From Octopus vulgaris (taxonomy: Eukaryota): a stretch of DNA of 64,000 bases. Where the stretch lies: assembly GCA_951406725.2 (NCBI GenBank), contig OX597837.1:46128001-46192000 (forward strand). Direction: 5' to 3'. Below, in pieces: positions 1-64,000 of the stretch. The translations under genes were made by a program, and so were the position numbers. The notes beneath the pieces were generated by a model. That model saw only the letters and a list, made by a program, of their open reading frames with translations, searched no databases and had not been told where the DNA came from. Each line of letters begins with the position of its first letter. Position 1 is the first letter of the stretch.

Positions 1-102
1 TTCAGTAGCCCTCAACACATATAGGCCTCTTGCCCCTATGATAATTACTGCCTTTACTCTGAAATTAGCATACCCAGGAGGTAGTTTCGACGTTTCTTTA
101 TA

Positions 103-327
103 GAGCTGGCAGAAGCTCTAGCACGCCGAGCGAAATGCGTAGCCGTATTTCGTCTGCCGCTACGTTCTGAGTTCAAATTCCGCCGAGGTCGACTTTGCCT
201 TTCATCCTTTCAGGGTCGATAAATTAAGTACCAGTTACGCACTGGGGTAGATGTAATCGACTTTATCCCTTTGTCTGTCCTTGTTTGTCCCCTCTATGTT
301 TAGCTCCTTGTGGGCAATAAAGAAATA
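103..327 (+). mobile_element. tRNA-derived SINE family A; other + copies about 15248, 15480, 19552, 24636, 25231, 25470, 36583, 36855, 46184, 52252, 59728; - copies about 14355, 18950-19325, 40690, 41515, 48905-49317
   Basis: A-box-like GAGCTGGCAGAA, B-box GAGTTCAAATTCC, central GACTTTGCCTTTCATCCTTTCGGGGTCGATAAA (Nin-domain-like, from memory), tail GGGCAATAAAGAAAT. Confidence 0.9.
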
Positions 328-349
328 TCTTTATACATGATGTGCTCAC

Positions 350-576
350 CTATTCCCATCCTCACCACCTGTACTGGAAACCTCTCTTCTGTACCAGAAT
401 CTTTCTTGGCATCTCTTCTTCAGTAGTCTTTCATCCACATGCTGCAGTTTGTATTCTTTGCAGCAAAATGTGATTGAAGAGTACCTATCAACTAATTGAC
501 TATTTTTATTTTTTTGGTTATCCAATTTAATATTAACAATGCTTGCATTGCACTCAACTATTTTTACTATCTTCAT
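350..576 (-). CDS. Candidate coding exon of an unidentified minus-strand gene leaving the window to the left
   Basis: 76-codon non-repetitive ORF with TAA immediately before the ATG, ending at a consensus donor AG|GTGAG (349); no recognised homology. Confidence 0.3.
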
Positions 577-744
577 TTACTAATCTTTGTATAGCAATCA
601 CTTCAGGTAGATGCATCTTATGTAACATGAATAAATGATAGATTAAATATGAAGACGATTGTTATGACATGTCTTTTGGCTCATCATAGAACCCTTTTTT
701 TCAGATGCAGAATCCCATCCCCTTTCTTCCTGCTCCCTCCCTCC

Positions 745-1450
745 TCCACCTTCACATCCTTAAAGTAGGCACAATGACAGGTAGGCCTGGTGAGATTGTC
801 AAGATGCTTGAACGGAGACATATCAGTGTGTGCTGCATTTGAGAAGATGGAGGGAGTGCTTCAACCAGTTTCCTCACTGGCAAAAATCATGAGCATAAAA
901 TCTTCTGGGAAGGCAACAGTGACAGGGTAGGTGGAGTGAGCATACTCCTAGTTGAGAAATGAGTGTATAAGGTGATTGGGGTTGTCAGAGTGTGCAATAG
1001 GGTACTTAAGCTTAGACTGGTTTTGCAAAATAGTACAGCGACAATTATCTCTGCCAAATGAACAAAAGGATCGTTTTTATGGTATTTTTTTGTAGACTAC
1101 CTCAAAGACAAATCACAGTGACCTTCTCTTCGCAGCTGGTGACTTCAGTTGACATGTTGGGCAGCAACCAGGTGTTTTCTGCGGTGTGCATGGTGGCCAT
1201 AAAGTTGATTCCTATAAAGGGAACAAGGCTTCTAGTGATCTGAAACACCAATCAAATAACTTAATGATCTGTAATGACCAAGAAGCCTGCTAGTCACCAG
1301 AGACAGCCTATCAAATCTGGTAGCCATGCAAGCCAGATTGGCTGCATCCTCACTAGAAAGCAAGATACATGGTTGCTCAAAAATGCAAAGATCTTCTCTG
1401 ATGAAGAATATACCCCTCAGCATACGTTAATTATTAGCGACTTCAGATTA
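745..1450 (+). mobile_element. Degraded RTE-clade LINE, AP-endonuclease region
   Basis: Frameshifted translation gives LKVGTMTGRPGEIVKMLERR, GDF.(G)HVG, SQI..ILTRKQD and PQH.LIISDF, typical APE motifs. Confidence 0.85.
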
Positions 1451-1455
1451 CAGGC

Positions 1456-1489
<34 letters not shown>

Positions 1490-1492
<3 letters not shown>

Positions 1493-1862
1493 TACTGGAT
1501 TTACTTCAGGAATCCCTTATGTCCATTATATATATAACGTATAAGAAAAAGAGAAAATGGAATTGATGAGATGCTTTATTAATCACTATGATCGTTTCAA
1601 CTTATTGTGCATTGGTCCCTCACAGGTGAAATTCTGTACAACTTGTGTTGCATTTTCTAATCACTATGCTTGTTTCAACCCATCTGCACCAAATGATGCA
1701 ACTCAACCAGTTGTACAGAATCTCACCTGTAAGGGACCAATGCAGTGGGTCGAAACAGTCGTAGTGATTAATACAAAAATCTCATGAATTCCATTTTCTC
1801 TTTCTCTCCTATGTTATATATTTGACGGAGACAAAGGAGTTTTTGAAGTAAATCCAGTGGTG
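1490..1862. mobile_element. Foldback / long-TIR non-autonomous element
   Basis: Imperfect inverted arms of about 160 bp (CACTACTGGATTTACTTCA ... TGAAGTAAATCCAGTGGTG; GCATTGGTCCCTCACAGGTGAAATTCTGTACAACT ... AGTTGTACAGAATCTCACCTGTAAGGGACCAATGC). Confidence 0.7.
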
Positions 1863-2426
1863 CGTATATCCATACTGTTTGATATCAGGTAGACCGAAGA
1901 CAGTGAATGTACTTTTAACAACATACTACAAGATAATACCTATATATATATATATATACATATATACATACACACACCCATACACACACTCTCGTAATGA
2001 TGTGCTGTACAGTGGGATTGAACAAGAAACCTTAGGGTTGGAAAGTGAGTTTCTTAACCACACAGTCATATCTCTGCCTGCTTTGGGTAAAAATAGATTT
2101 CAAATTAATTTCATTCATACTTATTTAAGTTAATCATATTTCACAATTATGTAATTATACATTTGCTGGTGTTTATCTTAATGAAACAGCTGTTGAGCAT
2201 AATTAAAGTATGACTTGTGTGTAAAAAGGTTTACTTTTATAATAAATTGCCCTTGAAGAGTTTTTTAGCTTATTAGGTAATACATGGAAATCAGTCCCAC
2301 TTGAATTTAATGCAATGTAATAGATTGGATTTTAATGATGTGTCATTAATTGAAATCTTAATAGTTGTGGATTTATTCTATGTTTATACATGTATGCATA
2401 TATGTATGTATATATGTATATATATG

Positions 2427-2473
<47 letters not shown>

Positions 2474-2924
2474 GTATACATACATGTATGTATATGTGTG
2501 TGTGCATGTGCCCAAAACGGAATTAGGAATTCCTTTTATTAGAGAGTCCAGAATCTTGCTAGTAATACCTGTGGTCATATTTCACTGGAGACAGAGGGAG
2601 CAGAAGATCACTGCTGTTTGCTTACCTTGAAATGTGAGCCTCTCTCTCTCTTACTGTGTTGAAATTTCATTTTGGATGTGTTTGCAAGGGCAGCTGTGCT
2701 GTTGGTTGACCTAATTATGCGGTACATTTGTCATAAAACACTTAAAACAAAAGCAGGTTAGGTATTCATCTGAAGGCCTCTTGAAGAACTGCTATCATAT
2801 CTGTCTGGCATGAGACAGCATTTATATTTGAAACCTAGTTAATGGTCGCCACACATGCACGCACACACACTGAGGGAATATGCACTTATGCATACGGTTG
2901 TATATGTGTGTGTATACATGTATA

Positions 2925-3148
2925 TGGAAGAGGGTGCTTAAAAGTTTCTGACTTTGGGTAAAAGCAAGTACAGGAGGATCAGTTAATTGTGATTTTATTC
3001 AACATATCCCCTTCTCAGATTCACACACTTATTGTAGCGGCCCTTCAGTTTTTCTAAGGCCTGTAAAAGAACTCGGAAGTTTGGACTTTCAACTAGGCCT
3101 TTTATGATACCCTGAAAGCCAGGTACTTTTCAGGCCCCTTTCTGTGTA
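2925..3148 (-). mobile_element. Mariner-derived MITE
   Basis: Degenerate TIRs GAGGGTGCTTAAAAGTTTCTGACT / AGCCAGGTACTTTTCAGGCCCCT; interior encodes a mariner C-terminus LEKLKGRYNKCVNLRRGYVE* on minus. Confidence 0.7.
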
Positions 3149-3999
3149 TATATTATTTTACTCTTTTATTTGTTTCAGTCATTTGACTGCGGCCATGCTG
3201 GAGCACCGCATTTAGTCAAGCAAATTGACCCCAGGACTGAAATTGTTGCTTTATGTAGCAAGGGGCCCGTGTCCAGAAAGATATCCCAGTTAAAGCTTCG
3301 TCCTGATTTTCATCAGACGAGTGACTACAAATAATTTAGTAAATCAAGCCGATGTCATGCTAGGACTCTTTAAATTGGTGATGTGATGATTCATTGTCTT
3401 CGTGTTGCATCATACATTTTGCATTTAGCCATGTCAGAGAAGCACAGTTGCCATCTGTCAGCATGAAGTAATAATGTAGTCCTGAACACAGAAAAAAAAG
3501 AACAAATGGAGTGTCAAGGCTGAATATCTTTGACTGCCATGGGTGGACTTCATTAGTCTCTATGCTCAACAACTACAACAACAACAACAAAAATCGGTCT
3601 TCTCCCCTTCTCCGCCACCTTTGTAGAATCAATTTCAGCTCTTGCTTGGAATCCACTTCTTTTTCAATTAAAATATATCAATACCTCAACATTGTGTTTT
3701 CATCATTTTCCCTCAGAAAATTAACCAAATCTTGGTTTGTATGCCACTGGATAAATGGACACGCTAATTATCATGTGAATTTTAACTAATTACTAGACTA
3801 ATATTATTGGTAGAGATGGTGGATTAGCAGAAACGATATTGCATGCCTCCTTTTTTTTCCTAGACGTGGCTGTGTGGTAAGAAGCTTACTTCCCAACCAC
3901 ATGGTTCAGGGTTCAGTCTCACTGCGTGGCAGTTTGGGCAAATGTCTTCTTCTATAGCCCTGGGCCTGGCAGTGTCTTCCTGCAACCCAGATCATGCAG

Positions 4000-4520
4000 A
4001 ATGCACCTCAAGGCCTCAAATTTCTGCAGTAATGGCTCAAAGGAACAAAACGTACAGAAGGGAGGAGAGGGGGCATCCTTGGCAGACTGATCTTAGGATG
4101 CAGGACGGTTCTCAAAGATGACCACTCACCTGAACTACCGACTGAATGTTGCTGTATAAGGTGGTGATCCAACCACGGAAATCTGGGCCAAACCTGGCCA
4201 CTTCGAAGACTGCCACCAGATAGCGATGTTCAACCCTATCAAATGCTTTTAACTGATCTAAATGTATCAGTGCCCCTCCCATTGTTAATCACCTTGTTTA
4301 TGGTGTGCCATATGAGGTGGAGGTTGTCGTTGATTGTTCTGGATGGGATGGCACATGCTTGTGCATCCCCACCCAGTCTATTTATGACAAGTGCCTCTCT
4401 TGACTAGCTCCTTGGCCAAAATCTTCAGCTCCACATTGGGCAGTGATGGGCCTGCAGTTCTCTATTATGTGCCCCTTGTTTTAGTCCTTCCTTAGCAGCA
4501 CAACGGTCCCCTTGTCACGC
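4000..4520 (-). mobile_element. Degraded L1/Tx1-clade LINE reverse-transcriptase fragment
   Basis: Minus translation: NCRPIT..NVELKILAK, AQACAIPSRTINDNLHL, LIHLDQLKAFDRVEH, SVCQGCPLSSLLY. Confidence 0.8.
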
Positions 4521-4537
4521 AAGATGCCTCTGAAGAA

Positions 4538-4543
4538 TGTATG

Positions 4544-4594
<51 letters not shown>

Positions 4595-4600
4595 GTGTGT

Positions 4601-4673
<73 letters not shown>

Positions 4674-5477
4674 ATGTATATATGTATACATGTATATATG
4701 TTTATGCATACATGTGTATATATATGTATATAGGTGCATATATATGTATATAGGTGTATATATATGTATATAGGTGTATATATGTGTATATATATATGTG
4801 TATTATATATGTGTATGTATATATGTGTATATGTATATGTATATATGTGTATGTATATATGTGTATATATATATGTATATATGTGTATATATATATATGT
4901 ATGTATATATGTGTATATATATATGTATATATGTGTATGTATATATGTGTATATATATATATGTGTGTGTATATATGTGTGTATATATATATGTGTGTAT
5001 ATATGTGTGTATATATATATGTGTGTATATATGTGTGTATATATGTGTGTATATATATGTATATATGTGTATGTATGTGTATATATATATGTATATGTGT
5101 GTGTATATATATGTATATATGTGTGTATATATATGTGTGTATATATTTATATGTATATATATGTGTGTATATATATATGTGTGTATATATATGTGTATGT
5201 ATATATATATATGTATATATGTGTATGTATATATATATATGTATATAAGTGTATGTATATATATATATATATAAGTGTATGTATATATATATATGTATAT
5301 ATGTGTGTGTATATATATATATATGTATATATGTGTGTGTATATATATATATATGTATATATGTGTGTGTATATATATATATGTATATATGTGTGTGTAT
5401 ATATATATATGTATATATATGTGTGTATATATATATATATGTATATATGTGTGTGTGTATATATATATATGTATATA

Positions 5478-5516
<39 letters not shown>

Positions 5517-5589
5517 ATATATATATATGTATATATGTGTGTGTGTATATATATATATATGTATATATGTGTGTGTGTATATATATATA

Positions 5590-5634
<45 letters not shown>

Positions 5635-5770
5635 ATATATGTGTGTCTATATATATATATATACATACACGTACATATATATATATATATATGTATATGT
5701 ATGTTCGTGTATGTATATATATATATATAGACACACACATACACATATACATAAATATGTGTGTGTGTGT
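4538..5770. repeat. About 1.2-kb compound (TA)n/(TG)n microsatellite
   Basis: Near-continuous alternating purine-pyrimidine sequence; source of the long Y/I/C/V ORFs. Confidence 0.97.
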
Positions 5771-5780
5771 GGCCATTTAC

Positions 5781-6110
5781 ATGTCCTTCTATCTCCCCCC
5801 AAAGGCCGTTCCGTTCTCCGCCGGTTACTAAAATTCGAAACTAAAGCTGTCTCCGCTATTTCCATCAACATTTTCGAAAATACAACAACGTCCTTTTCTC
5901 ATATCTTCTCAAATCGCTTATCCCACCCCCTAATCTCTCTCTCTCTCTCTCTCTTTCCCTCCCTCGCTCAATCTCTCACTCTTCTCCTCTCTTATTCTCT
6001 CTCTCAGTCACTCTCACCGCTTCTCCTCCCTCCTTCCTTCCTTCCTTCTCCTTCCTCGTTCATTCATTCTCTTTGCTGTGTCTGTGCGTCGGGATATTAT
6101 ATACTGTAAG
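5781..6110. promoter_or_regulatory. Candidate bidirectional promoter / first-exon region
   Basis: CpG-enriched unique sequence between microsatellites; plus-strand donor CT|GTAAGT at 6106 and minus-strand donor GTAAAT at 5780. Confidence 0.4.
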
Positions 6111-6180
6111 TAGCAGAACATGATTTTACTCCGTCTCTCTTTTTATTACACCCTTTATACATACATGCACACATATATAT

Positions 6181-6229
<49 letters not shown>

Positions 6230-6269
6230 TATAGATAGATAAATATGGTACTAGAGACGAAAGATCGCC

Positions 6270-6302
<33 letters not shown>

Positions 6303-7879
6303 TATATATATATATGTATATATACACACATATAGATAGATAGATATAGCTATACATGTAATATATATCTCTATATATGTGCATGCAGTGTGTATTGTTA
6401 GTGGTCAAGCCCCGCTTTGACGTTCCACCTTTGACCATCCAGTCTTTTTGTACATCCAGGGCTACATTATTCAATGTGCATTTGTTTTATTCTTTTAAAA
6501 AAAAGTAATGATAGGGTGTGGTTGATAGAGATTTGACTGCTATTTCTAAAAGGTCGCGCCACCATGTAAGAGGGTTCCCTCCTTTTTGGCTTAACGTGTA
6601 CGTTTCTGTATTGGTGTTATGTCAGCTATTTTCTTCTCCATCGCATCTGTTGTAGGAATTAGTGGTAAAATGGTTTTGTTTGGTGCTTGTTTAATGAAAC
6701 CTTGTTTATAATATAAGTAGAGTATGATTTTTGAAAGAGGTTTTGCTGCTATTTCTTGCAAGTCTTGTGACCACTTAAAAACCTTCCTGGTTGTGTCGAT
6801 GGGGGAAATTTTTATTGATGGCTGGGGGTAATAATATATGGGAGCAGATTTCGAATAACCTGAATGTTTGTGGGTTTGTGGTGCAATACCGAAGTAAAAA
6901 TTAAAAAATTTGCCCGTTTTCTTTTCTATTTTACTGTTTTGTCTCTGTGCAAATTCTGCGACCCTCTTGTCTGATTTTGGCCATTTCAAAATTTGCCATT
7001 TGAATTATCGATATTAACAAGAAAAGAAAAAGGAAATACGGAAAGAAAGGTTTCATGAGAAATACAATTTAACAGGTTTACATCGAAGATATTTAATTAA
7101 CAGAACACCATTCCCTTGGTGGTCGTGGTTCTGGCTTGGCGACCTCCTTTCATTCGCTTCTCAAGTTCTGCCTTTTTTCTTTTCCTATTTGTTCACTTTG
7201 CTGTTTTATATTATTACTAATGGGTTGTAAGTTGTTTAACCTCGGCACTGACCTATGATCGCATGCATTTCACTTGTAACTATTTGAATGCAATGCTTCA
7301 ATGTCTTGTGACAAACTAAGACAGACCAATGAACATATTGTGGATTTATCTGAAACAGAGAACTACATTATATAATATAAGTCGGTGCTTTTTTTTTTAA
7401 GACACGGGTATTAAAGAGTTGGAACGGATGAAACGATTTACAATCTTTTTCGATCCACACTACACAAGATGGGCCTTCTTAAAAGCTTTATTAAAATAGT
7501 ATTATACAGTTTTAAAAGAGAGATGTGTGTGCACGCATTGGCCTTTACTACAAAGGAATCCATATGCACCGGTGTGATGCATTAAAAACCACTGAAGTCT
7601 CGTTTTATTCAAGGCCTGGAGCTGGAAACCAACATAAATTTGCTATGAATGTCACAAGATAATAAATACAAAGACCCAGTCTTCAGTGATGTCTATCTTG
7701 ATAAAGATTTTCAACATTCAATGCAAGGCGAGGCCAGATATTATGCGGAATACTTTTAGTGGGAATAAATCGGATCGGGCCAAGTACATGCATTGTACTT
7801 TGCTTTTCTCCACTACAGGAAGTGATGTAAAAGCAAAGTTGACCTCGGCAGGATTTGAACTCGGAACGTTAAACGTTAA

Positions 7880-8070
7880 ATGGATTGGTGAAAGGAAAGG
7901 AAGGAAGGCAGGGAGGGAGGAGGAGGGGTTTATCCTCAAACCGGAGACTGGTCCTATTTATTGTAGCGGAGTGAACTCCCTTAAAAGGGTCCCCCGGTGA
8001 TCGCGCGTGCGCGTGGTGATAATTGATCGTGATTAATCAAGATACTTCCAGAGGTATCCTGGTAATTGCA
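7880..8070 (+). promoter_or_regulatory. Second candidate promoter or 5' UTR exon for NPEPL1
   Basis: Reverse CCAAT (ATTGG), purine-rich tract, CpG run ATCGCGCGTGCGCGTG, possible donors GAG|GTATCC and CTG|GTAATT near 8054-8062. Confidence 0.35.
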
Positions 8071-8914
8071 TCTAATATCGTCAGCTGACTTGAAAGGTGC
8101 TCATTAGAATTCATCACTTAATTTCGACACATATATATATATTTCTACGTTTCTTTAAATATTTTAACCGTTTTTTTTTTAATTATAGAATATGTTATTT
8201 TAATCAATTATATAATATTCTCTTCACTATAATACTATTTAATTACCTTTCATTTATCGCATCATCACTTTTTTTTTATTTTCTCCTATCATCACCGACG
8301 TCTGAAATATTTGGTCAGATGAGATGACGAATGGATTTAGCCTCAATTCAACTCTGCCGAGCAAACTTGTAATTGAATGCATTTCAACTGCGACTTACTC
8401 CGGCATTTTCGGAACGCATCCAGTACTATATTATAGGATATAGTATTTCCCCACCAATATATATATATTTGTGTGTGTGTGTATTCAGTTACGAATTAAA
8501 AAGCAGCACTTTTGTTGTAGGCATTATCGACTGCTCATAATCAATGTATAGGTTTACCTGTTCGCCGGTTTGCTGCCGGCTGGCGCTCTGGGGGATGCCT
8601 CCCTCATAGCAGTGGGTGTTAAAATACCTAAAAGTCACAGGTAGACGAGACAACTCGCCCCCAACCCCGTCCTGGAGTGAGTGATATTGATATTTCGCCT
8701 GTTTTGTGGATTTTCATCATTACGTACCTGAATCGCGTCTATAACCATAAACAAAGAGACACACATATAATATATATGAAGTAAGGAATGGTTTGTGATT
8801 TGAGGAAGATCTGGTATGTTCTGTATAAGATGCTGGATGACCACTTCCGGGCATCTCTGGTTTAAGGATGCACCAACACCCCAACTGCTCAGTGTCTCTT
8901 AGTCTTTCGTTTTT

Positions 8915-9495
8915 AGTCAAAGCACTTGATAGTTTCTGCTATTTAGATGACCAAACTAGTAATGGCAGTGGATGCTCTGAAAGTATTGTTTCTAGAATAA
9001 GAATAGGGTGGAGGAAGTTCAGAGAACTACTACCTCTGTTGGCAGCAAAAGGACCCTCTCTCATCGTGAAAGGTAGATTGTATGATGCTTGTGTGAGAAC
9101 GGCTATGTTACATGGTAGTGAGATATGGGCTCTGACTGCGGATAGCATGCATAGGCTGGAGGGGAATGAAGGTAGGATGCTCTGTTGGGTTTGCAACATC
9201 AGTGTGCATGGCCGACCAAGCACAACTGTGTTAAGAGAAAGGTTAGGAATAAGAAGAAGGATTAAATGTGGTCTGCAGGAGAGGAGAATGCATTGGTTTG
9301 GACATGTGATGTGTATGAGTGAAGACAGCTGTGTATAGAAGTGTCTGTCACTGAAAGTGGACGGTACCTGTGGAAGGGGGGGGGCAGGAAGACATGGGAT
9401 GAAGTGGTGAGGACTGATCTTGGGATATTGGGGGCTCACAGAGGAAACGACAGTAGACCAAGATGTTTGGTAATATGAGGTCCTAGAAAAGACCT
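8915..9495 (+). mobile_element. RTE-clade LINE 3' fragment (RT C-terminal region)
   Basis: ORF 8868-9338: FCYLDD..GCSESIVSRIRIGWRKFRELLPLL..KGRLYDACVRTAMLHGSEIW..WFGHVM, continuing to G.CGRG..KTWDEVV. Confidence 0.88.
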
Positions 9496-11070
9496 GTCCA
9501 CGAAACAGTCACATCAGTGTGTGGGTCATTTCCTGGCCAGTTAAGAACCACAGATCTATAGCAACTGGGATGAAATTTTGAAACTTCCACCACTGATGTC
9601 TCTTTTGACAATGGCCCAAGAGTGGTTAACTTCTTGGGACCGTACTCTAGACTTTAGGATGCAGCTATTTTCTCCAAACTATAAACCCTAAATCCATTCT
9701 AAATAATCTAGTGAAAATACACACACACACACACATATTTATCATTGTCATCATCATCCATTAATGTTTGCCATGCTGGCATGCGTTGGACAGTTTGACT
9801 AGAGTTGGTAAACCAGATAGTTGCACGAGGTTCTGGCCTTATTTGGCTTGGTTTCTACATCTGGATGCCCTTCCTAATGCCAACCACTTTACAGTGTGTA
9901 TTGAGTGCTTTTAGTGTGGAACCAGCATGAGCAGTATTACATGGTGCCAGCACAAGACTTTTTGCAGGCCAATCTTTTTCACCAGTGGAGAGTGACCTTA
10001 ACAGTTCTGCTGTAGAGGTTGTGTCTTCTTCACAATTCCAATGAATTCAGAGATTAGGACATCTGCATATTTCTTATCTCTGTAGTCAGTTTGTACAACA
10101 AAGCGTTTGGTTTAAATGTGTCAGACGCATGTTTCTGCTGCATAGACAACCAGCAATTGCATTTACATCCAGTTACTTTCGACTGATTATTAGTCTATGC
10201 AACTTTATTTAAGGTCCGTCCACAGATGTGGTTTGAAGCAAAAATTGTTATTTTGTTAGGTTACCATAGTTTTTGAGTGCAAAGAATGTGAAAGGAAGAG
10301 TTGGAAACCTAATATGGCTACAAAGACTGCTGTGAGGTTGACCTTATCCTGACCTAGGTTTAACATTGGAATTGAGGATACTAGACCTTTAAATTGGGTC
10401 AAAGTACATTTTTTAAAACCCAAGCCAAAAGTTGATTATGAATTAGAGGGAGCAACCCATTGGATGAAATAGAGTGGGATTGCTTACCTTAAGTAATACC
10501 AGGTGCTTCTCACAACTCAATGCAGTTAGCCATATCCCAGTTTATAACTGGGTCTTCATACAGTACCCACCTGGATACATTATCCCTATCTATTCATTAT
10601 CTGTATATATTTGTACATATACTTTCATTATGTATGATCACAATTGTCCCACAAATGGTAACGTGAAACTCTGAGTAACAGTTTGTGAAGATGTTTTTTC
10701 AGCTTTAATATAAGCATATTACTCTACCTTCGGTATTCGAGTACTAATTTTTTGCTGTCTTGTTTTGCATTTATGTGCTTTCCTGTGTGTGTGTATAGTT
10801 GAAAAATATCGTTATTGGTATAAATACACCATAAACAATTATAGAAAAATGGAGAAGAAAAAGATGTTGCATCATCTTTTCCTCGTCCATTTTTCTATAA
10901 TTGTTTGTGTATTTATACCTATAATGATATTTTTCAACTATCTTCATATTCTTACTACTTGCTCTGGCTGTTTTTTTATGAATATGGTGAATCTTTATTA
11001 GAAATCATTCTTTCTCTCTTTTGGGACCCTCTCAAAAAGTTTGAATAGTTCTCTTTTGAACTTATTTTTT

Positions 11071-11115
<45 letters not shown>

Positions 11116-12020
11116 AATTAGGGTATCTACAAGATACCACCATGCTGAAAATAGCAGCCATGATCTGACTCTAAAACCACCTTAATTTTCCATATATCAA
11201 CACAGTATCTCGTAGATACCCTAATTTATAATTTTAATAATTATTACCTTTGAAGGTTATTTTTTTCCATGCTGACCACTTGATAAAATCGTTATTTTAT
11301 TTTTAAATTAGCGATCTTATCCTTATATATATATATATATATTATTAGTGAATTGACCCGCTGCCTGACCCGTTAAAATCTTCAACACACCCACCACCCG
11401 TTTTCAACATACATTGATAAACAGTTTGGCCATGGGCTCTTAGGAGCCTCGTTCGATTTGTTTTGCTCCGCCTTTGTTCTGTGTTTGTTTTTTCCAACGG
11501 ATTTCCTATTTCTTCCTGAAGAGAAAGACACAATATGGTCTCCTTATTCAATCGGAATTTGGTAAATTGTGCCTTTCGAAACACGTGTAGAATGCAATAA
11601 AACGATTTCTGTTCAATCTTCGTTCAACTCCATTTCTTCAATTCACTAATAATATTAAAATTCAATTATCCGCACCAACGCACGGTTGCAACACCATATG
11701 ATTGTACCTCCAACCGTGCTGTCTTCTGCTGTGATTTTTGCTACCAAGGTATCGGTTAAACTTTTGATTAATCTGCAACAAGATTATTCATCTTTCTATT
11801 TCACAAAATATATATATATATATCTTTGTGTTTGATAATTGATGTTGGTGTGTTTACATATCCGTAACTTAGTAGTTTGGCAAATGGCGTTAGGAAGGGC
11901 ATCCAGCCGTAGAAACACTGCCAAATCTGACTGGGCCTGATGAAGCCTTCCGGCTTCACAGACCCCAGTTAAACCGTCCAACCCATGCTAGCATGGAAAA
12001 CGGACGCTAAATGATGATGA

Positions 12021-12104
<84 letters not shown>

Positions 12105-13594
12105 ATAATTTATCAGTGGTGGCTGTTTCTCTTGTCTTAAGAATTTCAGTAAAACATATTGCAACACGTTTGGCTTTATCTAATTTTGTTTTTGTCACAC
12201 AGAGAGTGAAATGTTATTTGTGTTTAACATTTAAGGATACCAGTAAACGGAGTTAAAATATTCAGGTGAAGTGGTTGCTAGCTAGATAACATATCAAAAA
12301 TTATAATTTATGGCTTCAGAGTTCATGTGTATGTTCTGGCTGTTTTAACTAACCTCGGCCTATTCTTATCCAGCAGTTCTATGATCAAAAGGAGATTTTT
12401 TAGACTCTATCTTGGACCACGTTAAATATAAAGGTGCAGGCATGGCTGTGCGGTTGAGAAGTTTGTTTCCCAACCACATGGTTCCAGGTTCAGTCCCACT
12501 GCGTGGCACCTTGGGCAAGTGTCATCTACTATGACCTTAGGCCAACCAAAATCTTGTGGGTGGATTTGGTGGACGGAAACTGAAAGAAGCCCATCATGTG
12601 TGTGTGTAGGAAATACGGAGCAACCCAACCTCAAGCTGCTCCTGCAATACAATGCGATTCTTGCAATAGGCTGTTTAGAGGAAGATATGGGGCTATTAGC
12701 TGTCGGGAAGCCCATCATCCCCTACAGCTCAAATGACCACCCCCTTCAGACTGAAATGTACTAAATACTTAGAAACAAGTCTTTTGCCAAGCGAGAGAGA
12801 GAGAGAGATTGCCTGTCTGCGGATGTGAATAGGATTTTTGCAAAATGTTTCATTTGGCTGAGAATGTACCAACACCATCAAATGTGTTGATAGAGTAACA
12901 AGCATACTGAAGATTGCTGTACACACACACACGTGTGTGTGTGTGAGAGAGAGAGAAAGAGCGAGAGAGAGAGTGAAAAACTGTCCAGTGTATGTCAGCA
13001 TGGTAAAAAATAGGTGATGGCAATAGTATTGTTGATTCGTTAATGATAATGTATTTATAATTTTGTATTTGAACTTTAGTTTTCTAATAGGAACATTAGA
13101 TTTTTGTAAAACAAAGAAAAAGCTTTGACAGTTTCTGTATGTCCTATTGCAGTTGTTATTGTTCTCCAAGTCAGCCCTGATCCAGCAGAGACCTATAATC
13201 AAAGATGTTCTAGCTGGTAGCCCAAGACTATCTGAACCAACGGGGGTAATGATTTTAGGGAGATTTGTCAGCTATTTTTAGCAGTCGAGCATGCTGCACA
13301 AAGCCTTCCTCATTGGTCTGTGGCTCCAATTATTTTCTGATGCTTGGAAGAGGAAATAAGAAAAGCTTGTCTCATGAAATTAGAACAGAAAGTTGAAAGG
13401 TTATTTGTACCAGCTTTTACTACTCTTCTGATTAATTATTATTTCTCTCTATCTCAGACACATTGGTTTTTTTTTCTTTTCTTTATTTGATTTTTAATGG
13501 ATAGCTCTTCTAATGTAGCTAATAGGTGTTCTACATTAGCTGGTTGTTTCAACCTTAATGTATTACTGGTATTCATTTGAGCAATTTAACAAGA

Positions 13595-13635
13595 ACAAGA
13601 GAATATTTGGGTTATAAACCCAAATATTCTCTTGT
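13595..13635. repeat. Perfect 19-bp inverted repeat with 3-nt loop
   Basis: ACAAGAGAATATTTGGGTT-ATA-AACCCAAATATTCTCTTGT. Confidence 0.93.
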
Positions 13636-15926
13636 GGATTTAGAACTCAGAAATGTGAAAGTGGAATAGCCTAACACACATGGTACATGGATGCTAACTG
13701 ATGATAAAATACTAAATATCATCAGCTCTCTACAAGCCGTGCTTCTTTCTCCATTCTACAGTTGCTAAATAAAAAAGAATAGCCACCTATGTATAAAAAA
13801 AAATAATGCAGATAATTTATGGAAAAGCAAATTTCCTGCTGTAGTTGTCCAGAGAGGATATTTTTTATGGATGTGTTTAAAAACATGAAGTGGTGAGAAT
13901 GCTAGACACACATTTCTGCGTCATTGGGCTTTGTCAGTAGCATGTACCCACTGTCAACCACATGCCAAGACAAAATCCATTGCTCCTGATAAATACAAAA
14001 ATAGTGATTGAACAAGTGCTGCTCTGGCAAAAAGCTGCCCAGCTGAATAAAAATTCGTTATATGCAACAGAAACAGTATTAAGTCAAAATGGCCTTGTTT
14101 TTATCATACTTAATGCAGACACATTGCAAGAAAGTAAATTTACTGTAGTATTTGTCTGCAGATAATATCTCTTATGGACATGCTGTGTTCAAAAGTGCAA
14201 ACATATATCAATAGCAGACGTATTTACATAAACTTAACTTTTGGTGTGAATTGGACAAATCTTCTCGACACAGTCTTAAGTTGGATACATTTCCTGACAC
14301 TAAGCCTTTCTCATCTCAACTATGGTATTTTATTGGTCTTTGTCCATTGAGCCACAGAACTGTGCTACATAAGCAAACGTTAACTACTGCTGATGTAATA
14401 TATTGATTTCTGGAACGGATGAAAGACGAAGTCGACCTTGGTGGAATTTGAACACAGTATGTAAAGATTGATGAAAAGCTGCTATGCATTTTGCCAGACA
14501 TGCTAATGGCTCTGCTCACTCACTGCTTTTACCTGTGTAATAGATTGATACTAATTGGGTAGTGATTATGTTTATGTGACACAATTTTGTGGTTCAGTGG
14601 ACAAGAAGGCCATTGAACACACACACACTGAATGGGCTTCTTTCAGTTTCTGCCTACCAAATCCACTCACAAGGATTTGGTCAGCCTTCAGCTATAGTAG
14701 AAGACACTTGACCAAGGTGCCACATAGTGGCACTGAATCCATAACTGCATGGTTAGGAAGCAAGCTTTCTTAACCACACAGCCATGCCTGCACCTAAATG
14801 ACTAGTTGCCAAGGTGATAGTTTGTAATTTGAAGATTTGACTGGTGTTTCTAGCAAGTAGAATATCCTGCCTCCCACCTAAAAGCTTCATTATCGTTTTG
14901 AAATGTTACCCAGTTTATTGATTATGGAAGTAATTGTATCAATGTAAGACGCTTGGTTGGCTGACTGACAAAAACAGAGAGTTTAACAAGCGTTTGGTGC
15001 AACGTGAATTTCCAAGTGTCCTGTCCTGCTGCTAATGACGTTTTATTTCAGCAGGAATTGCAGAGCACAATTTGTTCAGCAACTTGCACATATGTAAATG
15101 CATCCATGCACAACTTCCTACATGCTGCACGATTACGCTTGACGCTGTTTATTTTTCTCAGTTTCCTTTTCTTTTCCCTTGTTTTTTTTTTTTGTTGCTG
15201 TTATTGTTATTCAGATCCTGGCAAACTGGCAGAATCATTAGCACACAGGCGGCGAGCTGGCAGAAATGTTAGCACGCCGGATGAAATGCTCAGCTGCGTT
15301 TCGTCTGCCGTTAGGTTCTGAGTTCAAATTCCGCCAAGGTCGACTTTGCCTTTCATCCTTTCAGGGTCGATAAATTAAGTAACAGTTACGCACCGGGGTT
15401 GATGTAATCGACTTAATCCATTTGTCCTTGTTTGTCCCCTCTATGTTTAGCCCCTTGTGGGCAATAACGAAATAAGAATCATTTGCACACCAGGCAAGAT
15501 GCTTAGTGGCATTTTGTCTTTCCTTACCTTCTGAGTTCAAATTCCACTGAGGTCATCGACTTTGCTTTCATCCTTTCAGGCTCAATAAAATAAATACCAG
15601 TTGAGCACTGGGGTCGATATAATTCACCTGCCTCTTCCTCAGAATTGCTGGTTTTGTACCAAAAAAAAAGAGATTGAAACTGTTATTTAGACCCAGGTCA
15701 CTTCTGATTAAGCAAACCTATGATCCCTTAATCTATGGTCCACTTAAACAAAATAGGAACCAAAGGGGTCCATAGGTAAAAATATGGGTGAGAACCACTG
15801 GTTTAAGTGGTTAGTATTAGGAAAGATATTCAATCGTAGAAACCCGGCTAGACCAGACACTAGAGCACAATGCAGTCCTTGGGACATATTGGATCCTGTC
15901 AAACCATCAAACCCATGTCTGCATCG

Positions 15927-16038
15927 GATGGTTTTATATTTACAGATATTTATTTGTATATTACATGTTTTTATACATCATATATGATGTATAAAAACAT
16001 GTAATATACAAATAAATATCTGTAAATATAAAACCATC
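15927..16038. repeat. Perfect 112-bp AT-rich palindrome with no spacer
   Basis: 56-bp arms checked base by base; centre CATCATA|TATGATG between 15982 and 15983. Confidence 0.95.
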
Positions 16039-16102
16039 TGAATTTCTGAGTACCTCATTTCTTCTAATATAAAATACCTGTACATCATCTCCAAACCTTC
16101 TA

Positions 16103-16133
<31 letters not shown>

Positions 16134-16601
16134 TATACACAGACACAGTGGTCTTTCAGTTTCTCTACGAAATCCACATACAAGGCTTTGGCCAGTCCAA
16201 GGCCATAGTAGAAGACACTAGTGTAATTTTTTTTCATTAGAGGCATCCGTTGCTTAGATCTTACCAACTTTAAATCCAGTACTCAAGTATGTTGGCTGTT
16301 AAAGTTATAGCACCTAAACCTAAGGCTGTGTGTATGCATGTGTGAGAGAGAGAGCGCTATTTGTGGTTGGTATTTACTTTGAACACCCAAAAACTATTTA
16401 GTGTCCATGTTTTTTATTCAGTGTCTAAGCTTTGGTTATTATTATCTCCTAGAAATGTATTCAATAACTGATATTTTACTACCCTCTTAGGTCACCATAT
16501 ATGTTTTGAGAATCTGAAAGAGCTTCAGTATGAAATCTAATCCTACTTGTTAGATACAACCTGAATGACTCAGAACTTCTGGCCAGCATTTTCTCTCTCT
16601 T

Positions 16602-16665
<64 letters not shown>

Positions 16666-17344
16666 TGGTGAAAATGAACCAGGAAATAGTAGTAACATTA
16701 TAAAATAAAGTTTACTGGGAGCATTAAAAGCAAACAACTAAAAATTATGTAACGAAAACAATAGAATGCACAGTAATTGGCCGAGAGAAGTGTATTAGTG
16801 TTGGAGAATAGATAACTCAGAGATGCCATCGTTATGAAAATTATTTCTCGTTAGCCTTTAAATGTTACAATAAATATATTATGTAGAAGTAAATAATTAA
16901 GTGATGGCAAAAAAGTTTATGATTGTCGCATTTTTTTAATTGTTTTTTTGTTTCTTTTTATGTCTATTTTTTCCATGCTGGTCATGGATTGAATAAAGCT
17001 TATTGAGGCAGTATCCTATGGCCTAATGCTGTTCTTGGGATCAACCCTTATTTTTCTAGTGAGTTTAAAAAAAATTTTTGCTGGTTTTTGCATAAAACTG
17101 CTGAACCAAGTCATGTTGTTTACAGGAGAGGTAAACAAACACATTTACATACATGTACACACACACACACATTTTCTAATTGTATTTGTCTAGTAAATGA
17201 CTTGATATAAGACTGTGTTGATATTGACGTAGCTGCATCATAGAGAGGTCATATATATAATGTGTGTGTGGGTGTATATATGGCTTGTATGACTGTGCTG
17301 TATATATGTGCATATATATATATATATACATACATACACATAAA

Positions 17345-17579
17345 ATGTGCCGGTGGCACATAAAAAGCACTAACCAATCGTGGCTGTTGCCAGCCTCTCC
17401 TGGCATGTAAAAAGCACCCACTACACTCACGGAGTGGTTGGCACTAGGAAGGGCATCCAGCTGTAGAAACGCTGCCAGATCAGACTGGAGCCTGGTGCAG
17501 CCTTCTGGCTTCCCAGACCCCGGTCGAACCATCCAACCCATGCTAGCATGGAAAACGGACGTTATACGATGATGATGAT

Positions 17580-17580
<1 letters not shown>
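17345..17580 (+). mobile_element. SINE family C with (GAT)n tail; other copies about 11885, 18130, 29955, 30900 (+) and 9750, 37660, 39060, 39530, 48635 (-)
   Basis: Recurrent TGGTTGGCGTTAGGAAGGGCATCCAGCTGTAGAAAC ... CCAACCCATGCTAGCATGGAAAACGGACGTTAAACGATGATGATG. Confidence 0.85.
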
Positions 17581-17611
<31 letters not shown>

Positions 17612-17840
17612 GCACAATCATACAAGCAGTGTCATTCATTTCCAATAGTGTGCAAAAGTATGTCTGGCTATGGAGAAATATTACCTTAGTTGGAAACAGG
17701 TGAGGAATTATGATCAAAAGAGCGTTTGGCCATAGAAAATCTGCTTCAGTAAACTTCATCCTCCAACCTAGCATAAAAACGTGGGCATCAAAAACAAAAA
17801 ATGACAGACATAGAAGCATAGAAATTAGCTTGGTTTAGAC

Positions 17841-18459
17841 CAGAGGTTCTCAACCAGGGTCCATATAAGATTTTGGGGGATCCATGCAAGCAACATAGTC
17901 AATTGGAGATCCAAGGTAGTATTTCAAGGGTCCATGAAAAAAGTCTGCTTTATATGTATTTATTGCAAGAAACAGGTCTCAGTTTCTTTCTTTAATGTTT
18001 TGCATAGTTTTCAACATGTTTCCAGCCACTGAGACCTGTTCTCTCAGAGAGAGCTTTTGCAAATCTATGCAAGTAAATGTATAAGAATCAAAATAGGAAT
18101 TTTGAAAGGGCTATCTATAAAATTAGTTTGCTGCTGGACTGGCTCCTGTGCAGGTGGCCTGTAAAAAGCACCATTTGGGTGTGGCCATTGCCAGTACCAC
18201 CAAACTGGCCCTCGTGCCGGTGGCATATAAAAAGCACCCACTACACACTCGGAGTGGTTAGTGTTAGGAAGGGTATCCAGGTGTAGAAACTCTGCCAGAT
18301 CAAGATTGGAGCCTGGTTCGCCAGACCTCAGTCAAATCGTCCAACCCATGCTAGCATGGAAAGTGGACGTTAAACGATGATGATGATGACTGGCTACAGG
18401 GTCCACCAGGATAAAATATTAATCAGAGGGGTCCATAGATGAATGGTTGAGAACCACTG
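17841..18459 (+). mobile_element. hAT-type (Charlie-like) MITE with a nested SINE; related partial copies near 15730-15800, 31960-32193 and 34920-35230
   Basis: TIRs CAGAGGTTCTCAACC / GGTTGAGAACCACTG, degenerate 8-bp flanks gtttagac / ctgtagat, repeated subterminal GGGTCCA motifs. Confidence 0.7.
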
Positions 18460-20510
18460 CTGTAGATGGATGCTTGCTTCTCTTTCTAAATTTTGTGGTT
18501 ACCAGAGTGAAATGGAGATGAATCCCATCATGTATTAATAATCAGAAAATAATCTATTCATGTTATCTTTTAATTGCAGAAATTAATAACTGTAATTAAT
18601 ATTCTTTTCAATAAATTGCTCTCTGTGTCATTCTTGGCTTTTAATTTCGTTACATTTAGCCATTGTGGTTGATGTCACATTGAAAAACTCTCTCTCTCTC
18701 CCAGTAAACCAACAGAGACAATGAGTGCTTGTGTTAATAGATGAAGTGGAATGATTTATAATTGTAATAATAAAAATAATTACTTTATGTGGAGTGGCGG
18801 GAGGTGGGGGGTTGTTTATATGTGTCAAGTAATTAAATCAAACGAATGAGATGGCTGGATGAAAATAATTAAATGAAAGAATCCTAAGAAAGTTTGTTAG
18901 TCAAATTGGTTACATTTGATATGTTTTTAATATGCATAATAAAATATTAGTTTCAAATTCTGGCACAAGACCAGCAATTTCAGAGGAGGAGGGGCTAAAT
19001 CAATTAAATCAACACCAGCGCTTGGCTGCTACTTATTTTATTAACACTGAATGAATGAAAGCCAAATCGAATTTGAACTCAGAATGTGAGGATGGGTGAA
19101 ATACCTATTTCTTTACTACCCACAAGGGGCTAAACACAGAGGGGACAGACAAACAGAATCAAGTTGATTATATCGACCCCGGTGCGTAACTGGTCTTTAA
19201 TTTATCGAACCCGAAAGGATGAAAGGCAAAGTCGACCTCGGTGGAATTTGAACTCAGAACATAGCGGCAAACAAAATACCGCTAAGCATTTTGCCCAGTA
19301 TGCTAATGATTCTGCCAGCTTGGCACCCAATGCAGGGTAGAAATATTACAAAAACAGACAGTAAATGTATAATGGAGAGGTAGGCTAGTTAGGCTGGTTC
19401 AAGTGCTAAATTTCTTTGCAGATTAAAGCATTTAGGCATTTAATTAAAACAAGTTATTAAAATAATTTACTTAGATGGGTTTTTTTTTACCCTTTCACTG
19501 CTGTGTGTGTCACATGTGAAACAGGACACATTTATTTTCCTGGCATCTCGGCTGAGTTCAAATTCCACCGAGGTCGACTTTGCCTTTCATCCTTTCGGGG
19601 TTAATTAAATAAGTACCAGTAAATCACTGGGGTCAATATAATCGACTTAATCCCCTTGTCAGTCCTTGTTTGTCCCCTATATGTTTAGCCCCCTGTGGGC
19701 AATAAAGAAATACATATATGATATGCATTCCCAATTTTTATTTCCAACTATCAGAGTAACTTGAGACTTATGATAGGAAAGCTTTATACTACCCAGAACC
19801 AGGGATTAACTAAAAGTCTGAAAATAAGCAAATCTTTTATCTTTGAACTGTTTCAGTCATTAGATTGTGGCCATGCTGGGGCACCACCACCAAAGAACTT
19901 TTTTAGTGGAATGAATCAACCCTAGTACTTATTTTTTGTTTTAAGCCTCGTACTTATCCTATCGCTCATTTATGGGGACGTAAATAAACCAACAACGTTA
20001 AAAATAAATAACTAAACAAAAGATGTGCATATGGAATGTATTAACTTGGTGCTCAGTAAAGGTGGAAAAAAAGGGCTGTTTCTTGTAATCCATACCAATA
20101 TATACATCTAAAGCAAAAATTTTTCAGGGGCCCTTAAAATACTATTTTGGATGCCCAATTTACTATTTTGTTGTGTGAACCCCCCAAAATATTACACGGA
20201 CCCTCAGGGGGCCACTGATGTAGAGGCTCCCTCATTGGCCCCTAAAGTAACTGGTATCCAGCAGAGGCTGAAGCTATCTACTGTCGTACTCAAAATATCA
20301 TTATGTCGCATTACACTATCAGAAGCAGCTCTCATCCCATTAATGCGGATATTTAGAATAGCAATGTGTGTGTGTGTGTGTGTGTGTGTGGCCAGTTGAT
20401 CTGACCAGCTGATGCCAAGCTTTGTATCAATTGATTTTTACTGTACATATGATATTTCTGCTTTTTAACATCATCATCCAGTTTGTTTTGTTTTATATAC
20501 ATTATATATA

Positions 20511-20912
20511 GGCGCAGGAGTGGCTGTGTGGTAAGTAGCTTGCTTACCAACCACATGGTTCTGGGTTCAGTCCCACTGCGTGGCACCTTGGGCAACTGTC
20601 TTCTACTATAGCCTCAGGCTGACCAAAGCCTTGTGAGTTGATTTGGTAGACGGAAATTGAAAGAAGCCCGTCGTATATATGTATATATATATATATATAT
20701 ATGTGTATGTTTGTGTGTCTGTGTTTGTCCCCCTAGCATTGTTTGACAACCGATGCTGGTGTGTTTACGTCCCCGTCACTTAGCAGTTCGGCAAAAGAGA
20801 CCGATAGAATAAGTACTGGGCTTACAAAAGAATAAGTCCCGGGGTCAATTTGCTCGATTAAAGGCGGTGCTCCAGCATGGCCGCAGTCAAATGACTGAAA
20901 CAAGTAAAAGAG
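20511..20912 (+). mobile_element. tRNA-derived SINE family B, near full length; other copies about 3862, 12436, 21218, 24293, 32463, 41165, 62091, 62594 (+) and 14635, 21675, 28050, 49318, 52850 (-)
   Basis: GTGGCTGTGTGGTAAG A-box, GGTTCAGTCCC B-box, CORE-like ACCTTGGGCAAGTGTCTT, internal (TA/TG)n, tail CCAGCATGGCCGCAGTCAAATGACTGAAACAAGTAAAAG. Confidence 0.9.
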
Positions 20913-22002
20913 TATATATATATAAAATGAGAATTTCATATATATATATAAATTTGGCATTCCTTTATTCCATCTGTTACACCTGTATCTTTATTCAGTA
21001 ATTAATGATGTCACCCTATAAATGCACTTGATACATGCAACTTGAAGGGGTTGACACAGTCTGAGGATGTGTTTCATAGGATTATGTACGCTGCATTTAT
21101 CAGTTGCACGTATGGATTGCAATAATTAATTACTGGATACAGATACATTATGTAACAGATGGAGTAAAAGAATATCACGTTCATGCCTTGTTGTCTTTTT
21201 TTTTTTTTTCTCCCGTGGGTGCAGGAGAGGGTGTGTGATAAGGAGCTTGCTTCTCAACTACATAGTTCTGGGTTCAGTCCCACTGCATGGCACCTTGGGT
21301 AAGTGTCTTCTGTTATAGCCTTGGGCTGACCAAAGCCTTGTGAGTGGATTCAGTGGATGGTAACTGGAACAAGCCCACTGTATACATCTGTGTGTGTTTG
21401 TCCTGCATCATCATTTGACAACCTGTGTTGGTTTATTTATGTCCCTGTAACTTAGCAGTTTGGCAAAATGTAAGTAATAGAATAAGTACCAAGCTTAAAA
21501 CAAAAAATAAGTACTGGGGTCAGTTCATTCGACTAAAAGTTCTTCAAGGCAGTGCCCCAGCATGGCCGCAGTCTAATGACTGAAACAAGTAAATGGTGGA
21601 AACTATTTACATTAGCAAGCATATAAAAGTGAATGTTAAAATGATAATAATAATTTATATATATATATAATGCTTTAGCCATTTGACTGTGGCCATGCTG
21701 GAGCACCACCTTGAATTTTAGTTGGACAAATCAACCCCAGCACTTATTATTTTGTAAAGCCTGTAACTTAGACTATTCGTCTCTTTTTCTGAGCTGCTAA
21801 GCTACAGGGATGTAAACACACCATCACTGGTTGTCAAGTGATGGTTGGGGACTATATTCATGACAGGTTTCTTTCAGTTTCCATCTACCAAATCCACTCA
21901 CAGGGCTGTAGCAGACGGCACTTTCCCAAAGTGCCATGCAGTGGGATCAAACCAGGAGCCATGTGGTTGGGAAACAAACTTATTACCACACAGCCACATA
22001 TA

Positions 22003-22044
<42 letters not shown>

Positions 22045-22995
22045 TATGTTTGTGTATACCAGTAAAATGTGCAAAAATATATGGAAAGTCCCATGCCTGA
22101 TTATATTGATTGCCATTTGATAGAAACTGATGGAATAAAGACTGAAATCTGTAGCTATGTTGATGTGGTTGACGGAAATAGTTGATGGCAGCGCCTCAGC
22201 ATGACCACAGTTCAGTGATTCGAACCAAGAAAAGGATAAATGAGATGTAGTTTCTATTTAATAAAATATAGAAACAAAACTAGACTCTTCCGGTGCAAAC
22301 AAAAATTAACAAAAGCCATTCAGTGTGTGAAATGATATTATCTAACATTTTATTTCAATTATTCATTGCATTGCTTTATATTCTCAATGAACAAAGTACA
22401 CGGCTTGGTTTTATCAAGACTCCTTTCGTATTGTTGTTGTTTTTGTGTCAAGTCAACCTTGATTTATCAAAGCTGGGAAGGTCCTGGCTTTAAGGATATC
22501 ACAAAAGGACTGGTTGGAGATCCAACCTTCCGAGTTCTTTTATAGGGCTTAGTCAAACTGAAGATCTGCTGCAATAAGTGGGTGGATCTGAGATGGGGGA
22601 ATATTTTGAATAAAATCATGATTCACTGATCCTCCTCTATTTCCTTTAACCAAAGCCAGGGGCTTATCGGCATCCCTTTCTATATTGCCTTGTAACTATC
22701 CCCTCTTTCATTTTTTCCTACTTGAGTGAGTGTGTGTATGTAATATAGATACAGATGTGGTTGTGTGGTTAGTAACCTAGGGGTTTTTGGGTTCATTCTC
22801 ACTACACTGCACCCTGGGGAAGTGACTTCTGTTGGCCGAAAAATACCTTTTGTGTGGATTTGGTAAACGGAAACTGTGTGGAAACCCATGTGTGTGTACA
22901 CTTGTGTTTCTCCCCCACCACTGCTTGCCAGCTGGTGCTGGTTTGTTTACATCCATGTAACAGCAGTTTGGCAGATGAAACCAATAAAATAAGTA

Positions 22996-23869
22996 CAAGG
23001 GGACACCCAAGAGAAACTGGAATTTTGCAATATTATTTTATTCACTTAGTTTTACATCTTTACACTTTTATTGCCTTCAAAGTATTCTCCATTTGAAGCA
23101 ATGCATTGGTCCAAGACGGGTTTTCCACTATTTGAAGCAGTCTTGAAACTTGTGCGAAGTGATACCTTTTAATGCTTCTGTCATTTTTTTTTCTTCACCT
23201 GTTCCACATCTGCAAATTCCGTAGCACCAGCTTTTGTCACCAATGTTGACTTTCGAAAAAAGGTCCAGATCAACTTCCAACTGTTCTTTCAGTTCATGAC
23301 ACACATTCAGTTGTGACTGCTTTTGATCTTCCGTGAGCAAGTGAGGCACAACATTTTGTTGCAACTCTTTTCATTCGCAATTCCTCAATTAAAATTCGTT
23401 GCCAGGAGTTCCAGGACACATCAGTCAGATCAACAAGTTCATCGATTGTTCAGTAACAGTCCACCAAAATCAGTTCATGATTTTTTCATTCATTCAGGAA
23501 ATCAGTGGTCACCATGAACGAGGATGGTCTTCAAGCAACAAGTGACCATTCCTAAAGCATAGAAACCACTTGTAAACTTGTGTTTTGCTCATGGCATCAT
23601 CCTTGTAAGCTGTTTGAAGCATGACAACTGTTTTGGTTTCTGTTTTCTCCAGCAGAAAACAGAATTTCACAGAAGCATGCTGTTCTTTTTTTTGTTTTAT
23701 TCGTTGCAAAAATTGACAAACGAGAGAAGCACTGCAAAATAAAGATGCATCACATGGCAGTACAACTTCACATGACAAAGCCAGTCGACAGACTGATGCC
23801 TGAGGGTTGCATCAAGTGGCTTCTAGTAGCAGAAACCTGAACTACAACAGGCTTTTGGGTACCCCCTTG
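22996..23869 (-). mobile_element. Internally deleted mariner transposon with both TIRs and TA target duplication
   Basis: TA|CAAGGGGACACCCAAGA ... TTTTGGGTACCCCCTTG|TA; relic transposase QHASVKFCFLLEKT..MSKTQVYKWF..LEDHPRS, VPHLLTEDQKQ, GDKSWCYG, QCIASNGEYFEG. Confidence 0.9.
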
Positions 23870-25047
23870 TATTAGAGTCAATTTTTTTTTTTTACTAAAC
23901 CCTTCAAGGTGGTGTTCCATTGACTGAAACAAATAAGCGATAATAGACATATCATTGTGGGTTGAATAATTCTGCAAATTTTCACATCTCTCTCTCTCTC
24001 TGTTCATTAGCCAACGGGCTTTATTTAGTATTGCATTTTGTTTCTAATCTTATTCCCCCTGTTATGCTTGGCTGGCAAAGCCAAGTTGAGTGATGTGTCT
24101 TGCCTAAGACACACAAAACAACATAACACAATGACTAAGAAATCAATAAGCTAGAAACATGCATAATTAATAGATTATTCCGATGCAGCTTTTGTATTTG
24201 TAAACTGCTGCCATTGTGCACCGTAATATTGCATGCATGAAAAAGATAGATTCGTGGAATATTGAGGCACGACAGTATTGATGTATGATGTCGGTGCAGT
24301 TGTGACTGTGTGGTAAGAAGCTTGCTTCCTAACCACATGGTCTCAGGTTCAGTCCCACTGTGTGGCATTTTAGACGAGTGCATTGGCCTATAACTCTGGG
24401 TACATCAAAGCCTTGTGAGTGGATTTGGTAGATGGAAACTGAAAGGAAGGGGCCAACTGTGTGTGCGCGCGTGTGCTACTGTCTCTTTGCCTTGACATCT
24501 CGTGTGTGCCCTTGTCATGACTTAATATGAAGATTCTACATCAGCATCACTGCCATATAAGTGAAGTTGTTCATTTCCAGTCTTCCATGAAAATCATGTC
24601 TCACCATGCTTGGAAACCGGTGTGGGTTGGTTAAAAGGCGGCGAGCTGGCAGAACCGTTAGCACGCCGGGCGAAATGCGTAGCCGTATTTCGTCTGCCGT
24701 TACGTTCTGAGTTCAAATTCCACCGAGGTCGACTTTGCCTTTCATCCTTTCGGGGTCGATAAATTAAGTACCAGTTACGCACTGGGGTCCTTGTTTGTCC
24801 TCTCTGTGTTTAGCCCCTTGTGGGTAGTAAAGAAACAGGTATGGGTTGGTGACAGGAAGGGCATCTGGTCATAGAAAGTCTGCTTTGGTAAATTCCGTCT
24901 GACTTATACAATGTGTATGTTAAAATGGTGATGGTGGTGGTGGTGGTGGTGAATCTTTTTCCTCAAAGATTTTAAGTTTGTAATTTTTGTCTTCTTTCTT
25001 TTTTTGTTTTCCAGGTAATTAAAGGAAGAAAAAGAAAAGAACTAACA

Positions 25048-25194
25048 ATGACTCGATCTTTGAAGTTTTCGGCCAAACTCAGCGCCTCTGATCCACAAAC
25101 CACTCCCGTCCGCATCATTGGACAAATCAGGAACTTGAACAAAATTGCGTACGATGATGTCAAAATGAAGTTGGAGCCTGTGGTTACTGCTGAA
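25048..25194 (+). CDS. NPEPL1: NPEPL1 coding exon 1 (MTRSLKFSAKLSASDPQ...EPVVTAE); exon starts at 25015
   Basis: Polypyrimidine tract and CAG acceptor at 25012-25014, ACAATG start, donor GTAAGT at 25195; resembles vertebrate NPEPL1 N-terminus (SDPQSRP...KLQPRVTEE). Confidence 0.92.
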
Positions 25195-27195
25195 GTAAGT
25201 TGTTTATTATCATCATCATCATTATTGTTTAAGGCGGTGAGCTGGCAGAATCGTTAGTGTGCTGGATGAAATGCTTAGCAGTATTTCACCCATCGCTATG
25301 TTCTGAGTTCAAATTCTGCCGAGGTCAACTTTGCTTTCATCCTTTCAGGGTTGATAAATTAAGTACCAGTTGAGTACTGGGGTTGATGTAATCAGCTAGT
25401 CCCCCCCACCACCAAAATTTCAGGCCTTGTGCCTATAATAGAAAGGATTATTATTGTTGTTGTTGTGTATGGTGGTGAGCTGGCAGAATCGTTAGCATGC
25501 TGAGCAAAATGCTTAGAGGCATTTCGTTTGTCCTTAAGTTCTGAGTTCAAATTCTGCTGAGGTTGACATTGCCTTTCATCCTTTTGGGGTCAATAAAATA
25601 AGCCCCAGTTGAGCACTGGAGGTCCATGTAATCAACTATCCCTTCCCTTAAAATTTAAGGCTTTGTGCCAAAATTTGAAGTCATTATTTATTTTTATCAT
25701 TATTATAAAAAAAAAAAAGAAAAGATTATTGAGAAATTAGTTGAGACAAAGCTTAGACAACATGTACGCACAAGATTGTGAAGCTAATTGGTGATTAGTG
25801 TTGTTGTGGTTGTTGTTGTTGCTGTTGTGTACATTTTATAGTTTTGAATATTGAATGAGGAAAGCTTTGTCATTAATTTCTAATCTCATAATCTCTGCTT
25901 TAGAATTTCAAGGAATTAAGAGTTTCTTTGTATCACAAGTTCTCTAATTGTTATTGTTGTTGCCATCACCACCAATGCTGTGGTTGATTAGAGCTATTAT
26001 CAAAGTCACTCCAGCCACGACCATCCTGTGTTTATATGTTACAGTTAGCTACTCAACTATGCATATGTTTGGTCAGATGAAAAAGGACTTACTGGTAATC
26101 TTGTAAACCAATCCTGTATGTTTTGTGGTTAAGCTGTTGGTAACTAAAAGTGTAACACCATTCTACGGTCTCACCTTGGGTATGTGATGTTTAGGCTCAG
26201 CCATTTTGATGCCTTTTGGTGTTGATGATTTAGTCCCGATTTACTTAACATCAGATATTTTAATGTTTCTCTCATGCCTCTCTGCCTCCCTCTCTCTCTC
26301 TGTATGTATATTTTTTCACAAACGCACACGTGTGTGTGCTTGCTTCCAGTGCCAAAACAGGCCATGCCAAATCGTCAATGTCCAAACAGCTGTCCCCATT
26401 CATCTTATTCAGTCTCACCTTGGTGAACAGAATGGCTGGCACTCTGATATGGCAAAAGAAAAAATCTATTCCTATCTAAAATGGCAAGTCATCCTACAAA
26501 TGGGGTTAGGGTCCCATTAAAACTTTTGAGGATAATGTTGACTTTCTTGTTAACCCCTATACTTGATTGTCTCTCTCTGTAATAATGCACTGACCATGGC
26601 TTTCCTGTAACCCAGGAATATGTAGAACTGAAGCTCATTAACCCTTTAAGCATTTGACCCTTTTGATTGCAACCCGTCTGAAACTGCCTCTGGCTCAGTA
26701 GTACAAATGTCTTCAAAAGTTCTGAATAAAAATCTTCAAATCTCAAATTCCATCAAGGTTAACTCTAACTTTCATCCTTTTGGGGTCAATAAAATAAGTA
26801 CCAGTTGAACACTGGGGTCAATGTTATTTATTTAACCCCTTCCCTAAAATTGTGGCATTATGCCAAAATTTGAAACCATTATTTTGAACCCACACAACAT
26901 GAACTTCACAACACACACACACACACACACACAAACTCTTATTGGGTTTTCATAGAGTTTCTAGCTTGCTACTTCCATTCATTGTCTCCCAGCCTCTTGA
27001 TTATTTCCATAATTGACAATACTGTAACCAAGAAGTTCGTTAACAAATACAGTCATTGAAGAGTTAACTGTGTAAATACTACTCCTTATCTGGTGACTGA
27101 CTTTGTTGACATTAGATACCAGTTGTTTGTGAATGACTGAAGTAGAACTATTTGTCTTATCTGATTTATAGTACATTGTAAATCTCTCTCTCTCT

Positions 27196-27231
<36 letters not shown>

Positions 27232-29085
27232 CTCCCCAGATGATTGCTAGACATTAAACTACTGATACTTGTATTAATTGTGAACACCAGCAATTGCACT
27301 ACGTGACAACGAAGGACCCTCTATGTAGTTGCTTGGCTTTCACAAAATAGCAGCCAAATCTTCTTCGATTCACCCCTTAGCATCCTCTTAGTCTTTTTTT
27401 TATTTTAAAAGGACATTGTAGCATAGACTGAAAAAAAGGTAATGGGAGGAGATATTGAATATATAGTCCTTAGGATAAACTATGTCTGACAGAAAAGGTG
27501 GGAATGGTCATGGATGGAATGCCTTTATGTCTGCTTAATAAGGGTTAAGTGGGAGGGAGCATGTGTATGATTGTTCAATTTGGTAGAAATTATAGTCAAA
27601 TCTACAAATCTGTCTTTAATGTCTTTGAAAAACCAGAGGACACATAAGAGGTGTAGCACTGGAAAGGCACATTGCTTAGTGGTTAGGGCATTCAGCTCAC
27701 GATTGTAAGGTTGTGAGTTCAATTCCTGGTGGCACATGGTGCCTTTGAGCAAAACATTTTATTTCACATTGCTCCAGTCCACTCAGCTGGCACAAATGGG
27801 TTGCACTTGTAATTCAAAAGGAGCCAGCCTTGTTACCTTTTGTGTCCTACTGAATCTCCCAGAGAACTACATTAAGGGTATGTATGTCTGTGGAGTACTC
27901 AGCCACTTGCCTGTTAATTTCACAAGCAAGCTGTTTCATTGATCAGATTAACTGGAACCCTCATCATCATAACCGATTGAGTTCCAGTTTTTAAGAATGC
28001 TTGTAAAATAGAACCATTGGATGGTCATGGATAGAATGTCTTTTATTTTTTACTTGTCTTAATAATTGGGCAACAGCATTGTTGGGCCCCACCTTGAAGG
28101 GTTTAGTCGAACAGATTGACCCCAGTACTTATGTTTTTTTAAAGTCTGGGACTTATCCTATTGTCCCTTTTGCTGAACTGCTAAATTACAGGGACATAAA
28201 CAAACTAACACCGGTTGTCAAGCAATGGTGGGTGACAAAGACACACACACAAACACTTATACATTTCCTCACAATTTCCACCTATCGTATTCACTTCCCA
28301 AGCATTGGTTGACCTGGGGCTGTTTACCCAAGGTGCCACATGGTGGGATTGAACCTGAAACTCTGTGGTTGCAAAGTGAGTGTCTTAACCACTCAGCTAT
28401 GCCTGCTCTTATTTACACAGGATTTCTTTTTTTCTCTTTTGTAAATGAAAGTTCAAGACTGCAAGAGATTAGTGGGTACATCCCCATAAAGGAAGTCCTT
28501 AGTTGTTGAGTACAGTATCTCAGCGTAGTCAGGGACAGTTGATCTGAGGCCTGATTATAACTGTTATAACTGTGAATTGCAGTTTTGTACAGAAACATGT
28601 TTTTACATGTATCTGTGCACCCTTCAGTGCATGCAACTTCAGAAATATTTATATGCATTTGTTTTTTGTATTGTATATAAACTACTTGTGCAAGTATTTA
28701 CATGTATGCAGGCATTTTAAAATTTGTGTGTGTATGTGAATGTGACATGTATGCATGCATCTTTTAGTGCGACTTTGTGCAAGTATATACATGTTCACAT
28801 CCGGTGTGTGTGTGTTTGACTTGAATGTTTGTGCATGTAGCTAAAACCAAAACTACATGTATATGCATAAATGTATACGTACAAACAGACGTGTGTGTGT
28901 GTGTGTGTGTGCTCAAGTGTATGTAATCAGGTGTATACATTTATCTTTGGTCTTTGTGTGAATGGGTGACCTGTTGGTTGTGTGTGTGAAGGTGAACATG
29001 TATTTGTGTGTGTGTGTGCGTGCATGCGTGCCGATGTGCATTCATTTGGGTTTGCATATGATAGTATTTGTTTATCATAAAATGC

Positions 29086-29119
<34 letters not shown>

Positions 29120-32100
29120 ATGGGCATGTGTGTTGTGTATGTGTTAACTGAACCCAGCCAGATATATTACGAGTTAGGAGTCCTTAGACATCTCACAGAT
29201 ACATCTTCCCTCCCAGCTGCACTTACACGTGCACCCACTTGCAACTGCACACCAACAGGATTAGCTTACAGGAATAATTTTAAAATAGCTGCAGATTCCC
29301 CCCCTCCCGCCATCCCTTTCTTTGTTATTTTTGGCTATTTTCCAGAACCCTGAAATGTTGGTTTGTGATAAAAAAAAAAAAAAGGAGGGTTTTAGTGCCA
29401 GAAGTATTTGGCAAGGGTACTAATTGGTTTAAGCCTCTTCACTTTCTTCTGGTATAACTTCATCTTAACTCCAGTTGCCATGTCAACTACGAACAAACAA
29501 AACAGAATGATAATAAAATTAGTTCTTGTTCTCGCACGCATCTACATTTTCTTCCCATTATATTCAATTATATTGTATATGGATGATATTGACTGGTGTG
29601 TGGATGTGTGTGTGTGTATTAGTATGTGTGTGTGCATGCATGCGTATATTTATATGCTTATAGATATAATCGGCAAAGGGATGCAGCAAAGCAGAATCTG
29701 TACAATGCATCAAAGTCCCTTTAGCTGTTTGGTTACATCGTTTTGAAGCTCTGTTATTTTGCATTGATAAATCTATAATATAACAAAAAAATGTAATAAT
29801 TGATTTCTTAGCTTTGATTGTTTCTCCGATAACTGAAAGGTCACCGAAACAAAGAATCTAGAAAATGCTTCATTTGTCAATCCATCCAACCCATGCCGGC
29901 ATGGTAAAGACAGACATCAAATGATGATGTCATAAGAATTTTTATAAGAATTTGGTGTTAGGAGGGGCATCCAGCTGTAGAAACACTGCCAGATCAGACT
30001 AGGCCTGGTGCAGCCTCCTGGCTTCCCAGTTGAACCGTCCAACCCATGCTAGCATGGAAAGCGGATGTTAAACGATGATGATGATGATGACAAGGGAATG
30101 TGTGGAATGGCAGCTCTTGAAGCAGATAAAGCTATAAAGAATAGCATATAAATACTGGGTTTCAAACCCTTCAAGTAGAAAAACTTCAAGGTTCCCCATG
30201 TGGCACAAACCCACGTCTCCTATAAATTTTTCCTGTCCAAAGGATTTTTAACCCAATATTTACATGCACTTGTTTATAGCTTTGGTTTGAGATTATCCAA
30301 TTTCAAGAAAGAGACTTGTGTGTGTGTGTGTGTCATTATGTATGTCCCAACAGTGTGTGCTGAGTGCTTTTTACACGCCTCCTTTTGGGGACAATAAAAT
30401 AAACACCAGTTGAACACTGGGGTCAATGTCATTTACTAGACCCCCCCCCTTAAAAAAAGGCCTTGTACCTATTTTACAAAAGTAGAAAAGATTATGTTTG
30501 TTACTCCTCCACCACTTGGCAACCAGTGTTGGTTTGTTGCAACTTAGCAATTTGGCAAAAGAGACCAATAGAATAAGTACCAGGCTTTAAAAAAAAAGGT
30601 TAGAATATTGGGATTGAGTTGTTCAATTAAACCCTTTAAGTTGGTGTCCCAGCATGGCCAGAGTCTATTGATTAAAACAAAAGATAAAAGATAGTGTCTA
30701 ATACTTTATCCATTGCTTCAAAGACTGTTTTAACTTAGTCAGGTACAACTCTGTGTCTTTAGCATAACTGAAATTGCTTAAGCTTTTATCATTTAACCTG
30801 ACCCATATTGGCAGTTTGCTGTGCTTCAGAAGACATGTCAAGCTATGTGAAATCATGGTTGTGGCTCATAAAAGGCATCTATGCTACTGATATGTAAAAG
30901 GTGCCGGTGACATGTAAGGTGCACCCAGTATACTCTGGAGTGGTTGGTGTGAGGAAGGGCATCCAGCCATAGAAACCACGCCAAAACAGACTGGAGCCTG
31001 GTTCAGCTTTCTGGCTTACCAGCTCCAGTCCAACCATCTCACCCATGCCAGCATGGAAAACGGATTCTAAATGATGCTGTTGATATCTGGCGCAAATATT
31101 CTTCTTGTTTTATATTCAAACTGACCAAATCCAAACCTTTCAAACCTATCCAACAATATCATTCTAAAAATAAACAGCCATACCATCAAACTCTTGAAGC
31201 TCTAAGGTAATGCATGATTAATTCAAGACAATGAGAATTAAAAAAAAGCATTACGTTTGACAGTGTAATCTGAATGCTAAAGTGTTTTAACTCATTCTTC
31301 CTTCTGATATGCTGTATTGATCAACAGCCATTGATATCTTGCATTCGCAAGATTGGGGTCAAGGAGTCTGCTGGGTGCATCTCTGCAATAGATGCAACTT
31401 ACTTTCAGCTGAATAGACTAGGATAATGTGAAATGAAGTGCCTTACCCAATGATGCAATGTGCACCTTTAGTCTGGCAACTGAACCCACGGCCTTAGGAT
31501 TTTGAGTCGAACATTTTAACCACAAGGCCACTTCCTTTCACTAAAACTTACTCTTGTGTCTGATCTCTTTATTTCTCTTTCCAGATGTATTCTACCGCTT
31601 TGGCCTCTTTGCGTCCATCACCAACAGATTCGTGTCCTCTCTGGTTGAATATGGCATCAATAGCTGCTCTGCCGACTCAGTGCAGCCGTCACAACACTCC
31701 TTCTCGGGCCCATGCACTCACCAAACTGGTGAAGAGCTCTTTAACTGGGCGTAAAGAATTCATTGTGGTAAGTTTTTATTCTATTTACATGTTTTTCTTT
31801 TTATATCTTAGGTGTAGCTGTGTGGTTAAGAAACTTGCTTCCCAACCATGTGACCTTGAGTTCAATCCTACTGCACAGCACACTGGGCAAATATATTCTG
31901 CTATAGCCCTAGGTTAACAAAAGCATTGTGGGATTTGGTTGGCAAAAACTGAAAGAAGGGTCTTTGGACTCCTTTGATTCCCATTTTACTCGGGTGGACC
32001 CACCCAGCCATTTGGTGTTTAAAAATTCTTATTGTAGTTTTGTAATTAAATATTATTAGAAATTGTTTTTAAAGAATTGTTTAAAATATTTTGAGTATTG

Positions 32101-35100
32101 TAGAAGTGTAACCAATCTTTTGGTAATAAATTTTAACAGCAAAATCTTATATGGGCCTCCAAGAGCCATATGGACCCTAGTTGAGAACTTCTGATGTAGA
32201 GTTAATGGGAAGGAGAGGCAGAAAGCACAGCTCCTGGTTTGCTGCTGTAGAAAGCAGTACAGGTCAAACTTGTGAAGTGATCCTTCAATCTATCTAAGAG
32301 AACAGGGACTCTGGGTCCAGAACTAACTCAGACCATGGTGAACCCATTCAATACCTACCAAAATGGAAAGAGAATGTAAAATGATGATGGGGGGGGGGGA
32401 TTATGAGTTGTAGTCACATTTCATATAAGACTTCCCTGGTGTGGGAACTTGTTCACTTTATAGGCGCAGGTGTGGCTGTGTGGTAAGAAGGTTGCTTCCG
32501 AACCACATTCAGTCCCACTGCCTGGTACCTTAGACAAGGGTTTTCTAGTCTAGCTGTGGGCTGACCAGAACCTCGTGAGTGGATTTAGTATACAGATACT
32601 AGAAGAAGCCCATCGTGTATACACACACACATTTGTGTTTGTCCCCACCACCACCATTTGACAACTGGTGTTGGTTTATTTACGATCCCATAACTTAGTG
32701 GTTCAGCAAAAAAGACTGAGAGATTGACAGAATAAGAACCAGGCTTTAAGAAAAATTAGCAGTGGAGTCAATTTGTTTGCCTATACCTCTCAAGGTGGTC
32801 CAAAGACCGAAACAGGTGAAAGAGGAAATGAAATGCATTGTTTTTAAAATACTTATTGAAGCCCTGATGAAGGTGACGTGTCGTCTGTTTTTCTTGTATC
32901 TGAAGTCAAATAAATGTTTGTTTCAACCATTTTCATAACTATTTGTCTTTTCAGATGGTCTGTGAACGTCGAGATGTGTTGGCGTCAGCTTGCGCTATTG
33001 CACGTGCACTTCCTGAATATTCCTGCAAGGCAAGCTGTACAAACAGTGTTTCGCAGTCAGTTACTGTAGAATTTATCTTGGTTGGTAATGACTGTGAAAC
33101 CGCTCTCGCTGCCAGTGATTTGGATTGCCTTCAAACAGTCACATCCGGCATTAGACTGGCTGCTAGACTTGTGGATGCTCCCTGTTCTGAAATGCATACT
33201 GATGCCTTTGTGGATGTAAGTTGACATCTTTTCTATCTTTTGTTGTCGGCATCTTTCATGCAGTTATTGGTATTTCTATTTTCAGCAGTCAGTATCTTTT
33301 CTGCCTTCAGCCGTCGACGTCTTTTCTGTCTTCGGCCATTGACGTCTTTTCTGTCTTCGGCTGTCCACGTCTTTTCTGTCTTCGGCTGTCCACGTCTTTT
33401 CTGTCTTCGGCTGTCCACGTCTTTTCTGTCTTCGGCTGTCCACGTCTTTTCTGTCTTCGGCCGTTGACGTCTTTTCTGTCTTCGGCCGTCGACGTCTTTT
33501 CTGTCTTCAGCCGTCGACATCTTTTCTGTCTAAAGCCGTCAACGTCTTTTCTGTCTTCGGCCACTGATGTCTTTTCTGTCTACAGTTTTTACAGTTTTAA
33601 ATGTCAATCAGTCTTGAAAATAATCAAAAATTCAGTGAAAATAAAATACCTGTTTTCATAAATTTATACAATAAGTCGGTGTTTGTGACATAGCTTTTAA
33701 TGTTCTTACATGAAATTATGAAGGAAGCTTTTAATTTAAAAGATTTACCAGCATATAACATCCACATTTTTCTTTAGATAAAAAATTTTAGAAAGAAACC
33801 CTGCATCACTATCACACTATAGATGTAAATATCATCTTTAAAAGAGAAAGGGTATTTTGTCTCTACAAATGAGATTAATTGAAAGATTATAATCTTGCTA
33901 ACGACAGCTTCTCTTGTCTTCTTTCTGCAGGAAATTTCTAAAATTGGTGCTGAATTAAATATTACTCCTCTTATAATTCGTGGAAATGAACTTGCTGAAA
34001 AAGGATTTGGAGGTAAATAGATATTCATTATTATTATTATTTACTTTTAATCTGCATGTTTGTTGCAATCACTTGCCAAGATGCCAAGCATCCTAGGGCG
34101 AGTGAAGGATAAGAGATGTTACATTATGACTGAAAACTTGGGTAGAGGGAGTGGTAGAAGCAGTAGTGAAATATCTTCATGTAATACAACACAGACAATT
34201 AAATGGATAGGGTTTTTCTAAGGGTGTGGGCAGTACTTGTCAGCACAATCTTTTAGATTTCTCTGAGATATGGTTCTCCTGGGATATTATCTAGCTGTTT
34301 CTAACATCCTTTTTTTTAGGGCATCCACAATAACAGGAACAATTCTCATTTTAAGATACCACATCTTTTCTATTTCAATTTCCAGGTCCTTATATTTACT
34401 TAATTTGTCAAATTCCTTTACAGATATATTTTTATCATTGGGAACACTTACATCCATTAGTCTACAAGTATTTTCTTCCCTGTCCTTAATGGCTATGTCT
34501 GGCCAAATAGCCTGGGTCATTCTGTCAGTGTTGACTGGAAAATCCTAGATGATGGTAACACTTTTATCTTCAAACTACTGGTTCAGGATCATGTTATACC
34601 AGTAAGCAGGAGTGCTGATTTTGTAGTGTTTCCATATTTTCCATTGTGAATATTGTCTGACCCTATTGTGGCGATTTTTGTATTCGTTTGGTGTCGGTAC
34701 AGGACATCCCAAGACGAGATGGTCTGTTGTTTCTTCAAATGTGTAACAGATGCCAGTCTGTTACAAGGTTACTCACTTTTGCCAGCTGAGTGGACCGGAG
34801 CAAGGTGAAATGAAGTCTTTTGCTCAAAAACACAACATGTCACCTGGTCCAGGAATTGAAACTACAATTTTATGATCATGTGTCCAACACCCTAACCACT
34901 AAGCCACGTGCCTACACTCCCAGGGTCCATATGAATACTAGTAGCCCATACAAGATTGGGCAGTGGGGTATGCAAGCAAAATATTAAATTGGCAATCCAC
35001 AGTAGTATTTCCTCTTTGCCAGCGTCTTCAAGAGGAGCCTTGTTTCTGCTCCGAAGAAGAGAATGGAGAGAACCATTGAGAACATCAGAGGGTACCATCA

Positions 35101-37495
35101 CGTTTCCAACAAAGAACTGTGTATGTGTTTCCATAAAACTAATTTTTAAACATTGAATGGCTATATAGGGGTCCACCAGAATAAAATAGTAATCAAAGGG
35201 GTCCATAGATAAAAAATAGTTGAGAACTGCTTTTTCTATGTGGTCACCTGCTAGAAATAACAGTAAAATTTCCCTTAAATCATATATTAATATCTTTAAA
35301 AAATGGAAGGGTCACATTGGATGGGGTGGCCATAGTTGGAACACTGTTGATCATAAGTCTGATATTGACTGAGTTTGGTTCAAAGAAAATAAAAACTTAA
35401 GAAGAGACGATTGAGTCCAGGTTTCAAGATGTGGCAGTAGAGGAGATTGTGTGTTTACAGTTGCTGGGTTAAAAGTCTACCCTACCCCTGTAAAATTGGA
35501 ACCGAGTATTAATGTAGTGATGATACTGGTAATAAGAGATGGGTGGTGTCATTTGGTGATAAATGTGACGATGATGATGTTTAATCTATAATCTACTTTT
35601 CTCTTGCAGGTGTTTACAATGTTGGCAAAGCTGCATCTCATCCACCTGCATTGGTTGTTCTGAGCCATAAACCAGAAAAGGCCACATATAATATATGTTG
35701 GGTCGGTAAAGGAATCGTCTACGACACTGGTGGTTTATGTATCAAATCTAAGGTAAGCCTCTCTCTCTTTTTTTTTTTTTTTTTTTTTTTTCAACCATTT
35801 CGTTACCAGAAAAATTTATATCAACAAAATTGGGACCTTTTACAGGGCCACTTAATTAGCTAGAACTTGCAGCTAAATGTCCCTCAACATAGGGCTTCTT
35901 TTTTTTTTTTTTTTTTTTTGTAGTGATATTCAGGCACCTTGAATAATGTTGCTACACTGTCAAAATAAAAATACATGGTGGTCACAGCTGGAACCTCTGT
36001 AATCATAGATCTACCAGGCAGAGCTTTCCCAGGAGTTTCTTAACAACAACAACAACAGCATTGTCATATGCTGTGAAAGTCACTTTTGCTCCAGTTTGAG
36101 GATAGCAGAGCAATGGCCTGGTTTCAGTGGTGGTGATCATGGTAGGAGTTTGATGAGCAGTAGGACAGAAAGGAAGAAGACTCCTTCCCTCCTGACATTA
36201 CCTGCTGAAAGTTAATAATAGACTTCATCACCAGAGGGGAGAGGTGAGGAGATGGTGACGAGTAGGATGTGACAAGGACTGTCAGAACAGTGTTGGGACT
36301 GGGGTGGATGAGTTCATTTTGGGGGTAGTGACAGCAAGTTAGAAATCATCATCATCAGCAGTAGTAGTAGTAATAGTAGTGATTATTGTCATATCTTCAC
36401 TGTCATCATATCATTATTATCATGCAGAGTTCTTGCTTGTTCTTTGCCTTTCACCCTTCCAGGGTCAATAAAATAAGTACCAGTCAAGTATGGGGGTGGG
36501 GTCTAATTGACTAACCCCTTCACTGAAATTACTGGCTTTGTGCCAAAATTTGAAACCATTATTATTATTATTATTAAGATGTTGAGCTGACAGGATCATT
36601 AGTGCATTAGGCAAAATGCTTAGTGGTATGTCATCCATCTTTCCATTTGAGTTCAAATTCTGTTGAGGTCAACTTTGCCTTTTCATCCTTTTGGGGTTGA
36701 TAAAATAAGGACCAGTTGATCACTGGGGGTAATGTAATTGACTTGCTCTACCTCTGAATTTCATGGCCTTGTGCCAAAATTTGAAAGCATTGTTGTTGTT
36801 GTTGTCACTGCTGCTCTTGTTATTATAAGGATGATGTATTGGCAGAATCTTTAGGCAGTGAGCTGGCAGAAACATTAGCACGCCGGGCGAAATGCTTTGC
36901 AGTATTTCGTCTGCCGCTACGTTCTCAGTTCAAATTCTGCCGAGGTTAACTTTGCCTTTCATCCTTTCGGGGTCGATTAAATAAGTACCAGTTATGCACT
37001 GGGGTTGATGTAATCGACTTAATCCCTTTGTCTGTCCTTGTTTGTCCCCTCTGTGTTTAGCCCTCTTGTGGGTAGTAAAGAAATAAGAATCTTCAGATGA
37101 ATATGTTGCAGCATTTGTTTCATCTCTTTGTGTTAATGAGTTCAAATACAGCCAAGAAAGTCAAGTTTGCCTTCCATCCCTTTGGGCTTGATAAAATGAA
37201 GTAGCAGTCAAATACTGTTGTCAATGGTATCCACTAATCCCCCCTCCCCTCAAAACTGCTGGCCTCATACGTAACTTACAAACCACTAATACCATAATAA
37301 TAATAATGTTGTTGTTTCATAATATTGCTTTCCCCCTTTCTCTGTCCATAATTTTTGTTCATTTTTATTTCAGGCAACCATGCTGGGAATGAAACGGGAT
37401 TGTGGAGGAGCAGCTGCCATTCTTGGTGCTTTTTATTCAACTGTCAAGTTGGTACGCAATTAGTTTTTGCTTGTTTAGCTAATTCCTCTCTTTCC

Positions 37496-37526
<31 letters not shown>

Positions 37527-38353
37527 AGAGAGAGAGATCTATTTCTTTCTTGTCTGTTATCTTATTCACGTTGAAAGGAGAAAGAAGGGAAAGAAAGCTG
37601 CTAAAGAAGAAATGTGTATGCATACATAATATATATATATATATATATATATAAAATCATCATCCTCATTTAACGAGTGCTTCCCATGATAGCACAGGTT
37701 GGATGGTTTGACAAGAGCTGGCAAATCAGAAGAATGTACCAGGCTTCACTGTCTGTTTTGGAATGGTTTTCATGGCTGGACGCCCTTCTTAACACCAACC
37801 CTCTTACAGAGTCGACTGAGTGCTTTTTATGTGTCACCAGCACAAATGAGGTCTGCTTTGGCGTGGGTTTTTATGGCTGGAGGCCCTTTCTAATGCCAAT
37901 CCCTTTACCGAGTGGCCTGGCCGCTTTTTACATAGTAACAGCACCAGTGAAGTCTGCTTTGGCCTGGTTTTCATTGCTGGATGCCCTTCAGCTGGTCATA
38001 AAGTAACTCACAAGGCATAACTCTTTTGAGATGAGATTGGATATTGGAGGAGGTGGCACTGGCATCAGCCACACACATAGGAGCTGGTCAGGTGGCACTG
38101 ACATCAGCAACACTCAAATGGTGCTTTTTATGTGCCACCGTCACAGGCTGGGCGTATATTACTGTAAACATGTACATATAATTATGCATACTGAAATTTG
38201 GTGTGTTTACGTCCCCGCAACTTAGCGGTTCGGCAAAAGAGACCGATAGAATAAGTTCTAGGCTTACAAAGAATAGGTCCTGGGCTCGAGTTGCTCGACT
38301 AAAGGCGGTGCTCCAGCATGGCCGCAGTCAAATGACTGAAACAAGTAAAAGAG

Positions 38354-38403
<50 letters not shown>

Positions 38404-41400
38404 CAGACACACACACACACAGTTATATATTTATTGAAGTATTTGGATATAAAGAGTATGCTCCTTGTATCTGATTACTTTGGCTTTGTTTAAATTGATC
38501 CTTAATCATGCATAATCTCACAGCTTCGAGATTTCAGTGATGCGGTTTATTTTTAGAAGGAATATTTAGGGCAAGTGTGGTGGGGGGGCTTGATCTCACT
38601 GGTTTGGACATAAAAACAAGTAGAACATTTGGGGCCAGATTTAATGCTAGGGGATCGAATGTAAACTTTGCTTCACTGTTCAAACTTGTATTACTTTTAA
38701 TTACTGTTAATATAACTACCTGTATAATTAAGTATAGTTTTATCTGGAATAACTGTTTACTTTCAATATTTCAGGGCTTCACGGAAAACTTACATGCCAT
38801 CTTCTGCCTAGCAGAGAATGCCATTAGTCCCGATGCACTCCGTCCAGATGATATCATCAATATGTATTCAGGGAGGTAGGTGCCGTGTCTCAGTTCTTTC
38901 TTACAAATCGGGTTCCACATATGTGGACCATAGATTTCCATGTTTGATCCCACTATGCAACACTTGAAGCAAGTGTCCTCGACTATTGCCTCAAGTTTAC
39001 CAATGAACCAAAGAGTGGAATTTGGTTGACAGAAACTCTTCCATAGCTCATCATATATCTCATCATCATCATCATCGTTTAACATCCGCTTTCCAAGGTA
39101 GCATGGGTTGGACAATTTTGACTGAGGGCTGGCGAACCAGATGGCCACACCAGGCTCCAATCTGATCTGGCAGAGTTTCTACAGCTGGATGCTCTTCCTA
39201 ATGCCAACCACTCCGAGAGTGTAGTGGGTGCTTTTACATGCCATTGGTACGAGGGCCAGTCGTGCAGTCCTGGCAACGGCCAATATTTGTATATATAAAT
39301 GTGTGAGTGTGTTGGGGTTGTCTGTGACTATATTTTTCAGATGTAAACATTAAGAAAATGGTCAAACTGATTCTTTCAAACAAAAGCATATTTATTCTGC
39401 TCAAGTTGTACAGATACTCCCTTGGTGCTCAAGCCTTCATAATTGCAGTGCAACAGTGATTGGCCCATTGCAGTGAAGCTGTTGTTTGTTTGCCAAATGT
39501 CCATATAATAGGACACAAATATATAAACCATCATCATCATTTAATGTCTATTTTCCATGCTGGCATGGGTTGGATGGTCTGACCAGAGCTGATAAGGCAA
39601 GGGGCCACACCAGCCTCCATCTTCTGTCCTGGCATGGTTTCTACAGCTGGATGTCCTTCCTAATGCCGGCCACTCCACAGAGTGTAACTGAGTACTTTTT
39701 TATATAGCACCAGGCATCAGGATCAATTCTGCTGTGTTGGATGGGTCTTCTTGAGTACAGCAACATACCAGATATCTCAGTCCTTTGTCATCTTCATAAG
39801 TCTGAAGCAGAAAGAAATAGTTAAGGGGGTCTGTGACTAGAAGTCATCAGTCAAGAGCTCTTCATCCTTTAGAAACCAACATCACCATCCGAACCAACGA
39901 CAGTACTTCTGTGCAGTCATGTGACCCGAGAAAAGCAGGAACATTTCTTTGTCACCGTCTCTTACTGTTTTTCTAGTTCGGTATTTTAATTCCAATGGTC
40001 ATCACAAACCACATTATTAATGTTTTACAGGAGATAGAAGTACAACACCACCATTGACTCATATAAGACATGCAACAATAGAGACCCTAACACTCATTCA
40101 TATATACAATGCGCTTACAAAAATAAACATCCATATATATGTATACATGTTTCCCTCTCCAGAGCTGGGCTCACGAACATTTTTACATCTGGCTGGTTTG
40201 AGCATAAAACAGATAGAATATTCGGGCTTGAATATGGCTAGTTTAAAGACCAAAAGGGTTAAGGCAGGGGCTGACTTATCCAAGGTCAGTACTTCCTGAC
40301 TTTTCATTAGTCCTGCACCCCTTTTGATTACCACTCGAACCTTACTTGCATTCCTCCTTAAATCTTCCACTGTGATCTTTTTTTTTTAAAAGTAGAGGAG
40401 GTTTAATTTGAACCTGTTTCATATGTATTCCCAGTACTCCCTGAAATGAATTTTAGTACCCCAGATTAGGAGACACTGCTTTAGATGAAGCTAAAAGTCT
40501 TTGGTGGTGCCCCCCAAATAATTTAATGAATGACAAAATCAAACTTTTTGCCTTATTTCTATTTACAGAACAGTTGAGGTCAACAACACGGATGCAGAAG
40601 GCAGATTGGTTCTTAGTGATGGTGTAAGTTGTTTTCCCTGTATTACCACTTTATTAATAGATATAAATGTTTGTTTCTGTGTTCAGTTATAATCCTTTCT
40701 ATTAAAGGCACACGGCCTGAAATTTGGTGGGAGGGGGCTGGGTTGATTACATTGACCCCAGTGTTTTACTGGTACTTAATTTACAACCCTGAAAGGGTGG
40801 AAGGTAAAGCTGACCTCATGTTTAGTTATAATAACAAAAATTTTTTAAAAACTGTTTTACTTTGATCTGATGGGTTACTCTATACTTTCTTAGAGTATAA
40901 ATTTATTATTCTTATACAAGAATCTTGTTGACAGTGACTTTGAAGTTTCAGCCAGCTAAGCTATCATTGGACTGCAATTCATTAGAATTAGTCTTGTTTT
41001 ATATAGCCTCTGTTAGGTTAAAATCATGTTTGTGTTGGGGGTGGTAATTAGGTTTTTGTTTACCACCCCCAACTCAAACCCAAGCACCCAAAAATTATTT
41101 TTAACCCAACGATGGCTTAGTTGGCTGAAACTTTGAAGTCACTGTCAACAAGATTTTTGTATACAGGCATGGCTGTGTGGTAAAAAGCTTGTTTCCCAAC
41201 CGCATGGTTCTGGGTTCAATCCCACTGCATGAAACTTTGGGCAAGTGTCTTCTACAATAGCCTTAGGCAAAAGCCTTATGAGTGGATTGGTAGACAGAAA
41301 CTGAAAGATGACCACCATATATATATGTGTGTCTGTGTCTCCCACCATTGCTTGTGTGTTTACATCCCCATAACTTAGCAGTTCGGCAAAAGAGACTGAT

Positions 41401-44400
41401 AGAATAATTACTTGGCTTACAAAGAATAAGTCCTGGGGTTAATTTGTTTGACTAAAACCCCTTAAGGTGGTGCTCCAGCATGGCCACAGTCAAGTGACTG
41501 AAACAACTAAAAGAATTTGAACTCAGAACACAAAGACAGGTAAAATGCCACTAAGCATTGCTAATGATTCTGCCAGCTTGCTTCCTTATCTGTTACTATC
41601 TAATAAAGACATCTCTTCCTTCTTCGCAGGTGGCTTATGCACAAAAAGACCTCAAAGCTGATATTGTGATAGATGTTGCTACTCTGACAGGAGCTCAGGG
41701 AGTGGCAACTGGTAAGTAAAGAACATTTTGGTTTTTACTTTTCTACTTCTAACATCTTTTCCCCACACCCAACCCCATCCCATATTTTCTGTTGTAATCC
41801 AACAAGGAAACCTCTTCATGGTTGCATAACCTGCAACAAGCAGACAATTCTTTGTTAAATCCTTTTGTATTATAAAAGAAAGGTCACACTGGATAATGTA
41901 ACCCTAGATACACTAATCATCATTTTATGTCTGCTTTCCATGCTGGCAATGGTTGGTCAGATCATTATTGTTCAAATTACTTACAATTCTTACCTAGATT
42001 TACTGCTCACTTAAATAAGTGAGAAGACTAAATTTGACTTAGATGTTGCATTTTTAGTGTAGTTTTTACAGATCAGTGTCTTTCCTGACCCCAATCTCTT
42101 CACAGAGTGTACTGCATGCTTTTTAGCTTAGCACCTACACTACAGAAATTGTCAAGTACTCAACAAGACTATTTACAGTTCTCTCTTCAGTCTGTTGTTT
42201 CTGATCGGCAGTCATTTTACAGAATGCACAAGATGTAGCATCACCACTGAAGAAAATCTTCCTCTTCATGATGAATGTGTGTTCATAAGACACTCAATTT
42301 ATCAACACGATAGACCATGGGACAGCTGATGTTTTGATATTGTTGTGTCTTTTTGGCCTGAGGTACCCCAGGCTAATGAATCTGACTATAGCTTCATGGT
42401 TTTGTTTATAACTGCAGCAAACAAAATAATTACCAATGCAGTTTCCTGTTCTACTTCTTTTTTTTACCTTTGAAATTTTTTTCTTCCCCAGGTCGTTTCC
42501 ATGCAGGTATAGTAACCAATAATGAAAACTGGGAAAACGCTTGTTTAAAAGCTGGCCGTGTCAGTGGTGATCTTGTACACGCAATGCCATACACTCCGGA
42601 ATTGCATTTTGTTGAATTTTCTAGTGCTTTAGCTGACATGAAAAATTCTGTTGCTGTAAGTATGAGTATTTATATTTGTTAATAAATATCTGTTGTCTTA
42701 CTGTCCAATATATAATTGTATATATTTCTCTTCTGAGATTTTTTAATTTCCTTGTATTTAATAAAAATAGTTTAATTATCAAACTCTTCCAATTATTTCT
42801 GTCATTTGTCCCCTTTTATACACTTATTTTCTTTTAACCCTCTGATTTGATCTTTTATACAGAGGACTTGTAAGATGCAAAAGCAGTTGAGTGATAATTG
42901 TTTTTTGTTATTTCAGGATCGAAGTAATGCCCAAGTTTCATGTGCTGGCCTTTTTATAGCTTCAAGTTTAGGATTTGATTATTCTGGTATCTGGTTACAT
43001 ATAGATATGGCATTCCCAGTCTATTCTGTAAGTAAAGAGATGTTTTCTTATTTCAAAGTGTGTGTGTGTGTTTTTGTAACTTTATGGTTATAACTGAGTC
43101 TTCTGTATGGTATCTTTGGCAAGTGTCTTGTACTACAACCTTGGATTAAACAATACCTTATGAGTAGAATGTGGTAGATGGCTTTTCCATGCTTGCATGG
43201 GTCAGGCACAATTTGTTGAAGTAGATGTTTCTGTGGCTGGATGCACTTGCTGTCACCAACCCTCGCTTGTCCTCAAACATGAAGACTGCAAATGATCAAC
43301 ATTGCTTGTATAGCAATGACACTTGTTCACAATCATCACATGATGTCAAGACATGGGTATACACAAACATACATACATACATACATACATACATACATAC
43401 ATACATGTGTCGGGCATCCAAGCCAAATCAGACTGGAACCAAGTGCAGAGAGCTTGCCAGTTCTGGTCAAACTGGCCATACCATGCCAGCAATGACAAAT
43501 GGACGTTAAAGGAAGAGGAGGAGGGTAGATTCTTTCAGTTTCTGTTTTATCAAATCCACTCACAAAGCTTTGCTTAGCCCATGGCTATTGTAGAAAGCAC
43601 TTTCACAAGGTGCTGTGCAGTGGGACTGAACCTGATACCACATGGTTGAAAAGTTAGCTTCTCAGCCACACCTTATTTGGCTGTTTATGTATAAATATGT
43701 TAAATATTTATACACAAGACAGCATGTGTTAGGAAACTTAAAATGAATTTATAACAAACCAGTTTTCAAACTTTTGAACTTTAACCCTTTAGCTTTCAGA
43801 TTATTCTGTCCAAACATAATGTTTATTTATTCACATTGTTTCGAATGAAGCCAGCATAATTTCATAGCTTTGAGATTTCAATGATGTGGTTATTTACTTT
43901 TAGAATGACATTGTAGGGTGGGTGTGAGAGGCTGGATTTGGCCAGTTTGAACATAAAACAGGTAGAATATTTGGGTTGGATATAGCTTGTTTGTTTATTA
44001 TTGTCAAGCATCTTTACCTTTTTTTTTCTGTTCACCTCCGCAAAGCCATTAAAATATCAATAGAAGTGACTTTTTTGTGAATTTTCTATCCAGAACCCAA
44101 TCAAAATGCCCAAAACTTGATACGCCAATTGAATGCCAGCTAGCTGTATGTGATTGGTCAGAGATTTGGACAGTACTCACGTGTATGTGCGCACGCACAC
44201 AGCTGTATATGCATGCACTAGCACTATGACCCGGCGTTGCCAGGTCATAGTGCTAGTTATTATTATGGGGTTTTTTAATTATTATTCTAATTCTATTTTT
44301 CAGGGCGAACGTGCCACTGGCTACGGAGTTGCCCTTCTGGCAACACTGCTCGGAGAGGGTTCCTCAAATTCCATGTTGCAGTATGTAGCCCCACCTTTAG

Positions 44401-44456
44401 TAGAGAACTCAATGGATATTGAAGAGAACGAAGTAAAAAGAATTCGCTTAGAATGA
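25048..44456 (+). CDS. NPEPL1: Probable aminopeptidase NPEPL1 (peptidase M17 / leucyl aminopeptidase family); 12 coding exons, 1560 nt, 519 aa
   Basis: Exons joined at GT-AG sites with consistent phases: 25048-25194, 31585-31767, 32955-33215, 33931-34012, 35610-35752, 37374-37451, 38775-38875, 40569-40623, 41630-41711, 42492-42655, 42917-43027, 44304-44456. Contains M17 motifs WVGKGIVYDTGG, MKRDCGGAAA, NNTDAEGRL, DVATLTGA and NPEPL1-type segments SDPQ, PTDSCPL, SRHNTPS, GERATG. Confidence 0.96.
27660..27990 (+). mobile_element. tRNA-derived SINE family D (copies also near 59940-60210 + and 34770-34915 -)
   Basis: TTAGTGGTTAGGGCA A-box, GAGTTCAATTCC B-box, TTGAGCAAAACATTTTATTTCACATTGCTCCAGTCCACTCAGCTG body shared between copies. 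Confidence 0.75.
31585..31767 (+). CDS. NPEPL1: NPEPL1 coding exon 2 (MYSTALASLRPSPTDSCPLWLN...KEFIV)
   Basis: ttccag acceptor, GTAAGT donor at 31768, phase 0/0. Confidence 0.95.
32955..33215 (+). CDS. NPEPL1: NPEPL1 coding exon 3 (MVCERRDVLASACAIARALP...EMHTDAFVD)
   Basis: tttcag acceptor, GTAAGT donor at 33216; motif GIRLAARLVDAPC. Confidence 0.95.
33221..33585 (+). repeat. 25-bp minisatellite, about 12 good copies plus degenerate ones, in the intron after NPEPL1 coding exon 3
   Basis: Unit (G/C)ACGTCTTTTCTGTCTTCGGC(T/C)GTC starting at 33316, 33341, 33366 ... 33566. Confidence 0.95.
33931..34012 (+). CDS. NPEPL1: NPEPL1 coding exon 4 (EISKIGAELNITPLIIRGNELAEKGFG)
   Basis: ttctgcag acceptor, GTAAAT donor at 34013, phase 0/1; not in ORF track. 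Confidence 0.93.
34190..34760 (-). mobile_element. R4/Dong-like LINE 3' fragment (zinc knuckle and restriction-like endonuclease)
   Basis: ETTDHLVLGC...RHNRV, PDIAIKDREENTCRLMDVSVP..KEFDKLSKYKDLEIEIEKMW..VPVIVDAL (PD-(D/E)xK type). Confidence 0.85.
35610..35752 (+). CDS. NPEPL1: NPEPL1 coding exon 5 (VYNVGKAASHPPAL...WVGKGIVYDTGGLCIKSK)
   Basis: ttgcag acceptor, GTAAGC donor at 35753; carries metal-ligand Lys/Asp and the catalytic Lys of M17. Confidence 0.96.
37374..37451 (+). CDS. NPEPL1: NPEPL1 coding exon 6 (ATMLGMKRDCGGAAAILGAFYSTVKL)
   Basis: tttcag acceptor, GTACGC donor at 37452, phase 0/0; MKRDCGGAA motif. Confidence 0.95.
38775..38875 (+). CDS. NPEPL1: NPEPL1 coding exon 7 (GFTENLHAIFCLAENAISPDALRPDDIINMYSG)
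   Basis: tttcag acceptor, GTAGGT donor at 38876, phase 0/2. Confidence 0.95.
40569..40623 (+). CDS. NPEPL1: NPEPL1 coding exon 8 (TVEVNNTDAEGRLVLSDG)
   Basis: ttacag acceptor, GTAAGT donor at 40624; NTDAEGRL is the cytosol aminopeptidase signature. Confidence 0.97.
41630..41711 (+). CDS. NPEPL1: NPEPL1 coding exon 9 (VAYAQKDLKADIVIDVATLTGAQGVAT)
   Basis: ttcgcag acceptor, GTAAGT donor at 41712, phase 0/1; DVATLTGA motif. Confidence 0.96.
42492..42655 (+). CDS. NPEPL1: NPEPL1 coding exon 10 (RFHAGIVTNNENWE...ADMKNSVA)
   Basis: ccccag acceptor, GTAAGT donor at 42656, phase 1/0. Confidence 0.96.
42917..43027 (+). CDS. NPEPL1: NPEPL1 coding exon 11 (DRSNAQVSCAGLFI...WLHIDMAFPVYS)
   Basis: tttcag acceptor, GTAAGT donor at 43028; WxHxD motif. 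Confidence 0.96.
44304..44456 (+). CDS. NPEPL1: NPEPL1 terminal coding exon (GERATGYGVALL...KRIRLE*)
   Basis: tttcag acceptor, TGA stop at 44454-44456; GxATGxGV motif. Confidence 0.95.
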   Translation, partial: GERATGYGVALLATLLGEGSSNSMLQYVAPPLVENSMDIEENEVKRIRLE

Positions 44457-44887
44457 AAGAGAAGCAAACCCGAACCAAAAGCGGACAAGCCCTGCCTCTC
44501 CTTTGCGTGGATTTGTTCTATGCCATTTGCTTGTACCAAACCAGAATTTGGGTAGCCAAGCCAAGACTTCCTGTTGCTACGGCTACCTGGCCTTTTTCTC
44601 CTCCTTCATAAACAACAACAACAACAATTACAACAGCAAAAATAATTATAGTTCATCACATAGCAAACCTGTAGACATTTTAGTGTATTAATACTTCTTT
44701 CACACACCCTCTCTTGCTCTCCCCCTTTCTCACACACATTGTATACACATACTGCCTTCCTACCCCCTCCCCTTGCTACTTGTTTCTATCACTCTCTTTC
44801 ACTAACCCCTGTTCTTCTTGACCCCTTCCAACAGCTATTTTCCCTCCCTCCCTTCAGTTCCTTTCTGTATATTTGTATTTAAAAATT

Positions 44888-44893
44888 AATAAA
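44888..44893 (+). terminator. Candidate polyadenylation signal for NPEPL1
   Basis: AATAAA about 430 nt downstream of the stop codon, followed by T-rich sequence. Confidence 0.5.
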
Positions 44894-44974
44894 CAACGGA
44901 TTCTTGAATAAGCTGAATAATGATTAAAGTCTGTATAAGATTTATTTTTGTAAATGGTTAACATACATACATAC

Positions 44975-45006
<32 letters not shown>

Positions 45007-45020
45007 ATATATATATATAA

Positions 45021-45054
<34 letters not shown>

Positions 45055-45574
45055 AATGCATACACATAAATACATTCACCCATCATCATTTAACACCCGT
45101 GTTTCTTGCTTGCTTGAATAGCATTTGATTAGACTAAAGACTGTGTTAGTCTCCAGCGTCTGCCTTGGTAAGGTTTCTACAGACACTGGACACCAGCCCA
45201 GTCCTCAGCTTAATCCAATACTGTTGAACCATCCACCTCATGGCAGCAAGGAACATGCATGCTAAATGATATACATATACATACATACATATATATATAT
45301 ATATATGTATATTTGAAGGTGAAGGTTACATGCTTATGCTGGAACTGAAATTTCTCCATAGCTGCTTCATTGGGTCGTGTAGGGGGAAAAAAATGTATGG
45401 ATAATCTGAATGGAATCATCCTGCACATTTTGCCACACTACTTGATGAATCCATGGTGGTAAAATCCAAAACTATAAACCATGTAATCTTTATCTTCAAA
45501 TAAATTAATTACAGTCTACTATTAATTATTAATAAACATACAAGTGTTTGTATGTATCTGTCTGTGTGTGTGTT

Positions 45575-45606
<32 letters not shown>

Positions 45607-47149
45607 TATATAGTGTTACACTTGGGGATGGCCATATTTTGCCAATTAAACACATGCTATTTATTTGATCTTCTTTTAGCTTTATTATTATTATTATTAG
45701 TTTCTTTGTCAGAGCTCTTTCTTCACACCCTCTGTGACCTCTTCAGCAACTCTCTATCTCACGTGTCTCCTCTTTTTCTGCTTATTCCATTTCATGTTTC
45801 TTACCACAGAATGTCTGAAGAAAGAACTTTAACAAAGAAACTAAAATGATAATAATAATCAAGTGAAGACCAAATACAGTGCTTGTGTTTAATTGGCAAA
45901 ATGTGACCCATCCCCAAGTGCAACAATATCTATGTCAAGAACCTTGCAAAACAAACACACACACACAATTGTTAACATTATTATTATTATTAAAAATATG
46001 GAGATATTTGGTGTATTTGATTATTGAAAATGTTTATGCACAAATGTTAATTACATTTTATGATAAAATATAGCAAACATTATTTTATTTTAGTTTTATT
46101 TTTACTTTTATTCACTGCTCTGGGACAAATACCTTCATCTGTTTTAATCAATTTATTTATTTATTATTATTATTATCATCATCAAGGCAGCGAGATGGCT
46201 GAGTTGCCAAAGTGCTGGACAAAATGCTTAGCAGCATCTCCTCTGGCTCTTTGCATTCTGACTGAATTCCAATCCTGCTGAGGTTGTCCTTGCCTTTCAT
46301 TCTTTCGGGTTTGATAAAAATAAGTTACCAGTTGAGCGCTGGGATTGATTTAATCAACTAATCCACCTTCCCCTAAAATTGTCGGTTCTGTGGCAAAATA
46401 AGAATTATTTAAATCACTGAGCTGACAGAATTCTCAGCACACTGGATAAAATGCTTAGCACCATTTTGTCTGATTTTACCATTCTGGGTTCAAATTCTGT
46501 TCAGGTCAACTTTGCCTCTCATCTTTTTGGGTTGGCTTGCCCTTCCCCCTACCAATTTCAGGCCTAGTACCTATAGTAGAAAGGATTATTATTATTATTT
46601 TTAATTTCTTGTCTAAAACAAATCTTTTTTTTGTTACTTCTCATGTCATCCAAACAGGGATTTGGGAATCTGGGATTGTTATTTGTGAGTCTAGAAAACA
46701 AATTTGAAACCTTTTAAAAATAGTGTTAGCACAATTTGCACAAAATTTCTCACAGGGGTCACAATGAAAATGCTTGTGCTGCTGTGACTCCCCACCAATC
46801 TATTTTTTCTTATTTTTTTATTTTTATTTTTTTATTTCGAAAATCTCTTTTTCCTCCACTTCTGATTTACAAAATTGAAAGAAAAGAAAGAAGAAAAAAA
46901 ATATTATGTAAACTAAAAAAAAAACTGATTCAGGACTTTGTTTTTGGCTTTTGTCCTCGTCTTTTTAAAGGAAAATTCAACAAAAATAAAATTCTTTTTA
47001 ATGCACTCTTGTTTATTTTTTGACTTTCATTATTTTTACTAGGTTTTTTTTTACTGAGTTAAATTTTTTTCCTTAGTATTATATATACACAGCTTATTTA
47101 ATTGTTGTTAATTCTTTTGTATGTATGACTTTGATGATATTTTCACGAG

Positions 47150-48150
47150 TAGGTTGTTCAATTGATCAGATCACACAGAACCTTTGTTGACTTCGAGGAT
47201 GCTTTCCTTTTTTTTTTCTACAAAGTGTCCTGTCCATTATGCCCCAGAGGTTCTCAGTGGGGTTTATAGCTGGTGACTGGTTTGGCCATGGAAGCTTTTT
47301 ATTGCCATTCTCTTCCAACCAATCTTGGGACTTTTTAGCTGTGTGGCAAGGAACCCCATCTTCCATAAAGAGTCTTCTTTAATCATTTCACCACTGTTGA
47401 AGATTGAAAGGAGTCCTTTCTGCAATATGGACGCATGTTTATCTGTGTTTATGTTTGCCCTCACACTCCACCAGCTCTGATTGACCATTGCTCTAAATTG
47501 CTCTCCACATCATCACAGAATAGCAGCCGTGTCTCATTGTTGGTGCAATCTTTTCATGTCAAATTCTTGATCACAGAATCTCCGGACCCACACTCAACCA
47601 CGGTCAGAAAATACAGCAAATCTTGACTCATCAGAGAATATGACTGTCCCAAAATGCTAGTGGCCTCTCCACCATCTCACTGGCCCAATCTTTTCTCCAC
47701 TTGATATTGATTGGTCAAAGAAGTGGCTTCCTTCTTGCTGCTCTGCCACAGTAGCCAAGTTTGTGGAGATACCTGACATCAACTTGTTCTGCTTTGTCAG
47801 AGGCCTTGCAACGAGGATTATCCTCTGCACTCCTTTTAACAAGGTGAAAGGTTGACCTGGGCAAGATGATGTGGACTTCTTCCCCTCTCTGGTGAATTGC
47901 ACAATCACTCTATTAACTGTAGAAAGCAGGATCTCAAGGTTTTCTGTAGTTTTACTCTAAGTCCACCTTCAGATTGACCCACAATACGGCCTCTTTGAAA
48001 TTCAGACAGTTCCAATGCATCTTTTGTATATGGCATAATTAAACAGTCACATATAGAAGCTGAAACATAAAAAATGTAAACCTTTCAAGTTAAAATAAGC
48101 AAAACCCTGTTTTATGGGGTGTCTATTTACTTCTGCCATGTGTTTGTATG
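47150..48150 (-). mobile_element. Degraded Tc1-family transposon
   Basis: SDESRF near 47630, EDGVPCHTAK..WL..LPWPNQSPAINPTENLW (DD34E region), N-terminal HTH-like segment near 48030. Confidence 0.85.
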
Positions 48151-49869
48151 TATGTGCTAGTTGCTACTCTGAGTTTCCTCATCTTCATTTTTGGCAATCA
48201 CTGGGTGAAGCTTCAACTCTGAATAAAAGAATACACTCTGCTACAGGAGTGCTTTTTTTTTCCCCTCTTCTTTGAAAACACACACACACACACACATCAT
48301 CGTTCTATTAAATGTGCTTATAGAGAGAAGAATACTGAAAAACGTCAATACATGTCAGAGTGACAAAGAAATGAGGCAGTTGAGATGTGCTAAAAACAAC
48401 AGCCAAATCGCCTTTAAATCACACACAAAAAAATTTTTTTCCCAACCGTATGAATTTGTATGTAGAACACAAATTCACAAAAATTTTCTGAAAATTAAAA
48501 AAAAATATATAAAAGTTATGAGGGGTTATATGGAGTGCCTAAACCAGAATTCTGCCTGGGATGCTATAAAAGCTAAGAGAGGATCTTACAAGCAAGGAGG
48601 AATATTGGAGAGAAACTAGACCCCCAGGAAGGTAGCATCATCATCATCATCAATTTAATATCCCCTTTTCCATGCATGGGTTGGCGTAATTTGTTGAGGC
48701 AGGTCTCCTATAGCTGGATGCCCTTGCTGTCACCAACATGCACCTATTTCCAAATAAGGTAATATTTTCCCTTGACCAGACATGTTTTCACAGAAGATTG
48801 GAAATGGACACCACTTGCATAATGGTGACACTTGTTTACAACTACCATGTGATATCAAGGCACGAAGTCAGTAACACACGTGTGTATACAATAAGTTTCT
48901 TTCAGTTTTTTATTTCTTTATTGTCCACAAGGGGCTAAACATAAAGGGGACAGACAAAAGGATTAAGTCAATTACATCGACCCCAGTGTGTAACTGGTAC
49001 TTAATTTGTCTATCCCGAAAGGATGAAAGGAAAAGTCGACATCTGTGGAATTTGAACTCAGAACGTAGCGGCAGACGAAATACCTATTTCTTTACTGCCC
49101 ACAAGGGGCTACACACAGAGAGGACAAACAAGGACAGACAAATGGATTAAGTCAATTATATCGACCCCAATGTGTAACTGGCACTTATTTAATCAACCCC
49201 GAAAAGATGAAAGGCAAAGTTGACCTTGGCGGAATTTGAACTCAGAACGTAGCAGCAGATGAAATACCACTAAATATTTCGCCGGGCATGCTAACGTTTC
49301 TACCAGCTTGCCACCTTCTTTCAGCTTGTGTCTACCAAATCCACTTACAAGGCTTTGGTTGGCCTGGTGCTCTAGTGGGAGACACTTGCTCAAGGTGCCA
49401 TACCATGGCGCTGAACCCAGAACCATGTGGTTGAGAAGCAAACTTCTTATCACACAGCTAAAAAAATAGTAAAGGCTGGAAGTAAAAGGTTTGTTAATGT
49501 TCTAACGCCATGAAAGGTGTGAGGTATTGCAAATTCTAAAGTATCGTGTCTATATGAATCCGGGCATTGTCAGTGAAAAGTGTACAAAATGATAAAGACA
49601 CACTTGTTCTCTCTGACACTGAGAAAAAAGAGGCATGAAAATGTTACTAATTCCCTCTCCAACCCAGCTATCAAATTTGGCTGAGAACAGACACAGGCCT
49701 GATCAAAGGCACACCAACAATGACCACCCTGTCTTTTTAGAGACACTTGTGACTACATTATTCAGCATTGGTGTTCTTTTCTCAAGTCTGTAGGGTTTGA
49801 TTTAAGGTAGATTTGGCTGCTAGAAATAACAGCTTAATCTTTAAATTGCACCTTACTGGCTTTAAATGA

Positions 49870-50153
49870 TATTGGGTCATCCCATAAATAATGCAGTTTT
49901 TTCAAGTGCATGAACTAAAAATTGGAGGAGGACAGGATAATCTACCCGCATCAACTTGTTATAAAAGCAAGTAGTAATTTTTACCTTGTACTTATTCTTA
50001 GTGCAAGTTTTGAAGAGTGCAGTTCGATTTTAACAATTATTTTTTCAAAGCTATAATGGAAGTCACAAAGGAGCATATTCGGCATATTTCACTTTATGAG
50101 TTCAATAAAGGCAACAATTCAACGGAAAATGCGAGGAATATTAATGCAGTATA
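49870..50153 (+). mobile_element. Mariner 5' end fragment
   Basis: TA-TTGGGTCATCCCATAAATAATGC TIR-like start and MEVTKEHIRHISLYEFNKGNNSTENARNINAV transposase N-terminus, truncated by a SINE. Confidence 0.75.
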
Positions 50154-53100
50154 AGGCCTCAAATTTGGCGAGGGCTGAGTCAATTAAACAAGTCGGTACT
50201 TTATTTTATCGGCATCTTCCCTGCCTAGAAGAATGAAAAGCAAAGTTGGCTTCCACTGGATTTGATCTCACAACGTAAAAATCCGTAAATACCGTGTATT
50301 GCTACAGAATAATAGTTATAATAAGACTAGGTTTTCAAATATGTTCTTCATTTTTAAGTAACAGAGTGTGTGATTTAAGGGGGATTTTGCTGCTATTTCT
50401 CCACGGGTTCGTGATAATAAACAAAAATTAGTTGTCGTCGAAGTACTGAATTTCAGTGACATAACCCTCAGATCATACCTATCGTCTAACATAAGAAAAC
50501 ACATTAGGTTATTACGGCCTTATGAATCCAGGTTAAAAAATCAAAAGGGTTTTGTCTGGATCCCATAAATTAATTGACTTTATTACTGTGACTTTATTAC
50601 CGGTCACCAGTCTGATATACCTCTAAAAACAGGATGATCATAACTGGAGTGTCTTTTATTACTTGTCTGATGGATCATAAAAGATCTGGAGATAACCAAC
50701 TAGTAGTTATTAAACATTTGCCTGTCCAAAACATTTTCATAAATTTGTCCTAAACGTCCATGCTTGTTTTCAGACTTTCTTAGTTTTCCACTGTTTTCAT
50801 TCGTTCTGTGTAAAATAAAGCTTTCCTTTCACAAGTACAAAGTTACTTTAGTGACTCAAAAAAATCAGGAATGTGTATCATTATATAAATGCATGGACTC
50901 TAACGAAAGTTGTCCTCTGTATCACATTTGAACAAGCTCTTGGAAAAGGAACGAAAATCAAAACTTGTGCTTTTCCCTATTATTGTATAGTTAATGGAGT
51001 TTAACCCTCTGTCTTATAATCTGCTTTGTGTGATACCTTCTAAATCGCACATTAGTTTTCTGATAAAGGCAGAGGGCCTCAAATTTGGACGAGGCATCCA
51101 AGAGGAAAAACATGTCATAGGCCTAACTTCCACAAATGGCCGATATAAATTGTCCTTGTGTTACCAATTGTGTCTTGTACGTTGATATGAACGACTTCAA
51201 ATATTTGTTTATTTACGCCAATTATCATTTATGGTATTTAAATGGAATTTCGTTCAGTGTTGCCATATTGACTCCAGTACTTAAGTTGTTAATTATTCTA
51301 ATTAAACGTAATATTGCTACCGATAAATAGACGTTTGTATTATTATTATTAAACTCTCTGCATTCACCATTAAAAAAAACTTTGGATCTTTTACCAATAT
51401 ACGAAGTTTAAAAGTGTTTAGTTACAAAGAAATTATTTTAAAAATCTGCCGGTCAAAGTGAAAAGATCAAAAACTATAGAAACTAACAATCGCATTTGAG
51501 TTTATTAAAACTATTTATTTATTATTTTAAAATATAATCAAATGAGTCAACTCTATTTTGTAAAACGATGGCCACAATCTTCTATCGATTCACTCAGAAT
51601 TTTTTGCATCCAAGCAAACGTTTCCATCTCACTAGCTCTAATATAAGGGATGCTCATTTTGGCAGTTTCCATAGGATTACTAATATAGTATGAGTGGAAT
51701 ATGTATGGTTCCAGTAATACCGTTGATCATGGTAATCTTTTACAGGGTCTAGAGGAGTTATACCAATATCGTATGGAACCTTCCTAACCTTTCTCAAGGC
51801 GATGTTCATGTCTACAACGATGTCGACTCCAAGAACGACGAAGATACATTTAACATTTCATGTGTTAAATGTTTCATAAAACTCTGCTCAAAAATAACAT
51901 AATATAAACTTTAATTTTAAGCTATTTATATTTTCTGTGTAGACATTGTTTTGCTTTTAAAATGCTGTACTAGAATACATAATTACACTATATATGAATA
52001 ATTTTTATTGTCAGTAAATTTTCAAATGCATATTGCCATATTTGTGGTACTATATTGAAAAATGAGTATTTTTTTCTGTCGGATGCCAAATAAACAGAAA
52101 AACAGTTTAGTAAAGTCACATGCGCTTTGTCTTTGAAAAAATTGGCCCAACGCAAAATTCCAGCAAGCTTGATGCAAAAATTTGGCCTACATCTTGGAAC
52201 ATGCCTTCTTTTAAGACAACCATCATGGCACCATTTCATTCCTCCTAATTTCGAGCTGGTAGAATCGTTAGCGCGTCGGACAAAATAATTAGCATCAGTT
52301 CTTCTGGCTTTTAACGTTCTGAGTTCAAATCCCACCTAATTCGACTTTGCCTTTCATCCTTTCAGGGTCGATAAAATAAGTACCAGTTACGCACTGGGGT
52401 CGATGTAATCGATTTACTCCTCTCCTCTAAACTGGCTGGTTTTGTGCTAAATTACTTTCTTTTTAATGTTATACACATTCATAACATGTTTAGAGAATGT
52501 TGCCCGTGATTGAGGGAAGCCATTTTTCTTGTTGAGATATTTCTTGAGGGGAAATAACAGCCAAAAGAATACCAAGAATTTATGACGCAACGTCAAGAAT
52601 ACAAAGGTTAGAATTGGGTCCCTAAGCTTGTGAGATTCCCGGGATAACTTCCCAATGTACCCATACTTTAAGAAGGATCCGTGCCTAATCTAATAACAAC
52701 CATTCAGTACGAGAATTACCCAAGCAACACTCAGTAGAACCATTCTGCAACACACAGCTGAGTTCACAACATACGCTAGGGCCTTAAAAAAAGGGCATAT
52801 TGAATAACGTGACCCTTGATAATGCCATATCTTTTTATCTTTTATTTTTTACTTGTTTTAGTCATTAGATTGTGGCCACGCTGCAGCACTGCCTTGAAGG
52901 ATTTTTAGCCGAACAAATCACACCTTGTTTTAAAGCCTGATACTTATTCTATTGGTTTAAGTTATGGGAGCGTAAACAAACCAACTCCGGTTGCCAAGCA
53001 GTGGGGGAAGAAATACAAAGGCATACACACACATTCACTTATATGTATGCATATACAACGAGCTTCCACACAGTTTCCATCTACCAAATTCTCTCACAAA

Positions 53101-53429
53101 GCATTGACTGGACCGGGGTTATGGTAGAAGACACTTCCCCAAAATGCTGCTCAGTGGGAGCGAACCCGAAACCGCTTTTTAATTGCATAGCCGTGCCAAT
53201 ACCTAAAGGAAGAAAAATACCGGATGGCCACGGCCGGAATACATATGATCATAAGTCTGCAGGATCAGAACAGACCCGGGCCTAAATTACAAGTTTTATT
53301 TTATTTTCACCTTGTATTTTCTTTTTAACAGTTCTTTCACTTCTTTAATGAAATATTCAAAGTTTTTTCTTAAAATAAAAAGAAAAGAATTTCTTTATAT
53401 TCATTAAAAAATTTCCAGAATATAGTCGA

Positions 53430-53550
53430 CCATTGAAGACAGGAAAGATTTCATTCAGTCATTGAGCAGCAGACGACAAAGAACGTCGTCTGCAACGTCG
53501 TCTGCTGCGATAAGACGCTCGCTTCACACACGGAACACTTTCTTTCTCTT

Positions 53551-53589
<39 letters not shown>

Positions 53590-54064
53590 CACACACACAT
53601 GTAATACATATGCAAATACATATGTATGTGCTCTCTCACACAAACACACACATACACACACTCTCTCTCCCTCTCTTTTCCTTCCCCCCTCTCTCTCCCT
53701 AGCGTTTCCTCTCCCCTTTCTCTCTCTCTCCCCCTCTTTCTCCCCCTCTCTCTCATACTCTTATATACATCCATTCCTCTCCCAGATGAATTAATATAAA
53801 CATCGTGAAATCTTTGCTGGAAGAATAAAGACCGACAAGAAACAATCTGATAAGCTCCACATCTCAGCCTAGACATATACAGATACTTATAACTTCATAT
53901 ATATATATATATCTATATATCTACATCTTACAGCCATTCTTACACAAACTGCCACACACAGAATATCAGACGAATTGAACAACGAAGATCAAATGTGAAA
54001 CCTCGAATCAAAGACCCAGTTTTTTTTTGTCCCCTTGATCCCTACAAACTTTTAAAACGTCAAA
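53430..54064 (+). promoter_or_regulatory. Candidate promoter and non-coding first exon of the IHO1-like gene
   Basis: Local CpG cluster (AACGTCGTCTGC twice, GACGCTCGC) in CpG-poor DNA, CT-rich leader, strong donor AAA|GTAAGT at 54065; next strong acceptor found is 57701. Confidence 0.5.
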
Positions 54065-54099
54065 GTAAGTTATACGTCCTCTCCCTCTTCACCCACCAT

Positions 54100-54210
54100 C
54101 CATCTGTCTGTCTGTCTGTCTGTTTACCTAACGATCTATACATCTATCCATCTATCTGTCTGTCTATCTATCTATCTGTCTGTCTTTCTGTCTGTCTGTC
54201 TGTCTATCTA

Positions 54211-54245
<35 letters not shown>

Positions 54246-54538
54246 GTCTGTCTGTCTATCTGTCTGTCTGTCTATCTATCTGTCTGTCTATCTATCTGTC
54301 TGTCTATCTGTCTGTCTATCTATCTATCTGTCTGTCTATCTATCTGTCTGTCTGTCTGTCTATCTATCTGTCTGTCTATCTATCTATCTATCTATCTATC
54401 TGTCTGTCTATCTATCTGTCTGTCTATCTATCTGTCTGTCTGTCTATCTATCTGTCTGTCTATCTATCTATCTATCTATCTATCTGTCTGTCTATCTATC
54501 TATCTGTATATCTATCTGTCTATGTATCTATCTATCTG
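54100..54538. repeat. Compound (TCTA)n/(TCTG)n tetranucleotide microsatellite
   Basis: Direct inspection; explains the 214-aa [11 protein letters not shown]. Confidence 0.95.
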
Positions 54539-54714
54539 ACCAAAGCCTTATGCCTGGATTTGGTAGATGGAAACTGAAAGAAGCCTGCCATATGTGTGTA
54601 TGTCATTATTCAGTTTATTACAAGATTTCTTGTCAATAGAGAAAGAACTGGTTTTTAACCTAGATCCAAGGCTCCTTCATTGGAATTTCAACATCAACAA
54701 CAGGGTATTTTTGT

Positions 54715-55185
54715 TTGTTTGTATGTATGTATGTATGTATGTATGTATGTATGTATGTATGTGCAGATTTGTATGTTTTATATATGTATTCTCATGCATG
54801 TAGTTGCATATCTAGACATGTTCATATATATTTAAATGATAAACTTTTGGAAAGTTTTACAGATTTTTACAGTTCCAGTGATGGATTGGATCCGTAGTCT
54901 TTGAATTACCTTTCTCTTGGTTTTGAGAAGCCTATTTTCTCAAGATTGGTATTTAGGCAGTGTGTTACATATCCCAGGGTCACAATAATTACAGGTATAA
55001 ACCTGAACTTGTAATCAGGCTAGAGTAACTGCAGATTTATCAATAGTTCATCATAGGTCTTCTCTTTTTCACTGATCTTCAGCTTTATGTTAACATCTGC
55101 TCGGCAGCTAATTTCCTCAACTGTGCACAGTTTCTCTTTATCCTAAATCATTATATCAGGTCTGTTGTGCTAACGTTGTATCAGG
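54715..55185 (-). mobile_element. Second R4/Dong-like LINE 3' end with (TACA)n tail
   Basis: Minus translation HNRPDIMI..EKLCTVEEISCRADVNIKLKISEKE..YKFRFIPVII..GTVKICKTFQKF followed by a short UTR and (ATAC)n. Confidence 0.8.
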
Positions 55186-56429
55186 TCTGTTGTGCCCAAG
55201 AGTGTAGTGAGTGCCTCTTACATGTCAGATGCCTTTGTGTGTCACCAGCATGGGTGCCTTCTAAGTGTCTCTGGCACAGGTGCCTTTTACATTACAAAAG
55301 TTCTTTAGGTATAGCGGGAAACAAGACTGTATATTACTGCCACTATGGAATCAGTCGAGGTAGAAGAGACCATCTGGATTAAAATGAGCCTATGGTAGTG
55401 AATGTCAGGGTTAAAAATAGCTAAGGTAGGCCCAAATTTGCATATGCAACCCATGGGGGATGTTTTGAGCCATTTCCTTGGGATAAAGTGCATCTTATAT
55501 ACCATCAAATACATTAATTCCAACTATGTCACGGTTACAATTAGACAATAGTTTTGGTTTGCTTGGACTTTGGTTACAGATATTTTAGCCTGTTTAGTAT
55601 TTAGATTTCACAGGTTTGACTCGGTATGAAAGAGGTCATAATTTAAACTCTTTAGCTCCAAGATGATTTAAGACTTTAACTAGTGTACCATAAATATTGC
55701 ATATATATTCTTTGGTAGTGTACAAGTATATAGGCAAACTAACTTTTATGTCATACAATCCAGTCAAGATGGACACTTATGTTATCTAAGCAATTACTAT
55801 GACTGGACACATTTTTGAGGATAATTAAAGAAAAAAAAATCATTATTACTTTAACCATCTCATGGTTCATAAACGGTTAGATTGTATAATATGTATGGAG
55901 ATGTGATCTTAGATTCCATCTACATGTAGTGAGTGACTTTAATCGTTTGGAATTCAGATTATTCTGTCAAAAGTAATGTTTATTTATTAAAATTGTTTTG
56001 AATTAATCCTGTATTATTTCATAGGCAAAGATTTCAATGATACGATTGTATATATTTAGAATGACATTGTAGGGTATTTGTAAGAGGTCAGATCAGGCAG
56101 ATTTGAACACAAAATGTTTGGGCCGGATACGGCTGGTTTAAATGAGTTAAAGCAAAAATCAGGATGACAGAACTCTTTCCACTTCTGAGAAAGATTGTAA
56201 GAGCTACAAAATATGGAAGTTAAGCTCATGTGAGCAACCTGCTTAAGGATCTCGAATTCATTGTTACTACAAGCAGACATAGTATATCTAAGAGGTACAC
56301 TTGGTTCTACACACCCCTGTTCATTTCTTCTCTTCTGAAATCCGGAGCTGGTGAAAAGAGAGGGAGACTGTCCTCTCAACCAATATGCTGCCTTGGGTGC
56401 CATAGGATGATGGACTCTGGTGATGATGT

Positions 56430-56960
56430 TATTTCACGCTTCCCAATCCAAGGTGCTGGCCTTAGCATTCTTGAGGTCAAGATGCTGCAACTTCAGGTCT
56501 TCCTAAATTTGTTTTGCCCATGTCTTCCTTGGTGTGCTGTACTGGATTTTCCAGTGCATGGGACACTGCTTCCACAGAAGTCGATGTGGTCATCTTCTGG
56601 TGTTCATCTTGCAGTTGTGGCCAAACTACTGTAGCCTATGCTGCCAGACTTGGTCTTCAATGGTCAACTGCTGCTGGCATTGATCCTGGATGTTGTTGTC
56701 TGAGATTCAGTCATGTAGAGCGACACAAAGGATCTGATAAAGGCACTGCATTTGGAACACCTCAAGCTTGTTCAGGTCCCCATTTGAGGATGATCCAGGT
56801 CTGAGCACTGTAGAGGGTGACAGGCAGAACCAGTATGTGAAAAAGATGGATCTTGGACTTTAGGGAGATGTTGGACTTCTTCCAGACACACCATTAAAGG
56901 GATGCAAACACAGAAATTGCAGACCTAATTTAGCAGTAGAATCTCTGTTGTTCATTTAAT
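56430..56960 (-). mobile_element. Old RTE-like LINE RT C-terminal fragment
   Basis: VWKKSNISLKSKIHLFHILVLPVTLYSAQTW resembles the RTE KxxL(Y/F)xxxVxPxLLYGxETW motif. Confidence 0.65.
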
Positions 56961-57751
56961 TATCAGTAGTGATCAATGCTAGATATACCTATGAGCCAAT
57001 GGGGGAGCCCCTGTGTGCTCTTTTGACCTGCTAGAAACATCAGTCAAATCTCCTTCAAATCTCACCTTGCCATCTTAGAACAGGACATAATTGAGAATGA
57101 GGCCTAAGTTCTCTGTACAAAGGTAAAATATGAATATTTTATGGAATTAATCGTAAACCTATTGGGTTATTCCTGAAAACTTTATCCGAAAAGCCTGTGT
57201 TGTGTCTGTATCAAAAGATAGTTGCTCACCTGCAATTCATTGAAAAGTGAAGGAAATTGGAATACAACGATTACTTAATTCACTTTATATATATACTTTA
57301 TGAGCTGGTCACACTAAGAATGTCTTTGATCATAGGTCTGCTCTAACCAGCTGACCTTTGGCTAAACAACAACAACCCCTAAATATATTTAGGAATGTTA
57401 TCAGAAACAATAGGCTGATGTTCTTATAGTCATTGTTTAACTTTTAAGTCAGTCCTGAATGAGCAGACTTATGATCAAAGACATTCCAGCCATGGCCATC
57501 CCGTCTTTTTGTATGTATTGAACTATATTCTCCAACGTTTTCTTATTTTTATGATGTTAAGAAATAATTTGAGGGACATTTGGCTGCTATTTCTAACAGA
57601 TGGACTATGTAAATACACCTTTATATAGCTCATTAGGCCAATGCATGTGTTTATTATGTTTCCGTTTAACATTATAAAATAATTTTTTTTCTTTTTTTCA
57701 GCTTTTCTCGAAGACATTCAGGAAACCTGCCTTTATACTTAAAAAAGCACA

Positions 57752-57792
57752 ATGCTTCTAAATCATATTAAGTCAAAAGATTTATTTTCCAA
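57752..57792 (+). CDS. IHO1: IHO1-like coding exon 1 (MLLNHIKSKDLFS); exon starts at 57702
   Basis: Long poly-T tract and CAG acceptor at 57699-57701, in-frame upstream TAA at 57740, ACAATG start, GTAAGT donor at 57793. Confidence 0.7.
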
Positions 57793-60700
57793 GTAAGTTC
57801 CAGAGATAGCATTTTTCCAAGATTTATTTATATGCATACACGAGTAAATGTGTGTTTATGAGTGCATATAAAAATGCATGTGAGTTTTTCTGTGCACCTG
57901 TTTATTATTATTATTATTGAGTGAGAGAGACCAGCACACTGGGCTACAAATGTACGAAGCCCAATTCATCCATCATGGCTACTTGTCTGATAAGGGTATA
58001 CCAGGCACATGCATCACAACCATATTTACACATAGCTATGATGCTCCCACTCTACTGCTTATGACCAGAGGTTTACATATCGTTAGACACTAAGGGACAT
58101 GCTCAGCTGGTTACGGTCAAGCAATTCACTAACAGATCTGTGGTATTGAATTATTTTGCTGTTGTCCGTCTTTTATACCAAGACAAAACATGTACATGAT
58201 AAGACTTCCAATTGGTTAATACCACAAGCCATTTTTACACGGCACCAGGATGGGTGCTTCTATGGGGCACCAACATGGATGGTTTTTACAAGGTGCCAGC
58301 ACAGGTGCTTTTTATGCAGCCCCAGCACAGATACTCTTTACATGGACCCAGCTTGGAAGCTTTTTAGGGGAACCAGCACAGGTGCCCTTTTTTACATGGC
58401 ACCAGCAAGCATGTAGGAATATACACATGCAGATAGAGAGGGAGTAAGAGAGAGAACAAGAGGGTGAGAGACATTATAATTTACCAAGTGCACATGATTG
58501 ACATAAACACTTTCCCTCTCCTCATACACAGAAAGTGAAATATACTCACACATATACTGAGAGAGAGAGAGGTGAGAAGGGAGGGAGAGAAGAAGAGAAA
58601 TATCAAAATGTCTGTCAAACCATCGATGCCAAATTGGTGCCAAAATGTCTCTAGCCACAGTCTCATGCTGATTCAAGTATTGTTAATAAAACTGGGTTGA
58701 CTGTTGCTTCTTTGCAAGGTTGTCACAAGATTAGGAAGCATTGACCACAGTGACCCTTAACTTAATAAATACCAGCTCTCCCTCAGCCCCCAGATTTTCA
58801 TGAAACTTTTGTCCTCCCCACTCTTTTTTATTTACTGATAGATTGATAGAATAGAGTTACATAATTCTTCTTTCTTCACTATGATGATTTATAAGTTTAA
58901 AAAGTTTAAAATGGTTTTAATTTTATTGAAAATAAATTCAGTTATTTGCGGCCCTCAAAGGATGGTGAAAAGGGCTGCTCTTATCCACTGTGAGGTCAGT
59001 TTGGGCTGTGTCTAGCATGGCCACAGTCCAATGACTGAAGCAAGTAAAAGATAAGAACCATTTTTATAAACAATTCCAAAATATTAAAACTTTTTCATTT
59101 CTTTTGCAGTTATTCAGATGAGAAAGGAGGAGAATCAGGGTTTGGCAGTCAAAATTCTCTATTTCAAAACTCTGAAAATGACAATTATTCTCAGGACTTC
59201 CTTACTGAACAATATCCAAGTCAGGTAGCTGTCATCATAATTATTCTTAGCACTGTCATCATCGTCATCATTGTCGTTGTCGTCGTCGTCATCACCTGTG
59301 TTATCATCAGTATTGTTAGTGTTGTTGTCATTGCCATCATCATCACCATGATCATCATTGTTATGTTCACCAGTGTTATCATTATCATTATTGTCATCAT
59401 CATCGTCATCGTTATTAACATCTTTATTACATTATGATCATGTGTTGTCATCATCAGTGTTGTCATTGTAATCACTGTCATAATCATCATCAATGTCACT
59501 AATGTTAATTATTATCTGTTTGAGGGTTTATTGCCTGTTATCATCTTTTCTCCACGCTAGCATTACTTGAATGTGTCTGTAATATAATACAATTCCATGT
59601 CTATATAGTCTGGTACCGGAGCAAATTGGCTACTTGTGATTCTTTCTACTATAATGAATCCAATATTTGGATGCATTATGAGTTTAATATCATCAATATT
59701 TAAAGTATGTCTCTCTCCATAATAAAGAGGTGAGCTAGCAGAATCATTGCCACAGCCGAGAAAATGCTCTTTACTCTCTTAATTCAAATGCTGCCAAGGC
59801 CAACTTTGTCTCTCGTCCTTTTGGGGCTGATAAAATCAGTAGCAGTCAAGTACTAGGGTTGATGTAATTGACTTTTGTCTCTCCCCTTAGAATTACTGGC
59901 CTTGTGTCAAAATTAGAAAGAATATTTCTCACTCTCCGGCAGCATGCTGTGTCCTTGAGCAAGACACTTTATTTCATGTCTCATTACTCCTGTCCACTCA
60001 GCTGCAAAAAGGGAGTTGTACCTGTAATTCAATGGGGGGGGGGGCCAACCTTGTCACATTTTGTGTCATGTTGAATCACCTTCAGAACTGCATTAAGGGC
60101 ATGCTTGGTTGTGGAGTACTCAGCCACTTTCCCATTAATTTCATGAGCAGGCTGTTCTGTTGATCGCATCAACTGGAATCCTTGCCACCATAACTGATGG
60201 AGTGGTCAGCTGTTCTTTTTAATGCACACACACACACATATATATAACAGTGAATAAAATATAGTCATCATCATCATCACCGTCATCATTTAACAACCAC
60301 GGTTTGCATGGATTGATGGATTTGGATGACTTGCTACAGTCAGAGTCAGCTTTCAATCAAGGGGTTCTGCCCACCTAGATTGGTGAGGGGCTTCATTCTG
60401 CACATGTTGAGTTTCTGGCTTAGTTTCTATGGCTCGATGACCTTCTTAACACCAACCCCCTTTACAGAATGTACTGGAAGCATTTTTAATTTATTTTGGC
60501 ATCAGCACTAGACAGGTAACTATGTCCTCAACACAACTTAAAGGACCTCACAACCTCTGCTCATTCACCAGTCTCTTTACAGAATGAGAAGCATGAGTGT
60601 TAGAGGCATCAATGACGGTGATGAGAGGGATATGGAATTGGGAGAAGAGTGATAAGACTTCTTGGTATTCTAAGATATATTCAACCCTTCAGCATTTAAA

Positions 60701-63192
60701 CTGGCCATATCAGGCCCAAATGTCCTACTTGTTTTATGTTAAAACTAGCCAGACTTATGATCTTGGAGAAGATAAAGATGAATACCAATGTCCCATGTGA
60801 CAGGTTTGATAATTGCAGAGATTTCTCTCTGCATGAAACTAATGGTAGCCTCATTAACCCGCAAATAAAGTATGTAGGAAATTTATGTAGACAGGGGTGA
60901 AAAAAGTCATATCTTGAAGATTAAGTTAAAGAATGTAAGCAAAACAAACTTATTAAAATTTCAGACCCCTTTTTTATTTTCAAACTACACTTTATATTTT
61001 TTTAAATTCTTTTTTATTTCCCTGTTTTAGAGTATGAGGGTGTACCAGAAATATATGTGTGAGCCTCCTTTGTACAAAGCTTCTAATCAAATAGAACTAT
61101 CAAATAAAACACTCTCGGTTTGTAATCCACTGGAACACAACAGAATGAAACCAAAGAATCAAGATGATCGGTATTAGTAAAGTTTCTTAAACATTCTTCC
61201 CTTTTCTAAAACCATTATTTAAAAAAAAAACTTTTCTTATCAATTCTGTAATCAATGAGTTTTCTAGAATTTTTTTTTTCTATTTTAATTGAATGCTTGA
61301 TTGCTCTATATCACAAAGAAGTAACAACAACAGTTTTCATTTCTTTTTAAATATATCCATGCAGACATGTTTGTGTGGTTAAGAATCTCCCTTTGCAACC
61401 ACATGGCTTTAGGGCCAGTCCCAGTATATGGCACCTTGGTGGTTGTGGTGGTTAAGCCTCAGGTTGGTCCTGATTGAAGCAGTTTTTGTCCACTGAATTT
61501 CACTCACATGACTTTGGATGATCTGAAGCTGTAGCAAAAAGAAAAGGACTTGCCCCTAAAACACTCATCAGGACTTTTTGTACCAAACTCTGCTTCCAGA
61601 ACTTCTTAGACCTTAGGAAAAAAATGGGATGCTATTCCATGGAAACTTCATTTAATTTTCATAAAGGTGCACACACATTTCATTTTCCACCACCAGGTTG
61701 GAAAAAAGCATATCTTCTTTAGCTTCAAATGATTCCTACACATCAATACAAACTACCACACATCTCTCTTTCAAACTGGATATCAACTGTTGAGCTATCC
61801 ATCTTGCACACTTTTCAACACCCAATGTCTTCCACCATTTTCTCTAATGCATTGTGACCCCAATCCACTTGTGCAGCAAGTTCACATATTGTATGTCATC
61901 TGTATGCATGAATCCTCTTTTTTCACTTCTTGGTGATTTGTGAGGATTCATTCAAAGTTGATGGTTTCCCACCAAGTAGTTTGCCTTCAGTACTAGCTTC
62001 CCCGTCTTTAAACATTTTCATCAGTTTGTGCACATTGTACTTGTCAATGCCATCATCTTTTATAAACAACTTGTACAATCTTCTACATAGGGGTAGGAGT
62101 GACTGTGTGGTAAGTAGCTTGCTTACGAACCACATAGTTCCAGGTTCAGTCCCACTGCACAGCACCTTGGGCAAGTGTCTTCTACTATAGCCTCGGGCCA
62201 ACTAAAGCCTTGTGAGTGGATTTGGTAGACGGAAACTGAAAGAAGCCCGACGTGTGTGTGTATGTGTGTCTGTGTGTCTGTGTTTGTCCCCCCAACATCG
62301 CTTTGAAACCAATGCTGGTGTGTTTACGTCCCCGTAACTTACCAGTTTGGCAAAAGAGACCGATAGAATAAATACTAGGCTTACAAAGAACAAGTCCTGG
62401 GGTCAATTTGTTTGACTAAAGGTGGTGCTCCAGCAAAGCCACAGTCAAATGACTGAAACGAGTAAAAGAGAATCTTCTGTGAACAGCCTGCGATGGCACA
62501 ATGCTCCAGCTTGGAACCCAAAATTTATCTGCAATGTAGAAGAACTAGAAGAAGAATCCTTGATATCATCATCATCATCATTATCATCATTGGTACAGGT
62601 ATGGCTGTGTGGTAAGAAGTTTGCTTCCCAATTTCATAGTTCCAGGTTCAGTTCCACCATGTGGCATCTTGGGCAAGTATCTTCTACCATAGCCTTGGGC
62701 TAACCAAAGCCTTGTAAGTGGATCTGTTTGATGGAATCTGAAAGAAGCCTGTTGTGTGTGTGTGTGTGTGTGTGCATGTGTGCATGTCTTTGTGTATGTG
62801 TTTGCCCCCCCCCCCCACTTCTGCTTGACTATTGGAGTTAATGTGCTTACTTCCCCATAACTTAGCAGTTCAGCAAAAGAGAGTGATACCGTAAGGGCCA
62901 GGTTTTACTAATAGTAATAAGTACTAGAGTCAATAAGTTCGACCAACATTCCCCAAGGTTGTTTCGCAGCATGACTGCAGTCTAATGACTAAAACAAGTA
63001 AAAGATAAAAAAAAATAGGGCAAGTGGGATTGAACACAGAATCATGTGAGTGCAAAACAAACTCCTTAACCACACACCCATGAGTTCTCATCATTATTAT
63101 TATCATTTATGCTTTTTATTTTATTTTATCATCTATTTTACAGCCCCCTCATTAATACCATTGTAAATATTATGAAGGAGTCTTCAAATGAG
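57752..63192 (+). CDS. IHO1: 5' part of a probable IHO1/CCDC36 (Mer2/Rec15/PRD3-family) meiotic DSB factor; 4 coding exons, 115 aa in window, gene continues past 64000
   Basis: Exons 57752-57792, 59110-59224, 61031-61170 and 63144-63192 splice at GT-AG with phases 2,0,2,0 into a stop-free frame: MLLNHIKSKDLFSNYSDEKGGESGFGSQNSLFQNSENDNYSQDFLTEQYPSQSMRVYQKYMCEPPLYKASNQIELSNKTLSVCNPLEHNRMKPKNQDDRPLINTIVNIMKESSNE. Colinear similarity to remembered human IHO1 motifs (FGSQF..ENSE, IFTKYQTKPQLF, FEEKKKRAKDKCDSETLYNFVSNVRES). The gene model is more certain than the name. Confidence 0.68.
59110..59224 (+). CDS. IHO1: IHO1-like coding exon 2 (YSDEKGGESGFGSQ...EQYPSQ)
   Basis: ttttgcag acceptor, CAG|GTAGCT donor; open in the phase set by the previous exon; three SQ dipeptides. 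Confidence 0.72.
59230..59520. repeat. Degenerate (CAT/TGT)n trinucleotide tract
   Basis: Begins directly after the donor at 59225. Confidence 0.85.
61031..61170 (+). CDS. IHO1: IHO1-like coding exon 3 (SMRVYQKYMCEPPLY...KPKNQDD)
   Basis: Long pyrimidine tract and ttttag acceptor, GTATTA donor at 61171; open in phase 0; YxKYxxxPxL(Y/F) motif. Confidence 0.72.
61500..62085 (-). mobile_element. Highly degraded mariner-like transposase relic
   Basis: MFKDGEASTEGKLLGGKPST resembles mariner FKxGxxSxEDxPRxGRPST. Confidence 0.45.
63144..63192 (+). CDS. IHO1: IHO1-like coding exon 4, 49 nt (PLINTIVNIMKESSNE)
   Basis: ttttacag acceptor, GAG|GTCAGT donor; phase 2/0 matches; amphipathic helix consistent with the start of a coiled coil. 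Confidence 0.7.
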
Positions 63193-63249
63193 GTCAGTGA
63201 CCTTGTGTTTTATATTTTGAGTATGTGTAAGCACTGTGGCCTTTGTCAT

Positions 63250-63777
63250 TGTTCTTGCTGCTGCTGTTGTTGTTGTTGCTGTTGTTGTTGTTGTTGCTGT
63301 TGTTGTTGTTGTCTTTATTATGAAATGAGCTTTTGAATTAAAGTTTCAAGTTATTATTTATTGCATTGCACACAGACAATTCTCATACATTCCATGTTAT
63401 AATTGCTCCCATGCATGCAGGTCAAATAGGCTTTCATTACATTTCGGCTATTCATTACCACCACCACCACCACCACTACCATTGCTATCAGCAGCAGCAG
63501 CAGCAGCAACAGCAACATTTATCATCATCATCATCATCATCATGACCATCAATATCAACAATGAGAGCACCAAAACCACTTCCACCTCTCTCACCACTGC
63601 TGCTACTACTGTCACTGCTGCTACCACCCTTCAACCCCACCACCACCACCACCACTATCATCATCATCAGCAAAACCATCATCATAATCACAACACCAGT
63701 GACCCATCCCCATTAACAACAAGAACAACAACATCCCAGTCCTTATTGTCATTATCACCATCTTCAAGACCATCACC

Positions 63778-63809
<32 letters not shown>

Positions 63810-63890
63810 CAAACCACTACCACCATTACCACCACCAAAAGCACCACTACCACCATCACAACCATCTTCAACATAATCACCACTATGAAC
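63250..63890. repeat. Mixed trinucleotide low-complexity tracts ((TGT/TGC)n, (CAC)n, (CAG)n, (CAT)n, (CAA)n)
   Basis: Direct inspection; explains poly-C/V/D/L ORFs. Confidence 0.85.
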
Positions 63891-64000
63891 CTCTTCTCTT
63901 TCCTTGTCCTACTGGGGTAGCCAAGTATTTCTTCTGTAGTAAGACGGCTGTATTTGTACTTCCAACACCTCACCTAGCACATGGCAGCTTCTCTTGGTTC

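What the first reader, a model, noticed from the sequence alone, without database searches (positions are those of the whole stretch)
57702..63192. Cryptic multi-exon gene resembling the meiotic DSB factor IHO1 (Mer2/Rec15/PRD3 family)
Seen: four small exons (41, 115, 140 and 49 coding nt) with strong splice sites whose phases fit (2,0,2,0) into one stop-free 115-aa frame, with an in-frame stop just before the ATG. Three exons are absent from the ORF track and the fourth is buried in a spurious poly-Cys ORF. From remembered sequences, motifs line up in order with vertebrate IHO1: FGSQ..NSE, VYQKYMCEPPLY vs IFTKYQTKPQLF, LEHNRMKPKNQDDRPLINTIVNIMKES vs FEEKKKRAKDKCDSETLYNFVSNVRES. The N-terminus MLLNHIKSKDLFS also echoes plant PRD3 MKMNINKACDLKS. 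Known: this family evolves fast and is often missed outside model taxa. Inference: a cephalopod member of the REC114-MEI4-IHO1 machinery that may be annotated only as uncharacterised.
Basis: partly seen in the sequence, partly recalled or inferred. Interest (0 to 1): 0.8.

Follow-up and report, generated by a model that had tools for sequence, protein, structure and literature searches.

The report
Likely octopus IHO1 meiotic scaffold gene
These four small exons are the start of a real, so far unnamed octopus gene for a long coiled-coil protein, with relatives in cuttlefish, starfish and sea urchins, that is likely the invertebrate counterpart of IHO1, a scaffold that helps place the DNA breaks that start meiotic recombination.

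Summary
The gene is real. The four exons, their phases and the 115-aa frame check out. Database models from Octopus sinensis and O. bimaculoides splice the same way (113 of 115 residues identical), all named 'uncharacterised'. It runs past the window as at least 11 stop-free coding exons. Relatives occur in Argonauta, cuttlefish and echinoderms (8 proteins), sharing an N-terminal motif, a KY..xPL motif and a basic patch at the start of a predicted helix (98-272) between disordered arms. This matches the published IHO1/Mer2 layout, and the genome has a REC114-like exon. However, no tool linked the family to vertebrate IHO1: Pfam PF15771 was never shown, no vertebrate IHO1 was retrieved, and the mouse C-terminal acidic patch has no match. 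The closest links (motif register, intron phases) rest on recall. The true C-terminus is unresolved: one database model ends in what looks like a neighbouring MANBAL-like exon. Verdict: probable IHO1 orthologue (about 0.78), a new member of a known family.

The parts
57702..57792 (+). First coding exon (50 nt of 5' UTR, ATG at 57752, 41 coding nt, phase 2); encodes the 13-residue N-terminal motif, candidate REC114-binding SSM1. Its acceptor implies an unfound non-coding exon upstream.
   Evidence: identical N-terminus in O. sinensis, O. bimaculoides and Argonauta models; similar motif in most echinoderm homologs
59110..59224 (+). Coding exon 2 (115 nt, phase 0): S/Q/N-rich, predicted disordered
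   Evidence: SQ dipeptides invariant in 6 of 6 aligned homolog fragments
61031..61170 (+). Coding exon 3 (140 nt, phase 2): Y-x-K-Y-...-P-L motif (predicted short helix 52-60) and the basic K-x-K-x-x-D patch just before the long helix
   Evidence: single match in the genome at DNA and protein level
63144..63192 (+). Coding exon 4 (49 nt, phase 0): start of the predicted coiled coil. The gene continues beyond the window at G000:C24 = 46128000 + 68875-68962, 71069-71139, 71795-72069, 73927-74733, 77004-77064, 77585-77663, 78723-78778.

Best explanation
The four exons begin a single-copy octopus gene of at least 11 coding exons whose protein (about 600 aa: disordered N-arm, long predicted coiled coil, disordered C-arm) is likely the IHO1/Mer2 orthologue. 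Shown: gene structure, intact frame, a cephalopod-echinoderm family, and a predicted helix with heptad periodicity. Inferred from mouse and yeast work: in meiotic prophase the coiled coil (about residues 98-272) would form a parallel tetramer. The first ~13 residues would bind the REC114 PH domain and so recruit REC114-MEI4. The basic patch at the coil start and the C-arm KKRR motif would bind and bridge DNA, driving condensation. The C-arm would tether the complex to the HORMAD-coated axis, which licenses SPO11 breaks.
For: Gene: (560 of 624 aligned residues identical to P0005; no internal stop). Family: phmmer over 1.84 billion representatives gave 11 hits at E<=0.001, among them Argonauta, Sepia and four echinoderms (E 3.7e-7 to 9.4e-4); the profile search added four more echinoderm proteins. 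The homology is not just coiled-coil composition: an echinoderm-only profile of the pre-coil part scores octopus residues 1-97 at 23.7 bits, against a maximum of 12.0 in 1000 shuffles. Layout: AF2 on 13 sequences gives helix 98-272 (pLDDT mostly >90 over 101-220) and mostly disordered arms; hydrophobic period 3.58, 0 of 500 shuffles as strong. Mouse IHO1 has one helix 114-245 in an otherwise disordered chain and needs its first 23 residues for REC114 (PMC10425845). Its DNA-binding K121-R124 lie at the coil start (PMC10393190). In 8 of 8 echinoderm homologs the D-x-R-D-L coil-start motif begins at residue 121-131, right behind a basic stretch. A [KR][KR]R[RC][LMF] motif lies in the last 110 residues of 7 of 9 homologs (chance <=0.006 each, pattern chosen after looking), like the essential KRRR of the yeast Mer2 C-arm. 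Human IHO1 also has its ATG in exon 2 (PMC9156845). A REC114-like exon over the Pfam cut-off exists on C23, and no other locus passes the PF15771 cut-off. Recalled, not tested: the first six human coding introns have phases 2,0,2,0,1,0 with exons of 49 and 88 nt at positions 4 and 5; the octopus gene has 2,0,2,0,1,0 with 49 and 88 nt there. The recalled vertebrate N-terminus shares residues 4, 9 and 13 and the acidic/hydrophobic pattern at 10-12 in register.
Against: No profile or sequence link to vertebrate IHO1. PF15771 is absent for 5 of 5, 9 of 9 and 8 of 8 proteins and from the families shown for 6 N-terminal fragments (one search shows only 25 of 49 families). No vertebrate IHO1 is among the hits, and no non-cephalopod mollusc, annelid or cnidarian homolog was named there. 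The published mouse C-terminal peptide scores at chance level on the octopus protein (best 17, 53% of shuffles as good), and the echinoderm C-terminal profile does not recognise the octopus tail (549 of 1000 shuffles as good). Residue 3 is L, not the F that mouse needs. The octopus protein has about 100 extra helical residues (277-375) and at least 11 coding exons, against 7 in human (exons 2-8). A central coiled coil with disordered arms is a common layout. The Atlas gave no hit >=0.9.
Confidence: 0.78

Rival explanations
1. A different conserved invertebrate coiled-coil protein (centrosomal, ciliary or synaptonemal), whose likeness to IHO1 is architectural only.
For: No PF15771 or vertebrate IHO1 hit. 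Fold searches return only generic coiled coils at Z<=8.5 and 4-12% identity. The mouse C-terminal patch is not found.
Against: The conserved blocks (extreme N-terminus, pre-coil basic patch, C-arm basic tetrad) are the regions known to matter in IHO1/Mer2. No well-conserved vertebrate family was hit, which fits a fast-evolving meiotic factor better than a ciliary one. The recalled intron phases match.
Confidence: 0.17
2. A descendant of IHO1 that has lost or changed its DSB role (for example, no longer docked on the axis through an acidic C-terminal patch).
For: L at position 3 instead of F; no match to the mouse acidic patch; extra helices; database models disagree on the last exon.
Against: Intact frame at 90% identity between octopus species; N-terminal motif kept across cephalopods and most echinoderms; REC114-like partner present; the true 3' end is unknown, so a patch may still be found.
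Confidence: 0.04
3. The exons are chance matches or a pseudogene.
For: Weak exon-3 donor; no RNA junction was seen directly.
Against: Same junctions in models of two octopus species, conserved protein in cuttlefish and echinoderms, and an 11-exon stop-free frame.
Confidence: 0.01

Closest known systems
Vertebrate IHO1/CCDC36 (Pfam PF15771)
   Same: Short conserved extreme N-terminus, disordered N-arm, basic patch at the start of a long helix, long disordered C-arm; ATG in a non-first exon (33, 50, 65, 77). Intron phases and two exon sizes agree with recalled human values (not tested).
   Different: No PF15771 hit; N-arm about 30 residues shorter in octopus; extra helices 277-375; more 3' introns; no match to the mouse C-terminal acidic peptide; L instead of F at position 3.
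Mer2 / Rec15 / Asy2 / PRD3 / PAIR1 family, with a Nematostella member listed in PMC5695089 supplement legends
   Same: Central coiled coil flanked by short motifs; basic tetrad in the C-terminal disordered region, like Mer2 KRRR.
   Different: No sequence link could be computed; SSM1 and SSM2 alignments are figures that were not readable; tetramer not shown.
RefSeq/UniProt 'uncharacterised' proteins XP_036368659.1, XP_014775577.1, XP_052832242.1 and echinoderm LOC110983696, LOC121410088, LOC117307297, LOC117105415
   Same: Direct orthologues and homologs.
   Different: None is named IHO1. The octopus models have three or four different C-termini: P0004 shifts frame, and P0005 ends in what looks like the last exon of the neighbouring MANBAL-like gene.

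Membership tests
IHO1/Mer2 | Match to Pfam IHO1 (PF15771) over the cut-off | tested here: not met
   No row; none among families shown in 43; no match at this locus. That the model is built mostly on vertebrates is recalled, so this lowers but does not exclude membership.
IHO1/Mer2 | Retrieval of a vertebrate IHO1 by iterative search | tested here: inconclusive
IHO1/Mer2 | Central long coiled coil flanked by disordered arms | tested here: met
   Helix 98-272, arms mostly pLDDT<50 (65); period 3.58, 0 of 500 shuffles. Predicted, not measured.
IHO1/Mer2 | Parallel homotetramer | tested here: inconclusive
   The complex prediction gave no verdict (see Tried and rejected).
IHO1/Mer2 | SSM1: conserved extreme N-terminal motif that binds REC114 PH | tested here: inconclusive
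   A conserved N-terminal motif ending in [KS][DE]L[FY][ST] is present in octopus and 7 of 8 echinoderm proteins. Its likeness to vertebrate SSM1 is recalled; residue 3 is L, not F. Binding not tested.
IHO1/Mer2 | Basic DNA-binding patches (coil start in mouse; C-arm KRRR in yeast) | tested here: met
   K92 and K94 invariant in 6 of 6 fragments; basic tetrad in the tail of 7 of 9 homologs; positions compared with PMC10393190. Sequence pattern only.
IHO1/Mer2 | SSM2 with acidic patch at the C-terminus (HORMAD binding) | tested here: inconclusive
   The mouse peptide matches at chance level. Acidic residues follow the basic tetrad in octopus, but the real last exon is unresolved.
IHO1/Mer2 | Intron positions and phases shared with vertebrate IHO1 | not testable with these tools
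   No vertebrate genome or exon table was available. Only 'ATG in exon 2, c.1053 in exon 8' was found in print. Agreement of six phases and two exon sizes rests on recall.
IHO1/Mer2 | Meiosis-specific expression, axis localisation, need for DSBs | not testable with these tools
   No run on record as RNA, and no tissue labels.
IHO1/Mer2 | Partners present in the genome | tested here: inconclusive
   REC114-like exon over the cut-off; the MEI4 search rang nowhere, controls included; HORMAD and SPO11 not searched.

The most novel reading that the evidence does not exclude
This gene and its echinoderm homologs define an unrecognised invertebrate branch of IHO1 that keeps the REC114-binding N-terminus and the DNA-binding basic patches but has replaced the vertebrate C-terminal acidic HORMAD-docking patch with a KRR-hydrophobic motif (followed by a predicted-by-eye terminal helix in echinoderms), and in octopus has a much longer helical stalk; a different way of tethering the break machinery to the meiotic axis.
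Probability: 0.25. Interest if true: 0.6.

Novelty: new member of a known kind. Interest (0 to 1): 0.42.

Why it matters
IHO1/Mer2 is conserved in function but nearly invisible to sequence searches. I found no paper holding both 'IHO1' and 'octopus' or 'IHO1' and 'mollus' in the open library; subscription papers and most supplements were not searched. If right, this names about a dozen 'uncharacterised' cephalopod and echinoderm proteins and gives a bridge set between vertebrate IHO1 and the Nematostella member. It shows which short motifs survive across bilaterians, and offers a meiotic marker and candidate sterility gene for octopus and sea-urchin work. An invertebrate orthologue is expected, so the surprise is modest.

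Tried and rejected
RNA: no listed holder was on record as RNA. Laying four guessed-RNA contig sets on the downstream stretch L003 (last coding exons) was swamped by repeats, showed no exon-exon joint among the rows displayed, and next to no cover on the large exon. Four-copy complex prediction of residues 82-265: no answer (0.02, alignment not used, fold uncertain). ESM Atlas: nothing >=0.9. PDB by sequence: best E 1.4, and 0.028 to PP2A-A, judged chance. Foldseek: 0 matches; VIA-align: generic coiled coils only. Pfam IHO1 on the genome: two sub-threshold hits on C20 and C22 in model positions 326-454, not followed up. MEI4 search uninformative. Two of the 11 hits (P0010 unnamed repeat protein, P0014 frog repeat protein) were dropped as repeat artefacts, and P0003 (intron read-through) was left out of alignments A2-A4. 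My idea that exon 11 resembles the mouse C-terminal peptide was tested and rejected. The exon at 46128000+114144 was rejected as this gene's last exon because a MANBAL-like first exon lies 8.5 kb upstream of it on the same strand and a GTSE1-like gene lies between on the other strand; this is inference. Human exon boundaries were sought in papers without success. Supplement searches for alignments or primers found nothing or were not readable; figures of SSM alignments are not held, and bioRxiv supplements are closed, so published alignments may already include molluscs. One search was too loose: none of the 40 listed papers held IHO1. Three look-ups of earlier scan findings were empty.

Full report
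Observation. Exon 4 is inside the poly-Cys ORF 63109-63336 and exon 3 holds only a 47-aa ORF. Acceptors score 7.9-13.3 on a generic matrix, but the exon-3 donor is weak at -2.6. The window is G000:C24:46128001-46192000 of a 2.8-Gb genome, and exon 3 has one match in it at DNA and protein level.

The gene is already modelled but unnamed. A search with exon 3 alone found 3 of 3 candidates, all Octopus proteins named uncharacterised or after low-complexity look-alikes. Mapping these to 150 kb of neighbouring genome gives seven more exons of 88, 71, 275, 807, 61, 79 and 56 nt, phases 1,0,2,2,0,1,0, all with AG/GT ends and no stop. With P0005's last exon added, the product is 630 aa and 560 of 624 aligned residues match P0005. 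That last exon is probably not this gene's. It lies 35 kb on, beyond a minus-strand GTSE1-like gene (PF15259, E 0.0046, below cut-off) and 8.5 kb behind a plus-strand UPF0239/MANBAL-like exon (E 2.6e-12) that needs a short basic last exon (the MANBAL gene shape is recalled). The database models end in different ways, so the protein is secure for 594 residues and its end is open.

Family. phmmer with P0004 over 1.84 billion representatives gave 11 hits at E<=0.001: three octopus or argonaut proteins, cuttlefish and a cuttlefish-like fragment, four echinoderms, and two repeat proteins that I dropped. A profile of six N-terminal fragments found 9 proteins among 7999 scored: eight echinoderm and one octopus. 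An echinoderm-only profile of the part before the coil scores the octopus first 97 residues at 23.7 bits; the best of 1000 shuffles reached 12.0. The echinoderms were picked by similarity to octopus, so this confirms where the signal lies rather than adding independent proof. The C-terminal 200 residues show no overall homology (549 of 1000 shuffles as good), apart from a basic-tetrad motif in 7 of 9 tails (pattern chosen after looking).

Shape. AlphaFold2 on 13 sequences predicts helices 52-60, 98-272, 277-310 and 318-375, with the rest disordered (mean pLDDT 54.6). Hydrophobic periodicity is 3.58 for residues 98-190 (0 of 500 shuffles), and 3.58-3.68 in three echinoderms (0, 3 and 11 of 500). 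Fold searches return only generic coiled coils.

Comparison with what is known. Papers seen: PMC5695089 (passages and supplement legends) defines the family by SSM1, a central coiled coil and SSM2, and lists a Nematostella member. PMC10425845 (passages and section 11) gives mouse helix 114-245, tetramer 130-245, and residues 1-23 with F3 binding REC114 PH. PMC10393190 (passages; its preprint, one passage) gives mouse K121-R124 and yeast KRRR as DNA-binding, and identities often below 10% between distant homologs. bioRxiv 10.1101/2023.11.27.568863 (passages) gives the C-terminal acidic patch for HORMAD1. PMC9156845 (passages) places the human ATG in exon 2 and c.1053 in exon 8. PMC11745334, PMC12876976 and PMC10997794 were searched in supplements only, without use. 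Against this, the family has the same order of parts. The echinoderm coil-start motif begins at residue 121-131 in 8 of 8 proteins, just after a basic stretch, close to the mouse numbers. The genome holds a REC114-like exon over the cut-off and no rival locus over the IHO1 cut-off.

What is only recalled. From my own knowledge, not from any call: human IHO1 coding exons of 56, 175, 164, 49, 88 and 104 nt (phases 2,0,2,0,1,0) against octopus 41, 115, 140, 49, 88, 71 (2,0,2,0,1,0); an in-register likeness of the first 13 residues; and that GTSE1- and fibulin-like neighbours fit the ancestral linkage group that includes human 3p21. These are leads. If the exon figures hold, the orthology is close to certain.

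What speaks against. No Pfam IHO1 row in 5, 9 and 8 proteins, nor among the 25 of 49 families shown for six fragments. No vertebrate IHO1, and no named bivalve, gastropod, annelid or cnidarian homolog, was retrieved. The mouse C-terminal peptide matches at chance level. Residue 3 is L; the octopus protein has extra helices and more introns.

Mechanism. Shown: gene, frame, family, predicted coil. Inferred: a parallel tetramer whose four N-termini would bind REC114 PH domains, whose basic patches would bridge DNA and drive condensation, and whose C-arms would attach to the HORMAD axis, placing SPO11 activity in prophase I germ cells. 'Works like IHO1' and 'is IHO1' stand or fall together here, at about 0.78; formal membership is not established by a tool.

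Verdict. A correct and well-spotted gene, most likely a new member of a known family that databases leave unnamed. No paper in the open library held IHO1 with octopus or mollusc terms. Interest 0.42.

Noticed in passing
window 25015-41711 (+), exons at 25015, 31585, 33931, 35610, 41630: Upstream neighbour: M17 aminopeptidase (PF00883, E 7e-14), NPEPL1-like by recall; later exons not mapped.
   Followed up: partly
G000:C24:46213500-46224000 (-); L005:237-1535: GTSE1-like gene (PF15259, E 0.0046, below cut-off) with a large exon holding many 11-residue repeats rich in K-N-Q-T-x-P-L-N-E-S; an apparent frame change near L005:200-240 may be an assembly slip in the repeat.
   Followed up: partly
L006:3467-3691 (+) and L007:2144-2254 (+): UPF0239/MANBAL-like first coding exon (E 2.6e-12). 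The exon used as the end of RefSeq XP_014775577.1 looks like its second exon, so that model is probably a read-through chimera.
   Followed up: partly
G000:C24:46248900-46284500 (-); L007-L011: Fibulin-like gene: calcium-binding EGF-type exons and a Fibulin_C exon (E 0.0016, below cut-off).
   Followed up: partly
L019:1483-1710 (-), G000:C23:23191516-23191671: REC114-like C-terminal exon over the Pfam cut-off; rest of the gene not mapped.
   Followed up: partly
L002:9069-9139 to L002:9795: At the exon 6/7 junction this genome lacks about four codons present in both other octopus species' models; in-frame deletion or a missed micro-exon.
   Followed up: no
window 50001-54000: CpG observed/expected 0.4-1.0 over about 4 kb, 4-8 kb upstream of the ATG exon; candidate promoter and non-coding first exon.
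   Followed up: no
window 59225-59500: Intron 2 opens with an imperfect (ATC/GTC/GTT)n repeat whose poly-Ile/Val frame was taken as coding in UniProt A0A0L8H4M4 (P0003), an annotation artefact.
   Followed up: yes
protein P0004 (O. sinensis model): Shifts frame after about residue 336 relative to this genome and O. bimaculoides and ends at 360 aa; probably an assembly error in that record.
   Followed up: no
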